Assembly (NCBI GenBank): GCA_036802765.1
Contig: DAIRVP010000002.1
Location: 4,152 to 68,151 of the forward strand
Direction of reading: 5' to 3'
Length of the DNA: 64,000 nt
Source: Candidatus Rokuibacteriota bacterium
GTDB lineage: Bacteria > Methylomirabilota > Methylomirabilia > Rokubacteriales > CSP1-6
The position numbers and the translations under genes were made by a program. Below are positions 1 through 64,000 of the stretch, in pieces. The notes beneath the pieces are model-generated. The model made no database searches. It was not told the origin of the DNA and saw only the letters and a list, made by a program, of their open reading frames with translations. Each line of letters begins with the position of its first letter. The first letter of the stretch is position 1.

Positions 1-350
1 GTCACTACGAAGCCAACGCCGCGCGCCTCGTCGGGGCCGAGCATTATCGGCAGATCGGCCATCGCACCGGCTCGACGGACATGGGCGACCTGAGCATGGT
101 CATGCCGATCCTGCATCCCTATGTCGGCGGCGCCGTCGGCAGTGGCCACGGCGCGGACTATCGGATCGTCGATCCTGCGCTCGCGTACGTCACCAACGCC
201 AAGGCGCTCGCGGGTATGGCGGTCGACATGCTGGCGGAGGGCGCCGCCGGAGCACGCGACGTTCTCAAGGCCGCCAAGCCGCCGATGACGCGGGAGCAGT
301 ACCTGACGTTCCAGCGCGGGCTCGCGCGCCGCGAGACCTACGAAGGGTAG
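1..350 (+). CDS. M20-family amidohydrolase, C-terminal fragment (gene begins upstream of window)
   Basis: Reading frame is open to the window edge. The C-terminal sequence (VGGAVGSGHGADYRIVDPALAY...) resembles the M20D aminoacylase/hippurate-hydrolase C-terminus. High GC3 coding bias. Confidence 0.45.
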   Translation, partial: HYEANAARLVGAEHYRQIGHRTGSTDMGDLSMVMPILHPYVGGAVGSGHGADYRIVDPALAYVTNAKALAGMAVDMLAEGAAGARDVLKAAKPPMTREQYLTFQRGLARRETYEG

Positions 351-964
351 TGATTGCGCCGTCGCGCGTCGGCGTAGCGTGCGTCGCCATCGCGGTCCTC
401 GCCGCGATGCTCGCGTGGCGCGCGGACGGCCAGCCGCGCGCCGACGGCTCGATCGTCTGCCCGCCGGGAACCCAGCGAGGGTTCGCGGCGCGCGCGAGCG
501 GAAGCGAGGAATGGTGTGAGCGACCGGGGACCAATGCGCGCATCCTCGACGGGCCGTTCGTGTCGCGGCATGCTGACGGCGCCATCGAGACGCGTGGCGA
601 GTATCGTGACGGCAAGCCGAGTGGACCGTGGAAATCGTGGCACGCACAGTCCGGTGAAGTGATGTTCGTCGACGGCAAGCCCAACGGCATGCTCCTCGGC
701 TGGCCGAGCGGGCAGGCGAGCTTCATCGTCGGCTTTCGCGACGGGGCGCCGATGGGGTCGCTCGAGACGTTCGATGCGGCCGGTCGCATGCGGACTACGG
801 TGGACTTCGGCGCGGACGGCAGGGAGCGAAGCCGGCGCGCATGGGACGACGCTAACCACGAGATCGACCCACGCTCCGGCGAGGCCGTCGAGGCCGAGCA
901 GCGCGCGGTCGCGTCCTCGCCGCTCATCCACATGGCGCTCATGGCGGCGAGCATCGGGCGCTGA
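350..964 (+). CDS. hypothetical protein with MORN/YwqK-like repeats, N-terminal hydrophobic segment
   Basis: GTG start overlaps the upstream stop. Repeated G-x-Y/W-x-x-G motifs (GEYRDGKPSGPWKSW..VDGKPNG) as in the YwqK/MORN repeat family. Confidence 0.4.
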   Translation: MIAPSRVGVACVAIAVLAAMLAWRADGQPRADGSIVCPPGTQRGFAARASGSEEWCERPGTNARILDGPFVSRHADGAIETRGEYRDGKPSGPWKSWHAQSGEVMFVDGKPNGMLLGWPSGQASFIVGFRDGAPMGSLETFDAAGRMRTTVDFGADGRERSRRAWDDANHEIDPRSGEAVEAEQRAVASSPLIHMALMAASIGR

Positions 965-971
965 GCGGGCG

Positions 972-1772
972 ATGTACGGCAAGAGTCCCGTCGAGTTTCC
1001 CCAGCGCATCGTCTGCCTCACCGCCGAGACGACGGAGATCGCGTTCATGGTGGGCGCGGGAGATCGCGTCGTCGGCGTGCCGGGGACCGCGCGACGGCCC
1101 GAAGCCGCGCGCGAGCGGGCGCGCGTGGGCGGGTTCACGACGTTTCGTACCGATCGCATCCTCGCGCTGAAGCCCGATCTCGTGCTGGGATTCTCGGACT
1201 TGCAGCGGGACATCGTCGCAGAGCTCATCGGCGCCGGCGTCGCCGTGCTGTGCACCAATCAGCGCCGGCTCGACGAGGTGCTCGCGGCAATTTTGATGGT
1301 CGGCGGCGCGCTGGGCTGCGAGACGGCGGCGCGCGACGTCGTCGCCGACATGCGCGACGAGATCACGCAGATGCACGAGTACACCTCGGTGTGGCCGAAT
1401 CGTCCGCGCGTGTACTTCGAGGAATGGATGGATCCGCTGATCACGGGCATCGGCTGGGTCTCCGACCTGATCGAAGTGGCGGGCGGCCGCGATGTCTTCG
1501 CCGACCTGCGCGACCGGCGCTCGGCTTCGGAACGTATCGTGCCTGCCGCGGAGGTCGTGGCGCGCGAACCGCAGATCATTCTTGCCTCATGGTGCGGCAA
1601 GCCGGTTGATGTCTCCGCGATCGCCGCGCGTCCGGGTTGGGACCGGCTCCCCGCCGTCGCGACGGGCGAGATCCACGAGATCCCGGGCGAAGACGTGCTC
1701 TCGCCGGGACCGTCGCTCGTGCACGGACTGCGTCGGATCCACGAAGCGATTCAAGCCGTCCAGGCGCGCTGA
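972..1772 (+). CDS. periplasmic-binding-protein (BtuF/TroA-like) ABC transporter substrate-binding protein
   Basis: Class III PBP-like sequence (ALKPDLVLGFSDLQRD, ILASWCGKP). No clear signal peptide, so the start is uncertain. Confidence 0.5.
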   Translation: MYGKSPVEFPQRIVCLTAETTEIAFMVGAGDRVVGVPGTARRPEAARERARVGGFTTFRTDRILALKPDLVLGFSDLQRDIVAELIGAGVAVLCTNQRRLDEVLAAILMVGGALGCETAARDVVADMRDEITQMHEYTSVWPNRPRVYFEEWMDPLITGIGWVSDLIEVAGGRDVFADLRDRRSASERIVPAAEVVAREPQIILASWCGKPVDVSAIAARPGWDRLPAVATGEIHEIPGEDVLSPGPSLVHGLRRIHEAIQAVQAR

Positions 1773-1793
1773 CGGCGCTCTGGGCGGACCGGC

Positions 1794-1799
1794 TACAAT
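1794..1799 (+). promoter_or_regulatory. putative -10 box (TACAAT) upstream of tldD
   Basis: TACAAT lies 60 nt upstream of the tldD ATG in an 88-nt intergenic gap. There is a weak -35-like TGACGG 18 nt upstream. Confidence 0.25.
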
Positions 1800-1859
1800 A
1801 GATCGGTTGTAAAAGTTTGGGGCCGGCCGGCGCCGGCGGTTAGGATTGGGCCCTTCCTG

Positions 1860-3311
1860 ATGACTGATAAGGTCGAGCGTACGCATCCCGAGCGTTTCTT
1901 CTCCGACCGGTTCAACGTCACGCCCGGCCTCATGGAACGGCTGCTCGGCAGTAACCTCGCGGGCCGCGTCGACGACGCCGACATTTACCTCGAGTACCGT
2001 GTCAATGAGGAGCTGGTACTAGAGGAAAACGTTGTAAAAAAAGCGTCGCGCCATGTGAGCCAGGGCGCCGGGGTCCGCGCGCAGTCGGGAACGCGCACCG
2101 GTTACGCGCACACCGACGACCTCGCTCTGCACAATCTCGAGGAGGCGGCGCGTCAGGCGCGCGCCATCGCCGATCGCTCGGGGAAATCGGGCATCGTCGC
2201 GGTGCCCGGGCGCGGTCGGCCGCACGACCTCTATGCGCTCGCCGAGGCGCCCATCGTCACCGACCTGGCGCGCAAGCTGGACTTGCTGCGGAAGATCGAC
2301 GCGGCGTGCCGCGCGGCCGACCCGCGTGTTGTACAGGTGATCGTGTCGCTCACGAGCGAGGAAGTGGTGATGCTCATCGCCACGGCGTCCGGCTGGACCG
2401 TGGGCGACGTTCGACCGCTCACCCGGCTGAACGTAACAGTGATCGCCGAAGAGGCCGGCAAGCGTGAGATCGGCGGCTTCGGCGGCGGCGGGCGCGTCGC
2501 GTTCGATTTCTATCTCGAGGCCGAGCGCTGGAGGCGCTTCGCCGTCGAGGCCGCGCGACAGGCAACGCTCAAGCTCTCTGCCGTCGACGCGCCCGCGGGA
2601 GCGATGACGGTCGTGCTCGGCCCAGGCTGGCCCGGCATCCTGCTCCACGAAGCGATCGGGCACGGTCTGGAGGGCGATTTTAACCGCAAAGGCGTCTCGG
2701 CGTTCGCCGGACGCGTCGGTCAGAAGGTGGCCTCCGAGCTCGTCACCGTCGTTGATGACGGCACGATCGTCAATCGTCGAGGCTCGCTCAACGTCGACGA
2801 CGAGGGCACGCCGACGCGTCGCAACGTGCTCATCGAGAATGGCATCCTGCGCGGCTACATGCAGGACCGCCTCAACGCGCGGCTCATGGGTGAATCGGCC
2901 ACGGGCAACGGACGGCGCGAGTCGTACGCGCATCCGCCGCTGCCGCGGATGACGAACACGTTCATGCTCGCGGGACAGGACGACCCGGCCGACATCCTGC
3001 GCTCGGTGAAGCACGGCCTCTACGCGGTGAACTTCGGCGGCGGCCAGGTCGACATCACGAGCGGCAAGTTCGTGTTCTCCGCGAGCGAGGCCTATCTGAT
3101 CGAGGACGGCCGGGTGACGAAGCCGGTGAAGGGCGCAACGCTGATCGGCAACGGCCCTGATGCCCTCACGCGGGTCAGTCGCGTGGGGCATGACCTGGCG
3201 CTCGACGAAGGAGTCGGCACCTGCGGCAAAGACGGCCAATCGGTGCCCGTCGGCGTCGGCTTGCCGACGATCCGCCTCGACGGGATGACGGTCGGCGGGA
3301 CTGCGGTGTGA
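1860..3311 (+). CDS. tldD: metalloprotease TldD
   Basis: 483 aa with the HEAIGHGLEGDFNRKG metal-binding motif and a canonical TldD C-terminal GxC region. Directly followed by pmbA with a 4-nt overlap. Confidence 0.9.
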   Translation: MTDKVERTHPERFFSDRFNVTPGLMERLLGSNLAGRVDDADIYLEYRVNEELVLEENVVKKASRHVSQGAGVRAQSGTRTGYAHTDDLALHNLEEAARQARAIADRSGKSGIVAVPGRGRPHDLYALAEAPIVTDLARKLDLLRKIDAACRAADPRVVQVIVSLTSEEVVMLIATASGWTVGDVRPLTRLNVTVIAEEAGKREIGGFGGGGRVAFDFYLEAERWRRFAVEAARQATLKLSAVDAPAGAMTVVLGPGWPGILLHEAIGHGLEGDFNRKGVSAFAGRVGQKVASELVTVVDDGTIVNRRGSLNVDDEGTPTRRNVLIENGILRGYMQDRLNARLMGESATGNGRRESYAHPPLPRMTNTFMLAGQDDPADILRSVKHGLYAVNFGGGQVDITSGKFVFSASEAYLIEDGRVTKPVKGATLIGNGPDALTRVSRVGHDLALDEGVGTCGKDGQSVPVGVGLPTIRLDGMTVGGTAV

Positions 3312-4654
3312 CCGAGCTCGACGCCACGCTGCTGACCGACGTGCTCAAGCGCGCGACGGCGCGTGGTGCGACCGCCGCCGACGGCTTCCTCATCGAAGAG
3401 CAGTCCTTCAGCGCTTCCGTGCGCCTCGGGCAGGTCGACACGGTGACGCACTCGCGCGAGCAACGGCTGGCGCTGCGTGTGTTTGCCGGCCGCGCGTCCG
3501 CGGCCGCATCGACGTCCGACCTCTCGCGCGATTCGCTCGAGCGCGTCGTCGACGAGGCTACTGCTCTGGCGCGGGTGACCTCCGAAGATCTCCATGCGGG
3601 CCTGCCCGAAGCGCAGGAGCTGATCGAGCGCGTGCCCGACCTCGAGCTCGAGGATCACGAGGGGTCCGAGCTCACGCCGGAGGAGAAGATCGAGCTGGCG
3701 CGACGCGCCGAGGCGGCGGCGCTCGCGGCCGATCCGCGCATCACGAATTCGGAAGGCGCGGAATACTTCGATCGGCGCGCGCGTTACGCGTACGCGACCT
3801 CGCACGGCTTTGCACGCGGCTACAGCACCTCGTCGTTCGGGCTTACCGTCTCGCCGGTGGCATCGAAGGATGGCGAGATGCAGCGCGACGCATGGTACAC
3901 GTACGCGCGGCGCCGGCGCGCGCTCGAGGATGCCGAGTCGGTCGGCAAAACGGCCGCGGCGCGCGCGCTGCGCCGCCTCGGCGCGCGCAAGGTGAAGACC
4001 GCCGAGGTGCCGGTGATCTTCGATCCCGACATGGCGGCCAGCCTGCTGCGCTCGATCGCCGGCGCTGCCAGTGGCCCGAGCCTCTATCGGCGCGCCTCGT
4101 TTCTGTTCGAGCGTCTCGGTACACGCATCGCGGCGCCGACGGTGACCATCGTGGATGACGGCCTCGTTCCGGGCGCCCTCGGCTCGCGGCCGTTCGACGG
4201 CGAGGGGCTGGCGACGCGACGCACGGTGCTGGTCGGCGAGGGGAAGCTCGAGTCGTACCTGTTGGACACGTACTCGGGCCGCAAGCTAGGCCTGCCCTCG
4301 ACGCACCATGCGACGCGCGACGGCGCCGGGGTGTCGGTGGGAACGAACAACCTCATGCTGCTGACGGGTTCCGCGTCGCCCCAAGACCTCATCGGGTCAG
4401 TGAAGAGCGGCCTGTACGTCACCGAGCTCATCGGCTTCGGCATCAACGGCGTCACCGGCGACTATTCGCGCGGCGCGGCGGGGTTGTGGATCGAGGACGG
4501 TCAGCTCGCGTTCCCGGTCGAGGAGGTGACGGTCGCGGGGAACCTGCTCGAGATGTTCGAGCGGATCGATGGGATCGGCAACGATCTCGTGCTGCGCGAT
4601 CGCGTGGCGTCACCGACGCTGAAGATCGCGCGGATGGTTGTGGCGGGCGAGTAG
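3308..4654 (+). CDS. pmbA: metalloprotease PmbA/TldE
   Basis: 448 aa PmbA-like sequence lacking HExxH. Translationally coupled to tldD. Confidence 0.85.
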   Translation: MTELDATLLTDVLKRATARGATAADGFLIEEQSFSASVRLGQVDTVTHSREQRLALRVFAGRASAAASTSDLSRDSLERVVDEATALARVTSEDLHAGLPEAQELIERVPDLELEDHEGSELTPEEKIELARRAEAAALAADPRITNSEGAEYFDRRARYAYATSHGFARGYSTSSFGLTVSPVASKDGEMQRDAWYTYARRRRALEDAESVGKTAAARALRRLGARKVKTAEVPVIFDPDMAASLLRSIAGAASGPSLYRRASFLFERLGTRIAAPTVTIVDDGLVPGALGSRPFDGEGLATRRTVLVGEGKLESYLLDTYSGRKLGLPSTHHATRDGAGVSVGTNNLMLLTGSASPQDLIGSVKSGLYVTELIGFGINGVTGDYSRGAAGLWIEDGQLAFPVEEVTVAGNLLEMFERIDGIGNDLVLRDRVASPTLKIARMVVAGE

Positions 4655-5437
4655 ATGATCATCGACAGTCACTGCCACATGCACGATCCCGCGTTGCCCG
4701 ACGCGCTCGACACGCTGCGCGTGGCGCAATCGCTCGACGTCTGGGGCATCATCGCGGTCGGCTGCGACGTCGAGAGCAATGAGCGCAATCTCGCGCTCGC
4801 CGCGGCGGCGCCGAAGGCCGTGTGGGCGTGTTTCGGGTTCCATCCCGATCACGAGCTCGACGACGCCGCGCTGGAGCGCGTCGAAGCGCAGGTGGCGCAG
4901 CATCACGCGCACGTCGTGGCGCTCGGCGAGGTGGGGCTGCCGTGGTACTCGCTCGAGGGCAAGGCCGATGCCGCGGAACGCTCGGCTCGTGGCCTGGCCC
5001 GGCTCGACCGGCTGCTGGCGCTGGCCGCGCGGTACGACCTCGCCGTCTCGCTGCATGCGCCCCACGCGACCGCCCTCGACGCGTTCAACAGCCTGGAGCG
5101 CCACAACATCGAGCGCGCGGTCTTCCATTGGCACAAGGCGCCGCCCGAGGTCACGCGCCGAATCGTCGACGCCGGATATTTCGTCTCCGTGACGCCCGAG
5201 GTCGTTTACCGCGACCGTGATCGCGCCCTGGTCGAGCAGGTGGCGCTCGAGTCGCTGCTGGTCGAAAGCGACGCGCCCTGGAAGTACAGCGGCGAGTTCG
5301 CGGGCGTGGAGTCTGGACCGTGGCTGGCCGCGCGGGCAGCGGAGGAAGTCGCCAAGATCAAGCGCGAGCCGATCGACGAGGTGATGTTCCGGCTGTCGAC
5401 GAACGCCTGCCGACTCTTTCATCTCGCCTGGACGTGA
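4655..5437 (+). CDS. tatD: TatD-family metal-dependent hydrolase/DNase
   Basis: N-terminal IIDSHCHMHD motif and a TIM-barrel hydrolase pattern. Starts 1 nt after the pmbA stop. Confidence 0.85.
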   Translation: MIIDSHCHMHDPALPDALDTLRVAQSLDVWGIIAVGCDVESNERNLALAAAAPKAVWACFGFHPDHELDDAALERVEAQVAQHHAHVVALGEVGLPWYSLEGKADAAERSARGLARLDRLLALAARYDLAVSLHAPHATALDAFNSLERHNIERAVFHWHKAPPEVTRRIVDAGYFVSVTPEVVYRDRDRALVEQVALESLLVESDAPWKYSGEFAGVESGPWLAARAAEEVAKIKREPIDEVMFRLSTNACRLFHLAWT

Positions 5438-6186
5438 GTTCCGAGCGCCACTGGATCGCGCTGCCCGACGGCAAGCTGTCGCTCGTCCTGCACCTGCCCG
5501 AGACTGCGTCCCGGGTGCCGTGTGTGATCGCGTGTCACGGCTTGTCCGCCTCGAAAGACTCCGACAAGTATCTCCTGCTCGGTGAGGCGCTCCCGCAGGC
5601 CGGGCTCGCGCTGGCGCGCTTCGACTTCCGCGGCTGCGGTGAGTCCAGTGGACAGGAGCAAGACACGACGATCGCCACGCGTATCGAGGACGCCGAGGCG
5701 GTGGCGGCGCACCTCGAAAGCCATCCTCGCCTCGACGGCCGCATCGGGCTGCTCGGCTCGAGTCTGGGCGGCTTCGTCGCGCTGTTCATCGCGTCCCGTC
5801 GGCCGGGCACACCGGTGGTGACGTGGAATGCGCCGGCGAGCCTGACCGAGCTCGCCAATGACGACCTGCGTGACAATCGCGGCCTCGGCGTACCGTTCGC
5901 CATCGAATACATGGAGGGACGGTACGCGCTGGCCCCCAGTGGGGTGCCGCGCCACCTCGTCGTGCACGGCGACGCCGACGACGTCGTCTCGCTGGAACAC
6001 GGCACGCAGCTGCTCGAGCAGGCGGCCGAGCCGTGTGATCTGCTCGTGATTCCCGGCGGCGATCACCGGCTCACCGACCCCGCACATCGTGCGCAGGCCG
6101 TCGGCGCCAGCCGCGATTGGCTGAAAACATTCTTGCCGCCGACCGTTGCCGCCCGACCGTCGGGCGCGGAGGCGCCCCGACGGTGA
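5434..6186 (+). CDS. alpha/beta-hydrolase (dienelactone-hydrolase/peptidase S9-like)
   Basis: GTG start overlaps the tatD stop. GSSLGG nucleophile elbow and an HGDADDVV motif. Confidence 0.7.
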   Translation: MSSERHWIALPDGKLSLVLHLPETASRVPCVIACHGLSASKDSDKYLLLGEALPQAGLALARFDFRGCGESSGQEQDTTIATRIEDAEAVAAHLESHPRLDGRIGLLGSSLGGFVALFIASRRPGTPVVTWNAPASLTELANDDLRDNRGLGVPFAIEYMEGRYALAPSGVPRHLVVHGDADDVVSLEHGTQLLEQAAEPCDLLVIPGGDHRLTDPAHRAQAVGASRDWLKTFLPPTVAARPSGAEAPRR

Positions 6187-7325
6187 ACAAAAATAGGCTT
6201 CGCGACGAATTTCTCGAGCTGGCACGGATTCCCAGCGTGTCCAAGCGCGAGGGCAACGTCGCCAAGCGGCTGATCGCGATTCTCGAGGGCATGGGCGCCC
6301 GCGTGCAGGTGGATGACGCGGGAGAGAAGATCGGCAGCGACGTCGGCAATCTCGTGGCGCACTTTCCGGGGACGGCGCCCGAGGTCGCGCCGTTCTTGCT
6401 CTGCGGTCACATGGATACCGTGCCGCCCGCCGATCACGTTCGTCCCGTGATCGACGGCGACATCATCCGCACCGACGGCACCAGCGTGCTCGGCGGCGAC
6501 GACAAATCGGGCATCGTGGCGATCCTCGAGGCCGTGCGGCTGCTGCGCGAGCGGAACATCGCCCACGGCCCGATCGACGTGCTGTTCACGATTTGCGAAG
6601 AGCTCGGCCTGCTGGGCGCCAAGCAGTTCGACGTCGGCCGCCTCCGCGCACGCACCGGCTTGATTCTGGACTGCGACGGCGTGCACGAGCTGATCACGCG
6701 CGCGCCCGCCGCGAATCGCATACAGTTCATCGTGCACGGTCTGGAGGCGCACGCGGGACTGGCGCCGGAGCAAGGTATCAGCGCGGTGCAGGTGGCCGCG
6801 GAGGCGATTGCCGCCATGCGGCTGGGGCGTGTGGATGCCGCCACCACCGCGAACGTCGGGCGCATCGAGGGCGGGCTGGCCAGCAATATCATCCCCAACC
6901 GCGTCGTGCTCCGCGCGGAGACGCGGAGCCTGACCGTCGAAGGGCTGGAGCGACAGACGCGTCACATGGTCGGGTGTCTGGAAGTCGCCGCGGCGCGCCG
7001 GTCGGTGACCGTCGGAGGCAAGACGACGACGGCGCGCTTCGAAGCGCGCGTCGAACGAGACTACGAGCCGCTCGCCGTCGCGGACGACGCGCGAATCGTC
7101 GGGCTCGTGCGCGGTGCGGCCGAGCGCCTGTCCAAGCCGTTCCTGACGCGGTCGACGGGCGCGGCGTCGGACGCCAACGTGTTCGGCGGACGCGGGCTCG
7201 AGGTCGCCAACCTTGGTTGTGGCATGCGGCAGATCCACACGGTCAACGAGTGGGTCGACGTCAACGACATAATGGCGACGACCGAGCTGCTCGTGGAAAC
7301 GGTGCGACTACACGGCGTAGGGTGA
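6183..7325 (+). CDS. M20/M42-family peptidase (PepT/carboxypeptidase-like)
   Basis: LLCGHMDTVPP zinc-binding motif and a GGDDKSG motif. GTG start overlaps the upstream stop. Confidence 0.75.
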   Translation: MNKNRLRDEFLELARIPSVSKREGNVAKRLIAILEGMGARVQVDDAGEKIGSDVGNLVAHFPGTAPEVAPFLLCGHMDTVPPADHVRPVIDGDIIRTDGTSVLGGDDKSGIVAILEAVRLLRERNIAHGPIDVLFTICEELGLLGAKQFDVGRLRARTGLILDCDGVHELITRAPAANRIQFIVHGLEAHAGLAPEQGISAVQVAAEAIAAMRLGRVDAATTANVGRIEGGLASNIIPNRVVLRAETRSLTVEGLERQTRHMVGCLEVAAARRSVTVGGKTTTARFEARVERDYEPLAVADDARIVGLVRGAAERLSKPFLTRSTGAASDANVFGGRGLEVANLGCGMRQIHTVNEWVDVNDIMATTELLVETVRLHGVG

Positions 7326-7985
7326 GACGAGACGACTCGAGACGACCTGCGCCTCGGGCTCCGGGCAGTAGCTGAACCATTCCGGTCGCAGCATCAACAG
7401 CGGCTCCAGCTCCGGCAGCAACGCCTCCACACTGAACGCGGCCGGACTCGCGGCCGCCAGCGCTGCGCACTCGTGCACGCCCATCATGAGCGTGGAGACG
7501 CGCGGCTGCTCGAGCGAATGCGCGAGCAGGAGGTACGCCGGCTGGTAGGCGCTCACCGCGCGCTCGACGAAGTGGGCGAGCGCTGCCAACACCGGCGCCG
7601 AGCGGCCGGCGCGCGCGGTGAGCAGAAGCATGACCAGCGCCGAAGCGTGTAACGGCACTCGGCGAAACTCACGAACGACGGTGAGCGTGTGGCCGCCCGG
7701 CTCGCGCACGGCCGCGGAGGCGGGCGTCCAGGCCTCGGCGTCGTGCACGGTATAGAGCGCCAGACGCGTCGGGTCGCTCTGGCTTCGAAATCGCGAGCGC
7801 GCATGGATGCGCGGGTCACACGGATCGTCGCCGACATCGAGGCGATCCGTCGCGCCGGCCGAGCCGATCGCACGATAGAGTCTGAGACCGCGCATCCAGA
7901 CAGGTCGTGTTCGGAGCATGTGGCGGGCAAAAGCAACTCGCATGCCGCACCGCTCGTCCTCGCGCGGCGCGGAGATGCAACTCAT
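7308..7985 (-). CDS. hypothetical protein
   Basis: Strong GC3 codon bias on the minus strand with no recognisable domain. Start is uncertain (alternative ATG at about 7943). Divergent from the sensor kinase gene. Confidence 0.4.
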   Translation of the reverse strand: MSCISAPREDERCGMRVAFARHMLRTRPVWMRGLRLYRAIGSAGATDRLDVGDDPCDPRIHARSRFRSQSDPTRLALYTVHDAEAWTPASAAVREPGGHTLTVVREFRRVPLHASALVMLLLTARAGRSAPVLAALAHFVERAVSAYQPAYLLLAHSLEQPRVSTLMMGVHECAALAAASPAAFSVEALLPELEPLLMLRPEWFSYCPEPEAQVVSSRLVSPYAV

Positions 7986-8177
7986 CCCAAATTTTTCAAA
8001 CACCGAGATCGGACGGCCACGCGTCAACGGCGCGTCAGCGGTGTAAGAAACCCGACGCGGCTTGTAAGCATGGGGATTTGACGCCGCCGTCGGCGCACCA
8101 CCCATCGGTTGGGTAAACTTTTTCACAGAAAAACTCAATGGACGCTTGGGCTTACGGCGCACTCGTGTGATGATTTA

Positions 8178-9710
8178 ATGCGAGGAGCCGCGTCCCTGTC
8201 AGCTGACATCCTGTACCAGGCCGCCAACGTCATCCTCGCCGTCTCGGCGCTCGGCGTCGCGACGATGATTGTCGCCGCCGTCGGTCGGCGGCGGAACTGG
8301 CGGCCCGAGCCTCTGGCCATTGTCTTCTGCCTCGTCTTCCTCGCCGTTGGACTTCGCGCCGCGCTGCGCGTGTGGATGGCCAGTGCGTCGGGCGTTTCAC
8401 CGGTGATGGTGATTGCCGACTGGCTGGCCGCAGCCGCCGCCGTCGCGTTCCTGATGCTCTACGGCCGCTACGGCGTGTTCATCGACAACGCGGAAATGGT
8501 CCGCGACTATGCCGAGAAGGATCGCGAGGCGCGCGCGCTGGCGCAGGTCAACGAAGAGCTTCGGCGCCTCGACGAGCTGAAGTCGGAGTTCCTTGCCATG
8601 GTGAGTCATGAGCTGCGTACGCCGTTGACGGCGATCGTCGGTTACAGCCGTCTCCTTCTGCGCCAGGCGCACGGGACGCTGACGCCAAAGCAGCTGGAGC
8701 ATCAGGAGGCGATCTTCCGCGGCGCCCAGCGCCTGAACGACCTCATCAACGACCTGCTCGACGTTTCCCGACTCGAGGCCGGACGCATCGAGCTCACGCC
8801 GCGCTCGCTCGAGCTGCGCCACGTCGTCGAGCAGGTCGGCACGGTGGTGACGGCGGCGGCGCAGGCGCGCCGCATTCAGGTGCGGACGCTGCTGCCTTCG
8901 GATCTGCCGGCGGTGCAGGCGGATCCGTCGCGCCTGCAGCAGATCCTCGTCAATCTCGTCGGCAACGCCATCAAGTTCAGTACGCCCGGCGGCGAGGTGC
9001 GGATTCTCGCCGGCCGTCAGCGTGATCAGGTCTGGGTCGCAGTCGAGGACGACGGGGTCGGGATCGCGCGCGAGGAGCTGACGCGCATCTGGGATCCGTT
9101 CTATCAAGTGGAGGCGCCGATGCGCCGGCGTCATGGCGGCTCAGGTCTGGGCCTCGCCATCGTGCGCCGATTGGTCGAGCTGCACGGCGGCGTCGTGCGC
9201 GCGGAGAGCGAAGGCGAGGGTCGCGGCAGCCGCTTCACGTTCACGCTGCCGATCGCCGTCATGCCGGCCGACACCATCGCGCGCGGCGCCGAGCCGCCGA
9301 TGCCGATCGAGGCGGTGCTCGCCGGCCGCGAGGTGCTGATCGTCGAGGACGAGCGTGCCACGCAGGAGCTGATGCGCGCCGTGGTCGAGGATCTCCTCGG
9401 CGGTCGGGCGCGCATCTGCGAGAGCGGTGAGCATTGCTTGGAGCTCTCACGCGAGCGAACACCGGCGCTGGTGCTGCTCGACCTGATGCTGCCCGGCCTG
9501 AGCGGCTGGGAAGTCGCGCGGCGGCTGCGACAGGATCCGCGGACGAGTGGCGTGCCGATCATCGCCGTCTCCGCATTGTCGCGCCCCCAAGAGCGTGAGT
9601 CCGCGCTGCACGCGGGGTGTGACGCTTACGTCGCCAAGCCGTTCACGCCGGACGAGCTGGCGCGGCTGATGGCGACGACGCTCGAGACGCAGGACGTAGC
9701 CGCGCCATGA
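8178..9710 (+). CDS. membrane-bound hybrid sensor histidine kinase (TM - HisKA - HATPase - REC)
   Basis: N-terminal hydrophobic helices. HisKA H-box MVSHELRTPLTAIVGY, HATPase G-boxes, and a C-terminal receiver (VLIVEDE...DLMLPGLSGWEV). Confidence 0.8.
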   Translation: MRGAASLSADILYQAANVILAVSALGVATMIVAAVGRRRNWRPEPLAIVFCLVFLAVGLRAALRVWMASASGVSPVMVIADWLAAAAAVAFLMLYGRYGVFIDNAEMVRDYAEKDREARALAQVNEELRRLDELKSEFLAMVSHELRTPLTAIVGYSRLLLRQAHGTLTPKQLEHQEAIFRGAQRLNDLINDLLDVSRLEAGRIELTPRSLELRHVVEQVGTVVTAAAQARRIQVRTLLPSDLPAVQADPSRLQQILVNLVGNAIKFSTPGGEVRILAGRQRDQVWVAVEDDGVGIAREELTRIWDPFYQVEAPMRRRHGGSGLGLAIVRRLVELHGGVVRAESEGEGRGSRFTFTLPIAVMPADTIARGAEPPMPIEAVLAGREVLIVEDERATQELMRAVVEDLLGGRARICESGEHCLELSRERTPALVLLDLMLPGLSGWEVARRLRQDPRTSGVPIIAVSALSRPQERESALHAGCDAYVAKPFTPDELARLMATTLETQDVAAP

Positions 9711-12046
9711 AGACACTGGCCGCGCGCATTCTTGTTGTCGAGGACAACGCCGACACTGCCGCGCTGCTGCGCGACCTCCTCGAGGGCGAGGGGTACGACG
9801 TCGAGACGGCGGCCACCGGCGAAGCCGCGTTCGAGGCGCTCGCAGTGGCGCCGGACGTCGACCTCATGGTCCTCGATCTCATGCTGCCCGGCATGAGCGG
9901 CTACGAGGTCATCGAGCGGCTTCGTGTTCAGGCCGACCTGTCCGATCTGCCGATCCTTGTGTTGAGCGCGCTCGGCAGCGCCTCCGCGCGTGTGCGAGGC
10001 CTGCGCGAGGGCGCCGACGATTACATGACGAAGCCGTTCCTGCCGGAGGAGATCGTCGCCCGCGCGCGCACGCTGGTCACGCGGCGTCTCCTTGCGCGGC
10101 GCACGGGAGAGCTGGAAGCGTTGAGCCGCATCGCGCAGGCGGCGCTCACCGCGCCCAACCCGGAACTGTTGCTGTTTCGCCTCGTCGAGATCGTGGTCGA
10201 GGTTTTCAATGCCGACGTCGCGGTCATCTACATGCTCGACGAAGCGCGCGCCGAGCTGCGGCCGCGCGCGGCGGTCGGCCTGCCGCCGGGCGTTGAGCCC
10301 GCGCCGATTCCGGTCGGCGTCGGCGCGGTGGCCACGGCGATGTCCACGCGCGAGCCCGTGCTGATCTCGGATGGCGCCGCCGGCGCTGGCGAGCCGCTGA
10401 CGCGTCGCGAGGCGTTCCGTTCGCTGATGGTGGCGCCGCTCGTCGTGGCGGGCTCACCGATCGGCGTGCTCGAAGTCGCGTGCCGCTCGCGGCGATTGGG
10501 GGGGCGCGCCGACAGGCTGTTGCGTATCGTCGCCGATCGGGCCGCGGTGGCTATCGAGCACGCGCGCCTGGAGAACGAGGCGCGCGAGCTGGCCGACGTC
10601 GTGCGGCGCATCGGCGAAGGCGTGGTCGTTGCCGACGGCGACGACAGGATCGTCTTCGCGAACCGCGCCTTCCACGAAATGATCGGCGGTGGCGAATCGC
10701 TCGTGGGCGTGCGATGGACCGACTTTCTCGCCGGAGCCCAAGACGTTCCCGCGCTCACCGCGCAGATGCGCGGGCCCTCGTTCCAGGGCGAGGTGCTGCT
10801 GCTCACGCGCGCCGGCGACCCGCGCCCGGTGCTCGCCACGTTGTCGACGGCCGAGCGGCACGACGGCGGCGGCGTCCAGCGCATCGGCGTGTTCCGCGAC
10901 ATCTCTCGCGAGCACGAGCTCCGCTTCCGCGTCATCCGCGAGCAGAAGTTCCGTACGCTCGGCTCGCTGGCCGCCGGGGTGGCACACAACATCAACAATC
11001 GCCTCACGCCGGTCCTGGGCTGGACGGAGATGCTGCAGGAGCGCTTGAGCGCCGACGAGGCGATCACCGGCCAGGAGCTCAAGCACGCGCTCAACGTCAT
11101 CCACCAGGGCGCGTCCGACAGCGTGGAGACCGTGCGACGGCTTCAGGAGTACTCGCGTCCGGCGCGCGTGAAGGGCCCGGAGGCCGTCCAGCTTCGTGAC
11201 GTGCTGGAGCAGCTGCTGGCGCTCACGCGGCCGCAGTGGGACAACGAAGCGGCACGCCGCGGCATTCGGTACGAGATCGATTTCAAGGCGGATCCCGCGC
11301 CGGCCGTGCTGGCCGTCGCCAGTGAGGTGCGCGAGGCGCTGCTGAACATCCTTGAGAACGCGCTCACTGCGATGCCTCAGGGCGGACGTCTCACGCTCTA
11401 CGTCCGCGGCCAGGACGATCGCGCCATCGTATCGATCTCCGATACGGGCAAGGGGATGAGTCCCGAGGTGCAGCGGCTCGCGTTCGAGCCGTTCTTCACC
11501 ACGCGCAGCACCGAAGGCGGCACGGGACTCGGGCTGAGCCTCGCCCAGGAAATCGTGCAGCGGTACCGCGGTACCGTCGCACTCGCGAGCGCCGAAGGCG
11601 TCGGCACGACGTTCACGCTGTCGTTCCCGTCGATCACGGCGGAGGCGGCGCGCACGCCGGCGTTCTTGCCGACGCTGGAACCGCTGCGCATCCTGGCCGT
11701 CGAGGACGAGCCGGAGGTGCTCGACGTGCTGCGCGCCATGCTCAGCAACGCCGGCCACACGGTCTTCACGGCGGCGTCAGGACGCGAGGCGCTCGAGCTG
11801 TTCGACCGCGAGCCGGTGGATCTCGTGCTGACCGATCTCGGGATGCCCGGCATGACCGGGCTTGCGCTTGCGGAGGAGCTGAAGCGCCGGCGCGCGATCC
11901 CCGTGGTGCTTCTGACCGGCTGGGCCGACGAGTTCGACGCGAGCACGGCGCCTGCGGTCGATCTCGTGGTGCCGAAGCCCTTCACGCGCGAGCGCCTGTT
12001 CGAGGCCCTGGCACGGACGCTGCCCGATCGCGTCCGGCCGGGCTGA
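9707..12046 (+). CDS. multidomain hybrid sensor kinase/response regulator (REC - GAF - PAS - HisKA - HATPase - REC)
   Basis: ATGA overlap with the upstream kinase. N-terminal receiver (ILVVEDNADT...DLMLPGMSGYEV), a GAF-like middle region, an H-box (AAGVAHNINNRLTPVLG), an ATPase domain (GTGLGLSLAQEIV) and a second receiver. Confidence 0.85.
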   Translation: MKTLAARILVVEDNADTAALLRDLLEGEGYDVETAATGEAAFEALAVAPDVDLMVLDLMLPGMSGYEVIERLRVQADLSDLPILVLSALGSASARVRGLREGADDYMTKPFLPEEIVARARTLVTRRLLARRTGELEALSRIAQAALTAPNPELLLFRLVEIVVEVFNADVAVIYMLDEARAELRPRAAVGLPPGVEPAPIPVGVGAVATAMSTREPVLISDGAAGAGEPLTRREAFRSLMVAPLVVAGSPIGVLEVACRSRRLGGRADRLLRIVADRAAVAIEHARLENEARELADVVRRIGEGVVVADGDDRIVFANRAFHEMIGGGESLVGVRWTDFLAGAQDVPALTAQMRGPSFQGEVLLLTRAGDPRPVLATLSTAERHDGGGVQRIGVFRDISREHELRFRVIREQKFRTLGSLAAGVAHNINNRLTPVLGWTEMLQERLSADEAITGQELKHALNVIHQGASDSVETVRRLQEYSRPARVKGPEAVQLRDVLEQLLALTRPQWDNEAARRGIRYEIDFKADPAPAVLAVASEVREALLNILENALTAMPQGGRLTLYVRGQDDRAIVSISDTGKGMSPEVQRLAFEPFFTTRSTEGGTGLGLSLAQEIVQRYRGTVALASAEGVGTTFTLSFPSITAEAARTPAFLPTLEPLRILAVEDEPEVLDVLRAMLSNAGHTVFTAASGREALELFDREPVDLVLTDLGMPGMTGLALAEELKRRRAIPVVLLTGWADEFDASTAPAVDLVVPKPFTRERLFEALARTLPDRVRPG

Positions 12047-12103
12047 GCCGCGGCGCAGTCCTCGGCTGACGCCGCGCCCCGCTTCGGCTATCGTGTCCGG
12101 GCG

Positions 12104-13051
12104 ATGACGCGTCACCGCCAACGCCTGCCGCAGCTCGACAACGACTTCTTCCTGACCGACGGCGGTATCGAGACCACGCTCATCTTTCTCGATGGTCTCG
12201 AGCTTCCCGATTTCGCCGCGTTCGACCTGCTCCGACGAACGGACGGCGAGGCCGCGCTGCGGAAATACTTCCGCGCCTACGCCGCGCTGGGACAGCGCTT
12301 CGGAACCGGGTTGATCCTCGAGAGCGCGACGTGGCGCGCCAGCGCCGACTGGGGCGCGAGGCTCGGCTACGGCGCGGCCGAGCTCACCGAAGCAAACCGA
12401 CGGGCGATCGGTCTTCTGCAGGAAATTCGCGACGAGCTGCGCGGTCATCCGAAGCCGGTGGTGATCAGCGGCTGTGTCGGACCGCGCGGTGACGGATACC
12501 AGCGGGCGAACACGATGTCGGAGCCCGAGGCGGAGGCCTATCACACGGCGCAGATCCAGACGTTCCGCGACACCGCGGCCGACATGATCACCGCGATCAC
12601 GATGAACTACGTCGAAGAGGCGGTCGGTATCGTTCGTGCGGCGAGCCGGGCCGGGCTGCCGGTGGCGATCTCGTTCACGGTGGAGACGGACGGGCGGCTG
12701 CCGACCGGACAGACCTTGCAAGCCGCGATCGAAAACGTCGACGCGGCGACGTCAGCCGGTCCCGCATACTACATGGTCAACTGCGCGCATCCGACGCATT
12801 TCGAGGACGTCCTGCTCGGCGGCGCGCCGTGGGTGCGGCGCATTCGTGGCGTGCGCGCCAACGCCTCGCGAAAGAGTCACGCCGAGCTCAACGAGTCCAG
12901 CGAGCTCGACATCGGTGATCCGGCCGAGCTCGCCGCGCAGCACGCACGGCTCAAGCACCGTCTACCGCACTTCACCGTGATGGGGGGCTGCTGTGGGACC
13001 GACGTGCGGCACGTCGAGCAGATCGCGACGGCGTGTCTGCGCTCGGCCTGA
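12104..13051 (+). CDS. homocysteine S-methyltransferase family protein
   Basis: Hcy-binding fold with zinc-ligand cysteines (ISGCVGP, MVNCAHP, MGGCCGTD). Confidence 0.8.
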   Translation: MTRHRQRLPQLDNDFFLTDGGIETTLIFLDGLELPDFAAFDLLRRTDGEAALRKYFRAYAALGQRFGTGLILESATWRASADWGARLGYGAAELTEANRRAIGLLQEIRDELRGHPKPVVISGCVGPRGDGYQRANTMSEPEAEAYHTAQIQTFRDTAADMITAITMNYVEEAVGIVRAASRAGLPVAISFTVETDGRLPTGQTLQAAIENVDAATSAGPAYYMVNCAHPTHFEDVLLGGAPWVRRIRGVRANASRKSHAELNESSELDIGDPAELAAQHARLKHRLPHFTVMGGCCGTDVRHVEQIATACLRSA

Positions 13052-13063
13052 GGCCCCGCTAGC

Positions 13064-14401
13064 TCAGGACTGGGCCTCGGCCTCCCGATCCACCGGCGTG
13101 GTGCCGCCGGTGAAGGTCACCCGTGGATTGCGTGTGCGCAGCCTCCACAGACGGAACGACTCGCGCCAGTGCTTCACGCTGAACCCGACGTAGAAGATCC
13201 TGAACAGCCAGAAGCGCGAGCGGGTGCCGATGTCGCGGAACACGTCTCCGGCGAGCAGTGAGGTGACCGCTTCCTGCACCCGGAATGGATTCGCGGGATT
13301 CAACAGGAGGCTCCGCATGCCTGGCGAGTTGAAGCGCCAGATGAACCAGGAGAAGGTCTTCACGCCGCGCTCGACCATGCGCTCGAAGTGCCGGAACTTT
13401 TGCTCGGCCGTCGGATCGCCACGCAGCCACGCGTCGAGGGCCTCGGCCCCCAGCACGCCGCTGTTCATGCCCAGGAGCACGCCGCTGGAGAAGACCGGGT
13501 CGATGAAGGCGTAGGCGTCACCCACCATGATGTAGCGCTCGCCGCGCATGCGCGTGGACTCGTACGAATAGTTGCCGGTCGCCCGCGCTTCGTTGTTGAT
13601 CAACGTGGCGTTACGCATCCGGTGGCGCATCTCCGGGTGTGCCAACGCGATCGTCTGCAGCAAAAACTCGGCAGGCTTGGTGGTGCGCTGCTTCAGGTAG
13701 GCGGGCCGGCACACCGCCCCGACGCTCATGGTCCCGTCCCGCAGCGGAATCATCCAGAACCAGCCGTGCTCGAACCAATACACGCTGATGTTGCCCGCAT
13801 ACTCGCCCTCACGCCGGTCCACGTTGAGGAAATGTCCGAAGATGGCGGCGCTGGCGTGGTGGATGTTCTTTTTCTTGAGCTTGAACTTGCGCGAGAGAAG
13901 CGTGTCGCGGCCCGAGGCGTCGACGAAGAAACGACAGCTCCAGCGCGATTCCCGGCCCTGTTCGTCGACGGCCGAGACCACCGGATTGCCGCCCGTCGGG
14001 AAGTCGACGGCCATGACACAGACGCCTTCCAGGACGCGGGTGCCCTTGGCGCTGCTGTTGCGAAGCAGCAGATTGTCGAATTCGGAGCGGCGCACTTCGT
14101 AGGCGTAGGGGCGACTCTTATCGAGCGCAAAGGCGAAGTGGAACTGGTGGTGGCCGCTCACCTCGAGATTCGAGTTGAAGTCGGCGCCGGGCTTTTTGAT
14201 GCCGATGGCATCCACCTGTTCGAGCACGCCGAGCCGCTCGAAGATCGCAAGATTGTGAGGCAGCAGCGATTCACCGATGTGAAAGCGGGGATGGTGTTCT
14301 TTCTCGAGCAGCGTGACGCGCCAGCCCTTCTCGGCGAGCAGCGCCGAGATGGTCGAGCCGGCCGGTCCTCCGCCCACGACGAGGACGTCGCACTCGTTCA
14401 T
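13064..14401 (-). CDS. flavin-dependent halogenase (tryptophan-halogenase family)
   Basis: FAD-binding GGGPAGS, the halogenase-specific WxWxIP motif (GWFWMIPL) and the FxxPxxSxG motif (FIDPVFSSGV). 445 aa. Confidence 0.7.
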   Translation of the reverse strand: MNECDVLVVGGGPAGSTISALLAEKGWRVTLLEKEHHPRFHIGESLLPHNLAIFERLGVLEQVDAIGIKKPGADFNSNLEVSGHHQFHFAFALDKSRPYAYEVRRSEFDNLLLRNSSAKGTRVLEGVCVMAVDFPTGGNPVVSAVDEQGRESRWSCRFFVDASGRDTLLSRKFKLKKKNIHHASAAIFGHFLNVDRREGEYAGNISVYWFEHGWFWMIPLRDGTMSVGAVCRPAYLKQRTTKPAEFLLQTIALAHPEMRHRMRNATLINNEARATGNYSYESTRMRGERYIMVGDAYAFIDPVFSSGVLLGMNSGVLGAEALDAWLRGDPTAEQKFRHFERMVERGVKTFSWFIWRFNSPGMRSLLLNPANPFRVQEAVTSLLAGDVFRDIGTRSRFWLFRIFYVGFSVKHWRESFRLWRLRTRNPRVTFTGGTTPVDREAEAQS

Positions 14402-14445
14402 CGGATCGCCGGCGGCGCGGTTCGTAACGGCGCGCGCCCCGGCGA

Positions 14446-14823
14446 CTACCGCAGGTGGATCTTGCCGCCGCCCGGCAGCCCGCCGGGACCGCCCTTGGGA
14501 TCGAAACCGGGCGGGAGCGTTGGCGGCACGACGATCTGCGAGGCAGCCTCGCGCCGTAGCTCTTCGAGCTCACGGCGAGTGCGGTCGATGGCAGTAGTCG
14601 CGCCGGCGGCGAACTTGTCGATGGCGTCGGCTAGCGACGTCGCGTCGATCTCGAACACCAGCGGCAGGAGCCCGGCCTGGGTGAGCAGCTGCGCTTCGCC
14701 CACGTAGAGCACCGGACGGCTGGCATCGGTCGAGCCGTCGACCTTGATCGGGGTCATGACACGGAGCGTTCCGACACGGCGGTCGGTGACGACCTCCTCG
14801 CGGTAGAGCGACGTCGCATCCAT
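14446..14823 (-). CDS. hypothetical protein
   Basis: Small ORF immediately downstream of uppP on the same strand with a GGTGAG RBS-like upstream sequence. No known domain. Start is ambiguous (alternative ATG at 14856). Confidence 0.4.
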   Translation of the reverse strand: MDATSLYREEVVTDRRVGTLRVMTPIKVDGSTDASRPVLYVGEAQLLTQAGLLPLVFEIDATSLADAIDKFAAGATTAIDRTRRELEELRREAASQIVVPPTLPPGFDPKGGPGGLPGGGKIHLR

Positions 14824-14860
14824 CTTCGGCTCACCGGTGCGGATCTCAGGCGGCATGACC

Positions 14861-15679
14861 CTAACGATACCAGACCGCGACAATGATCGCGGCAAGCACG
14901 AGGCGATAGACGACGAACGGCACCAGCGAGCGGCGCTTGAGGTAGTTGACGAGAAACCAGACGGCAAACCACCCAGTCACGAACGACACGAGCACAGCGG
15001 CGAGGATCGGCCCCGTGTCGCCGAGGTGCTCGCCCGTGCGGAGCAGGTGCAGGGCTTCCTTCATGCCCGCGCCCGCGGTGATCGGGATCCCGAGCAGAAA
15101 CGCATAGCGCGCCGACGTTGCACGATCCAGGCCGGTGAACAGCCCCGTGGTGATCGTGATGCCGGAGCGTGACGTCCCCGGGATCAGCGCCAGCGCCTGC
15201 GCGATGCCGACGGCGATGCCCTGACCCCACCCCACCTGCTCGAGCGGATCGTCGGGTCGCGCCACGGCATAGGAATGCGTGCGCGCCGGTGGGGAAGCGG
15301 GACGCGCCTGCCGATCGGCGATCAGCATGACGACGCCCCAGAACGCCGTGGTTGCCGCGATCAGGAGCGGCCAGCGGAAGTGCGCCTCGATGTACTTGCC
15401 GAACAGGACGCCGACGACGGCGCCGGGGATCGTGGCGAGCACGATGATCACGCCGAGACGGCGGTTCAGCGCGCCGCTGAAGAGATCGAAGATCTCGCCG
15501 CGAAAATAGGCGAGCAGCGCGGCGAGCGTGCCGAGATGGAGCGCGGCGTCGACGGCGAGGCCCTGGTCCGGCCAGCCGAAGACATGCGGGACGAGAATCA
15601 GGTGGCCGGACGAGGAGACCGGTAGGAACTCGGTCAGACCCTGAACGAGCCCGAGGACCACGGCCTGGGCGTAGCTCAC
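14861..15679 (-). CDS. uppP: undecaprenyl-diphosphate phosphatase
   Basis: UppP/BacA signature LVQGLTEFLPVSSSGHL in a polytopic membrane protein. Confidence 0.9.
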   Translation of the reverse strand: MSYAQAVVLGLVQGLTEFLPVSSSGHLILVPHVFGWPDQGLAVDAALHLGTLAALLAYFRGEIFDLFSGALNRRLGVIIVLATIPGAVVGVLFGKYIEAHFRWPLLIAATTAFWGVVMLIADRQARPASPPARTHSYAVARPDDPLEQVGWGQGIAVGIAQALALIPGTSRSGITITTGLFTGLDRATSARYAFLLGIPITAGAGMKEALHLLRTGEHLGDTGPILAAVLVSFVTGWFAVWFLVNYLKRRSLVPFVVYRLVLAAIIVAVWYR

Positions 15680-16512
15680 CCGACGATTTCTTCGCCGCCG
15701 TCCACGCCGATCACGTTGCCCGTGATCCAGTACGTGTCGGGGTGCGAGAGCACGACGATGGCCTTGGCGACATCCTCGGGTGTGGTGAGGCGGCCGCCCG
15801 GGTTACGCCGCCGCGCCTGCGCCATGATCTCCTCGTTGCCCGGAATCTTCTGCAGCGCCGGCGTGTTGGTGACGCCGGCGCGGATCGAGTTCGCGGCGAT
15901 GCCGCGCGGGCCGAGCTCGGCGGCGAGCTGCCGGATGTTGGACTCGAGCGCGGCTTTGGCGGCCGACACCGGCCCGTAGTTCGGCAGCACGCGCGCGCCG
16001 CCCGACGACGTCATGGCGAAGATGTGGCCGCCGCGCGTCATGAGCCCGCGGCCCACCAGCTCCTGCGCCCAGTAGACGAGGCTGTGCGCCATCACGTCGA
16101 GCGTCATGTCCATCTGCGATTGGGTCACGGCCTCCTTCATCGGATCTGCGATGAAGAGCTTGAGCGTGCCGAAGGCGAGCGAGTGCAGCATCACGCGCAC
16201 GCCGCCCGGCTCGTTGCGCTGCTCGAGCGTCTTCTGCATCTCGGCCGCGACCTCTGCGCGCTTGTCGGGATCGGCGGCGTTCACGTTGAAGAACTGCGCC
16301 TGACGCCCGAGGCCGCGGATCTCGCCGGTGATGCGCTCGACGTTGGCCAGCGTGGCCTTGCGATCGAGATGGACGCCGAAGATGTTCATCCCTGCGCGCG
16401 CGAGCGCGAGACTGGTCGCCTCGCCGAACCCAGAAGAAGCACCGAGAACGAGAGCCCAACCGTCGAGACGGATCGGAGCGTCGCCCGCCACGGCGTCAAG
16501 TCTAGCATCCAT
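15676..16512 (-). CDS. SDR-family oxidoreductase (enoyl-ACP-reductase-like Y-x6-K)
   Basis: Rossmann GASSGFG motif and a YGPVSAAK catalytic pair. Overlaps the uppP start by 4 nt. Confidence 0.7.
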   Translation of the reverse strand: MDARLDAVAGDAPIRLDGWALVLGASSGFGEATSLALARAGMNIFGVHLDRKATLANVERITGEIRGLGRQAQFFNVNAADPDKRAEVAAEMQKTLEQRNEPGGVRVMLHSLAFGTLKLFIADPMKEAVTQSQMDMTLDVMAHSLVYWAQELVGRGLMTRGGHIFAMTSSGGARVLPNYGPVSAAKAALESNIRQLAAELGPRGIAANSIRAGVTNTPALQKIPGNEEIMAQARRRNPGGRLTTPEDVAKAIVVLSHPDTYWITGNVIGVDGGEEIVG

Positions 16513-16541
16513 GTCGACGGCGTCGTAAAATTCGCGACGCC

Positions 16542-17270
16542 ATGCCGAAGACTGCCGGCATCATTCTCATCGGCAACGAGATCCTCTCCGGCAAGACCGT
16601 CGACGCCAACGCGGCGTACCTGTGTCGTGAGCTTCGCGAGCTCGGCGTGGAGGTGGGGCGCATCCTCGTCATTCCCGACGACGTCGCTTCCATCGCGGAG
16701 GAAGTGGCGGCGTTCAGCAAAACGTTCGATTTTGTGTTCACCTCGGGCGGCGTGGGGCCCACGCACGACGACGTGACCATCGAAGGCGTCGCGCGGGCGA
16801 TGGGCGTGCCGGTGGTCCGGCACCCGGAGCTGGTTGCGCTCCTGGAACGGTACTATCGCGACACGCTGACGGACGCCGCGCTCAGAATGGCGGAGATTCC
16901 CGACGGCGCTGAGCTGATCAGGGACAACGGCCTGCGGTTTCCCAACGTCGCCATACGCAACGTCTACGTGCTGCCGGGTGTGCCGGAGATCTTCCGGCGC
17001 AAGTTCGACGCCATGCGCGAGCGCTTCCGCGACGCGCCGATCCACCTCAAGAATGTGTTCGTGCGCATCGGCGAGGGAACGCTCGCCGACTATTTGAATC
17101 GACTGCTGGCCGACTTCCCGCTGCTGATGGTGGGCTCGTACCCGGAGCTGTCCAATCCGGAATATCAGGTGAAGGTCACGCTGGAGTCGCGCGACCGCGG
17201 GTATCTCGAGCAGGCGCTGGCCGACTTCCTGGGGCGGCTGCCGAGCGACGCCGTCGTGAAAGTTAGCTGA
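16542..17270 (+). CDS. CinA-like molybdopterin-binding (MoCF-biosynthesis) domain protein
   Basis: N-terminal IILIGNEILSGKTVDANAAYL pattern typical of MoaB/MogA/CinA folds. Confidence 0.55.
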   Translation: MPKTAGIILIGNEILSGKTVDANAAYLCRELRELGVEVGRILVIPDDVASIAEEVAAFSKTFDFVFTSGGVGPTHDDVTIEGVARAMGVPVVRHPELVALLERYYRDTLTDAALRMAEIPDGAELIRDNGLRFPNVAIRNVYVLPGVPEIFRRKFDAMRERFRDAPIHLKNVFVRIGEGTLADYLNRLLADFPLLMVGSYPELSNPEYQVKVTLESRDRGYLEQALADFLGRLPSDAVVKVS

Positions 17271-17285
17271 CGGGATCACGCCGCG

Positions 17286-19013
17286 GTGCGCGGGATCCCC
17301 CTCGGCGTCGCACTCGTCGCGGCCGCGCTGTATCTGCTACGGCTCGGCCACGCGCCCCTCGTCGATCCGCCCGAGGGGCTGCACGCTCAGATCGCCCGCG
17401 AGATGCTGCGAATGGGCGACTGGATCACACCGCATGTGAGCGGCGTGCGCTACTTCGACAAGCCGCCGCTCATGTATTGGCTCATGAGCGGCTCGTTCGC
17501 CGTCGCAGGAGTCGGCGAGGCCGCCGCGCGGGTGTGGTCGGCCTTGGCCGCTGTCGGCATCGCCGCTGTGACCGCGCGCCTGGGCTTCATGCTCGGCGGC
17601 GCCCGCGTCGCGCTCCTGGCCGGTCTCATCGTGATCGCCAACCTCGGCATGTACCTCTATGGGCGGCTCGTGAAGCCGGACATGATATTCATCCTGTGCA
17701 TCGTGCTCGCGTATGCGGGGTTCGCCGTCGCCTACAAAGGCGCCGGCCGCTGGGGTCTCGCGGTGTTCTACGCGAGCCTCGGCGTGGCCACGATGACGAA
17801 GGACGTGCTCGGGGCCGCCGGCCCACTGGTCGTGGTCGCACTCTTCCTCGTGCTCACGCGCGAGCGCCCGCTGGCGCCGTGGGCGCCGTGGTGGGGCGTG
17901 CTGCTGCTGCTCGCCATCGTGGTGCCGTGGTATGCGGCGGTGGAGGCCCGCAACCGTGGCTTTCTCTGGTACACGCTCGTCGACACTGACGTGCTGAACT
18001 TCGCGCGACACCGCGTGTTTCCCGACGAAGACGTGCCGCTCGGCGCGCTGCAGTTCCTCGGTGTGACGTTTCTCGCGTTTCTGCCGTGGTCGCTGGCGGC
18101 GCCCTGGGCGGTGACGCGCGCACTGCGCCGGCCGTGGGAAGATGCCACCGCGCGGCTCTGGGTGCTCGTGGCGCTGTGGCCGCTCGTCGTCATCGGCTTC
18201 TTCACGCTCTCGCCGTTCAAGCTTCCCCATTACGGCCTGCCCGCGTTTCCGGCGCTGGCGTTGCTCGTCGCGCGCGTGTGGGACGAATCGATGGACGCGG
18301 TGCCGGGATCGTTGCGGCCGCGCGCGCTGATCGTGCCGGTGCTGGTCACGTTCGCGGTCGCCGCGGTGGCCCTCGGCCTCGCGATGGCCGATCGGCTGCC
18401 GCTGCCGGCGGGCGCGCTCGGCAATCTCGACCTTGCGACGCGCAATCTCGCCGCGCGCGGGCAGGAGATCGCGTCTGCGCCGCTCAGCGCCTACGCGTCG
18501 CTGCTGCGCACGTGCATGATGATCTTCGTCGTCGGCTCGCTGGTCCTGGCCTGGGCCGCGTGGCGCCGATCGCCCGCGCTGGGTGCGTGGGCGACGGTGG
18601 CGGTGACCCTGGCCTTCCTGCCGGCTGCCGGCGACGGTGTGGCCGTGTTCGCGCGCACGCGTTCAGCCCGAGCGGTGACGGAAGCCCTCGTGCTCCGGCT
18701 GCAGCCGGGTGATCAGGTCATGCACGAAGGCCCACTCGAGAACAGCGGCTCGGTCCTGTTGGCGATCGACCGCCCGGTGACCGTGGTGAACGGGCTGCAG
18801 TCGAACCTGGCCTTCGGCGCGACGTTTCCGGAGGCGCGCGACCGCTTCTGGGACGGCGCACGCCTGGTCCAGGAGTGGCCCAAGCCGGGCCGCCGCTTTC
18901 TCGTCAGTGGCTTAGCACCGGACCGAAGCGTCGTCCGCATGCTGCCGCCCGGCACCGTGCACCTGCTTACACACGGCGGGGGCCGCTGGTTGTACGGGAA
19001 TGTTGAAAATTGA
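17286..19013 (+). CDS. GT39/ArnT-like glycosyltransferase (undecaprenyl-phosphate-sugar dependent, polytopic)
   Basis: RLGHAPLVDPPEGLHAQIAREM...YFDKPPLMYWL motif of the ArnT/PMT family with multiple TM helices. Confidence 0.75.
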   Translation: MRGIPLGVALVAAALYLLRLGHAPLVDPPEGLHAQIAREMLRMGDWITPHVSGVRYFDKPPLMYWLMSGSFAVAGVGEAAARVWSALAAVGIAAVTARLGFMLGGARVALLAGLIVIANLGMYLYGRLVKPDMIFILCIVLAYAGFAVAYKGAGRWGLAVFYASLGVATMTKDVLGAAGPLVVVALFLVLTRERPLAPWAPWWGVLLLLAIVVPWYAAVEARNRGFLWYTLVDTDVLNFARHRVFPDEDVPLGALQFLGVTFLAFLPWSLAAPWAVTRALRRPWEDATARLWVLVALWPLVVIGFFTLSPFKLPHYGLPAFPALALLVARVWDESMDAVPGSLRPRALIVPVLVTFAVAAVALGLAMADRLPLPAGALGNLDLATRNLAARGQEIASAPLSAYASLLRTCMMIFVVGSLVLAWAAWRRSPALGAWATVAVTLAFLPAAGDGVAVFARTRSARAVTEALVLRLQPGDQVMHEGPLENSGSVLLAIDRPVTVVNGLQSNLAFGATFPEARDRFWDGARLVQEWPKPGRRFLVSGLAPDRSVVRMLPPGTVHLLTHGGGRWLYGNVEN

Positions 19014-19719
19014 GCGGTCGAAGTCGGATGATGGGCTAGTGGCTCTCGCGTCGCGCTACACCCTGAAGGGCGATCCCTACAGCAGCCACTCGATCATCCT
19101 GGAGTGGCTCGGCGAAGGACGCGGCCGTCGGCTCGTGGACGTCGGCGCCGCCGACGGTCTGCTGTCGCGCCTGCTGACGGCGCGCGGCTGGAAGGTGACG
19201 GGCCTCGAGGCCGACCCCGTGGCCGCAGCGGCCGGCGCCGAGCACTGCGAGCGCATGATCGTCGCAGATCTCGACCGCGGTCTGCCGCAGCTCGACGGCG
19301 AGTTCGACGCGATCGTGTGCGCGGACGTCCTCGAGCACCTGCGCAATCCCGCGGCGGCCCTGATGGCCTTGCGGTGCTCGCTGGCCAGCGGCGGGCAGGT
19401 GGTGATCTCGATTCCGAACGTCGCCCACGCGTGGATGCGGTTGTCGCTGCTGGCCGGTCGCTTCAACTACGCCGAGCGCGGCATTCTCGATCGCACCCAT
19501 CTGCGGTTTTTCACGCGACGCACGCTCGGAGCGCTGGTGACGAGGGCGGGGCTTCGCGTCACGCGCATGACGTCGACGCCGGTGCCGCTCTACCAGGTCG
19601 TGTCAGAGCGCTGGCACGGGCGGGTGCTGGGTGCGCTGCACGCAGTGAACGCGGCGAGCGCGCGTGCGCTGCCGCGCCTGCTCGCGTACCAGTTCGTGGT
19701 CCTCGCGGAGCGCGCATGA
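19000..19719 (+). CDS. class I SAM-dependent methyltransferase
   Basis: SAM-binding motif I (LVDVGAADG). Overlaps both neighbouring genes. Confidence 0.7.
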   Translation: MLKIERSKSDDGLVALASRYTLKGDPYSSHSIILEWLGEGRGRRLVDVGAADGLLSRLLTARGWKVTGLEADPVAAAAGAEHCERMIVADLDRGLPQLDGEFDAIVCADVLEHLRNPAAALMALRCSLASGGQVVISIPNVAHAWMRLSLLAGRFNYAERGILDRTHLRFFTRRTLGALVTRAGLRVTRMTSTPVPLYQVVSERWHGRVLGALHAVNAASARALPRLLAYQFVVLAERA

Positions 19720-20489
19720 GCAAGATGCGCGCGCCGAAGGTCGTGGTCGTGATGCCGGCGTACAACGCGGACCGCACGCTGCGCATGACGTACGAGGAAT
19801 TGCCGAAGGACACGGTGAATCTCGTGATCCTGGTCGACGACGGCTCGACCGACACCACGCTCGAAGTCGCGCGACAGCTCGGGCTCGAGATCTTCGTTCA
19901 CAACCGCAACTACGGATACGGCGCGAACCAGAAGACGTGTTACGCGGAGGCGCTGCGCGCGGGCGCCGACGTGGTCGTGATGGTGCACCCCGACTATCAG
20001 TACGATCCCACCCTGGTGCCGCAGATCATCGAGCCGATCATTCGCGGGGAAGCCGAAGTCGTGCTGGGTTCGCGGCTTAAGAGCGGCTCGGCGCTGGCGC
20101 AGGGCATGCCGTGGTGGAAGTTCGTCGCGAACCGGTTCCTGACGTGGGTCGAGAACCGTGCCTTCGGACTGCACCTGTCCGAATATCACACGGGCTACCG
20201 TGCCTTCCGCCGCGACGTGCTCGAGACCGTGAATTTCCGCGCGAACGCCGACGGCTTCATCTTCGATCAGGAGATCATCGCCCAGGTGGTGGCCGCGGAC
20301 TTCCGCATCGCGGAGATTGCCGTCCCGACGCGCTACTTCCGCGAGGCCTCCTCGGCGTCGTTCGCCGCCTCGAGCGTCTACGGCTTGCGCATCCTCGCCG
20401 TCGTCTTCTGGTACTTGCTGAGCAGGTGGGGAGTACGGCGTTCACGCCGCTTCGATAGCCTGCGCGCGCGCTACACGCGTCTGAGTTGA
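19716..20489 (+). CDS. GT2 glycosyltransferase (polyprenyl-phosphate sugar synthase, ArnC/DPM1-like)
   Basis: VVVVMPAYNADRT...VDDGSTD GT-A fold motifs. Starts at the ATG at 19716, not the longer shadow ORF beginning at 19104. Confidence 0.8.
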   Translation: MSKMRAPKVVVVMPAYNADRTLRMTYEELPKDTVNLVILVDDGSTDTTLEVARQLGLEIFVHNRNYGYGANQKTCYAEALRAGADVVVMVHPDYQYDPTLVPQIIEPIIRGEAEVVLGSRLKSGSALAQGMPWWKFVANRFLTWVENRAFGLHLSEYHTGYRAFRRDVLETVNFRANADGFIFDQEIIAQVVAADFRIAEIAVPTRYFREASSASFAASSVYGLRILAVVFWYLLSRWGVRRSRRFDSLRARYTRLS

Positions 20490-22024
20490 GGGGAATCGCG
20501 CGGGGACTCGACGGCGCGGCCGTCGTCCTGGCCGCGCTGGCGGTCGCCGTGCTCGCGACCGGACGGCTCCGGCTCGGCAGCCTTGCGCTCGAGCGGGCCG
20601 AGGACCTGCTCGTCGCCATCGCGCTGATCGTCGCGGCCAGGCTGGCGCTGGCGCCCATCGTCCTTCCGCGGTGGTCGTCACGCGTTGTGGTCGCCTCCGG
20701 CGTCTCCGTCTACGTCGTGCTCATGGGCGTGATCGTCGTCACGCGCCACGTTGCGCTGCGCACCCACGCCCTGGACCTCGGCTATTACGTGCAGGTCGTG
20801 TGGAATCTGGCCCAGGGCAACGGCGCGCGCGTCACCCTGCCGCCGATGCATGCGTGGGGTGACCACTTCTCGCCCATCCTTTATCTGTTCGTACCTCTGG
20901 GCTGGCTGTTCCCCGGTGCTGGAGCGCTCCTGGTGGCGCAGACGCTGATCCTGGCGGCCGGCGCGGTCGCGCTGGCGGGCTTTGCCGCCCGGCGACTCGG
21001 GGACGCGCGCGTCGCAGCCGGCTTCGCCGTGCTTTATCTGCTGAGCCCGACGCTCCACGGCATCAACGTCCGCGACGTTCATCCCACGACGTTCGCGATT
21101 GCACTCCTGATCGTCGCCGCCTGGGCGGTCGATGCCGAACGGCCGGCGTGGGCGGCGCTGGCCGTGGTGGCCGCGCTGGCGGGCCGCGAGGATTGCGCCG
21201 TCGCCGGTGTCGGCTTCGGGATCTGGCTGGCGCTCGCGCGGAGTCGGTACATCGCGGGCGCAGCCGTCGCCCTCGCATGCGTCGCGCTGTTGTGGACAGA
21301 CATGAACGTCGTCATGCCCCACTTCCGGGGCGAGCCGTACCCGCACCTCATCAAGCGCTACGCGTACCTCGGCGCCACGCTGCCGGAGGTGATCACCAGC
21401 GTCCTCATCAGGCCATGGCGCTGGCTCCCCGTCGTGGTCACGCCTGCCAAAGCGGTCTATCTCGCCGCGATGCTGGCACCGCTGGGATTCCTGCCGCTCG
21501 CAGCTCCGCGCGCGGCGGCCGCTGCGCTGCCGGGACTGGCCGTGAATCTGTTGTCGACGGATTCGTTTCTCTTCAGCTACCGCACACCGTACCAGGCGTT
21601 CGTGTTGCCTTTTCTCTTGCTCGCCGCCGTCGAAGGCTTCGCGGCCGCGCGCAGCGCCACATGGTGGCCACGGCGCCTATCCCCGCGCGCAGTGCTCGTC
21701 GCCGCGGCAATCGTCGCGCTCGTGCTGAGCGCGCGCACCGTCAACGATCTGGGCGTCAGCAAGTGGGCGCTCAGTCCCGAGCAGCGCGCCGCCCGCGCTC
21801 TGATGGCGCGCATACCGCCGCTCGTTTCTGTGAGCGTCAACGAACGGCTGGTGCCACACCTCGCCACGCGGGCGGAATGCTACGTGTTCCCGACGGGGAT
21901 CGATCGCGCGCAATGGGTGCTCGATCGCGAATCGCGTGTCGCGCGCGAAAACCTCCGCGGCTTCGACGTCGTCGCGCGCGATGCGGGCTGGGCGCTGCTC
22001 CGACGCTCCGGGCCGTCCGGTTAA
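20486..22024 (+). CDS. polytopic membrane protein (DUF2079-like)
   Basis: More than 10 predicted TM helices with LDLGYYVQVVWNL, a motif typical of uncharacterised membrane proteins co-occurring with GT39/GT2. 4-nt overlap with the GT2 gene. Confidence 0.5.
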   Translation: MRGIARGLDGAAVVLAALAVAVLATGRLRLGSLALERAEDLLVAIALIVAARLALAPIVLPRWSSRVVVASGVSVYVVLMGVIVVTRHVALRTHALDLGYYVQVVWNLAQGNGARVTLPPMHAWGDHFSPILYLFVPLGWLFPGAGALLVAQTLILAAGAVALAGFAARRLGDARVAAGFAVLYLLSPTLHGINVRDVHPTTFAIALLIVAAWAVDAERPAWAALAVVAALAGREDCAVAGVGFGIWLALARSRYIAGAAVALACVALLWTDMNVVMPHFRGEPYPHLIKRYAYLGATLPEVITSVLIRPWRWLPVVVTPAKAVYLAAMLAPLGFLPLAAPRAAAAALPGLAVNLLSTDSFLFSYRTPYQAFVLPFLLLAAVEGFAAARSATWWPRRLSPRAVLVAAAIVALVLSARTVNDLGVSKWALSPEQRAARALMARIPPLVSVSVNERLVPHLATRAECYVFPTGIDRAQWVLDRESRVARENLRGFDVVARDAGWALLRRSGPSG

Positions 22025-22069
22025 CGAGGGCCGCGACGGCTCCGCCGGCGTGGCCCGAACGCTGGGGGT

Positions 22070-22098
22070 CTGGGGGCCATTTCGGGGCCCCCAGTTTT
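22070..22098 (+). terminator. rho-independent terminator hairpin
   Basis: Perfect 9-bp inverted repeat CTGGGGGCC/GGCCCCCAG with a 7-nt loop followed by TTTT. Lies between convergent genes, 45 nt after the stop of the upstream + strand membrane-protein gene. Confidence 0.6.
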
Positions 22099-22100
22099 AA

Positions 22101-22493
22101 TCAGTCCTCGCGGCCGAGCACGTGCGATGCGTGATGGTGCACCATGCGCCAGCCGCCGGGGCTGCGCTCGAACACGTTCGTCGCGAGAATCGACGTCACG
22201 CCGACGCGGCCTTCGCTTTCCGACAGGATGTTTTCGGTGCAGGTGACCCAGCCCAGGTCGCCGACACACGCCACGTGAACGTCGGTCAGAGTGAAGCGCA
22301 TCTCGTGTGTGTTGGCGAAGATCGCCTCCCACGACGCCCGCACGGCCTGCCAGCCGCTCAGCATCGGCCAGCCGGGATGCACACATCTCACGTCCTCGCC
22401 GTGCGCCCACAGCTGCTCCATCGCTTGGAGATCGAGCGCCTCGAACGCGCGATAGAAGGACGCATTCGCCTGCTGGACGTCGTTCACGGACAC
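22101..22493 (-). CDS. SnoaL-like/NTF2-like domain protein
   Basis: About 130 aa with an NTF2-fold pattern (ASFYRAFEALD..WAHGEDVRCVHPG). GTG start overlaps the Rieske gene stop. Confidence 0.5.
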   Translation of the reverse strand: MSVNDVQQANASFYRAFEALDLQAMEQLWAHGEDVRCVHPGWPMLSGWQAVRASWEAIFANTHEMRFTLTDVHVACVGDLGWVTCTENILSESEGRVGVTSILATNVFERSPGGWRMVHHHASHVLGRED

Positions 22494-22849
22494 GTGACGA
22501 TAATGGTGTCGCCGTCCCGCCGCAGCGGCAGCCGCGTGAGCGAGTCGCCTGCGCACGGGCCTGCCGTGCAGTAGCCGGTGGCCGGCTCGTACAGTGCGCC
22601 GTGGGTCGAGCAGATCAGCGTGCGACCGTCCTCGGCGAAGAAGTCGTTGGGCCAGAGATCGAGCGGTGTGCCGACGTGCGGGCAACGATTGACGTAGGCG
22701 TGGTATTCGCCGCCGTGGTTGACGATGAAGCCTTCGACGCCGCGGCCGCGACACTCGAGGCGGAATTTCGTCGTCCGCCCGGGCGTCAGCTCGGTGGCGG
22801 AACCGCGCCACTCCGCCGGAGCCGTCATGCGCCGCATGTTACCATTCAC
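22484..22849 (-). CDS. Rieske [2Fe-2S] domain protein
   Basis: CPH...CSTHG ligand boxes (NRCPHVGTP, LICSTHGALY). Confidence 0.75.
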   Translation of the reverse strand: MNGNMRRMTAPAEWRGSATELTPGRTTKFRLECRGRGVEGFIVNHGGEYHAYVNRCPHVGTPLDLWPNDFFAEDGRTLICSTHGALYEPATGYCTAGPCAGDSLTRLPLRRDGDTIIVTCP

Positions 22850-22851
22850 GC

Positions 22852-23805
22852 ATGCGCTCGCCCGCCGCGTCCCTCGCCATCGAGGCGCGCGAGGTGGCCA
22901 AGACGTTCCGTTCCGGATGGCTTCGTCCCCGACTGACCGAGGCCCTGCGCGGCGTGACGCTCGAGGTCCCGCGCGGCGCGATCGTCGGCATCCTCGGGCC
23001 CAACGGCGCTGGCAAGACCACGTTTCTCTCGATCCTCGCGACGCTGCTCATTCCCGATCGCGGCAGCGCCCGGGTGCTCGGGCTGGACGTCGTCCACGAT
23101 TCGCTCCCGCTCCGCCAGCGGATCAACATGGCGAGCGGGCGCCCGTCGTTTCTGTGGAGCCTCCGCGTGGCCGAGATCGTGGGCTTCTACGGCCGGCTCT
23201 ACGGAATCTCCGGCGCCGCGTTGCGCGCCCGCGTCGACGCGCTCATCGAGGAGTACGAGCTGACCGAATATCGTCGCGTGCCGTACAACGAGCTGTCCAC
23301 CGGTCTGAAGCAGCGTGTGGCGCTGGCGAAGGCGCTGATCAACGACCCCGAGCTGTTGTTTCTCGACGAGCCCACGCTTGGCCTCGATCCGGACGTCTCC
23401 GTGCGCGTGCGCGCGCACATTGCGGCGCTGCGCCGCGAGCGCGGGGTGACGATCGTGCTGACGACGCACTACATGCGTGAAGCCGAGGAGTTGTGCGACG
23501 AGGTGGCCTTCATCAAGGCCGGCCGCATCCTGGACAAGGGCACGCCGGATGAGCTCAAGCGCCGTATCGGGCTCGGCGACGTGATCGCCTTGCGCCTGGA
23601 GCCCGCGGCGCCGTCATGGCTGACGGCGGCGCCGGGCGTGTTGCGATGCACGACCGATGGCGACTGGACGAAGTGCACGGTGGACGACGCGGAGAAGCGG
23701 CTGCCCGACCTGCTCCGCCAGCTCTTCGCCGAGGGCATCACCGTGCGGAACGTGCGTGTGCGCGAGCCCGAGCTCGAGGAGGTCTTCGTTGAGCTGGCGC
23801 GCTGA
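22852..23805 (+). CDS. ABC transporter ATP-binding protein
   Basis: Walker A GPNGAGKTT, ABC signature LSTGLKQRV and Walker B LLFLDEPT. Confidence 0.85.
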   Translation: MRSPAASLAIEAREVAKTFRSGWLRPRLTEALRGVTLEVPRGAIVGILGPNGAGKTTFLSILATLLIPDRGSARVLGLDVVHDSLPLRQRINMASGRPSFLWSLRVAEIVGFYGRLYGISGAALRARVDALIEEYELTEYRRVPYNELSTGLKQRVALAKALINDPELLFLDEPTLGLDPDVSVRVRAHIAALRRERGVTIVLTTHYMREAEELCDEVAFIKAGRILDKGTPDELKRRIGLGDVIALRLEPAAPSWLTAAPGVLRCTTDGDWTKCTVDDAEKRLPDLLRQLFAEGITVRNVRVREPELEEVFVELAR

Positions 23806-24583
23806 CGCGTTGGCGATCTGGGCCGTCGTCGTGCGCAACGCGCTGATGGCCTCGCGCAACGTGTTCTTCTTTTTCGAGCTGCTGTTCTGGCCGATCGTCG
23901 GTGTCGTGTCGATCGGCCTCATGACGCGCTTTCTCGGGCTGTCGGGGCCGCAGGCATCGTTCGTCCTCGTCGGCACCATTGCGCTGTCCGTGGTGAACGT
24001 GTGCCAGCTCGACGTGGCCTATGCGGTGCTCATGGACGTGTGGTCCAAGTCGATCAAGCACCAGTTCCTGGCGCCGATCGGCATCCGTCATCTCTCCGTC
24101 GGCTCGTGGCTCGTCGGAATGGTGCGTGGCGCCGTGCTGTTCGCGCTGCTCGCCGCGCTCGGGTGGTGGGCATTCGGCTTTCGTGTCTTCGCGCCGGGTG
24201 GCGCGGCCGTCGCCGCGTTCCTGGCCGGCTGCTTCCTGAACGCGTGGATCGTGGGCGTGCTGGTCTGCGCGCTCATCACGCTCTTCGGCAACCGCGCCGA
24301 ATCGTTCGCATGGGCCAGCGTCAACCTCGTGCTGGTGCTGGCCGGAATCTACTATCCAGTGTCGGTGCTTCCGGGACCGGCGGCCGCCGTGGCCCGCGCG
24401 ATTCCGCTCACGTACTTCCTCGACGCCTACCGCTCGCACTTCGGCTTCGCGTCGGAGTTCACGGCGCCGATCGCGACCGGTCTGGCGTTGGCGGTCGTGT
24501 ACGCGATCGTCGCGCACCTGGCGTTCTACGCGTGCGTGCAGCGGGCGCGACGCACCGGGCTGCTCCTCAAAATGTCGGAGTGA
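23789..24583 (+). CDS. ABC-2 type transporter permease
   Basis: Six TM segments downstream of the ATPase. TTG start preceded by a perfect AGGAGG 6 nt upstream. Confidence 0.65.
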   Translation: MSWRADALAIWAVVVRNALMASRNVFFFFELLFWPIVGVVSIGLMTRFLGLSGPQASFVLVGTIALSVVNVCQLDVAYAVLMDVWSKSIKHQFLAPIGIRHLSVGSWLVGMVRGAVLFALLAALGWWAFGFRVFAPGGAAVAAFLAGCFLNAWIVGVLVCALITLFGNRAESFAWASVNLVLVLAGIYYPVSVLPGPAAAVARAIPLTYFLDAYRSHFGFASEFTAPIATGLALAVVYAIVAHLAFYACVQRARRTGLLLKMSE

Positions 24584-24585
24584 CC

Positions 24586-25197
24586 ATGGACAACGCTTTC
24601 GCCACGATCTCCCCGTGCACTTTCGCCGAAGTCGTCACGCGTGATCGCGTCATGGACCCGGCCATCCGGCCGCTCTGGCAGCCGATGCCGCGACTGGCCG
24701 GTTCCGCTTACCCCGTCGCGTGTCCCGCCGGCGACAATCTCATGCTGCACGTGGCGATCCATCGGGCTCCGGCGGGCTCAGTTATCGTCTGCGCAGCGGG
24801 CGACTCCAACTGGGCCATGGCCGGCGGCAACGTGTGCGCCTACGCGAAGCAGCGCGGCATCGCAGGATTCGTCGTCGATGGCGTCATCCGCGACATCGCC
24901 GAAACTCGGAAGAACGCGTTTCCGGTCTTCGGCCGCGGCGTGATTCCGATTCCCGGTGTACGAAAGACGCCGGGACTCATCGACGTCGCGGTCGTGTGTG
25001 GCGGCGTCACCGTGGCGCCGGGTGACGTGGTGATCGCCGACGAGGAGGGGATCGTCGTGCTGCCGAAGGCCCAGGCGGCGGACATGCTCGCCAAGGCTCA
25101 GGCGCGCGCCAAGAAAGAGGAAGAGACGACCCTCGAGCAGTGGGTCAAGAACCACAAGGAACGGATCGACGAGGCGGTGAAGACGCTGGGGATCTAG
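24586..25197 (+). CDS. RraA-family protein (RNase E inhibitor / 4-hydroxy-4-methyl-2-oxoglutarate aldolase fold)
   Basis: RraA-like GDNLMLHVAI...GVIRDI pattern. About 200 aa. Confidence 0.7.
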   Translation: MDNAFATISPCTFAEVVTRDRVMDPAIRPLWQPMPRLAGSAYPVACPAGDNLMLHVAIHRAPAGSVIVCAAGDSNWAMAGGNVCAYAKQRGIAGFVVDGVIRDIAETRKNAFPVFGRGVIPIPGVRKTPGLIDVAVVCGGVTVAPGDVVIADEEGIVVLPKAQAADMLAKAQARAKKEEETTLEQWVKNHKERIDEAVKTLGI

Positions 25198-25511
25198 CTC
25201 CCCAGCGCCTTGTCGATCTTCGCCTCGAGCATCGCGCGCGGCACCGCGCCAACCACGGTATCGACGATCCGTCCGTCCTTGACGAGCAGGATGGTCGGAA
25301 TGGAGCGGATCTCGTAGCGGGCGGCCAGCGCCGGCTCCTCGTCGACGTTCACCTTCGCGAGCTTCACGCGTCCCGCGCGGTCCCGCTCGAGTGCGTCGAG
25401 CACAGGGCCAATGGCGCGGCACGGGCCGCACCAGGGGGCCCAAAAGTCGACGAGCAGCAACTCGTCTGTCGTGGCGAGCGTCTCGTCGAATGTCGATTCG
25501 GTCAGGGTCAT
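25194..25511 (-). CDS. trxA: thioredoxin
   Basis: WAPWCGPCR active site. 105 aa. Confidence 0.9.
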   Translation of the reverse strand: MTLTESTFDETLATTDELLLVDFWAPWCGPCRAIGPVLDALERDRAGRVKLAKVNVDEEPALAARYEIRSIPTILLVKDGRIVDTVVGAVPRAMLEAKIDKALGS

Positions 25512-25575
25512 TCGGGCTCTCCTTTCACCCGATTAGGATGCGCGGAGAGCCCGATGAGATGCCCGTCGGCCGGGT

Positions 25576-26070
25576 CTATTGCTTCTCGAAGAAGGCGACG
25601 TTGTTCATCGGCTTGCCTTCAGCGTTCGTGCCCTTGGCCGTCGCGGTCATCGTCTTGCCGTCCGCTGACACCACGCGCCGGATAGTCTGAATCACCTTGC
25701 CGTCCTTCTTGTCCGTGCGCACGGTCGTGCGCGCATCGATGCGCTTGAGCGAAACCTTGTCGGCGCCGAGTGCCGAGCCCGTGAGGGGATAGTCCTTGCC
25801 GTCGTAATTGGCCGTGTACGTGCTTGTGACCTTTTGGCCGTCCGGCGTCATCACCTCCGAGGTGAGTTTTTCACCCTTACCGGCGGACTCGACCGTGAGG
25901 GTCTGGCTCTGGGGCGCCGGACCTGGGTTGTATTTGGACTTGGCGACGTTGAGCTTCCACGTGCCGATGCGCGGGTCCTGGGCCTGGGCCGACAGGCTTG
26001 CGACGTCCGCAACGAGCATCACGACAAGAGCGACGAGTCCGAGAATGATCCCACGCCTGGTCGAGGTCAT
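25576..26070 (-). CDS. secreted hypothetical protein
   Basis: N-terminal signal peptide (GIILGLVALVVMLVADVASLSAQA) and a beta-rich Thr/Lys-rich mature part. Confidence 0.5.
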   Translation of the reverse strand: MTSTRRGIILGLVALVVMLVADVASLSAQAQDPRIGTWKLNVAKSKYNPGPAPQSQTLTVESAGKGEKLTSEVMTPDGQKVTSTYTANYDGKDYPLTGSALGADKVSLKRIDARTTVRTDKKDGKVIQTIRRVVSADGKTMTATAKGTNAEGKPMNNVAFFEKQ

Positions 26071-26162
26071 CGTGCTCCTCCCCTTGAGAGTGGTGAGTTC
26101 CCCACCGTGCACGCGTGCGCCGCTCTCCGCAATGGCCATCTGGCCTGCGCCATGGCGCTGGT

Positions 26163-26882
26163 CTAGTCGACCAGACCGATCTTCACGCGGCGGTTGTGCC
26201 GACCCTTGTTGTCGATCTTGAGGATGCGAACGGCGCGCGACCGCCCCGTGGACGCGAGGTGCGTGCCGCCGCACGCCTGGCGATCGAGCCCGACGATCTC
26301 GACGACGCGCACGCTGCCGTCGGGCGCGGGCGGCGGCGCCACGGACCGGCAGCGGATGAGACCGGGTTCGCTCGCGAGCGCTTCGGCCGCGACCCACTCG
26401 AAGCGCAGGGGCAGATCTTGCTTGATCACGTGGTTGAGCTGAGGCTCCAGCGCGCGCAGCCGGTCGTTGTCGACGTCAGGCAGATCGAAATCGGTCCGGG
26501 CGGTGCCGTCGGCGTTGAGCTGGGCGCCGGTGATGAGCGCGCCGTGAAAGTGCTGGAACACGAGCGCGTTCAGCACGTGCGCGTTGGTGTGCAGCTCGGT
26601 CTGGAGCGCGCGAAAGGACGCGTCGACGGAGGCCTGCACGACGCCATCGATCTCGACCGGCTCGGCGAGACGGTGCCACACGCGGCCGTCCGGCGCGACC
26701 TCGAAGCCGGTGATCGCCGTCTCGCCCGATCGCCACGCGAGGTGCCCGCGGTCGGCGAGCTGACCACCGCCACCCGGATGAAACGGGCTCTGCTCCAGCA
26801 CGATGGCGCCGGGACGGGCGTCGATGACGTTCGTCTCGAGGACCAGCACGTCAGGATGTTCGTGGCAGAAGTAACGCGACAC
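26163..26882 (-). CDS. alanyl/threonyl-tRNA synthetase editing-domain protein (AlaX-like)
   Basis: HxxxH (HTNAHVL) and CGGTH zinc-binding motifs of the AlaX second additional domain. Confidence 0.7.
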   Translation of the reverse strand: MSRYFCHEHPDVLVLETNVIDARPGAIVLEQSPFHPGGGGQLADRGHLAWRSGETAITGFEVAPDGRVWHRLAEPVEIDGVVQASVDASFRALQTELHTNAHVLNALVFQHFHGALITGAQLNADGTARTDFDLPDVDNDRLRALEPQLNHVIKQDLPLRFEWVAAEALASEPGLIRCRSVAPPPAPDGSVRVVEIVGLDRQACGGTHLASTGRSRAVRILKIDNKGRHNRRVKIGLVD

Positions 26883-26893
26883 GGCCGCTCCGG

Positions 26894-27820
26894 TCAGCGT
26901 CCCATGAACTTCGCCACCGTGCGTGCGATGCCGGCGGGGTCGAAGCCGAATTTCGCGTAGAGGCCGCGCGGATCGCCCGATTCGCCGAAGACCGTGGTGC
27001 CGATTCGCTTCAGCGGTGTGGGACGGACTTCCGCCAGCCATTCGGCGACTGCGCCGCCTAGGCCGCCCGCGATCGAGTGGTCCTCAACCGTGACGACGCG
27101 GCCCGTCTTCGCCGCCGAGCGACCGAGCATCTCCTCGTCGAGCGGCTTGATGGACGACGCGTTGATCACCTCGGCGGAGATCGCCTCGCGCTCGAGATGC
27201 CTCGCGGCCTGCAGCGCGTTGAACACGGTGCCGCCGGTGGCGATCAGCGTGACGTCCGTGCCCGGTCGCAGCAGACACCATCGGCCGAGACGAAACCGAT
27301 AATCCGGTGGGCTGACGGGCTCGAGATTCTGGCGCGTCAGGCGCAGGTAGAGCGGGCCGACGTGCTCGGTGGCATACGCGACCGCCTGCTTGGTCTCGAG
27401 CTCGTCGGCAGGTTGGACGATCGGCACGTTCGGCAGCGCGCGCATGCACGCGATGTCCTCGAGCCCCATCTGGCTGTAGCCATCCTCACCGATGGCGACT
27501 CCCACGTGCGTGCCGACGATCTTCACGTTCGCATTCGTGTACGCGACGGAGATTCGGATCGTCTCGAAGCGGCCGACGATGAAGCAGGCGAACGAGCACG
27601 CGAAGGGCACACGACCGGTGAGCGCAAGCCCGGCCGCGATGCCGACCATGTTGGCCTCGGCGATCCCCAAATTGAAGGCGCGGCCCGGAAACTGTTTGGC
27701 GAAGCCGGCCGTCATCGTGGATTTCGACAGATCGGCGTCGAGCGTGACGATGCGCTCGTCTTTGCCGCCCAGCTCGATCAGCGCCTCGCCGAACGCAGCA
27801 CGGCTGGCTTTCGCAGCCAT
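26894..27820 (-). CDS. transketolase, C-terminal subunit
   Basis: Pyrimidine-binding and C-terminal domains (FNLGIAEANMVGIAAGLA). Follows the N-terminal subunit gene. Confidence 0.85.
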   Translation of the reverse strand: MAAKASRAAFGEALIELGGKDERIVTLDADLSKSTMTAGFAKQFPGRAFNLGIAEANMVGIAAGLALTGRVPFACSFACFIVGRFETIRISVAYTNANVKIVGTHVGVAIGEDGYSQMGLEDIACMRALPNVPIVQPADELETKQAVAYATEHVGPLYLRLTRQNLEPVSPPDYRFRLGRWCLLRPGTDVTLIATGGTVFNALQAARHLEREAISAEVINASSIKPLDEEMLGRSAAKTGRVVTVEDHSIAGGLGGAVAEWLAEVRPTPLKRIGTTVFGESGDPRGLYAKFGFDPAGIARTVAKFMGR

Positions 27821-27875
27821 CGCTCCTCCTCTATATAGGGTGACCAGCCGCTACTTGATATAGGGTGACCAGCCG

Positions 27876-28790
27876 CTACTTGGGGTCGAGACGACGCAAC
27901 TCGGCGACGATGGCCGCCGTCGCCTGATCGGTGGCCAGATGCGCCTCCCAGGCGGACTCGGGCACCCCCAGGATCTCGCGGATCGCGACGATCGCCTCCG
28001 CGGGCTTGGGCGCCTTGCCGTGCCATTCGGGATTGTTCTCCATGAACGAGACACCCTTGCCCTTGATCGTGTGCGCGACCACCAGCGTCGGCGCTCCACG
28101 GGTCGCTTCGGCCTGATCGAGGGCTTTGGCAATCTGCCCCATATCGTGCCCGTCGACCTCGATGACGGGCCAGCCGAACGCCTGCCACTTGCCGATAACC
28201 GGCTCGAGATCGAGGATCTTGGCGCAGAAATCGTCGAGCTGGATCTTGTTGTAGTCCACGATGACCGTGAGGTTGTCGACCGGATGGTGCGGCTGTCCGA
28301 GCTTGGGCGCCGACATGGCGGCCTCCCAAACCTGTCCTTCCTGAATCTCGCCGTCGCCGAGCACGCAGTAGACGCGCGATGGCCAACCCGCGAGCTTCGC
28401 GCCGAGCGCGAGCCCCAGCGCCACCGAGAGGCCCTGACCGAGCGAGCCGGTGGCCGCCTCGATACCGGAAAGGGCGACGCGATCAGGATGTCCCTGCAGC
28501 GGCGAGCCGAGCTTGCGCAGGGTGATGAGCGCGTCTTCGGAGAAGTAGCCGGCCGTCGCCATCGCGCAGTAGAGCGCCGGCACCGCGTGGCCCTTGCTCA
28601 AGACGATCCGGTCGCGCTCCGGCCACTCAGGACGGCTCGGATCATGGCGGAGCCGGCCGAACATGATTGCGACGAGCACGTCGATCACAGACAGCGAGCC
28701 GCCCGGATGACCGGAGCCCGCATGGGTGAGCATCCGAATGATCTGCACTCGACAGGCTCGGGTAATGGCCTCCAGACGCGCGTCAGCCAT
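27876..28790 (-). CDS. transketolase, N-terminal (TPP-binding) subunit
   Basis: HAGSGHPGGSLS TPP-binding motif and a GDGEIQEGQVWEA motif. Confidence 0.85.
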   Translation of the reverse strand: MADARLEAITRACRVQIIRMLTHAGSGHPGGSLSVIDVLVAIMFGRLRHDPSRPEWPERDRIVLSKGHAVPALYCAMATAGYFSEDALITLRKLGSPLQGHPDRVALSGIEAATGSLGQGLSVALGLALGAKLAGWPSRVYCVLGDGEIQEGQVWEAAMSAPKLGQPHHPVDNLTVIVDYNKIQLDDFCAKILDLEPVIGKWQAFGWPVIEVDGHDMGQIAKALDQAEATRGAPTLVVAHTIKGKGVSFMENNPEWHGKAPKPAEAIVAIREILGVPESAWEAHLATDQATAAIVAELRRLDPK

Positions 28791-30345
28791 CGACTCCCTC
28801 CGCGTGAGCGATCGCATCGATATGGACGCCGCTGACCGCGATCTCGGGGGCGTACACGACCTCATCCGCCGCCCACACGATCGTGCCCTTGACGTCTTTG
28901 GTGACGCCGACGACGTTGTTGAGGAACGTGGTGATGTTGTCGTTGATGCGGATCGTGTTCGCCTTGATCGGCTCCGCGATCCGGCCGTCGCGAATCATAT
29001 AGGAATCCGCGGTGACCGTACAGGTGAAATCACCCGCGCGGAGCCCGTTGATGGGGTACGTGTACCAGATGCGTCCGATGTAGAGCCCGTTGCCGACGCG
29101 GCGCAGCAGCTCGTCGCGGCTCACGGGGTCGGCGCCCTCGACGACGACGTTGGTGGCCGCCACCGAGGGGCGGTTCGCAAACTGCCGTCCGCCACCGGCA
29201 CCGAAGCGAAAGCCATTGCGCGGAACGAGGGCGGCCGCCCGCGCCGCGTCGCTGTCTCCGCCGAGCTTTGCCGTGCGCTGCGGATCGCGCAGCAGCCGCT
29301 GCGTGTCGTACCAGCACGACAGGCAGCCGGTGAGGACGCCGTCGCGAATCAGGTCGGTGCGCCCCGTGGGCAAGCCCTCACAGGTGATGCCTTTGGAGCC
29401 CATCATCGTCGGCATGGCGCCATGGTCGTAGATCGACAGCGCGGCCGACGCCACGCGAGCGCCGAGACGTCCGAGAAACGGGGACGCCGAAGCGTAGAAC
29501 GTGTCGGCGGTGCAGGCGGGAATGATCAGATCGTTGAGGATGTCGGTGACCGGCTGACGACCGAACACCACGGTGTAGCGGCCGGATGGCACGCGCACGC
29601 CGCCGACGGCGGCGATGGCGGCCTGCGCGGCTTCGCCGCCCGCCTCGTCGGTGAAATCGTCGAGTCGCGTTCCGGTGGACCAGCCGGAACCCTTCGCCGC
29701 ATGGGCCTCGACCATGGACGTCACGAACGCGGTGACCAGCGTCGACTCGTCGGTCTGCACGCGGGGCATTGCCGTGGAGGCGATCGCCATGCGCTCTTGA
29801 AGAATGGTCACGTCGCCGCCGATGATGAGTCCCAGCCGGCGCAGCGCTTCCTCGCTGTTCGCCAGCTCGGCCAATCGCGAGGACGCGAGGAACGTCCGCA
29901 GCGCGCCGCCCACGATGGTCCAGCCGGCCTCGACCAGGCGCTCGTCGCTCACGCGCATGAGCGACGGATCGTGGTAGTCGGCCAGCGTGCGCGGCGTGGC
30001 CAGCGGGCGTGGCAGCGAGACGAAATCGGGATCGGCGACGGCCGCGCGCCGCGCCTTGTCGAACGCGCGCTCGATTCCGGCGAGCGAGAGGTCGTTCGGC
30101 TCGCTGCCGAAGCCGAGGCGGGGGCCGCCCGGCGCGTCGAACACGATCTGGAGCCCGAGGCCGTACGACTCCACAGACTTGGGCTCCTCGACGCCGTTGC
30201 AGGGGATGTGCGAGGTGTAATTGAGCCGCGTGAGCAGCGCAGCGTTCGCGGAGACGAAGGCCTCCACCTCGTTGACGCCCGCCTGCGCGCGGGCCCACTG
30301 CAACGCCTGCTCGGCGGCGCGCGTCAGCTCGGCGAGATCGCGCAC
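28783..30345 (-). CDS. TldE/PmbA-like metallopeptidase-family protein (second paralog pair)
   Basis: TldD/PmbA fold without HExxH. GTG start at 30345 (VRDLAEL...) lies 2 nt after the rhodanese stop. The upstream in-frame extension is probably not translated. Confidence 0.7.
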   Translation of the reverse strand: MRDLAELTRAAEQALQWARAQAGVNEVEAFVSANAALLTRLNYTSHIPCNGVEEPKSVESYGLGLQIVFDAPGGPRLGFGSEPNDLSLAGIERAFDKARRAAVADPDFVSLPRPLATPRTLADYHDPSLMRVSDERLVEAGWTIVGGALRTFLASSRLAELANSEEALRRLGLIIGGDVTILQERMAIASTAMPRVQTDESTLVTAFVTSMVEAHAAKGSGWSTGTRLDDFTDEAGGEAAQAAIAAVGGVRVPSGRYTVVFGRQPVTDILNDLIIPACTADTFYASASPFLGRLGARVASAALSIYDHGAMPTMMGSKGITCEGLPTGRTDLIRDGVLTGCLSCWYDTQRLLRDPQRTAKLGGDSDAARAAALVPRNGFRFGAGGGRQFANRPSVAATNVVVEGADPVSRDELLRRVGNGLYIGRIWYTYPINGLRAGDFTCTVTADSYMIRDGRIAEPIKANTIRINDNITTFLNNVVGVTKDVKGTIVWAADEVVYAPEIAVSGVHIDAIAHAEGVDG

Positions 30346-30346
30346 G

Positions 30347-30769
30347 TCAGTGCTTGGGGTCGTTGCTGACGTTCGTGCCCTGCACCGGATAGCCCTTCGC
30401 GTGCCAGCCCGGCAGGCCTTCTTCGAGCACCCGCTGGTTCCGCCATCCGAGCGCGTACAAGACGTTGCTGGCCCCACGGGACAGCGCGTGCGGACACGTT
30501 CAGTAGAAGACGACGAGCCCGGTCTTGCTGATCTCCGGCGCGCGCCGCTCGACGCTCCGCAGCGGCATCGAGCGCGCGCCCTTGATGTGCATCTCGACGT
30601 ACGCGTCCCAGTTCCGCACGTCGATGATGTCCGCCTTCTCCCCCCGATCGAGCGCGGCCTTGAACTCGTCGACCTTGATGAAGTTGACCGGAGCGTCCGG
30701 CGGTGCGGCGGGCGCGGCCCCGATCAGCACGATGGCCGCCGCGAGCGCCGGGATCATTGCGCGCCGCAT
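30347..30769 (-). CDS. secreted single-domain rhodanese with in-frame TGA at the catalytic Cys position (candidate selenoprotein)
   Basis: Signal peptide, then a rhodanese fold (...TGLVVFY-[TGA]-TCPHALSRG...LPGWHAKGYPV). The TGA falls on the ORF-track boundary at 30500-30502. The frame continues in the same phase to a real stop at 30347. Confidence 0.5.
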
Positions 30770-30772
30770 CGG

Positions 30773-32335
30773 TCAGCCTCCGAGCACGCGCGCGCGACTG
30801 CGCATGGTGGGGCCGCCGTTGCCGAGCTTCTTGCTCTGCATCGGCTGTCCCTTGCCGCAGTTGGGAATCGGATAGAGGCGGAAGTCGCGTCCGACGGCGT
30901 CGACGTTCATCAGATAGTCGCGCGTGTCGGCGGCGATGCCGCCGTTTCGATAGAGCCGCGTGACCTCACCGCGCTCGATCGCGTATACCTTGCGCGCGGA
31001 GATGCGGAAGTTCTCGCGGCTCTCGGCGATCGACGGGATGCGGTGGCCGACCAGGTAAAAGCCGTGGTCGACGTCGCCGATGATGCGCGCCGGGTCGTCG
31101 TTGCCGCCGTCGAAGACGGTGTTCGACATACGGATCAACGGCACGAGGGCGGCGCTGGTCGCCTTGAAGTGGCCGTTCGGCTCGCCGCCGAAGACGGCAG
31201 CCGTCTGGCGGCTGTTCATGAAGCCGCGAAAGATGCCGCGCTCGATGTGCGTCACCCGCCGCGCCGGCGTGCCCTCGTGATCGTAGGCGTAATGACCGTA
31301 ACCGGGCAGGGCGGGGTCCGAGTAAGCGGTCACCAGCGGGGAGGCGATCCGACGCCCGACCTGGTGGGCGTCGAGATCCCCGAGCAGCCACGAGCGGCCG
31401 GCGTACGCCGTTTCCATCTTGAGCGCGCGGTCGAGCTCGGCCGGGTGGCCGACGATCTCGTGCGAGACAAGCGTGTTGTAGTGCGGGTCGGTGACGACGA
31501 CGACCTCGCGGTCGGACGTTGGCAGCGTGGGAGCCTGGGCCAGCTCGGCGGCGTCGCGCGCCAGCGCCAGCGCGAACTCGCGGAAGGGCGGGAAGGTGAG
31601 CAGCGGCTCGGCCACGCCCACGCCGATGACCTCCCAGCCACGCTGATGGCCCATGACGTCGTAGATCTCCTGGCTCGTTTCCGGCCCCACGGCAACGACC
31701 GAAGCCGCGCCCTGCGTGAGGGCAAAGCCCTGATCGATGAGCGCACCCTCCGTCGAGGCGAACAGCTCGCGTGTGAGCTGGGTCAGCAGCGGCACCCAGT
31801 TGTAACGCACGCTCGGCTGCGCCGCAGCGATCGCGCGCGAGACGTCGGTCGCCACCGCAACCATTTCCGCCAGCGTCACGCTCCGCGGATCGATCCGATA
31901 GACGGCGGGCACGACGTCGCGTCGTACGTCGACAGCATGCAGCTGCAAGTCGGCGAGCGCGTCGCCGAGCGGCCCGAACTTCTCGCGCGCCGTCGCCTTG
32001 TGCTCGGCGTTGGCCATCGCCCGCCGGTATGCGCGCTCGAGCGCCTCGATCAGTCGCTGCTCGAGCTCGTTGACCTCCGCGGCGCCGAGCACGATGCCGA
32101 TCCATCCGGGCGCGACCGCGCGGTCGCCGGCCAGCACGCGGACGCCGGCCGTGCACATGTAGTCGTCGCCGGACGAACGCTCGGCGCCGTTCTCCGCGAT
32201 CGCGTAGCGAGCCTCGGTCACTTCGAGCCTCAGGTCGGCGTACGCGAGGTGCGGCAAGCGGCGCCGTGCATCGGCGAGGATCGTCGGCACGCTCGTGCGT
32301 GCGCGATCGATGAGATCGACGGTCAGCGTCGTCAT
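30773..32335 (-). CDS. TldD-like zinc metallopeptidase (second paralog pair)
   Basis: HEIVGHPAELD zinc motif and a C-terminal NCGKGQ motif. The ATG overlaps the moeA stop. Confidence 0.8.
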   Translation of the reverse strand: MTTLTVDLIDRARTSVPTILADARRRLPHLAYADLRLEVTEARYAIAENGAERSSGDDYMCTAGVRVLAGDRAVAPGWIGIVLGAAEVNELEQRLIEALERAYRRAMANAEHKATAREKFGPLGDALADLQLHAVDVRRDVVPAVYRIDPRSVTLAEMVAVATDVSRAIAAAQPSVRYNWVPLLTQLTRELFASTEGALIDQGFALTQGAASVVAVGPETSQEIYDVMGHQRGWEVIGVGVAEPLLTFPPFREFALALARDAAELAQAPTLPTSDREVVVVTDPHYNTLVSHEIVGHPAELDRALKMETAYAGRSWLLGDLDAHQVGRRIASPLVTAYSDPALPGYGHYAYDHEGTPARRVTHIERGIFRGFMNSRQTAAVFGGEPNGHFKATSAALVPLIRMSNTVFDGGNDDPARIIGDVDHGFYLVGHRIPSIAESRENFRISARKVYAIERGEVTRLYRNGGIAADTRDYLMNVDAVGRDFRLYPIPNCGKGQPMQSKKLGNGGPTMRSRARVLGG

Positions 32336-32336
32336 G

Positions 32337-33539
32337 TCAGAGCACGTCGAACGGTTCGACGGTGACGCGCTCGCCGGCGGCCACGTCGCCCCGGCTCTCT
32401 TCGAGGACGACGAAGCAGTTGCCGGCGACCATCGAGAACAGGATGCCTGAGCCCTGCGGCCCCGTCGTGCATACCTCCCAGTCGCCGTTGCGAAAGCCGA
32501 GCACGCCGCGCTTGTACTCCGTCCGACCGGTCTTCTTGCGCATCGGCTCCAGGGCTCGCGCCTGCCACGTCGCCGGAAAGAGCCGGCGCCGGCCCGCGAG
32601 CTTATAGAGCGCCGGGCGCACGAACAGCATGAACGACAGCAGTGACGCCACCGGGTTGCCGGGCAGCCCGAAGAACAGCGCGCCGCCGATGCGACCGACG
32701 GCGAAGGGGCGGCCCGGCTGCATCGCCACCTGCCAGAAATCGATCGCGCCGAGCTCCTGCAGCACGTCCTTGACGAGGTCGTAGACCCCGACGGAGACGC
32801 CGCCGGACGTCACGACGATGTCGGCGGCGCGCGCGGCGTCTTCGAGCGTGGCGCGCAGCGTGTCGCGGACGTCCGGCACGATCCCGAGGTCGCTGACGTC
32901 GCCGCCGCACTGCTCGATCGAGCCGCGCAACGTGAAGCGGTTCGCGTCGTAGATCTGACCCGGCCGGCGCGGCGAGCCCGGTTCCGCAACCTCGTCACCC
33001 GTCGACATCAGGGCGACCCGCGGCCGCCGGTGCACCGGGATCTGCCAGGCGCCGAGCGAGGCCATCAGCCCGACTTCCTGGGGCCGCAGCACGGTGCCGC
33101 TCTCGATCACCGTCTTGCCCATCACGACGTCTTCGCCCGCGCGCCGGACGTTCGCCCCTTTGTCGAGCGGCCCGATCCGTACGCGATCGCCGACACGCTC
33201 GACCACTTCTTGCGGATAGACGGTGTCGGCTCCCGCGGGCATCGGCGCGCCCGTCATGATCCGCAGCGCCTGGCCGGCCGTGAGCGCGCGGTCGAAGACG
33301 GAGCCGGCGGCGAGATCACCGACCACGAGGAGCTCACGCGTGCCACGCGCGGGGATTTCTGCGCTGCCCATCGCGTAGCCGTCGACCGCGGAGTTGTCAG
33401 CCGGCGGCACGTCGAACGGCGCGGCGAAATCCTCGCTGAGGACGCGTCCGAGCGCGCGCGTCAGCGGCACCAGCTCGGATGCGAGCGGCGCGTCGATGCG
33501 GGCGAGGATTTGCGCTTGCCCGTCGCGCACCGAGATCAT
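32337..33539 (-). CDS. moeA: molybdopterin molybdotransferase MoeA
   Basis: 400 aa MoeA architecture with GGVSVG and GLPGNPVAS motifs. Confidence 0.85.
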   Translation of the reverse strand: MISVRDGQAQILARIDAPLASELVPLTRALGRVLSEDFAAPFDVPPADNSAVDGYAMGSAEIPARGTRELLVVGDLAAGSVFDRALTAGQALRIMTGAPMPAGADTVYPQEVVERVGDRVRIGPLDKGANVRRAGEDVVMGKTVIESGTVLRPQEVGLMASLGAWQIPVHRRPRVALMSTGDEVAEPGSPRRPGQIYDANRFTLRGSIEQCGGDVSDLGIVPDVRDTLRATLEDAARAADIVVTSGGVSVGVYDLVKDVLQELGAIDFWQVAMQPGRPFAVGRIGGALFFGLPGNPVASLLSFMLFVRPALYKLAGRRRLFPATWQARALEPMRKKTGRTEYKRGVLGFRNGDWEVCTTGPQGSGILFSMVAGNCFVVLEESRGDVAAGERVTVEPFDVL

Positions 33540-33557
33540 GCGCGTATTATACGCGCC

Positions 33558-34070
33558 ATGAACGCGTGGGCTTCGGGCGCGGTGCATCCCGCAGGCTTCT
33601 GGGTCCGCCTCGTCGCGTTCGCGATCGATCTGCTCGTCATCGCGCTTGTGCAGCTCGTGCTGCAGGTCATCGCCGCGGCGCGGCTCGGCGATCGCGCGCT
33701 GAGCACCGTCGGGTTCTTCACCTTCGTGTTCGCGGTCGCGTATCCGACGGTTCTGCACTCGATCGCGGGCCAGACGATCGGCAAGCTCATGATGCGCGTG
33801 CGCGTGGTGGCGCTCGACGGCGGCGCATTGCCGCTGGGCGCCTCGTTCCTGCGTGCGGTCGTTTTCTGGGCGGCGCTTCTGTTCACGCTGGGGATCGGCC
33901 AGATCATCGGCGGGCTGCGCAAGGACAAACGGGCCCTTCACGACCTCGTGGCGGGCAGTCGCGCCGAGCGTCTGCCGGGCTCGACCACGGTCCTCGCCGC
34001 GCCGCCGCCGCTCGCATCGCCAGGGTCGTTTGCGCCGCCCCCCGAATCGGGACCGCGCTCGACCGGGTGA
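33558..34070 (+). CDS. RDD-family membrane protein
   Basis: RDD-domain pattern (FWVRLVAFAIDLL...). Divergent from moeA with start codons only 18 nt apart. Confidence 0.6.
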   Translation: MNAWASGAVHPAGFWVRLVAFAIDLLVIALVQLVLQVIAAARLGDRALSTVGFFTFVFAVAYPTVLHSIAGQTIGKLMMRVRVVALDGGALPLGASFLRAVVFWAALLFTLGIGQIIGGLRKDKRALHDLVAGSRAERLPGSTTVLAAPPPLASPGSFAPPPESGPRSTG

Positions 34071-34606
34071 TCCGGACACTGCCGCTGCCGTTGCGCAACC
34101 GTCTCGCGGCAACGATCCTCGAGGCGGTCGCCGATGTGCACGCGCGCCAGACGCTGGCAAGGGTGGCCGAGTCACCGACGACGTGGCTGTCAGCGGATCA
34201 AGCGCAGTGGGCGCCGCTGCTCGCTGCGCGCGCCCGACGCGCGAGCGATGCGCTGTCCGCGCTGCCGCCGTCGGAGAGTCACGGACTCGACGCCGTGCTG
34301 GATGTCGCGGCTCGGCTCTACGAGGCGGCGCTGTACTTCGAAGTACACGAATGGCTGGAGCCGCACTGGGTCACGGCGATCGGGCCTACGCGTGAGGCGT
34401 TGCAGGGATTGATCCAGACGGCGGTGGGCTGGCAGCATCTGGCGAACGACAATGTCGCCGGCGCCCGCTCGCTGCTGACCGAAGGCGCGGCGCGGCTGCG
34501 CGGTCAGCGTCTTGGCGCGCGCGATCTGGACGGCTTCGGACGCGCGACCGCGATGGCCGCGACGCGCCTGCCCGCGGCGGCGCCGCCGCCGTTTCCCGAG
34601 AGGTAA
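34067..34606 (+). CDS. DUF309-domain protein
   Basis: YFEVHEWLEPHW signature. GTG start overlaps the RDD gene stop. Confidence 0.55.
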   Translation: MIRTLPLPLRNRLAATILEAVADVHARQTLARVAESPTTWLSADQAQWAPLLAARARRASDALSALPPSESHGLDAVLDVAARLYEAALYFEVHEWLEPHWVTAIGPTREALQGLIQTAVGWQHLANDNVAGARSLLTEGAARLRGQRLGARDLDGFGRATAMAATRLPAAAPPPFPER

Positions 34607-34636
34607 CAGGTTGCACATGAGAGAGGGAGGAGCCCT

Positions 34637-35431
34637 ATGAACCTCGAGCTGACCGACAAGGTGGTGGTGGTAACCGGCGCGAGCCGCGGCATCGGTCGCG
34701 CGATCGCGCTCGGCATGGCCGCGGAAGGCGCGCGTGTGGTGGCGGTCGCCCGCGACAAGGCAGCGCTCGACACCGTGACGAAGGAGGCGCACGCCCGGAG
34801 CGGGCGCGACGCAATCGCGATCGGCGCGGACCTGTCGCGCCTGTCCGAGGTCGAGCGCGTGATCGACGAGGCCAAGCGCGCATGCGGGCGCATCGACGTC
34901 CTCGTCAACAACGCGGGCGCAATTCGCGGGGGCGGCTTCCTCGACATTCCCGATGCGCAATGGCTGGACGACTGGAGTCTCAAGCTGATGGGGTATATCA
35001 GGATGGCGCGCGCGGTGTTTCCGGTCATGCGCGCCCAAAGCGCCGGCCGGATCATCAACGTCGTCGGCGCTGCTGCGCGTAACCCGACCGCGACCTATCT
35101 CACCGGCGGCGCCGCCAACGCAGCCCTCGTCAACTTTACAAAGGGCCTCGCCGACCTCGGCGCGGAGTGCGGAGTGCTCGTCACCGCCGTGTCACCCGCG
35201 GCCACCCGGACCGAGCGCTGGGACCAACTGATCGAGCAGCAGGCCAAGGCGTCCGGCAAAACTGTGGCGGAAATGCACGCCGCGGCGCAGGCGCCGTACA
35301 AGCTCGGGCGAATCGCAACTCCCGAGGACATTGCCGACGTCGTCTGTTTTCTCGCGTCCGCGCGCGCCTCGTTCATCACCGGTATTTGCATCACCGTCGA
35401 CGGTGGCGCCACACGCGGCGTCTACGCCTAG
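34637..35431 (+). CDS. SDR-family oxidoreductase
   Basis: TGASRGIGRA Rossmann motif and an NNAG motif. Confidence 0.8.
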   Translation: MNLELTDKVVVVTGASRGIGRAIALGMAAEGARVVAVARDKAALDTVTKEAHARSGRDAIAIGADLSRLSEVERVIDEAKRACGRIDVLVNNAGAIRGGGFLDIPDAQWLDDWSLKLMGYIRMARAVFPVMRAQSAGRIINVVGAAARNPTATYLTGGAANAALVNFTKGLADLGAECGVLVTAVSPAATRTERWDQLIEQQAKASGKTVAEMHAAAQAPYKLGRIATPEDIADVVCFLASARASFITGICITVDGGATRGVYA

Positions 35432-35460
35432 GCGCCTGTCGCCGTCCACGCGTAGGCGCC

Positions 35461-35487
35461 TTGACATGCGTTGCCTCCTGTCATTAT
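35461..35487 (+). promoter_or_regulatory. sigma70-like promoter for the RRM gene (-35 TTGACA; extended -10 TGtCATTAT)
   Basis: Consensus -35 hexamer with a 15-nt spacer and a TG-extended -10. A 60-nt leader ends in an AGGAGG RBS (35540-35545) before the ATG at 35554. Confidence 0.4.
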
Positions 35488-35553
35488 CTTTCCCTAGCGC
35501 TGGGCTGGGGTTCCCTATCTCGCCGCTTTCAATGAGGGCAGGAGGTTCGCGCG

Positions 35554-35892
35554 ATGGCGGCAAAGTTGTTCGTCGGCAACCTTTCCTTCCAGGCCACGGA
35601 GGAAGACCTGCGTGAGCTCTTTGCGCAGGCGGGAACCGTGGAGACCGTGCGGATCATCACCGACCAGTTCACCGGACGCCCGCGCGGCTTCGGCTTTGTT
35701 GAGATGGCCACGAAAGAAGAAGCGGTGAAGGCGGTCGAGATGCTCAATGGCCGGCTCTTTCGCGATCGCAACCTGGTCGTGGACGAGGCGCGGCCGCAGC
35801 CGCAGCGTGGCGCCGGAGGTGGCGGCCCGCGCGGCGACCGCGGCGGCCGTCCCGGGGGCGGTCCGGGTGGCGGAGGCGGCTGGCGCCGCTGA
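35554..35892 (+). CDS. RNA-binding protein (RRM domain, Gly/Arg-rich tail)
   Basis: RNP1 RGFGFVEM and RNP2 LFVGNL motifs with a C-terminal GGGPRGDRGGRPGGG tail. Confidence 0.85.
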   Translation: MAAKLFVGNLSFQATEEDLRELFAQAGTVETVRIITDQFTGRPRGFGFVEMATKEEAVKAVEMLNGRLFRDRNLVVDEARPQPQRGAGGGGPRGDRGGRPGGGPGGGGGWRR

Positions 35893-35908
35893 ACACGCGT
35901 CACAATTT

Positions 35909-35930
35909 GGGGGGCCGGCAGCGGCCCCCC
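35909..35930. terminator. GC hairpin between convergent genes (possible bidirectional terminator, no U-tract)
   Basis: 9-bp perfect stem GGGGGGCCG/CGGCCCCCC with a 4-nt loop, lying between the RRM gene stop and the polB-like gene stop. Confidence 0.3.
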
Positions 35931-35938
35931 GAGCAGTC

Positions 35939-37852
35939 TCAGAACAGGCTCAGCTGCGGCGATTCCGGCTCGTCGTCGACATACGCCACGAGGCCATCCT
36001 GCTCGGTGAAGCGACGAAACCGCTCCCACGTCTCGAGCACCTTCGACTGGTAGTACTCCACGTTCTCGTCCGGCCGCGCGGCATCCCAGAGGCTCGCCAG
36101 CTTCGCGACGTCGCTGACGGCCACGCGCGCCGTGCGGCCCGCGACATAGTAGGAGATCTGATCGCCCGGCTGCACCGGACGTCCGCTCGCCGCGGCGAGC
36201 TCGTAGGCTGCAGACACCGGCCGCAGTCCGGCTGCGACGCGCTCGCGATAGACCTCAAGTGATTCTTGAAGTGTCTCGCTGCGCGCGAAGACGCGCACGT
36301 CGAGCCGATGCGCGGCGAAGTCCGCGAGCCAACGGTCGACCACGGCCTTGGCGTCGGCGCGACGCCCGAGCAGGAGCAACCGGACCAGCTCGTCGATCAG
36401 CCTGCGCTGGAAGGGCTCCAGCCCACGCGAGCGGAAGGCCGAGCCCTTGAGCGTCACACGTCCGCGCGCATCGAGCAGCGCGTACGTCTTCATCTTGTAC
36501 GAGAACATCGCCGGATAGCGCCCGTCGAGTTCGAGCGTGATGCCGGGCGGCAGCTTGTCGGTCAGCGCTTCGAGCAATCGCCGGTCGTCCGCGACGGTGT
36601 GGCTGGACGCCGGTGTGAAGTACACGCCGTCCGTGTCGGCCTCGATCGGCGTGGCACCAAGCGCACGCAGGCCATCGACGACGGACGTCACCACGGCGCG
36701 GCCGTCGGCGGTGACGCGATTGGCGGCGTCGAAGTCGTTCCAGTGGGCGGAAGAAAAACCGAGATATCCGTAGAACGAGTTGATGAGAATCTTGAACGAC
36801 TGCGACAGCGCCAGGTGGTGCTGGCGCTCCTCGTCGACCACGGCCGCCTGCGCCTGACGCTTGGCGGTCACCCGCACGTCACGCAGGTGAGTCAGCAGAT
36901 CCAGAAAGACGCCGAGCTCGTCGCTCGCGGGCGCGACGCGACCGGCGATCATCAGCGACGGATAGAGCGACGTGACGTCGACGTGGAGCACCGGCGCCGC
37001 CACGCCCTGCTGCCAGACCGCGGTGAGTCCGCCGCCGACCGACTGCCCCGGGCGTGGTCGCGGCACGGCGCGGCCGACTCGGAGGTACTCGCGCAGCAGC
37101 AGCGCATCGACCTTGGCGGCGGAGCCGCGCAGCGTGGTGGCCTGGTAGTCGAACGGCACGAGCTGCGCCTGGGCGAAGTAGGGCGGCGACAGGATCGCCG
37201 AAATCGCGAGCGTCTCCGCGGCGTCGTCGCCCGCGTACGCCATGAGCCGGTCGGCGTCCTCGGCGAGCTGGCGGGCAACATTCGAGGCGTCGACGTAGGT
37301 GCGGTCCGCGGCGGCGACGCCGAGATGTCGCGCGATGTCCTTGAGGCCGAACGAGGGGAGGTCGCGTGCGCCGACATCGTGCAGCTGGGCAAGCATCCAC
37401 GTGTCGATGATGTGACGGCCGGCGACCTCATACCGGCGAAACCCGATCGCCCGCTCGGCGACTTGCAGTCGCGCCGGCCGGCTGCGTAACAGGCTGCCGT
37501 CGCGACCCCACGCGAGCCGCACATCGTGTCGCCGCGCACGCGCCTCGAGATACTCGAGGTCGAAGCGGAAGATGTTGTGGCCTTCGATGACGTCCGGATC
37601 GCGCTCGCCGATCAGACGTCCGCATTCGGCCAGCAGCGTCGGCTCGTCGAGTCGATCGCCGCGGAGCACGTGACGAAACCCCGTCGAGTCCGCGAGGGCG
37701 ATCGCGACGATGCGATCCCCGGGACGGGCCGCGGATGGGAATTCATAGCCGTCGGTCGTCACGACCTCGATGTCCAGCGCGAGACGTCGAAGATCGCCGA
37801 AGTGCAGTGTGCCGAAGGAGGTGCGCCCGGTGGTGAGCAGATACTGGTGCAC
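35939..37852 (-). CDS. family-B DNA polymerase, short form (exonuclease + polymerase core, no N-terminal domain)
   Basis: Exo I DIE at residue 27, motif A DVTSLYPSL, motif B KILINSFYGYLG and motif C ADTDGVY. 637 aa. Confidence 0.8.
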   Translation of the reverse strand: MHQYLLTTGRTSFGTLHFGDLRRLALDIEVVTTDGYEFPSAARPGDRIVAIALADSTGFRHVLRGDRLDEPTLLAECGRLIGERDPDVIEGHNIFRFDLEYLEARARRHDVRLAWGRDGSLLRSRPARLQVAERAIGFRRYEVAGRHIIDTWMLAQLHDVGARDLPSFGLKDIARHLGVAAADRTYVDASNVARQLAEDADRLMAYAGDDAAETLAISAILSPPYFAQAQLVPFDYQATTLRGSAAKVDALLLREYLRVGRAVPRPRPGQSVGGGLTAVWQQGVAAPVLHVDVTSLYPSLMIAGRVAPASDELGVFLDLLTHLRDVRVTAKRQAQAAVVDEERQHHLALSQSFKILINSFYGYLGFSSAHWNDFDAANRVTADGRAVVTSVVDGLRALGATPIEADTDGVYFTPASSHTVADDRRLLEALTDKLPPGITLELDGRYPAMFSYKMKTYALLDARGRVTLKGSAFRSRGLEPFQRRLIDELVRLLLLGRRADAKAVVDRWLADFAAHRLDVRVFARSETLQESLEVYRERVAAGLRPVSAAYELAAASGRPVQPGDQISYYVAGRTARVAVSDVAKLASLWDAARPDENVEYYQSKVLETWERFRRFTEQDGLVAYVDDEPESPQLSLF

Positions 37853-38196
37853 GGGATCCGGAAAGAAGCGGTATGGCGCCTCGGGCGCGTTGGCTGGCAG
37901 TCCGGTCGTCTCGCGGCAGCGCTCGCGTGCCGCGAGCGCCGCGCTCCAGGAGACGAAGCGCGCGAGCCAGCACAGGCCGCCCCCGCCCGCCAGGCGCGTC
38001 GTCGCGACGAGCCCCGCGGCGCCGCTGAACAGCGCGTCGTCGGCGGCCAGCAGGAAGGGTGTGAAGGCAACATGCTCGACCCGCGTGGCGGCCGCCTCGC
38101 GGAGCCAGAGGCGGATGGTGCGGCCGTCCTCGGCCAGGGCGGCGGCGACGAGCCCCGGTGTGGGGTCGGCGCCGAACAGCAGCGGTGTCGAGACGC

Positions 38197-38808
38197 TCAG
38201 CCGGCGGCTTCCTCGACGGCGGCGCGGTACGTCGCGGCGTCGACGAGGCCCACGAGTGAGCGCCCGGACTGGGGCAGGATGACCGCCGGGATCGCCCGCA
38301 CGCCATCGGCCACCGCCGCCTCGTAATCCTTCACGACGGCCTCGCGGCCCACGCCGGCCTCGAGATCGGCGGTGTATCGCGCCATATCGACGCCGGCGTC
38401 GGCGACGATGTCGGCGACGACGCGCGGGTCGGCGATGTTCAGGCTTTTCGTGAAGTACGCCTCGTAGAGCCGCGGATGCACGCGCTCGAACAGCTCGTCA
38501 CCCTGCCGCGCCACACACTTGGCCGCCTCCAGCGCGGGCATGCTCCAGTTGGGCATCGTCGGGTGGGGCCACGGCGTGAATGCGATGCCGTCGTCGGCGG
38601 ACATCGCGTGGCAGCGCTGCCATCCTGCCTCGCGATACGTGCCCTTGAACGGCACCGGCGGCACCGGGGTCGGACGCAACGGAAACGCGCGATGCTCGAT
38701 CACGAGCGAAGAGCCGCGAGCCTCTTGCAAGCGCCGGAGGCGGACCGCCGCCGGATAGCACCACGGTCAGAGATAGTCGCTGTAGAGGACGAGTCGGACG
38801 TCGGCCAT
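38197..38808 (-). CDS. DsbA/FrnE-like thiol-disulfide oxidoreductase with in-frame TGA replacing the first Cys of CxxC (candidate selenoprotein, U-P-W-C)
   Basis: The ATG at 38808 gives MADVRLVLYSDYL-[TGA 38767-38769]-PWCYPAAVRLRRL..., in frame with the ORF 38197..38730. The alignment logic matches FrnE IEIWSDFVCPFCYIGKRRL. Confidence 0.55.
38734..38754 (-). promoter_or_regulatory. candidate SECIS-like hairpin 12 nt downstream of the UGA in the DsbA-like gene
   Basis: mRNA CCGGCGGCGGUCCGCCUCCGG forms a CCGG/CCGG plus GGC/GCC stem with apical loop GGUCC containing GU. The spacing is similar to bacterial SECIS elements, but such hairpins are expected by chance at 70% GC. Confidence 0.25.
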
Positions 38809-38849
38809 GCACGATTCTATACCCGAAGCTGTCGGTATATGCTCGACGC

Positions 38850-39755
38850 GTGATCGACGTCTCGGTCGAGTACGCGCGCCATCTGCTCGGCGCGGTGGTG
38901 AACCTGCACGCGCAGGTGCCGAAGGCGCATCCGTCGTCCCGGATCCTGGGCAGCGAGCGCATGGGCAGCGGCGTCATCGTCGATGCGTCGGGTCTCGTCC
39001 TCACCGTGAACTACGTCGTCATGGGCGCCCACACCGTCGACGTCGCGTTCCTCAAGGGCCGCCGCGTGAAGGCCGAGGTCGTCGCGCAGGACTTCGAGAT
39101 CGGGCTCGCGGTCGTTCGCATCAAGCGTCAGGGTCTCACCGCCATTCCGCTTGCCGACGGCGAGCTGAGCTGTGGCGATCCGGTCGTCGCGGTGGCGTCG
39201 ACCGGACCTCAGGAGCGTCGCGTCGGCGGCGGGCTCGTCACCTACCTGGGTGAGTTCGAGGCGTACTGGGAATACCTGCTGGATCACGGCATCGTCACCA
39301 GCGCTCAGAATCCGGGGTTCGGCGGCGGCGGCCTGTTCTCGATGACGGGCACGCTGCTCGGCATCGTCTATCTGAACCTCAACGAGATCGTCCGCTGCTC
39401 GCTGTCGATTCCCGTCGACAACTATCGCGAGCACGCCAGCGAGCTGCTCCGGTATGGCCGCATCGTGAGCCGCCCCAAACGTGCCTGGCTCGGCGTCTTC
39501 GCGACCGCGGTCGACGAAGGCGTTGTCATCGCGGGCATCGTCCCCGAAGGGCCCGGCGATCGCGGCGGGCTGCAGGAGGGCGATGTGATCGTGTCGCTCA
39601 ACGCCGAGGAGGTACCGAGCCGCAAGGATCTCTATCTCACGCTGTGGCGCCACGGACCCGGTGAACGGCTGACGCTCGAGGTGATGCGCGACAAACGGCT
39701 GCGTCGCCTCGAGGTGACGACCGGCGACCGCGCGGAGTTTTTCAAGCAGATTTAG
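38850..39755 (+). CDS. S1C (HtrA/DegP-like) trypsin-like serine protease with C-terminal PDZ
   Basis: Protease domain (GSGVIVDASGLVLTVNYVV, GFGGGGLF) followed by a PDZ-like domain (GIVPEGPGDRGGLQEGDVIVSLN). Confidence 0.8.
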   Translation: MIDVSVEYARHLLGAVVNLHAQVPKAHPSSRILGSERMGSGVIVDASGLVLTVNYVVMGAHTVDVAFLKGRRVKAEVVAQDFEIGLAVVRIKRQGLTAIPLADGELSCGDPVVAVASTGPQERRVGGGLVTYLGEFEAYWEYLLDHGIVTSAQNPGFGGGGLFSMTGTLLGIVYLNLNEIVRCSLSIPVDNYREHASELLRYGRIVSRPKRAWLGVFATAVDEGVVIAGIVPEGPGDRGGLQEGDVIVSLNAEEVPSRKDLYLTLWRHGPGERLTLEVMRDKRLRRLEVTTGDRAEFFKQI

Positions 39756-39778
39756 ACGCCCACAAGGGAGACATCGGA

Positions 39779-40558
39779 ATGGATCTGGGATTGAAGGGCA
39801 AGGTGGCGCTGGTGACTGCGGCGAGCAAAGGCATGGGCAAGGCGTGCGCGCTCGCCTTCGGCGCGGAGGGCGCCAAGGTGGCGATGTGCGCGCGCACGGA
39901 GGCTGACCTCAAGGCGGCCGCCGACGAGGTCCGCTCGACGACGAAGGCGGAAGTGCTCGCGATTCCCACCGACGTCACCCGCAAACAGGATGTCGAAGCG
40001 CTGGTGCAGCGCGTGACGTCGCAGCTCGGAGGCGTGGACATCCTCATCGCCAACGCGGGTGGTCCCGCGCGCGGCTTCTTCGAGGAAATGTCCGACGAGC
40101 AGTGGCAACAGGCATTCGAGCTGTCGCTGCTGTCCGTCGTGCGGCTCGTGCGCGCGGTGTTGCCGGGCATGCAGGCCAAGAAGTGGGGCCGCGTGCTGAC
40201 CATCCAATCCGTGTCGGTCAAGCAGCCATTGCCCGATCTGCTGCTGTCCAACGCGGTGCGGCCCGGCACGCACGGGTTCATGAAGACGCTCGCGCTGCGC
40301 TACGGCAAGGACAACGTCACGTTCAATACGGTGTGTCCGGGCCGCATCCTGACCGATCGTCTGATGGGTGGGCTCAAGGCCTCCGGTCTCTCGCGCGACG
40401 CGTACGTGGCGCAGCTGGGCGCCGAGATCCCGATGGGCCGCGTCGGCACTCCGGAGGAATTCGCCAACGTCATCGTGTTCCTCGCGTCGGAGCGGGCGTC
40501 GTACGTGACGGGCACGGCGATCCAGGTGGACGGAGGCCTGGTGCGCGGCCTGCTCTGA
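39779..40558 (+). CDS. SDR-family oxidoreductase (3-oxoacyl-ACP-reductase-like)
   Basis: TAASKGMGKA motif and an NAGG motif. Confidence 0.8.
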   Translation: MDLGLKGKVALVTAASKGMGKACALAFGAEGAKVAMCARTEADLKAAADEVRSTTKAEVLAIPTDVTRKQDVEALVQRVTSQLGGVDILIANAGGPARGFFEEMSDEQWQQAFELSLLSVVRLVRAVLPGMQAKKWGRVLTIQSVSVKQPLPDLLLSNAVRPGTHGFMKTLALRYGKDNVTFNTVCPGRILTDRLMGGLKASGLSRDAYVAQLGAEIPMGRVGTPEEFANVIVFLASERASYVTGTAIQVDGGLVRGLL

Positions 40559-40567
40559 GCCGGGCCG

Positions 40568-41374
40568 ATGCTGGCCATCCGCGGCGCGTTCTCGCGTTTC
40601 TTCGCGGAGAGCGGCTTTTTTCTCGCCGCGGGACTGGCGTTCTTTTTCATGATCTGCTGCATCCCGCTGACGCTGCTCGGCGTCTCGACGCTCGGCTTCG
40701 TGCTCTCCACCGAGCGGGCGGCGGACGAGGTGGTCGGGCAGCTGGCGCGGAACTTTCCCGTGTACCGCCGTGAGATCGCGATGGTGTTGCTACGCATCGT
40801 CGAGACCCGCGCGCTCTCGGGAATCGCCGGCACGGTCGTGCTCGTCTTCTTCTCGACGCCGCTGTTCGGCGCCTTGCGGCTCGTGATGCATCGCATGCTG
40901 GGCGTGCGCGCCGCTGGCAACTACCTGCGCAATCTCCTGCACGACGCCGGGCTGGTGCTGCTGTTGACGCTGCTGCTGTTCCTCGCGTCCGTCGTGACCG
41001 CGATCTTTCAGTGGTTCCAGGAATATTTCCTGGAAGCCATCGGCGTGCCGTGGACCTGGCTCTACTGGACGAGCGTCGCGTTCAGCCTCTCGTTGTCCAC
41101 CGGCATGTTCTACTTCGGGTATCGGTACGTGCCACGGCGGCGGCCGCGTCAGGTCTCGGCGGTCACCGGCGCCATTCTCACCGCGCTGCTGTGGGAGGTG
41201 GCCAAGCAGCTCTTTCGCCTCTATATCCGTCGTGTCGGCGTCTACGATCAGATCTACGGCCCGCTCGGCGTGCTCGTGGCCTTCGTGATGTTCGTCTACT
41301 ACACCTGCATCGTGTTCGTCCTCGGCGCCGCCTACGTCGCGGCGCTCGAGGCGCGACGGGCCGCTCGGCACTGA
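40568..41374 (+). CDS. YihY/BrkB-family membrane protein
   Basis: YihY-like N-terminus (FFAESGFFLAAGLAFFFMICCIPL) with six TM segments. Confidence 0.7.
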   Translation: MLAIRGAFSRFFAESGFFLAAGLAFFFMICCIPLTLLGVSTLGFVLSTERAADEVVGQLARNFPVYRREIAMVLLRIVETRALSGIAGTVVLVFFSTPLFGALRLVMHRMLGVRAAGNYLRNLLHDAGLVLLLTLLLFLASVVTAIFQWFQEYFLEAIGVPWTWLYWTSVAFSLSLSTGMFYFGYRYVPRRRPRQVSAVTGAILTALLWEVAKQLFRLYIRRVGVYDQIYGPLGVLVAFVMFVYYTCIVFVLGAAYVAALEARRAARH

Positions 41375-41437
41375 TCCCCTTCCGCGCTGTGGTATTGTCT
41401 CGACCGCTTCGCACACGGGACGGGGAGGGAGCGCGCC

Positions 41438-42349
41438 ATGATGCTCAAAGGCAAATCGGTGGTCATCACCGGAGCCGGCCGCGGCATCGGCCGGGAGATC
41501 GCGCTGCTGATGTCCAAGCAAGGCGCGCGCGTGGTCGTCAACGACTACGGCGGCACGGCGGCGGGCAGCGGCGGCGAGAAGGGGCCCGCCGACGAGGTCG
41601 TGAACGAGATCCGCAAGGGCGGCGGTGAAGCGGTCGCCAACTACGACTCGGTGGCGACCATGGCGGGCGGCCAGTCGATCATCAAGAGCGCGCTCGACGC
41701 CTTCGGACGCGTCGACGTCGTCGTCAACAACGCCGGCATCCTGCGCGACCGCATGATCTTCAACATGAGCGAGGAGGAGTGGGACGCGGTCATCAACACC
41801 CACCTCAAAGGCACCTTCGCAGTCACGCGGGCGGCCGCGCCGCTCATGCGCGAGCAGAAGTGGGGCCGCTTCATCAATATGACGTCCACGTCCGGGCTCA
41901 TCGGGAACGTCGGCCAGGCGAACTACGCGGCCGCCAAACTCGGAATCTTCGGGCTCACGAAAGTCACCGCGCTCGACATGGCGCGCTACAACGTCACCGC
42001 CAACTGCATCTCACCGTTCGCGTGGACGCGGATGATCGGCACTATTCCGACCGAGACCGAGGCGCAGAAGGCGCGCGTGGAGAAGGTCAAGCGCATGGGG
42101 CCCGAGCACATCGCGCCGGTCGCCGCCTTCCTCGCGTCCGATGCGGCCAAGGACGTGACCGGCCAGGTCTTCGGCGTTCGCGGCAAGGAGATCATGCTGT
42201 TCGGCCACGAGCGGCCCATCATGCGCGTGCACAACGACGAGGGGTGGACGCCGGAGAGGATCGCCGACATGTTCCCGGGCACGCTGCAGCATCACCTCGT
42301 GCCGCTGGTGACGTCGGGGCAGTACTTCAATTACGACCCGCTCGTCTGA
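41438..42349 (+). CDS. SDR-family oxidoreductase (hydroxyacyl-CoA-dehydrogenase-like, extended C-terminus)
   Basis: TGAGRGIGRE and NNAGILRD motifs plus a YAAAK catalytic pair. Confidence 0.8.
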   Translation: MMLKGKSVVITGAGRGIGREIALLMSKQGARVVVNDYGGTAAGSGGEKGPADEVVNEIRKGGGEAVANYDSVATMAGGQSIIKSALDAFGRVDVVVNNAGILRDRMIFNMSEEEWDAVINTHLKGTFAVTRAAAPLMREQKWGRFINMTSTSGLIGNVGQANYAAAKLGIFGLTKVTALDMARYNVTANCISPFAWTRMIGTIPTETEAQKARVEKVKRMGPEHIAPVAAFLASDAAKDVTGQVFGVRGKEIMLFGHERPIMRVHNDEGWTPERIADMFPGTLQHHLVPLVTSGQYFNYDPLV

Positions 42350-42879
42350 GGTCGAACAGCCGCCTGGTCATTGGGGACCAGGCGGCCGTCCGTGATCTCT
42401 AGCGGGCCGTTCCTCGGCGGTCGTGAGATACGGTGCAGGTTGCCGTCTGCGTCGCGGTGTTCCCGGCGAGATCGGTCGCTGTGGCCGTGATCGTATAGAC
42501 GCGGTCGGTGCCGGTTCCCGCGCGCTCGGCGCCTAGCTGCACGACACCGCCCGAGATCACGATGTCGGGCGCGAAGTTTCCGTCCCCGGTGCCGTTGACG
42601 GGCTCGTTGCCCGTGGCGGTAATCGTCGGCGTGCCGGCGAGCCCCAATACCCCATTCCCGGCACGGCCAGCCGCGGCAAGCCGCGACGGCGCAGGTCTCA
42701 ATCCTAGGCCGCGGAGGCGTTTGACACGCCTTCCTCTCTGATGTATCTGAACGGACACTAGACCTTGGTCCAGGGTCGGCCTCCGGGCATATTTCGACAA
42801 AAACGTCTACGGAACGTCATATGAGGAGATTTTGGATGCCGTCGACGCTCTCGTGGCCGCGGAACGGGTTCAAGCGCGT

Positions 42880-43917
42880 ATGAAGCGTCGACGGGTGTCG
42901 GCGCTCCCGAAATATCTTCTCGTCACGGCGGCCCGAAACGAAGAGCAGCACCTGGAGCAAACGATCCGTGCGGTGCTCGAGCAGACCGCGCGCCCGGTCA
43001 AGTGGATCATCGTCAACGACGGTTCGACCGACGCGACGGCCAAGATCATCGACCGGTACGCGGCGTCCACAGATTGGATCACGCGCCTCGATATGCCGAC
43101 CCACCGCGACCGGAACTTCGCGGCGAAAGCGTACTGCTTCAACGCCGCGTGGAACGCCGTGAACGGGCTCGATTATGAGGTGCTCGGCAACCTCGACGCA
43201 GACATCACGTTCGAGCCGGACTATTTCGAGTTTTTGTTGAGGAAGTTCGCCGCGATCCGCGACCTCGGCGTCGCGGGCACGCCGTTCCTGCAACACGGTG
43301 GTTACGATTCCTCCCGGGACAGCTTCGAGGGCGAGAATCACGTCGCGGGCGGCTGCCAGCTCTTCCGGCGCCGCTGCTTCGAAGAGCTCGGCGGATATGT
43401 TCCGGCTAAAGGCGGAGGCGTGGATTGGATTGCCGTCACCACGGCCCGGATGAACGGCTGGAGGACGCGGTCCTTCCGCGAGAAGCGGTTCATTCACCAT
43501 CGCCCGCTCGGGACCGCGGAGCGCAGCTCGCTGTCGGCCTTCTATTCCTACGGCCAGAAGGATTACTGTTTTGGAGGCAGCGCGGTCTGGGAAGTCTGCC
43601 GCGTCGCGTATCGGATGAGCAAACCGCCGTTTGTCGTTGGTGGCCTGGCACTCGGGGCGGGTTTTCTCTCCGCAGCCATCCGTAGGGTCGAGCGGCCGGT
43701 CTCGCCGGACCTGATGCGCTTCCATCGGCGCGAACAGATGACGAAACTGAAGGCGATCGTCGAAACGCTCGCGCTGCTCAAAAAGCTGGACCACTTCACT
43801 CTTCGCACACGCTCGCGAAATTCCGCCCGGAGCGCGATTCTTGCGATGATCGCCGGCGCCCCGCTGGCCAGGATCGAGACCTTGGCGGAGCAGTTGTGGC
43901 AGTGGCTTCCGCAATAA
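42880..43917 (+). CDS. GT2 glycosyltransferase
   Basis: LLVTAARNEE...WIIVNDGSTD GT-A motifs with C-terminal TM segments. Confidence 0.7.
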   Translation: MKRRRVSALPKYLLVTAARNEEQHLEQTIRAVLEQTARPVKWIIVNDGSTDATAKIIDRYAASTDWITRLDMPTHRDRNFAAKAYCFNAAWNAVNGLDYEVLGNLDADITFEPDYFEFLLRKFAAIRDLGVAGTPFLQHGGYDSSRDSFEGENHVAGGCQLFRRRCFEELGGYVPAKGGGVDWIAVTTARMNGWRTRSFREKRFIHHRPLGTAERSSLSAFYSYGQKDYCFGGSAVWEVCRVAYRMSKPPFVVGGLALGAGFLSAAIRRVERPVSPDLMRFHRREQMTKLKAIVETLALLKKLDHFTLRTRSRNSARSAILAMIAGAPLARIETLAEQLWQWLPQ

Positions 43918-44684
43918 GCCTCAAGCGGAGCGCCCGGGCTCTGAGGGATGGCGCCAGGTTCACGCTGTTCCGGCTTCAGACGCTGCGGTCGACCAAAGAG
44001 AGATTCGAGTGCCCGGTGTGCGGCTACGTCGGTCCATTCATGGATCTGCACCCTCCGACCGGGGTGAGACGGCACGCGAAATGTCCGTATTGCGGCGCGT
44101 TCGAGCGGCACCGGCTGCAATATCTCGCCATCCGAGACGTCTTGCAGAGCAGGCAGACGTCCGACATGCGGATGCTGCACTTCGCTCCGGAGCCGTGCTT
44201 TCGCCCCCTGTTTCGCCGGATGTTCCGCGCGTATGAGGCGGTGGACCCGGCCATGGACGAGGTCGACTGCAGGGTCGATATGCGCAACCTGCCATTCCGC
44301 GACGCGAGCTATGACTTCGTCATGGCGTCAGCCGTGCTGGATTACATCCCCGACGACAGCACGGCGATACGCGAGGTGCGAAGGATTTTGAAGCCGAATG
44401 GGATCGCGCTGCTGCCCATCTCGCTGGCGAGTCCGAGGACCATCGAGTATTCGGCGCCGAATCCCTACGAGTCCGGTCACGTGCGGTCGTGCGGGATGGA
44501 CTATTTCGAGCGGTACGAACCCTATTTTCGTGAGGTCCGAAGATTGTCTTCGGAGTCGTTTCCGGCTCGATATCAGCTGTTCGTGTACGAGGACAGAACC
44601 CTGTGGCCGAGCAAGACGTCTCCATTGCGCCCGCCGATGCCCGGTGAAAAGCACCTCGATGTCGTCCCCGTCTGCTACGCGTGA
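43896..44684 (+). CDS. class I SAM-dependent methyltransferase with N-terminal Cys4 zinc-ribbon
   Basis: CPVCGY...CPYCGA ribbon followed by a methyltransferase fold (DASYDFVMASAVLDYIPDD). Confidence 0.6.
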   Translation: MAVASAISLKRSARALRDGARFTLFRLQTLRSTKERFECPVCGYVGPFMDLHPPTGVRRHAKCPYCGAFERHRLQYLAIRDVLQSRQTSDMRMLHFAPEPCFRPLFRRMFRAYEAVDPAMDEVDCRVDMRNLPFRDASYDFVMASAVLDYIPDDSTAIREVRRILKPNGIALLPISLASPRTIEYSAPNPYESGHVRSCGMDYFERYEPYFREVRRLSSESFPARYQLFVYEDRTLWPSKTSPLRPPMPGEKHLDVVPVCYA

Positions 44685-44722
44685 ATCGGACGGTACGCTG
44701 AGCGCTCCTCAGCATTGATCCA

Positions 44723-45808
44723 GTGAAGCGCCAGCGCGATCAGATCGTCAGGTTCGTGCCGATGCGGCTGATGAGGACGATTCTGCCGGGCCGCGTGTTC
44801 ATCGTCTGCTATCACGCCGTCAGTGCTCGTCCGCTCCCGCACATCACGAATTTGTACGACATCAAGTCGCCGCAGCAGTTCGAGCAGGATCTGCTCTTTT
44901 TCAAACAGCACTGCGTGGTGGCGGGCCATGACGAGCTCGTCGCGCACCAGCAGGGAAGGCATCGACTCCCTGCCGGCTCCGTCTGCATCACGTTCGACGA
45001 CGGGTTTTCTCAGTGCCATGACACCGTGCGGCCCCTGCTGCTGAAGCACGGGATGCCGTGCACGTTTTTCGTGTGCACCGGCATGATCGACAACCGCACG
45101 ATGATGTTTCGCAACGTGATCAGCCTGTGTCTCGATCGGCTGCGCGCCATGACCGATGAAGAGCTCGGTCCGGTCGCGGCGCGTCTCGGCAGCCGCTATG
45201 GTGTGCGGCTCGACACCCGCGAGCAGCTCGGCAGGTGGATGCGGAGCCTGACGTGGCCGGAGCGCGACAGGCTGCAGACGCTCTGCGAGCTGCTGGCGCT
45301 CGACGTCGACGAGTTTCTTCGCCGTCATGCGCCGTACATGACGCGCGAGCAGATCGTGGACCTGTCGCGCGACGGATTCACGATCGGCGCGCACTCGTGT
45401 AATCATCCCGAGCTCTGGCTCCTCGACTGGGCGGACGCCACTCGCGAGATCGTCGAGTCCTGCGATGTCGTGCGCCAGCTGACGCATCAGCCGAGCGTGC
45501 CGTTTGCGTTCCCGTTCAACGGGGCGCGCCTCAGTCGGGACAAGCTCGCACAGCTGAGGCGTGAGCACCCGTTTGTGGGCTTGTTCTACGACACGAACGA
45601 TCTGCGGCTGGAACGGGACTTCGTCGTGAACCGAATCGGGGGCGATACGCCGGCGGGATGTGAGGCGGGCCAGTCGAACTTTCCACTCCTCATGCGGGAA
45701 GCGTACGCGCTGGAGCCGCTGCGACACATCAAACGCATGGTGCAGGGCCTGCCGTCAGGCCTGCGTCAAATCACGGACCCCATCAGGGCCGCGCACGCCG
45801 CGCGCTGA
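44723..45808 (+). CDS. polysaccharide deacetylase (NodB-homology) family protein
   Basis: ITFDDGF and FFVCTG NodB motifs. Confidence 0.7.
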   Translation: MKRQRDQIVRFVPMRLMRTILPGRVFIVCYHAVSARPLPHITNLYDIKSPQQFEQDLLFFKQHCVVAGHDELVAHQQGRHRLPAGSVCITFDDGFSQCHDTVRPLLLKHGMPCTFFVCTGMIDNRTMMFRNVISLCLDRLRAMTDEELGPVAARLGSRYGVRLDTREQLGRWMRSLTWPERDRLQTLCELLALDVDEFLRRHAPYMTREQIVDLSRDGFTIGAHSCNHPELWLLDWADATREIVESCDVVRQLTHQPSVPFAFPFNGARLSRDKLAQLRREHPFVGLFYDTNDLRLERDFVVNRIGGDTPAGCEAGQSNFPLLMREAYALEPLRHIKRMVQGLPSGLRQITDPIRAAHAAR

Positions 45809-45839
45809 TCTGGTACTCTTCTGCCCCCCGGAGGGACAG

Positions 45840-46169
45840 ATGGGTGTCGTGCGGAGCGCGCAGGAGGGCTGGAAGACCGCGGCCACGGTCGGTGTCGCGG
45901 TCAAGCGCCTCCGAGACGACAAGGCAAGCGGCGCTTCGACGTTTCTGCTGCGTGTTGACGCCGGCGCCCGCGTGCCGCTGCACGACCATCCCGGCGGCGA
46001 GGAGCTGTTCGTCATCGAAGGTGACCTTCGGGTCGGCGCCGCTCACCTGAAGGCCGGGGATTATCTCTATACGCCGCCCGACGGCAAGCACGCCGCCTCG
46101 TCCGACGGCGGATGCGTCGTTCTCGTCACCACGCCGAAGCCGGTCCGCTTCGTCGAGCCCCGCGGATAG
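45840..46169 (+). CDS. cupin-domain protein (ChrR-like cupin)
   Basis: HDHPGGEELFVIEGDL cupin motif. Confidence 0.6.
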   Translation: MGVVRSAQEGWKTAATVGVAVKRLRDDKASGASTFLLRVDAGARVPLHDHPGGEELFVIEGDLRVGAAHLKAGDYLYTPPDGKHAASSDGGCVVLVTTPKPVRFVEPRG

Positions 46170-46174
46170 CACGC

Positions 46175-47017
46175 GTGCGCCGCCTGTCCGTCGTCCTCAC
46201 CGCGGCCGCGCTGGCCGCCTCCGGATGCGCACAGGGCCGAACCGTCGTGCCGGTACGCATGCAATCGGCGGTGTTCGCGTCGCCGGCCGCGCCCGCGATG
46301 CTGGACGTGTCATCCCACGAAAACACGGTGCGGATGGTCGCGACCATCATGGTGCGGGATCTCGGGTTGCCGTTGCCCGAGACGGTCATGGTGTACGTCT
46401 ACTCGTCGCGTCAGGTTTTCGAGCGAGGGCTGATCGACGATGGTCAGGTGTCTCGCGTCCGCGCCGCCGAGCTGAGCGATTTCGCGGTCGGCGTCGGCAA
46501 GCGGCGTCAGCTGTTGCTCCACCACGAGTCCAATGTCGGACGCGGCGAATGGGTGCGTCTCGTGGCCCACGAGCTGTCGCACGTGGCGCAGATCGAGCTC
46601 GCGGAAGGTGAGGGCCGCGCCGAGCAGTGGCTGGCCGAAGGGATGGCGGAGTGGGTCGCCTTTCGTGTGCTCGAGCAGTTGCGCCTGGACACGGTCGGGC
46701 GGCGCCGGGTGGTCGCCCTCGAGACGGTGCGAGACCATCCCGCCGTCGTCGCGCGTCGGCTCGACCTCGAGACGCTGGGCACGCCTCGTGGCTTCACGCT
46801 GCGCCACCTGCGCGAGGGATCGCATCCGACGTACCAGCTGGCGTATCTGCTGACGGACTATCTGATCGCCCGCGACGGATTTGACCGCGTCGTGGAGTAC
46901 TTCCAATCGTTCGCGAAGCATGTGGATCGCCGCGGCAACTTCGCCGCCGCCTTCGGGCAGTCGCTGGCCGAGTTCGAGCAGGAGGCCATCGCTCATCTCA
47001 CGACGTCCACGCACTAG
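46175..47017 (+). CDS. lipoprotein, putative zinc metalloprotease (HExxH)
   Basis: GTG start. Lipobox LAASGC. HELSHV and EGMAEW motifs. Confidence 0.5.
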   Translation: MRRLSVVLTAAALAASGCAQGRTVVPVRMQSAVFASPAAPAMLDVSSHENTVRMVATIMVRDLGLPLPETVMVYVYSSRQVFERGLIDDGQVSRVRAAELSDFAVGVGKRRQLLLHHESNVGRGEWVRLVAHELSHVAQIELAEGEGRAEQWLAEGMAEWVAFRVLEQLRLDTVGRRRVVALETVRDHPAVVARRLDLETLGTPRGFTLRHLREGSHPTYQLAYLLTDYLIARDGFDRVVEYFQSFAKHVDRRGNFAAAFGQSLAEFEQEAIAHLTTSTH

Positions 47018-48368
47018 GCGCGGCGTCGCGTTCCTCGTCGTCGTCCTTGGTCTGGCCGCGCTGGCGACGTCGGCAGAGGGCGAGATCCTCGTCTCCACCG
47101 GTGACGTCACACCGACCAGCGCCGTCGTGTGGGCGCGCGGCGAGGTGGCCGGAACGCTCGACGTCTCGTATGGTGTCGCCGGTGATGCCGCCGCTCGGAG
47201 CCGGCGTCCGCTCGCCGTCACCGCTGGGAGCGATCTCACCGGCAAGCTCACACTGAACGGGCTCGCGCCGGCGACACGCTATGCAGTGCGCGTGAGCCAG
47301 GGCCAGGCGCACGCGGATGCCGAGTTCGTGACCGCACCGGCTCCGGACACGCCGGCGCGGGTGACGTTCATCTGGTCGGGCGATCTCGGCGGCGGCGGAT
47401 ACTGTCGTCCTCAGGATGGCGGCTATCGCATCTTCCGGCCCATGCTGGAGCGCCGCGCGGATTTCTTCGCGTTCGTCGGCGATACGATCTACGCCGATGT
47501 GCCATGCGACCGGCCGGGGGTTGTGTCGGGCGCGGACTTCCGTGCGCGCACGGTCGCCGAATATCGCGCGCGCCACCGATATCAGCTCGAAGACGCGCCG
47601 CTACAAGCGCTGTTGCGCAGCACGTCCGTCTACGCCATCTGGGACGACCACGAGGTGCGCAACGACTTCTCGGGCCCGCACGACGCGCTGATGCCGGTGG
47701 GGCGGCAAGCATTGCTGGACTACTGGCCGATCGCGCCGCCGACCGAAGAGCCGACGCGCCTCTACCGGCGATTTCGATGGGGACGGCTGCTGGAGGTCTT
47801 CATCCTCGATACCCGGCAGTACCGCAGCCGGAACACCGATCCCGACGGCGTCGGCAAAACGATGCTCGGCGCCGCACAGAAGCGCTGGCTGCTCGACGCC
47901 GTGACGTCGTCCACCGCGCTGTGGAAGGTCGTGGTGACGAGTGTGTCGTTGTCGATCCCGACCGGCCGGCCCGACGCCCGAGACTCGTGGACCGGCGTAT
48001 CGCCGTTCGGCCTGCCGCAGGACGGCGCTGGCTTCGTCACCGAACGCGACTCGATTCTTGAGTATTTCCGCAAGCGGGACGTCAAGAACCTCGTCTTCGT
48101 GGCCGCCGACGTGCATCATGCCGAGGTCATTCGTCACGAGCCGGCGCGGTCGTGGGTCTTTCACGAGCTCGTCGCCGGTCCGCTGTCGGCAACCACCGGC
48201 CGACCGCGGCCGCTCGACTCGACGCTCAATCCGCGATCACTGTTCGCGCGCGGCGGCGTCTTCAACTTCGGCGAAGTCGTCGTCGAGCCCGCTCAGTTGA
48301 CCGTTCGTCTGATCGACGACACCGGCGCCGTGATGTTCACACACGCAATCAAACCGGAGAATCCATGA
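46920..48368 (+). CDS. PhoD-like phosphodiesterase/alkaline phosphatase (Tat-secreted); start uncertain
   Basis: Tat-like TRRGVAFLVVVLGLAALA then a PhoD metallophosphatase core (FIWSGDLGGGG, FVGDTIYAD, WDDHEV). There is no canonical start between the upstream stop at 47017 and the signal peptide, so the nearest in-frame ATG at 46920 overlaps the upstream gene. Confidence 0.6.
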   Translation: MWIAAATSPPPSGSRWPSSSRRPSLISRRPRTRRGVAFLVVVLGLAALATSAEGEILVSTGDVTPTSAVVWARGEVAGTLDVSYGVAGDAAARSRRPLAVTAGSDLTGKLTLNGLAPATRYAVRVSQGQAHADAEFVTAPAPDTPARVTFIWSGDLGGGGYCRPQDGGYRIFRPMLERRADFFAFVGDTIYADVPCDRPGVVSGADFRARTVAEYRARHRYQLEDAPLQALLRSTSVYAIWDDHEVRNDFSGPHDALMPVGRQALLDYWPIAPPTEEPTRLYRRFRWGRLLEVFILDTRQYRSRNTDPDGVGKTMLGAAQKRWLLDAVTSSTALWKVVVTSVSLSIPTGRPDARDSWTGVSPFGLPQDGAGFVTERDSILEYFRKRDVKNLVFVAADVHHAEVIRHEPARSWVFHELVAGPLSATTGRPRPLDSTLNPRSLFARGGVFNFGEVVVEPAQLTVRLIDDTGAVMFTHAIKPENP

Positions 48369-48775
48369 TCGACCTCACGCTCGCGATGGCAGAAACGGCG
48401 CTCAAGGCCGCACAAGCGAAAGCCAAGGCGCTCGGCGCGCCGATGACGGTGACGGTGGTGGACGAGGCTGGCCGGCTCGTTCTGTGCGCGCGCGGTGACG
48501 GGACCGGGTTCCTGACGCCGGAAACGTCACGCGCCAAGGCGACTGCCGCCGCCGCGTTTCGCCGGAGCACCGCAGAGCTGACGGCATTCGGCGCCAAGGG
48601 CTGGGGTTTCTGGCAGGTGATGCCGATCGTCGCGCAGGGCGAAGTGCTGCCGACCCTCGGCGGCGCGCCGATCACCGTCGGTGGACGCGTCATCGGCGGC
48701 ATCGGGTGCGGCGGTGGGACCGGTGAGCAGGATCAGGAGTGCGCCGATGCGGGCGCCGCGGCGGTGAAGGGCTAG
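48365..48775 (+). CDS. GlcG/HbpS-like (DUF336) heme-binding protein
   Basis: ATGA overlap with the PhoD-like stop. GGAPITVGGRVIGGIGCGGGTGEQD motif. Confidence 0.65.
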   Translation: MIDLTLAMAETALKAAQAKAKALGAPMTVTVVDEAGRLVLCARGDGTGFLTPETSRAKATAAAAFRRSTAELTAFGAKGWGFWQVMPIVAQGEVLPTLGGAPITVGGRVIGGIGCGGGTGEQDQECADAGAAAVKG

Positions 48776-50751
48776 CCACTCTTCCAGGCCAGCACGACCC
48801 ATGCCGCGAGCGCGATCGCGGTGAGCGCGACGCCGGCGATCTCGGGCGGCCCGGGACCGTAGCGGAGCGTCACGGTCTGAGCTGCGCGCGCGAGGCGCAC
48901 CTCCAACAGTCCGTCCGCGCCGCGACGGGTCTGAAGCGGTGTGCCGTCGGCGTCCGCACGCCAGAGCGGATAGTACGCAACGCGCGCGGACGTCCAACCG
49001 CCCGCCTCGCCGGTGAGAGCCACGCGGCCGCCGCCGTCGCGCGCCGACGGCAGCGCCACGGGCGTCTCGCGCGCGAAGACGACGAACGGCGCGAGCGCGA
49101 GTCGGCGACGGAACGCCGTGTTGTCCGTGATCCACGCCAGGTGCATCACGTCGTCCTCCAGCGCGACCACGGCGACCACGCCGAGTCGATCCGTGTGCTC
49201 GCTGAATCGGTCGGCGTCCAGCGTGTCGAGGCTCTCGCCGAAGAGCGAACGCCCATCCAGCCGCTCGGCGAGCTGTGTGATTGCGCCCCGGCCCACGTCG
49301 CCGCGATAGACGAGCGCGGCGATCGGTGAGGGATGCGTGAACGTGCCGTGCACGATGTCGCGGTCGCCGTCGGCCGGCGTCAGCGCAGTCACGTGCGTGT
49401 GAGGACGCCACCAGTCGACGCCGTGAACCAGCGGCACGCCCGAGCGCACGAACAGGATGCGTCCTTCGGGCAGCCGACCCAGCAGGCTCCACAGGTCGGG
49501 CAGCCGAAGTCCCCGCTCGATCGAGATCAGCGACGGCCACATCATCGACGCCGGGCGCAGCATCAGCGTGTCGCCTCGGATCGCGAGGAGCGCGAACAGC
49601 GCCGCAACGACGAGCCCGACGGCCGGCTCACGAAGCCCGATATCGAGAGCACGTGGCAAGGGGAGCGCATCGAGCCGCCGTGTGAGCCGGAGCGCACCGA
49701 CGCCGGCCGCGAAGAGCAGCGCCATCCACGCGCCGTCGACGACACGGTCGGCCGGCAGCCAGCGAATACCGAGCGGCTCCAGCGCGAGCCGATCGAGTGC
49801 GGTCACCGCCACAGCGGCCGGCATCCACCAGAGCGCGAGGCGAGCGCCGGTGCCCGTCGGCGCTCGATCGACCAGGCCGGCGATGGCGAGGGCGATGAGG
49901 ACGATCGGAAGCGGACGCGCCACGTCGGCGAGCGACAGCGTCCCCCAGGCGAGCGCACGCGTCTCGGCCAGACGGAACAGCAGCGGCAGCGTCCAGAATC
50001 CGGTCAGCGCCGCACCGACGCCCACGGCCGTCAGCGCCTCGCGACCGCTCGCGCGCCACGGTGGGCGAAGAAACACGGCCAGCGCGATCAACACCACCGC
50101 GGCCGGCAGCTGGGCGGGATGCAGAAGCGTGACGACGGCCAGGAGAAGCGCGACCGCCGGCGAGAGCGGGCGACGCTCCTCGATCCATCGCACGAGCAGC
50201 GTCAGCAATATCGGGAGCAGTGCCCACGCGAGCCGCGCTCCTACCATTCCGGTTCGCACGCCGCCGTTCACGCCGCTCGCGAGCCCGGCCGACAACGTCA
50301 ACGCGACGAAAGAGAACGGCAACGCCATCCACCGCTGGCCGGTGAGCCGCGTGAGCGCGAGGTACGTCGTGACGCCGGGCAGCAGGTACGCGAGCCAGAG
50401 CAGTCCCTGGTAGACAGTCCGAATATCGAACACACCCGCAGTAGCCCACGCGAGCAGCGCACCGACGTACGCAAACCCCGGCGGATAGAACTGCAGCTCG
50501 GGATAGCCCGCCCACCAGCCGCGGTCCCATGCCCACGGCGCCGGGCCGTACGTGAGCACGTGCCAGACGCGGTAGAGCTGACCGGGGTGATCGTCGAATC
50601 CGAGCATCGCGCCGCCAAGCGTTGCTCCGCCGAACGCGACGCCGAAGCCGACCAGCAGCACGAGCGGGAGCACGAAGCGAGCATACCGCCTTGTATTTCC
50701 CGCTGGATATGCTTTAGTAGCGGAAATCTCTTGCTGTCGGTGCTGTAACAC
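48772..50751 (-). CDS. large polytopic membrane protein (GT-C-like / YfhO-like, uncharacterised)
   Basis: The gene occupies the C-terminal approximately 660 codons of the 1157-aa ORF. The upstream part of that ORF is antisense to thrC. More than 12 TM helices with aromatic-rich loops (YPELQFYPPGFAY). Confidence 0.5.
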   Translation of the reverse strand: MLQHRQQEISATKAYPAGNTRRYARFVLPLVLLVGFGVAFGGATLGGAMLGFDDHPGQLYRVWHVLTYGPAPWAWDRGWWAGYPELQFYPPGFAYVGALLAWATAGVFDIRTVYQGLLWLAYLLPGVTTYLALTRLTGQRWMALPFSFVALTLSAGLASGVNGGVRTGMVGARLAWALLPILLTLLVRWIEERRPLSPAVALLLAVVTLLHPAQLPAAVVLIALAVFLRPPWRASGREALTAVGVGAALTGFWTLPLLFRLAETRALAWGTLSLADVARPLPIVLIALAIAGLVDRAPTGTGARLALWWMPAAVAVTALDRLALEPLGIRWLPADRVVDGAWMALLFAAGVGALRLTRRLDALPLPRALDIGLREPAVGLVVAALFALLAIRGDTLMLRPASMMWPSLISIERGLRLPDLWSLLGRLPEGRILFVRSGVPLVHGVDWWRPHTHVTALTPADGDRDIVHGTFTHPSPIAALVYRGDVGRGAITQLAERLDGRSLFGESLDTLDADRFSEHTDRLGVVAVVALEDDVMHLAWITDNTAFRRRLALAPFVVFARETPVALPSARDGGGRVALTGEAGGWTSARVAYYPLWRADADGTPLQTRRGADGLLEVRLARAAQTVTLRYGPGPPEIAGVALTAIALAAWVVLAWKSG

Positions 50752-50784
50752 TCGGGGCTCAATTCCCCTACCGATGGAGAGGCC

Positions 50785-52032
50785 ATGGCGAAGCTGAAGG
50801 GGTTGAAGTGTCGGGAGTGTGGCCGTCACTATCCCGCGGTCCCCGTTCACGTCTGCGAGTTCTGTTTCGGCCCACTCGAAGTCGACTACCAGTACGAGGC
50901 GCTCAAGGGCGTCGTCACACGCGCATCGATCGCCGCGGGGCCGCCGAGCATGTGGCGCTACAAGGACCTGCTGCCGGTCGAGGGCGACGTGGCGGTGGGC
51001 CACCACGTGGGCTTCACGCCGCTGATCCGGGCGCGGAACCTGGCCGACGAGTTGGGCTGTCGCGAGATCTGGATCAAGAACGATTCCGTCTGCCATCCCA
51101 CGTGGTCGTTCAAGGATCGCGTCGTGTCGGTGGCGGTGACGAAGGCGCGCGAGTTCGGGTTCGACACCGTCGCGTGTGCGTCGACAGGAAACCTGGCCAA
51201 CTCCGTGGCGGCTCACGCGGCCGAGGGCCGGCTGAAGTCCTATATCTTCATCCCGGCCGATCTCGAGCAGGGCAAGGTGCTCGCGACGCTGGTCTACGAT
51301 CCCACGCTCGTCGCCGTTCACGGAACGTACGACGAGGTCAACCGCCTGTGCTCGGAGATCGCGGACAAGTATCGCTGGGCGTTCGTGAACGTGAATTTTC
51401 GGCCGTACTACTCGGAAGGATCGAAGTCGTACGGATTCGAAATCGTCGAACAGCTGGGCTGGCGCACACCGGACCACATCGTCGTGCCGTGCGCAGGCGG
51501 CTCGCTGATCACGAAGATCTGGAAAGCCATCAAGGAGCTGAAGAGCCTCGATCTGCTGGACGGGCCGGTTCGGACGAAGATGCATGCCGCGCAGGCGCTG
51601 GGCTGCGGGCCGATCGTCACGATGATCCGAAATGATACCGACGTGCTGAAGCCGGTGCGCCCGAACACGATTGCCAAGTCGCTGGCCATCGGCAATCCCG
51701 CGGACGGCTATTATGCGTACAGGGCCACGAAGGAGTCCGGCGGCTTCGGCGAGCACGCCACCGACGCTGAAATCATCGAAGCCATGCTGTTGCTGGCGCG
51801 GACGGAAGGGATCTTCACCGAGACGGCCGGCGGTGTGACGCTCGCCGCTGCGAAAAAGCTCATCGAGGCGGGTGTGATCCCGCGCGACGAGTCGGTGGTG
51901 GTGTGCATCACCGGCAATGGGCTCAAGACGCCGGATGCGCTCTATGATCGGCTCGAGGCCCACGTGAAGATCAAACCCTCGCTGTCTGCGTTCGATCGCG
52001 CGCTCGCCGACCTCAAGAACCAGACGAGCTGA
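50785..52032 (+). CDS. thrC: threonine synthase
   Basis: N-terminal Cys4 (CRECG...CEFCFG) and PLP lysine SFKDR, with a TGN glycine loop. Confidence 0.85.
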   Translation: MAKLKGLKCRECGRHYPAVPVHVCEFCFGPLEVDYQYEALKGVVTRASIAAGPPSMWRYKDLLPVEGDVAVGHHVGFTPLIRARNLADELGCREIWIKNDSVCHPTWSFKDRVVSVAVTKAREFGFDTVACASTGNLANSVAAHAAEGRLKSYIFIPADLEQGKVLATLVYDPTLVAVHGTYDEVNRLCSEIADKYRWAFVNVNFRPYYSEGSKSYGFEIVEQLGWRTPDHIVVPCAGGSLITKIWKAIKELKSLDLLDGPVRTKMHAAQALGCGPIVTMIRNDTDVLKPVRPNTIAKSLAIGNPADGYYAYRATKESGGFGEHATDAEIIEAMLLLARTEGIFTETAGGVTLAAAKKLIEAGVIPRDESVVVCITGNGLKTPDALYDRLEAHVKIKPSLSAFDRALADLKNQTS

Positions 52033-52069
52033 CGAGGCGAGCGAAAGACGAAAGACGAAGGAGACCAGA

Positions 52070-52348
52070 ATGCCGGTGACGGTTCGAATTCCAACCCCGC
52101 TGCGACAGGTCACGAAGGGTAACGCCGAGGTGCAGACCAAGGCGGGTACCGTCGACGACGTCGTGGCCGATCTCGAGCGCCAGTTTCCGGGTCTCAAGGA
52201 GCGGCTGGTGGACGACAGCGGTGAGCTGCGTCGCTTCATCAACATCTACGTGAACGAGGAAGACATCCGCTTCATGGACGGCCGCAAGACGACGCTGAAA
52301 GACGGCGACGCGGTGTCCATCGTGCCCGCGATCGCGGGAGGGTGGTAA
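52070..52348 (+). CDS. MoaD/ThiS-family sulfur-carrier-like protein with GG-W C-terminus
   Basis: 92 aa beta-grasp protein ending in ...AIAGGW. A GG motif followed by one extra Trp before the stop. Confidence 0.6.
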   Translation: MPVTVRIPTPLRQVTKGNAEVQTKAGTVDDVVADLERQFPGLKERLVDDSGELRRFINIYVNEEDIRFMDGRKTTLKDGDAVSIVPAIAGGW

Positions 52349-52354
52349 GGACGC

Positions 52355-52603
52355 GTGACGGCCATGACCCGCACGCGAGTGCGGCTCACGTTTCCGCCGA
52401 GCCTGATCCAGGAGCCGATCCTCTATCGGCTGGTGAAGGACTTCGACATCGTCATCAACATCCGCCGCGCTGACGTCAAGGCCGACTACGGCTGGGTCGC
52501 CCTCGAGATGGAGGCGGCCGAGGACACGCTCGATCGTGGCGTGGCGTGGCTCAAAGGCAAAGGCGTGCAGGTCGATCCGATCGAGCGCGACGTGATCGTA
52601 TGA
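52355..52603 (+). CDS. NIL-domain protein
   Basis: Aligns colinearly with the MetN C-terminal NIL domain (LTF..PILYRLVKDFDIVINI..WVALEMEA..GVAWLKGKGVQV). Confidence 0.5.
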   Translation: MTAMTRTRVRLTFPPSLIQEPILYRLVKDFDIVINIRRADVKADYGWVALEMEAAEDTLDRGVAWLKGKGVQVDPIERDVIV

Positions 52604-53775
52604 GCGGCATCTCCCAGCGTGTCCAGGGCTTCACCGAATCCGTCATTCGCGAGATGACGCGTGTTGTGAGCCAGCTCGGTGGCGTGAATCTCGCGCAGGG
52701 GATGCCGAACTTTCCGCCGCCGCGGGAGCTGCTCGAGGCGGCGCATCGGGCGATCGACGGCGACTTTCACCAGTACGCGATCACGTGGGGCACGCCGGCG
52801 CTACGCCGCGCGATCGCGGACAAGTACCGCGCGTTCTACGGCATGGACGTCGATCCCGAACAGCACGTCACGGTCTGCTGCGGCTCGACGGAAACCATGC
52901 TCTCGACGCTATTGGCCGTGCTCAATCCCGGCGACGAGGTCGTCATCTTCGAGCCCTTTTACGAGAACTACGGGCCGGGCTGCATCATTTCCGGCGCCAG
53001 GCCGGTGTGGGTGCCGCTCGAGCCGCCGGATTTCACGTTCGATCCCGATCGCCTCCGCGCGGCGGTGTCGCCGCGCACGAAGGCGATCGTCTTCAACAGC
53101 CCGAACAATCCTTCGGGGAAGGTGTTCTCGCGCGCGGAGCTTCAGACCATCGCCGACGTCTGTCTACAGCACGACCTGCTGGCCATCACGGACGAGATCT
53201 ACGAGCACATCGTGTACGACGGGCACGGCCACACGCCGATCGCGACGCTGCCCGGGATGGCCGAGCGGACGATCACAATCTCGGGGATCTCCAAGTCGTA
53301 CTCCGTCACCGGCTGGCGCGTCGGCTACGCGGTCGCGCCGCCCGAGCTTTCGGTCGGGATCCGCCGGGCGCACGACTTCGTGACCGTCGGCGCGCCGCAT
53401 CCCCTGCAGGAGGCCGCGGTGACCGCGCTTCGATTCCCGGATTCTTACTACGTCGGTCTGCGGGAGGGCTACCAGAAGCGCCGCGACCTGCTGTGGCGCT
53501 ACATCGAGTCGGCGGGGTTCGTCGCGTGGAAGCCGAGCGGCGCGTACTACATCCTCACCGATGCGGGGCGCTTCATGAAGGCGGCGCGCGTGGACGACGA
53601 CTACGCATTTGCGATGTGGCTCATCAAGGAGTGCGGTGTCGCGACCGTCCCCGGCTCGTCGTTTTACGCCCATGCCGAGCTCGGACGCACGAAGATCCGC
53701 TTCTGTTTTCCGAAGACCGACGACATGCTGACGGAAGCGGGAGAGCGCCTACAGAAGCTGCGCACGTTTGCCTGA
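52599..53775 (+). CDS. class I/II pyridoxal-phosphate aminotransferase (methionine/kynurenine-aminotransferase-like)
   Basis: ATGA overlap with the NIL gene. GISKSYSVTGWRVGY PLP-lysine region. Confidence 0.8.
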
Positions 53776-55051
53776 GGCGGCCCGCGAGGCCGCGCTCGCA
53801 ATCTGGCGCGCGGCGCTCGCCGCCGCCGACGTCCCACCCCTCGTCGACCGCGCGCTCGATCGTCTGCCCGTCGATCTGAGGCGTCGGCTTCCGGGCAGGC
53901 TCCTCGTCTTTGGCTGCGGCAAGGCCGGCGGCTCGATGGCGGCGGCGCTCGAGCGTGCGCTCGGTCCGGCGATTACCGAAGGCCTCGTCATCGTCAAGGA
54001 CGGTTACACCGTGCCGACGGAGCGCATCGTCTTGCGAGAAGCCGGCCATCCCGTGCCAGACGCGCGCGGGCAGGCCGCGACCGAAGAGATGATTCGTCGT
54101 GTCCACGCCGCAAAAGCCGACGACCTCATCGTGTTCCTCGTCTCGGGAGGCGGCTCGGCACTGACGCCCGCGCCGGTTCCGCCGATCACGCTCGCGGAAG
54201 AGCAGGAAACGACGCGGCTCTTGCTGGCCGCCGGCGCGACGATCAACGACCTCAATGCGGTGCGCAAGCATCTCTCGTTCTTCAAAGGCGGGCAATTCGC
54301 GCGCGCGGCCGCCCCGGCCACCGTGATGGCGCTGATCCTCTCCGATGTCATCGGCGATCCGCTCGACGTCATCGCGTCCGGGCCAACGGCCCCCGATCCC
54401 ACAACGTTCGCGGATGCGCTCGATGTGCTGCGGCGGCGTGGCGTGATCGCTCGCGTCCCGGCCTCGGTGCGCGCGCGGCTCGACGCCGGCGCGCGCGGCG
54501 AGATTGCGGAGACGCCGAAGCCTGGCGACCCTGTCTTCGAGCACGTGACGAATGTCGTGATCGGCAACAACGCCACCGTCGTGGAGGCGGCCGCCTCACA
54601 GGCGCGACGCTTGGGGTACCGCACCGAGATTCTCACGCGCGAGCTGCAGGGCGAGGCGCGCGACGTCGCGCGTGAGCTCGTTGCGCGTGCGAGGAGCGTG
54701 GCCGCACGCACCTGTCTGATCGCCGGTGGGGAAACGACGGTCACGGTCCGCGGGAGCGGACGCGGAGGCCGCTGTCAGGAGTTCGTCCTCGCGGCGGCGC
54801 TCGAGCTGACGCGCGAGGATCGGCTCGTCGTGCTCGCCGCCGGCACGGACGGCAGCGACGGTCCGACCGATGCGGCCGGCGCCATTGCCGACGCGATCAC
54901 GATCCCGAATGGCGAGCGTTCCGGACGCTCGGCGCGCGCCGCGCTGGACGACAACGACGCGTTTACCTTTCTGTCGAGTGCAGGTGATCTGATCGTGTCG
55001 GGTCCGACCAATACGAACCTGCTCGACGTCTACGTCATGCTGCGCGATTGA
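53768..55051 (+). CDS. glycerate kinase (MOFRL/DUF4147 family)
   Basis: TTG start. LVFGCGKAGGSMA and a C-terminal MOFRL domain (GTDGSDGPTDAAGA). Confidence 0.7.
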   Translation: MPEAAREAALAIWRAALAAADVPPLVDRALDRLPVDLRRRLPGRLLVFGCGKAGGSMAAALERALGPAITEGLVIVKDGYTVPTERIVLREAGHPVPDARGQAATEEMIRRVHAAKADDLIVFLVSGGGSALTPAPVPPITLAEEQETTRLLLAAGATINDLNAVRKHLSFFKGGQFARAAAPATVMALILSDVIGDPLDVIASGPTAPDPTTFADALDVLRRRGVIARVPASVRARLDAGARGEIAETPKPGDPVFEHVTNVVIGNNATVVEAAASQARRLGYRTEILTRELQGEARDVARELVARARSVAARTCLIAGGETTVTVRGSGRGGRCQEFVLAAALELTREDRLVVLAAGTDGSDGPTDAAGAIADAITIPNGERSGRSARAALDDNDAFTFLSSAGDLIVSGPTNTNLLDVYVMLRD

Positions 55052-55198
55052 AGGCAGTCGCCACCGTTCTGCTCATCGCGTGGGCGAAACGCTCTAAGCG
55101 ACCGACATTCCACGCCGTGACGGGAGTTCCGCACACGGTTATCCACGGCTCGCCCACGAAATCGGTGGACGGGCGGATGTAGAGTTTTCTCCCCGGTG

Positions 55199-55217
55199 CC
55201 GCGGACGAATTCCGCGG
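55199..55217. repeat. 7-5-7 inverted repeat CCGCGGA-cgaat-TCCGCGG
   Basis: Perfect palindromic arms in the 190-nt gap between convergent genes. Function unknown. Confidence 0.3.
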
Positions 55218-55241
55218 TGCTATCGGATCGTCATCTCGTCG

Positions 55242-55724
55242 TCAGCGACCAGTACCGGTCGCGCCCCCGAGCGCACCGGCGCCCAGCGGTGATGTCGACG
55301 TCGTCCCGGTCGTTCCGAACGTCGAAGGGCCGGGCAACGCGCCGGTGATCGAGCTTCCGGACTGGAACGGCGTGGCGCCTAGCGTGCCTGGGATACCGCC
55401 AGTGATCGAACCGCCGGAGACGTTCGGCGTGCCGCCGAGCGTGCCGGGAATGCCGCCGGTCATGGACGGAGTGATGACTGGGTTTACCGGGGGAGCGAAG
55501 CCGGGGACCAGCGACGGAGTGACGCTCGGATTGATCGACGGAATGAGCCCCGGCGTCAACGATGGCGTGAGGCTTCCGGTCACCGAGGGACTGATGCCCG
55601 ATGAAATGCCCGGTGAGGTTGCGAACGGGCTCACGGGAGCCTGCGCGAACGCCGGAGCGATGAAGAGTGCGATCGAACCGAGAATCGCCACGAGAAAACT
55701 GAACAACAGCATCTGTGCCTCCAA
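55242..55724 (-). CDS. secreted low-complexity Pro/Ser/Thr/Gly-repeat protein
   Basis: Signal peptide (LLFSFLVAILGSIALFIAPAFA) then degenerate repeats (SPSVTGSLTPSLTPGLIPSINPSVTPSLVPG...GGIPGTLG...). Confidence 0.5.
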   Translation of the reverse strand: MEAQMLLFSFLVAILGSIALFIAPAFAQAPVSPFATSPGISSGISPSVTGSLTPSLTPGLIPSINPSVTPSLVPGFAPPVNPVITPSMTGGIPGTLGGTPNVSGGSITGGIPGTLGATPFQSGSSITGALPGPSTFGTTGTTSTSPLGAGALGGATGTGR

Positions 55725-55864
55725 GACGATCGGATGCTCACATCATGTTGGAGGGCGGTCATGCGTTATAGGGCCGGATGGGCACGCACGACCGCTCGAT
55801 CACGACGCGTCTGAGCGCGCGGCGTGTCGGTTTTGCAAACGATCACCGTGTTATTCTTCGTCCG

Positions 55865-56887
55865 ATGTCCGCTCAGAACCTCGTAGGAATGCTGCCTTCG
55901 GAGATGGAAGACCTCGCGGCAGAGCTCGGCGCGTCGCGCTATCGCGGACGCCAGCTTGCGACATGGATCTATCGCAAGGGTGTCGTGGACCTCGAGGCCA
56001 TGACCGACCTGCCGAAGGAGTTTCGGGCGACACTCGCCGCGCGTGTCGTCTCGCGGCTGCCCGACGTCGAGCGTGAGACGCCGTCGCAGGATGGCAGCCG
56101 CAAGCTCGTGTTCCGGCTCGACGATGGCGCACGGGTGTCGAGCGTGCTGATGCCCGACGATGGGCGCGTCACCCTGTGTCTGTCGACACAGGTCGGCTGT
56201 GGGTATGCATGCGCGTTCTGTCTGACCGGCACCATGGGGCTGACGCGAAACCTCAGCGCGGCCGAGATGGTTGGGCAAGTGCTGAGAGCGAACGCCACCG
56301 AGCACGCCACACACTTGGTGTTCATGGGTATGGGGGAGCCGCTCGCCAACTACGCCGAGGTCCTCAGGACGCTGAAGATCTTGACGGATGCCAAGCTCGG
56401 CTTCGGGTACTCCCCGCGGCGCATCACGGTCTCGACGGTCGGTCTCGTGACCGGTATCGAAAAGCTCGGCCGAGAAAACCTCAAGGTCAATCTCGCGATC
56501 TCGCTGCATGCGGCATCCGACGAGATCCGCTCCCGCCTCATGCCCGTGAATCGCGCCTGGGATCTGGAGGCGTTGATGGGCGCGGTGCGGCGTTATCCGC
56601 TGGCGCCGCGGCAGCGCGTGTTCTTCGAGTACGTGTTGCTCGACGGCGTCAACGACGCGCCCGAGGAGGCGCAGCGTCTCGCGCGCCTCCTGCGCAACAT
56701 CCGCGCGAAGGTCAATCTGATTCCGTTCAACGACTGGCCGGGCGCGGATTTCCGCCGGCCGCCGCTCGCGCGGATTCTGGCCTTCCAGTCGATCCTGCTC
56801 GAGGCCGGCGTCACGACCACCGTGCGCTGGAGCCGAGGTGAAGACATCGGCGCCGCGTGCGGGCAGCTGAAGGAGGCCGTGGCGTGA
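55865..56887 (+). CDS. rlmN: 23S rRNA/tRNA (adenine-C2)-methyltransferase RlmN (radical SAM)
   Basis: CGYACAFC radical-SAM cluster motif plus the conserved RlmN N-terminal domain. Confidence 0.85.
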   Translation: MSAQNLVGMLPSEMEDLAAELGASRYRGRQLATWIYRKGVVDLEAMTDLPKEFRATLAARVVSRLPDVERETPSQDGSRKLVFRLDDGARVSSVLMPDDGRVTLCLSTQVGCGYACAFCLTGTMGLTRNLSAAEMVGQVLRANATEHATHLVFMGMGEPLANYAEVLRTLKILTDAKLGFGYSPRRITVSTVGLVTGIEKLGRENLKVNLAISLHAASDEIRSRLMPVNRAWDLEALMGAVRRYPLAPRQRVFFEYVLLDGVNDAPEEAQRLARLLRNIRAKVNLIPFNDWPGADFRRPPLARILAFQSILLEAGVTTTVRWSRGEDIGAACGQLKEAVA

Positions 56888-58215
56888 GTCGCCGCGTTGC
56901 CTTCGCCACGCTCGGCTGTCGCGTGAACCAGGTGGACACGCAGCAACTCCAGGCAGCCCTCGAGGCACGCGGGTTCTCCACGGTCCCGTTCGGAGCCGCG
57001 GCCGACGTGGTCATCGTCAACACCTGCACGGTCACGGCGCGCGCCGAAGTCTCCGACCGGCAGGCGATCCGGCGTGCGCGCCGCGCCAATCCTGAGGCTC
57101 GTGTCGTCGTGACCGGTTGCTGGGCACAGACGAGCGCGGATGAGGTTGCCCGCGAGGTGGGCGTGGACCTCGTGGTCGGCAACGCCGACAAGCCTCGGCT
57201 CCCGCTGCTGGTGGAGGAAGTGCTTCTCGCTCGTCGCGGATCGGCGCGCCTGGAGGTCGGCGACCTGCGTCACGCGCGGATCGCCAGTGATCCCCCCGCG
57301 CGTGCGCCGGGGCGCTCCCGTGCGTTCATCAAGGTTCAGGACGGTTGTCAGCACCGGTGCGCGTTCTGCATCGTCCCGCACGCCCGAGGTGAAAGCCGCA
57401 GCCTCGATCTACTCCGCGTGGTCGATCAGGTGCGCGGGCTCGTCGACGGCGGGCACGCCGAGGTGACGCTCACCGGCGTCGACCTCGGTCATTACGGCGC
57501 GGATCTGGTGCCGCGTACGTCGCTGGCGGCGTTGCTGCGCGCGCTCGTCGACATTCCGGGGCTCCGCTGGCTGCGCCTGTCCTCGATGCTGCCCGCGTAC
57601 TTCACCGGCGACGTCCTGGACATCGTTACGAGCGCGCCGACGATCGCGCCGCACTTCCACGTGCCGCTTCAAAGCGGCAGCGACCGCGTGCTGCGCGCAA
57701 TGCGGCGGCCGTACACGGTGGCGATGTATCGGGCGGTCGTCGAGCGCCTGGCGCGCGCCATTCCACGGTTGGGCCTGGGCGCGGACGTGATCGCCGGCTT
57801 TCCCAGCGAGGGCACGGACGACGCGGCCGCCACACAGGCGCTCATCGAGGCGCTGCCGTTCACGTACCTGCACGTGTTTCCGTACTCCGATCGCAACGGA
57901 ACGGAGGCGGTCACGCGACCCGGTCATATCGACCGGGCGACGAGCGCGCATCGCGCGGCGCGCCTGCGTGCGGTCGGCGCGGCGAAGGCCCTGGCGTTCC
58001 GACAGGCGCTGGTCGGCCGCACAGAAGACGTGCTGGTGCTCGAGACGCGCGACCGCGCGACGGGTGGGTTGGTGGGACTCACGGGAAATTACGTCGAGGT
58101 CGTGTTCGAAGGGCCGGACGCGCTCATGCGCCGCACAGCGCGTGTGCGACTGCTCGCTGCCGACGCGGGCGTGCGCGGTGAGCTCGTGGGGTCGGCGGAG
58201 CGCGTGCCGGCATGA
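56884..58215 (+). CDS. MiaB/RimO-family radical-SAM methylthiotransferase (MtaB-like)
   Basis: MTTase N-domain (VAFATLGCRVNQ...NTCTVT), radical SAM CQHRCAFC and a C-terminal TRAM domain. GTGA overlap with rlmN. Confidence 0.8.
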   Translation: MSRRVAFATLGCRVNQVDTQQLQAALEARGFSTVPFGAAADVVIVNTCTVTARAEVSDRQAIRRARRANPEARVVVTGCWAQTSADEVAREVGVDLVVGNADKPRLPLLVEEVLLARRGSARLEVGDLRHARIASDPPARAPGRSRAFIKVQDGCQHRCAFCIVPHARGESRSLDLLRVVDQVRGLVDGGHAEVTLTGVDLGHYGADLVPRTSLAALLRALVDIPGLRWLRLSSMLPAYFTGDVLDIVTSAPTIAPHFHVPLQSGSDRVLRAMRRPYTVAMYRAVVERLARAIPRLGLGADVIAGFPSEGTDDAAATQALIEALPFTYLHVFPYSDRNGTEAVTRPGHIDRATSAHRAARLRAVGAAKALAFRQALVGRTEDVLVLETRDRATGGLVGLTGNYVEVVFEGPDALMRRTARVRLLAADAGVRGELVGSAERVPA

Positions 58216-59147
58216 ACGGCGCCATCGGGATCATCGGGGGCAGCGGGCTCTATGAGCTGGAAGGCTTGACGAACATTCGCTGGCGTCGCGTCCGCACGCC
58301 GTTCGGCGATCCCTCCGACGAGTTCTGCACCGGTGACTTCGACGGGCGACCGGTCGTCTTCCTGCCGCGGCACGGCCGCGGGCATCGCCTCACACCGACG
58401 GAGCTGAACTTCCGCGCCAACGTGTGGGGGCTGAAGTCGCTAGGGGTGGAGTGGATCATCTCGGTGTCGGCCGTCGGGAGCATGAAAGAGGACGTCCGGC
58501 CGCTCGACCTGGTGATCCCCGACCAGTTCGTGGATCTGACCAAGCGCCGCGTCTCCTCGTTCTTCGGCGATGGTATCGTCGCCCACGTCGGCATGGCGGA
58601 GCCCGTGTGCGGCCAGCTGGCCGACCGGCTCGAAAAGGCCGCGCGCGAGACCGCCAGTCGCGTGCATCGCGGCGGCACGTACGTGTGCATCGAAGGTCCG
58701 CAGTTCTCGACACGCGCGGAGTCGCGCATCTACCGCTCGTGGGGCGTCGACGTGATCGGCATGACGAACATGCCGGAGGCGAAGCTGGCGCGTGAGGCGG
58801 AGCTCTGCTACGCGACGCTCGCGTTGGCCACGGACTACGACGTCTGGCACGACACGCACGCCGCCGTCAGCGTCGAGGCCGTGGTGGCGAATCTCCTCAA
58901 GAACGTGGCGACCGCGAAGCAGGTACTCCGAACCGTCATCCCGACGATCGGTGGCGCACGGGAATGTGAGTGCCCGCGGCTGCTCGAGAGCGCGGTGATC
59001 ACGAACCCTTCGGCGTTTCCCCACGCCACGCGCCGCCGCCTCGATCTGCTGATCGGGAAGTATTTCCCGCTCGACAAGCGGAGTCGGGTCGCGCCTAAGT
59101 CAGGCCACCCGCGACGCAAGCCGGGCTCGCGGACGCCGCTACAATGA
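58212..59147 (+). CDS. mtnP: S-methyl-5'-thioadenosine phosphorylase
   Basis: IGIIGGSGL motif and a PNP/MTAP fold. Carries an approximately 40-aa basic C-terminal extension. Confidence 0.85.
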   Translation: MNGAIGIIGGSGLYELEGLTNIRWRRVRTPFGDPSDEFCTGDFDGRPVVFLPRHGRGHRLTPTELNFRANVWGLKSLGVEWIISVSAVGSMKEDVRPLDLVIPDQFVDLTKRRVSSFFGDGIVAHVGMAEPVCGQLADRLEKAARETASRVHRGGTYVCIEGPQFSTRAESRIYRSWGVDVIGMTNMPEAKLAREAELCYATLALATDYDVWHDTHAAVSVEAVVANLLKNVATAKQVLRTVIPTIGGARECECPRLLESAVITNPSAFPHATRRRLDLLIGKYFPLDKRSRVAPKSGHPRRKPGSRTPLQ

Positions 59148-60130
59148 GCTCGCACGAGCTCGACGTCATCGGCATCGGCAATGCGCTGGTCGACGTGCTC
59201 AGCCACGAGAGCGAGACGTTCCTGGAACGCCACGGTCTCGCGAAGGGCACCATGCACCTGATCGACGAGGCTCGTGCCGGCGCGTTGTACGACGCCATGG
59301 GGCCGGCCGTGGAGATCTCTGGAGGCTCGGCGGCCAACACGATGGTCGGCGTCGCCTCGTTCGGCGGCCGCGCACACTACATCGGCAAGGTGCGCAACGA
59401 TCAGCTCGGCGCGGTGTTCAGCCACGACCTCAAGTCGGTCGGCGTGCAATACACGACGCCGATGGCGACGAGCGGTCCGTCGACCGGACGCTGCCTGATC
59501 GTCGTGACGGCCGACGCGCAGAGGACGATGAATACGTATCTCGGCGCCTCGACGCAGCTCGGCCCCGCCGACGTCGACGCGCGGCTCATCGCACGGGGAC
59601 GCATTCTGTACTTGGAGGGCTATCTCTTCGATCCGCCCGCGGCGCAGGAGGCGTTTCGCGCGGCCGCGGGGTTCGCGCACGCGGCGGGCCGGAAGGTCGC
59701 GCTGACGCTGTCGGATCCGTTCTGTGTGGATCGACATCGCGCCGCGTTCGTCGATCTCGTGGAGCGTCACGTCGACGTGCTGTTCGCCAACGAGGTCGAG
59801 ATCTGTGCGCTGTACGAAGCCAACGAGTTCGACGCCGCGCTGCAGCAGGTGCGCCGGCACTGCGAGATCGCCGCGCTCACGCGCAGCGAGCGCGGCTCGG
59901 TCGTCGTCGCCGGTGACGAGGTGCACGTCATCGAGGCGCAGAAGGTGAATGCCGTCGTGGATACAACGGGCGCCGGCGACTTGTATGCCTCGGGGTTCCT
60001 GTTCGGCCTCAGTCGTGGCATGGATCTGCCGACGTGCGGCCGCTTCGGCTCACTCGCGGCCGCCGAGGTCATCTCGCACGTCGGCGCCCGTCCCGTGACA
60101 CCGCTCGCCGAGATAGCTGGAGCGTCCTGA
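59144..60130 (+). CDS. adenosine kinase / PfkB-family ribokinase-like kinase
   Basis: IGIGNALVDV and DTTGAGD motifs. Confidence 0.7.
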   Translation: MSSHELDVIGIGNALVDVLSHESETFLERHGLAKGTMHLIDEARAGALYDAMGPAVEISGGSAANTMVGVASFGGRAHYIGKVRNDQLGAVFSHDLKSVGVQYTTPMATSGPSTGRCLIVVTADAQRTMNTYLGASTQLGPADVDARLIARGRILYLEGYLFDPPAAQEAFRAAAGFAHAAGRKVALTLSDPFCVDRHRAAFVDLVERHVDVLFANEVEICALYEANEFDAALQQVRRHCEIAALTRSERGSVVVAGDEVHVIEAQKVNAVVDTTGAGDLYASGFLFGLSRGMDLPTCGRFGSLAAAEVISHVGARPVTPLAEIAGAS

Positions 60131-60133
60131 GCG

Positions 60134-60964
60134 ATGGACGTGGCTCTCGACGCCAAATATGCGCGGCTGCTCGAGACGATCCGCGAGCTGGAGAGCGTTG
60201 TGGTCGCGTTCTCCGGCGGGGTGGACTCGACACTCCTGGCGCGCGCGGCCAAGGATGCACTCGGCGAGCGTGCCGTCCTCGTCACGGCCGATTCGGAGAC
60301 GTATCCGGAAGGTGAGCTGCTCGAGGCCAAGCGCCTCGCTGCACTGATCGGGCTGCGCCACGTGGTGGTCCGTACCGATGAGCTGGCGAATCCGGAGTAT
60401 GCCGCGAACGGCGCCAACCGCTGCTTCTTCTGCAAAGAGGAGCTGTTCACGCACCTGGCGCCGGTCGCCGAGCGGGAGGGCTGCCGCGCGCTCGTGTACG
60501 GCGCGAACGTTGACGATCTCGGCGATCACCGACCTGGGATGCGCTCAGCGAGGGAACGTGGCGTACGCGCGCCGATGATCGACGCGGGACTGACGAAGCA
60601 GGAGATCCGCGATCTCTCTCGGACCCTGGGCCTGCCGACGTGGGACAAGCCATCCTTCGCGTGCCTGTCGTCGCGCTTTCAGTACGGCGACCGCATCACG
60701 GCCGAGAACCTCCGCCGCGTCGACGCCGCCGAAGCGTTTTTGAAATCGCTCGGCTTCCGTCAGTTCCGCGTGCGGCACCACGATCGTCTGGCTCGGCTCG
60801 AGATCGCACGGGACGAGATGCCGCAGCTCTGGGTCGACGGCCGTCACGACGCCATCGTGGCTCGCTTCCGCGAGCTGGGGTACGTGTATGTCGCGGTAGA
60901 TCTCGCCGGCCTGCAGTCCGGCTCGGCGAACCTCGTGTTGAAACTGGGAAGAGCCCAACCGTGA
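60134..60964 (+). CDS. larE: LarE, ATP-dependent sacrificial sulfur transferase (PP-loop)
   Basis: PP-loop VVAFSGGVDS motif and a sacrificial-Cys motif (FACLSSRF). Confidence 0.8.
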   Translation: MDVALDAKYARLLETIRELESVVVAFSGGVDSTLLARAAKDALGERAVLVTADSETYPEGELLEAKRLAALIGLRHVVVRTDELANPEYAANGANRCFFCKEELFTHLAPVAEREGCRALVYGANVDDLGDHRPGMRSARERGVRAPMIDAGLTKQEIRDLSRTLGLPTWDKPSFACLSSRFQYGDRITAENLRRVDAAEAFLKSLGFRQFRVRHHDRLARLEIARDEMPQLWVDGRHDAIVARFRELGYVYVAVDLAGLQSGSANLVLKLGRAQP

Positions 60965-61719
60965 ATCCCGAAACGCTGCGCACATTGCTGGACGCCGTGG
61001 CCGCCGGTCGCGTGACGGCCGCCGACGCGATGGCGCGTCTGCGCGACCTTCCGTACGCCGATCTCGGCTTTGCGAAGGTCGATCTGCACCGCGAGCTGCG
61101 CGCGGGCGCGGCCGAAGCGGTGTTCTGTCCCGGCAAGACGCCTGCCCAGGTCGTGGCGATTCTGCAGCGACTCGTGGTCGACCACGCGAACGTTCTGGCC
61201 ACACGCGCGGACGACGCCGTGCTCGGCGCTGTGGTCGCCGCCGGCGTGCCGCACGCATGGCATCCCCTCGCTCGACTCATCGTCGCGCGGCCGGAGCCTC
61301 GCGACGGCGTCGGTCTGATCGTGGTGGCCGCCGCCGGAACGGCCGATCTGCCCGTGGCCGAGGAGGCGGCGATGGTGGCCGAGGCGCTCGGCAATCGTGT
61401 TGAGCGCGTGACGGACTGCGGCGTGGCCGGCCTGCACCGGCTGCTGGCGCATCGCGAGCTTCTGTCGGAGGCGAACGTCATTGTCGCCGTCGCGGGGATG
61501 GAGGGCGCGCTCCCGAGCGTGATCGGCGGTCTCGTCGATCGGCCCGTGATCGCTGTGCCGACCAGCATTGGCTACGGCACCTCGCTCAATGGGCTCGCGG
61601 CGCTGTTGGCGATGCTGAACTCGTGCGCCCCCGGCATCTCCGTGGTCAATATCGACAATGGCTACGGCGCGGCGCACCAGGCGAGTCAGATCAATCGGCT
61701 CGTCGCCAAGATCCGCTGA
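60961..61719 (+). CDS. larB: LarB, pyridinium-3,5-biscarboxylic acid mononucleotide synthase (PurE-like)
   Basis: GTGA overlap with larE. N-terminal LarB-specific region plus a PurE/AIR-carboxylase-like domain (VAGMEGALPSVIGG). Confidence 0.8.
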   Translation: MNPETLRTLLDAVAAGRVTAADAMARLRDLPYADLGFAKVDLHRELRAGAAEAVFCPGKTPAQVVAILQRLVVDHANVLATRADDAVLGAVVAAGVPHAWHPLARLIVARPEPRDGVGLIVVAAAGTADLPVAEEAAMVAEALGNRVERVTDCGVAGLHRLLAHRELLSEANVIVAVAGMEGALPSVIGGLVDRPVIAVPTSIGYGTSLNGLAALLAMLNSCAPGISVVNIDNGYGAAHQASQINRLVAKIR

Positions 61720-61783
61720 GCGCGGCGCCGATGAGCGTCGCATGACGTCGTCGACCTTCCGCCGATGAGCGTCGCGAACTGAG

Positions 61784-62974
61784 ATGTCGCGCGTCATCTA
61801 CTTCGACTGCCCAAGCGGGGCGGCGGGCGACATGATCATGGCCGCGCTGGTCGACGCGGGGGCGCCGTTCGAAGCGTTGCGCGAGGGCCTGCACGGGCTC
61901 GATCTCGGCGGATGGGACCTCGTCCGGCACGAAGTCCGCCGCGGTGATTTTCGCGCCACGAAAGTCGACGTCGAGATCGACGCGGCAGCGCACCATCACC
62001 ATCGCGGCCTCGGCGACATCCTCGCCATTCTCGACCGCAGCCGTCTGGCAGCATCCGTGGCGGAAAGCGCGCGGCGCATTTTCGAGCGTCTCGCCCAAGC
62101 CGAAGCACGGGTGCACGGCACCACGCCCGAGCACGTGCGCTTTCACGACGTCGGCGCGGTCGACGCGATCGTCGACGTCACGGGCGGGGTGCTCGGCATG
62201 CACCTGCTCGGAATCGATACGGTCTACGTCTCGCCGCTGCCGCTCGGCGGCGGCTTCGTCGACGGACCGCACGGGCGGATGCCGATTCCGGGGCCCGGGA
62301 CGGTCGAGCTCCTGCGCGGCTTTCCAGTCGTCGACACGGGAGTCCGGTTCGAGCTCGTGACGCCGACGGGCGCGGCGATCCTGACCACGCTCGCGCGCCC
62401 GGCGATGCGTCCGCCCGCCATGACGCTCGGCGCGGTGGGTTACGGCGCGGGCACGCGGGATCTGCCTGGCACACCGAACGTGCTGCGCTGCTTCGTCGGC
62501 GAAACGATGGACGCCTCGGGCGCGATCGAGACGATCGTGCAAGTCGAGACGACGATCGACGACATGTCGCCGCAGCTGTACGAGCCGCTCGTCGACCGGC
62601 TATTCGAGGCGGGTGCGCTCGACGTCTTTCTCACGCCGGTCGTGATGAAGCGAAGCCGTCCGGGGACGGTCCTCACCGCGCTCTGCGCGCCCGCCCGCGT
62701 CGGCGAGCTCTGCCGTGTTCTCTTCGAGGAGTCCTCCACGATCGGCGTGCGCTGGTCCGAGTGGCGCCGTGTCGCCCTGCCGCGTGAGATCGTGACGCTC
62801 GACACGAGCCACGGACCGATTCCCTTCAAGGTCTCGCGACTGGAGGGACGCGTCGTTACGGTGACCCCGGAGTTCGCCGATGTCGCCCGCATCGCGAGAG
62901 AGAAATCACTCCCCGTGCGCGAGGTGCTGGATCAGGCGCGCGCGGAGGGCCGCCGACTACTGTCCGCCCGTTGA
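61784..62974 (+). CDS. larC: LarC, nickel-pincer nucleotide Ni-insertase (DUF111)
   Basis: N-terminal VIYFDCPSGAAGDMIMAAL motif and the bipartite LarC architecture. Confidence 0.8.
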   Translation: MSRVIYFDCPSGAAGDMIMAALVDAGAPFEALREGLHGLDLGGWDLVRHEVRRGDFRATKVDVEIDAAAHHHHRGLGDILAILDRSRLAASVAESARRIFERLAQAEARVHGTTPEHVRFHDVGAVDAIVDVTGGVLGMHLLGIDTVYVSPLPLGGGFVDGPHGRMPIPGPGTVELLRGFPVVDTGVRFELVTPTGAAILTTLARPAMRPPAMTLGAVGYGAGTRDLPGTPNVLRCFVGETMDASGAIETIVQVETTIDDMSPQLYEPLVDRLFEAGALDVFLTPVVMKRSRPGTVLTALCAPARVGELCRVLFEESSTIGVRWSEWRRVALPREIVTLDTSHGPIPFKVSRLEGRVVTVTPEFADVARIAREKSLPVREVLDQARAEGRRLLSAR

Positions 62975-63034
62975 CAGGCCGCAGGGGAGGTCTTACCCTC
63001 TCTCGCGCCGACTCACACCCGGGAGGTCCACGCC

Positions 63035-63511
63035 GTGAAACTACCAGCCAAGATGACGATCAACGGACAGACCCAGAGCCACGAGGTCGAGCCGCGCCTC
63101 CTGCTCGTCCATTACATCCGCGAGACGGTAGGACTCACGGGCACGCACGTCGGCTGCGATACCAGCCAGTGCGGCGCCTGCACGATTCTGATGAACGGTC
63201 AGGCGGTAAAGTCGTGCACCGTCTTTGCCGTCCAGGCCGACGGCGCCAAGATCACGACCATCGAAGGGCTCGCGAAGAACGGCGACCTGCATCCGATCCA
63301 GCAGGGCTTCTGGGAAAAGCACGGACTGCAGTGCGGCTTCTGCACGCCGGGCATGATCCTGGCCGCCTATCAGATGCTGGAGCGCTATCCGAAGCCGTCG
63401 GAGGAGCAGATCCGCCACCAGCTCGAGGGCAATCTGTGCCGATGCACCGGTTACCACAACATCGTGAAGGCCATTCAGTGGGCTTCGGAGCACATGGCCG
63501 GAGCGAAGTGA
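63035..63511 (+). CDS. molybdenum hydroxylase small subunit, [2Fe-2S] (CoxS/XdhC-type)
   Basis: Plant-type (CDTSQCGAC) and second (CGFCTPG, CRCTGY) cluster motifs. GGGAGG RBS upstream. Confidence 0.8.
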   Translation: MKLPAKMTINGQTQSHEVEPRLLLVHYIRETVGLTGTHVGCDTSQCGACTILMNGQAVKSCTVFAVQADGAKITTIEGLAKNGDLHPIQQGFWEKHGLQCGFCTPGMILAAYQMLERYPKPSEEQIRHQLEGNLCRCTGYHNIVKAIQWASEHMAGAK

Positions 63512-63520
63512 GGTAGCAGC

Positions 63521-64000
63521 ATGGCCACCGCGACCGACACGCGCATGTTCGGAAAGTCCATCAAGCGTCGCGAGGATCCGCGGTTCATCACAGGCCGGGG
63601 CAATTACACGGATGACCTGAAGCTTCCGGGGATGACGTACGCGGCGTTCGTGCGCAGCCCGCACGCGCACGCGAAGATCCGCAAGATCGACGTTGCCAAG
63701 GCGAAGGCGCATCCAGGCGTGGTGGCAATCTTCACCGGCAAGGACATGACCGGCGTCAACTCGCTGCCGTGCGGCTGGCTGCTGCCGGAGCTCAAGGTGC
63801 CGGCGCATCCGCCGCTCGCCGTCGAGGCCGCGCGGTACGTGGGCGATCCCGTCGCCATCGTCATCGCCGAGAGCCAGGACGCGGCGCTCGATGCCGCCGA
63901 GAAGGTGAGCGTGGACTGGGACGTGCGGCCCGCCGTCACCGCCACCGCGAAGGCCGCCGACAAGGGCGCCGCGCAGATCCACGAGGTCGCGCCCGGCAAC
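63521..64000 (+). CDS. molybdenum hydroxylase large (molybdopterin-binding) subunit, N-terminal part (runs off window)
   Basis: GKSIKRREDPRFITGRGNYTDD N-terminus typical of the CoxL/XdhA family. Confidence 0.75.
   Translation, partial: MATATDTRMFGKSIKRREDPRFITGRGNYTDDLKLPGMTYAAFVRSPHAHAKIRKIDVAKAKAHPGVVAIFTGKDMTGVNSLPCGWLLPELKVPAHPPLAVEAARYVGDPVAIVIAESQDAALDAAEKVSVDWDVRPAVTATAKAADKGAAQIHEVAPGN

Follow-up and report, generated by a model that had tools for sequence, protein, structure and literature searches.

In the CysO-CysM-Mec-MoeZ pathway of Mycobacterium tuberculosis, a protein thiocarboxylate serves a PLP enzyme that acts on a phospho-ester substrate, together with a JAMM hydrolase and a shared E1. 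In the HcyS system of Wolinella succinogenes (HcyS-HcyD-HcyF-MetY) and the QbsE/QbsD system of Pseudomonas fluorescens, a JAMM protein removes the residue or residues that follow the Gly-Gly (GG) of the carrier before thiocarboxylation, and the peptidase and the E1 are encoded in the same cluster. The product of the HcyS system is homocysteine, made with the O-acetylhomoserine sulfhydrylase MetY, while the QbsE system uses a quinolobactin enzyme; neither enzyme has the ThrC fold, and we know of no NIL domain in either system. A carrier can also be joined to its partner, as in MoaX of M. tuberculosis, a fused MoaD-MoaE that is cleaved after Gly-Gly.

The described system most like the locus reported here is MetM/MetO of Streptomyces albulus (Hasebe et al. 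2024, Appl Environ Microbiol 90:e01247-24). MetM is reported to be a ThrC-fold PLP enzyme that forms homocysteine from O-phosphohomoserine and the MetO thiocarboxylate, and the metM gene to be preceded by a SAM riboswitch; the reported identities are 33% between MetM and ThrC of Bacillus subtilis, and 51.6% (enzyme) and 47% (carrier) between cyanobacterial homologues and the S. albulus proteins. GapMind lists MetM as a ThrC homologue that has MetO as its carrier, operates with Mec and MoeZ, and is often misannotated as threonine synthase. For the Microcystis homologue, a published study reports threonine synthase activity as well as deaminase activity and, in vivo, no clear role as a MetM. As for the NIL domain, the N295A mutation in MetN abolishes L-Met binding, and the domain has been proposed to mediate methionine inhibition of L-ASST, an unrelated homocysteine-forming enzyme.

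We analyzed a 64-kb stretch of DNA (the window), from a Methylomirabilota (Rokubacteria)-like bacterium, that carries a ThrC-like gene followed by a sulfur-carrier gene and a gene for a stand-alone NIL domain. An initial annotation had named these three and an aminotransferase gene, and an ORF check of the window found all four on the + strand at the expected coordinates. They are given here with two genes further downstream:

50785..52032, + strand: predicted MetM-like homocysteine synthase, a ThrC-fold PLP enzyme of 415 aa
52070..52348, + strand: MetO-like sulfur carrier, a ThiS/MoaD beta-grasp protein of 92 aa ending AIAGGW
52355..52603, + strand: NIL-domain protein that stands alone; 82 aa if translated from GTG 52355, 79 aa if from ATG 52364
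52600..53775, + strand: class I/II aminotransferase of the methionine/kynurenine-aminotransferase type, 391 aa (Aminotran_1_2, E 6e-64)
53768..55051, + strand: glycerate-kinase-like protein (DUF4147 and MOFRL Pfam matches)
58212-59147: MTAP (mtnP; TIGR01694, 320 bits, exceeding the cut-off)

We consider it likely that this locus encodes a MetM/MetO-type protein-thiocarboxylate-dependent homocysteine synthase, with the NIL protein as its dedicated methionine-responsive third component.

The enzyme has a PALP domain (E 2.4e-69) and an N-terminal four-Cys zinc ribbon of the NinF type in Pfam, made up of C9, C12, C24 and C27 (nt 50809-50865), and its catalytic lysine is K110 within SFKDR. K110 is invariant, and the four ribbon cysteines are conserved, across 35 diverse homologues of the enzyme. 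Its PDB matches are true ThrC proteins that span only residues 53-401 (57-391 in the best match), leaving the ribbon unmatched. On the thrC model TIGR00260 the enzyme scores 277.7 bits against a cut-off of 167.1, but this model does not separate the two paralogues, with true ThrC scoring 333 bits; NF006050 gives 279.1 bits, below its cut-off of 303, and cysteine synthase models give only ~36 bits. In three related loci (L012, L018 and L026), a true ThrC that lacks the Zn ribbon and scores those 333 bits lies beside the block. The initial annotation had raised the question of whether the ThrC-like protein groups with true ThrC: it is 59-62% identical to carrier-linked homologues versus 36-37% to the true ThrC of the same loci, and by sequence comparison it is probably a separate paralogue of the housekeeping threonine synthase. 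The enzyme is also 57-59% identical to its cyanobacterial homologues, and it is through these that we linked the window proteins, indirectly, to S. albulus MetM/MetO.

Conservation of the block, on which the earlier reading of this locus had been staked, held in a survey of 80 loci from more than 10 phyla (Nitrospirota, Planctomycetota, Chloroflexota, Verrucomicrobiota, Cyanobacteria, Actinomycetota and others), with enzymes 55-78% identical to that of the window. A MetO-like gene adjoins the enzyme gene on the same strand in 70 of the 80, so that the ThrC-like/carrier pair is kept in many phyla. Directly upstream of the enzyme gene, 11 of the 29 loci scanned have a SAM-I riboswitch (65-96 bits); none was found in the window. 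Genes with an E1 motif are clustered with the block on the same strand in 24 of 80 loci and JAMM genes in 19 of 80, and one locus (L033) encodes a MetO-E1 fusion. CysK/CysM-type genes co-cluster with the block in ~25 related loci, and there the carrier may serve both the cysteine and the homocysteine pathway. In their source records, homologues bear the names 'threonine synthase', 'molybdopterin synthase sulfur carrier subunit' and 'ubiquitin-like small modifier protein 1' (NCBI).

The carrier belongs to the ThiS family (Pfam, E 1.6e-16), and the 37-nt spacer that separates its gene from the enzyme gene contains a GGAG ribosome-binding site. Its last codons, gga ggg tgg taa, read G-G-W-stop, with G90-G91 at 52337-52342, the cap residue W92 at 52343-52345 and the TAA stop at 52346-52348. 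That this is a GG terminus masked by one extra residue, as first proposed from the window alone, is borne out by its close homologues: among the nearest 120, all at least 78% identical, 112 end in GG plus one variable residue (R in 88, C in 6, Q in 6, V in 5, G in 2, H in 2, and D, W and A in 1 each) and 6 in a bare GG. The GG+1 terminus is not due to chance. Among the diverse loci, ~22 have tails of 1-7 residues after the GG. The best solved relatives of the carrier are M. tuberculosis CysO (3dwg_C, E 5e-24) and the A. orientalis ThiS/MoaD protein 4n6e_B; the best PDB match named as a molybdopterin-synthase small subunit reaches E 3.6e-12, compared with E 5e-24 for CysO. The carrier scores barely above the cut-off on TIGR01687 moaD_arch (52.7 versus 49.5) and 64.5 bits on NF041918 SAMP1, for which the cut-off is 60.

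The initial annotation had seen neither an E1-like activator nor a JAMM protease nearby, and this is true of the whole 64-kb window. Pfam scans of all codon-bias-supported ORFs in the window returned no ThiF, JAB or MoaE; the E1 motif D..SNL.RQ occurs in none of its six-frame ORFs, and none of its ORFs matches an HMM built from the JAMM genes of related loci. The window yielded no gene of the CysM type, and its scans no DUF39. A MoeA gene lies 18 kb upstream of the block.

The third gene encodes a NIL domain (PF09383, E 2e-15) and no other domain, and the protein has no conserved Cys. Its AlphaFold model (pLDDT 91) adopts a beta-alpha-beta-beta-alpha-beta fold whose top matches are the C2 domains of MetN (TM 0.89, rmsd 1.2 A to 3tui_C), and its profile matches residues 269-339 of E. 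coli MetN (E 2e-8). The Asn of its NIR motif aligns with MetN N295 and is conserved, with Asp in its place in some lineages. As both the fold and this Asn match the methionine-binding MetN C2 domain, we propose that the NIL protein may be a methionine-responsive partner. Identity is 82-99% among 120 relatives and 27-72% across phyla, where the conserved positions include P18, I33, R34 and A36. The JGI label 'L-aspartate semialdehyde sulfurtransferase ferredoxin' carried by NIL homologues is an over-annotation. In that enzyme (L-ASST) the NIL subunit is fused to a 4Fe-4S ferredoxin domain and paired with a COG1900/DUF39 protein; the window protein, 79-82 aa long and made up of NIL only, was rejected as such a subunit, given the lack of a ferredoxin domain, of conserved Cys and of DUF39 in the window scans.

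NIL adjoins MetM/MetO in 47 of the 80 loci (40 of 68 when only loci with 2.6 kb or more of downstream sequence are counted), and a reverse search starting from NIL, in a sample dominated by close relatives, found the enzyme upstream in 52 of 52 loci. In the window the NIL ORF begins 6 nt past the MetO stop, in the same reading frame and with one stop codon between; the distance from MetO stop to NIL start ranges from -19 to +6 nt in ~20 loci, and the frame of NIL relative to MetO is not conserved. In 8 loci the two are a single MetO-GG-linker-NIL ORF, with NIL directly after the GG of MetO, and JAMM is present in 7 of the 7 fusion loci with enough flank, compared with 12 of 72 others (Fisher p 1.7e-5). 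Chloroflexota have the order enzyme-NIL-carrier, in which NIL precedes MetO. With 47 loci and 8 fusions to MetO, the NIL neighbor pointed out in the initial annotation is more than incidental, and the gene fusion suggests that NIL works physically with MetO.

NIL was absent from all 7 cyanobacterial loci sampled and is missing from most Actinomycetota, including the group in which the pathway was characterized, so it is not essential for the chemistry. It was also absent, except for one distant copy, from all 3 riboswitch-bearing loci labelled Actinomycetota/Actinomycetes. NIL and a SAM riboswitch coexist in several loci (L040, L046, L075, L015, L031 and L035); NIL is therefore not simply a riboswitch substitute. 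In most bacterial phyla sampled, NIL seems to be a conserved third partner and is the most consistently linked extra component. We found no description in the literature of a NIL partner of the MetM/MetO pathway.

The genes that follow NIL have a narrower distribution. The aminotransferase ORF is listed from 52546, and its translation likely begins at ATG 52600; this codon shares an ATGA with the NIL stop, in support of the translational coupling noted earlier. Its best NCBIfam models all fall below cut-off (PRK07777, 399 versus 553; the methionine aminotransferase model PRK09082, 343 versus 420), and PF01053 (Cys_Met_Meta_PP, the family of O-acetylhomoserine sulfhydrylases) gives only a sub-threshold match. 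An aminotransferase follows NIL in 48 of the 56 metagenome loci whose downstream sequence was long enough and, within the survey, only in Methylomirabilota-type loci (L001-L011). The end of the aminotransferase gene lies within the glycerate-kinase-like gene, which is kept together with the block in Methylomirabilota only (L001-L011 and the metagenome loci); the NCBIfam glycerate 2-kinase models score its product below their cut-offs. Of the methionine-salvage genes originally named downstream, mtnP stands, while the supposed adenosine kinase, encoded by the next gene, is a PfkB-family kinase for which no model reached its cut-off. The idea that the set forms one system is borne out for the enzyme, carrier and NIL; the aminotransferase and the mtnP/kinase genes accompany the block only in Methylomirabilota, and their part in the system is putative. 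The aminotransferase is a lineage-specific neighbor whose assignment to the system is putative.

Several other explanations of the locus were considered. If an ordinary threonine synthase happened to lie beside MoaD, the small subunit of molybdopterin synthase, with NIL unrelated to either, the above-cut-off scores on TIGR00260 and moaD_arch, the threonine synthase and molybdopterin synthase names of homologues, and the MoeA gene upstream would all be expected. Such an accident does not explain why enzyme and carrier remain neighbors in 70 of the 80 loci, across many phyla, why SAM riboswitches control the orthologues or why three loci have a distinct true ThrC next to the block, and misannotation of MetM as threonine synthase is frequent according to GapMind. 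A moaE gene, which the initial annotation had named as a sign of ordinary molybdopterin synthase, was sought and is absent from the window, and CysO is a nearer relative of the carrier than the best PDB match named as a molybdopterin-synthase small subunit; we rejected MoaD as its identity. This explanation has largely been refuted already, and we give it next to no credence. We also give very little to a role for the carrier primarily as a ubiquitin-like modifier in SAMP-type conjugation. Its SAMP1 score exceeds the cut-off, NCBI applies the small-modifier name, and the JAMM genes of related loci weakly match the desampylase model (76 bits versus a cut-off of 130), yet the SAMP1 model was built from archaeal proteins and the carrier shares a tight, conserved operon, controlled by a SAM riboswitch, with a PLP enzyme of sulfur amino-acid metabolism. 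A dual use of the carrier for sulfur transfer and modification is conceivable, but nothing that we found requires it.

Closeness to CysO, together with the CysK/CysM-type genes that co-cluster with ~25 related blocks, could instead mean that the carrier passes sulfur to O-phosphoserine and that the ThrC-like enzyme is a cysteine synthase. We regard this as highly unlikely: the adjacent enzyme is ThrC-type and barely registers on cysteine synthase models, the window yielded no CysM-type gene, such regulation as is visible is by SAM, the methionine end product, and the characterized homologue uses O-phosphohomoserine. An assignment to the HcyS/HcyD/HcyF/MetY type was rejected, since the adjacent enzyme is PALP/ThrC-type and the window holds no JAMM or E1. 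A last alternative concerns NIL, which might be a removable C-terminal pro-piece of MetO, a long cap left behind as a separate, functionless ORF. The 8 fusions straight after GG with JAMM nearby would fit, as would the in-frame MetO and NIL ORFs of the window with one stop codon between them. It is unlikely, however, because the separate gene is strongly conserved both among close relatives and across phyla while its frame with respect to MetO varies, the protein keeps the MetN C2 fold and the methionine-binding Asn, and in Chloroflexota NIL precedes MetO and cannot be its tail.

The earlier proposal of a thiocarboxylate-dependent sulfur amino-acid step, with a masked carrier and with E1 and JAMM encoded elsewhere, fits all of the findings and is supported. 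From the observed gene content, conservation, fusions, riboswitch linkage and fold, and by analogy with Streptomyces MetM/MetO and mycobacterial CysM/CysO, we infer the following chemistry, ligand binding and direction of regulation. MetO would be synthesized with a one-residue cap (W) beyond its Gly-Gly end; a Mec-type JAMM peptidase, its gene outside the window, would strip the cap, and a MoeZ-type E1, also encoded elsewhere, would adenylate the exposed Gly for conversion to the thiocarboxylate. The ThrC-fold enzyme would then eliminate phosphate from O-phospho-L-homoserine and add the thiocarboxylate sulfur of MetO at the gamma carbon, and the homocysteine released would be methylated to methionine. 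NIL may respond to methionine and, when it is abundant, hold back its partner MetO or MetM; as O-phosphohomoserine is also the threonine precursor, such control would act at a branch point. A more specific proposal, which we advance tentatively and at somewhat short of an even chance, is that in most phyla with the pathway NIL is a stoichiometric third subunit that binds methionine (or homocysteine) and gates MetO or MetM, providing protein-level feedback at the O-phosphohomoserine branch point, and that in several lineages a MetO-GG-NIL polyprotein is cut by the neighboring JAMM, which would parallel, in bacteria, the processing of ubiquitin-fusion precursors by deubiquitinases.

MetM/MetO is known from experiment only in Streptomyces, and our survey points to a wide distribution of the route in Nitrospirota, Planctomycetota, Chloroflexota, Verrucomicrobiota, Methylomirabilota and others. 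Annotation pipelines mislabel these genes as 'threonine synthase' plus 'molybdopterin synthase subunit', 'ubiquitin-like modifier' or 'FeS-binding protein', and correcting the labels changes what is predicted about methionine prototrophy in many uncultured bacteria of soil and groundwater. With the NIL partner the route gains a concrete component that can be tested. If it senses methionine, it would explain how O-phosphohomoserine is split between threonine and methionine where there is no riboswitch, and one domain function would extend across three unrelated systems, MetN, L-ASST and MetM/MetO. The MetO-NIL and MetO-E1 fusions with JAMM neighbors are natural substrates for studies of ubiquitin-like carrier processing.

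Compared with S. albulus MetM/MetO, the window has the same pairing of a ThrC-homologous PLP enzyme with an adjoining small ThiS/MoaD-type carrier, a predicted Mec-type maturation and MoeZ-type E1 that are encoded elsewhere in both, and a true ThrC about one-third identical to the enzyme (33% there, 36-37% here). A SAM riboswitch precedes metM, as it does some orthologues of the window enzyme gene, but not the window gene itself, and the locus adds a NIL gene tightly coupled to the carrier as well as the Methylomirabilota-specific aminotransferase and glycerate-kinase neighbors. The M. tuberculosis CysO pathway follows the same logic with a closely homologous carrier, but here the partner enzyme is ThrC-type, the expected substrate is O-phosphohomoserine rather than O-phosphoserine, and the carrier is capped where CysO, in the alignment, ends in a bare GG. 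The extra residue after GG is shared with HcyS and QbsE. The MetO-NIL and MetO-E1 fusions resemble MoaX in joining a carrier at its GG to a working partner, although NIL is a domain with no known catalytic role and in the window the two are separate genes. Finally, the window NIL is of the same family and fold as MetN C2 and the NIL-ferredoxin subunit of L-ASST (MA1822 type), retains the Asn needed by MetN for L-Met binding and, like them, occurs in a context of methionine or homocysteine supply; unlike them, it is a free-standing protein of ~80 aa, with neither ABC ATPase nor ferredoxin, whose partner is a ubiquitin-like sulfur carrier.

Four ORFs, all in one direction, occupy positions 50785-53775 of the window, which the names given by sources and a base composition of about 68% G+C assign to Methylomirabilota/Rokubacteria:

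50785-52032: gene 1, ThrC-like enzyme of 415 aa (PALP domain, E 2.4e-69; TIGR00260 (thrC), 277.7 bits)
52070-52348: gene 2, carrier of 92 aa, ThiS family
GTG 52355 or ATG 52364 as start: gene 3, NIL protein of 82 aa (79 aa), a NIL domain alone (E 2e-15)
ATG at 52600 as start: gene 4, class I/II aminotransferase of 391 aa

The carrier gene begins 37 nt after the enzyme gene with a GGAG site ahead of it, and its final codons read G-G-W-stop. The NIL gene (GTG 52355) starts 6 nt past this stop, and the aminotransferase ATG overlaps the NIL stop codon (ATGA). ORFs, domains and last codons all confirmed the four-gene arrangement and the GG-W end described in the initial annotation. The enzyme has a four-cysteine ribbon N-terminal of its PALP domain. 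In the PDB, the carrier's closest relative was Mycobacterium tuberculosis CysO (E 5e-24), and the top match named as a molybdopterin-synthase small subunit had an E value of 3.6e-12.

A SAM riboswitch is described upstream of Streptomyces albulus metM; MetM is reported to be only 33% identical to Bacillus subtilis ThrC, and a Microcystis homologue pair 51.6% identical to MetM and 47% to MetO. MetM is described as a threonine-synthase homologue, "often misannotated as such," that converts O-phosphohomoserine to homocysteine with the thiocarboxylate of MetO, which is matured by Mec and loaded with sulfur by MoeZ (Hasebe et al. 2024, Appl Environ Microbiol 90:e01247-24). A homologue search over 1.84 billion representatives yielded diverse full-length enzymes that share the N-terminal Cys4 ribbon, and an alignment of 12 homologues, used as the query, recovered 80 loci in GTDB species genomes with enzymes 55-78% identical. 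These loci include Nitrospirota, Nitrospinota, Planctomycetota, Verrucomicrobiota, Chloroflexota, Cyanobacteria, Actinomycetota, Thermodesulfobacteriota, Omnitrophota, Elusimicrobia and others; their gene content was determined by profile searches of six-frame ORFs. A MetO-like gene adjoins the enzyme gene on the same strand in 70 of the 80 loci (61 of the 68 with at least 2.6 kb downstream), so the enzyme/carrier block is conserved in relatives. ThiF/MoeB-type E1 activator genes cluster with the block in 24/80 loci and Prok-JAB (JAMM) peptidase genes in 19/80, with further additions of CysK/CysM-type genes (about 25 loci), TusA (6) and Rrf2 regulators (6).

Three loci (L012, L018 and L026) have a second, ribbon-less PALP gene after the block, with 333 bits on the thrC model. 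With these second PALP proteins the window enzyme shares 36-37% identity, versus 59-62% with the carrier-linked enzymes of the same loci, which places it with the latter when its ThrC-like grouping is checked. Of 29 loci scanned, 11 have a SAM-I riboswitch (RF00162, 65-96 bits) directly 5' of the enzyme gene and on the same strand; the genomes are of Actinomycetota, Chloroflexota, Verrucomicrobiota, Acidiferrales and Thermodesulfobacteriota type. Their position upstream of orthologues ties the enzyme family to methionine/SAM supply, not threonine. By its ThrC-type enzyme and the genes found in the window, the locus is not a CysM, MetY or MoaE system. Judged from these comparisons rather than from direct alignment with the S. 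albulus proteins, the pair is most probably a MetM/MetO-type homocysteine synthase, and the thiocarboxylate-dependent sulfur amino-acid step that had been suggested fits this family by gene context in the 80 loci. The catalytic chemistry would be that of the Streptomyces and mycobacterial systems, by analogy.

The public names of the three proteins disagree with one another and mostly mislead: the enzyme appears as "threonine synthase," the carrier as "molybdopterin synthase sulfur carrier subunit" or "ubiquitin-like small modifier protein 1," and the NIL protein as "FeS-binding protein," "ABC-type methionine transport system ATPase subunit" or "L-aspartate semialdehyde sulfurtransferase ferredoxin." All matches in a search with an actinomycete enzyme (L082) were to uncultured Actinomycetota/Acidimicrobiia and carried the label "threonine synthase."

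To look for the activating and maturing partners, we scanned every ORF backed by codon-position G+C bias against Pfam, and searched all six-frame ORFs with the E1 signature D..SNL.RQ and a JAMM HMM from related loci. Neither E1, JAMM nor MoaE was found across the 64-kb window, which extends the earlier remark that no E1 or JAMM is visible nearby to its full length. Rfam gave no family across the window at gathering level, and in the sequence 5' of the enzyme gene neither a SAM riboswitch nor any other family appeared with E relaxed to 10; the intergenic space there is only about 50 nt. A promoter/terminator scan of 50400-55900 was uninformative.

Among the carrier's 120 closest homologues, 112 have one further residue after the GG and 6 stop at the GG itself. 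This extra residue varies within the 112 (R, C, Q, V, G, H, D, W or A), as expected for a removable cap. In the diverse loci, about 40 carriers end in bare GG, about 22 have 1-7 unrelated extra residues, 8 run on into a NIL domain and 1 into an E1 domain. Because of these extensions beyond GG, a JAMM peptidase would be needed in many lineages, this one included, and it is often encoded elsewhere. The single E1 case, locus L033 ("uncultured Actinomycetota bacterium"; 11226-12290 and 12294-12539), has the carrier fused past GG to a full ThiF/MoeB-type E1, followed by separate NIL and JAMM genes.

A NIL gene lies beside the pair on the same strand in 47/80 loci, usually in the order enzyme-carrier-NIL (enzyme-NIL-carrier in Chloroflexota). 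In about 20 loci the NIL domain begins between -19 and +6 nt of the carrier stop codon. It is absent from all 7 cyanobacterial loci sampled, and three riboswitch-bearing loci labelled Actinomycetota/Actinomycetes have no adjacent NIL, though one has a distant copy. Five cyanobacterial loci (L063, L069, L080, L087 and L090) have no NIL, riboswitch, E1 or JAMM near the pair, and several carry an additional weak MetO-like ORF 1.8-2.6 kb ahead of the enzyme gene. When metagenome contigs were searched in the reverse direction, starting from NIL, the enzyme gene was upstream in 52/52 matches with at least 1.7 kb upstream, a consistent but narrow result, since the alignment used was narrow and the matches were mostly close relatives. 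Eight loci, drawn from four or more phyla, encode ...PAIAGG, a linker of 1-20 residues and NIL in a single ORF, one of them at L015 11158-11787, and a JAMM gene is present at 7/7 fusion loci with enough flank versus 12/72 other loci (Fisher p 1.7e-5). As with MoaX, a MoaD-MoaE fusion to which the same reasoning applies, the fusions argue that NIL acts physically with MetO. Two further arrangements were seen. A Nitrospinaceae locus (L054, 14424-15029) encodes, 3 kb away from the pair, a protein with two NIL domains in tandem, and a Dehalococcoidia locus (L048, 5106-8927) contains three MetO paralogues alongside E1 and JAMM genes and two genes of cysteine-synthase-like type.

The NIL protein is 82-99% identical among 120 relatives and 27-72% across phyla, where the comparison revealed no conserved cysteine. 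AlphaFold predicts a beta-alpha-beta-beta-alpha-beta domain (pLDDT 91) whose best solved matches are all C2 domains of the methionine importer ATPase MetN (TM 0.89, rmsd 1.2 A), followed by ACT and PII-type regulatory domains. The profile aligns gap-free to Escherichia coli MetN residues 269-339 (E 2e-8), and the Asn of its "NIR" motif aligns with MetN N295; the N295A substitution abolishes L-methionine binding and trans-inhibition. The modelled fold and conserved Asn argue that NIL binds an amino acid. The ferredoxin subunit of L-aspartate-semialdehyde sulfurtransferase, an unrelated homocysteine-forming enzyme, likewise contains a NIL domain, and methionine inhibition via NIL has been proposed for it. 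Based on the fusions, fold and Asn, we tentatively propose that NIL may be a methionine-responsive partner restraining the carrier or enzyme, a role we hold possible with somewhat less than even confidence.

Two other explanations were considered. That NIL simply substitutes for the riboswitch was rejected, as 6 NIL loci carry a riboswitch too. The other was programmed read-through. In the window the carrier stop TAA is followed by the NIL ORF in the same frame (52346-52364; GGW-stop-GR-VTAMTRT), a layout resembling the MetO-NIL fusions of other phyla interrupted by a single stop codon. Frames are near random across loci (16/14/13) and differ even among close relatives, and read-through was rejected. 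Since relatives do not keep this frame, we regard the single in-frame stop as a chance arrangement or a gene-fission trace.

Only Methylomirabilota-type loci (L001-L011 and 48/56 metagenome loci) have the aminotransferase gene and the glycerate-kinase-like gene after NIL. The aminotransferase resembles methionine/kynurenine aminotransferases, yet falls under every curated cut-off; its overlap with the NIL stop supports the translational coupling noted earlier. Of the methionine-salvage genes placed about 4 kb downstream, MTAP was found at 4.4 kb, past rlmN and mtaB, but the kinase is of the PfkB family and its "adenosine" specificity was not borne out. A role of these neighbours in methionine recycling is plausible, though unsupported by conservation outside this lineage. 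A 160-aa Pro/Thr/Gly/Ser-rich ORF without family match (55242-55724, - strand) sits between the glycerate-kinase-like gene and rlmN, which are 0.7 kb apart; close relatives have a 656-aa Na+/H+ exchanger-TrkA gene there. Directly after the PfkB kinase, in an order kept in L001-L005, three consecutive genes (60134-62974, +) look like a nickel-pincer cofactor set:

60134-60964, +: LarE-like PP-loop ATPase
60961-61719, +: LarB-like AIR-carboxylase-family protein
61784-62974, +: LarC, nickel insertion protein (E 4e-135)

Elsewhere in the window, a stand-alone homocysteine S-methyltransferase (12047-13048, +; PF02574, E 1e-36), 38 kb upstream of the homocysteine-synthesis genes, could provide the next step to methionine. 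There are two TldD/PmbA metallopeptidase pairs (1773-4651, +; 28786-32809, -), the second split by a 90-aa rhodanese-like ORF (30503-30772) and adjoined by MoeA (32340-34370, -), whose ORF has about 278 extra N-terminal residues.

Homocysteine synthesis by MetM/MetO is already a known pathway; what seems new here is that a NIL component is widespread, that it can be fused to the carrier's GG end and that JAMM is strictly co-located with these fusions. We found no description in the literature searched pairing NIL with ThiS/MetO, thiocarboxylates or sulfur carriers, and the NIL variant is directly testable. Compared with S. albulus MetM/MetO, the window block lacks the riboswitch, its carrier has a one-residue cap and a NIL partner is present; the locus is most probably a member of the MetM/MetO system and would work like it.
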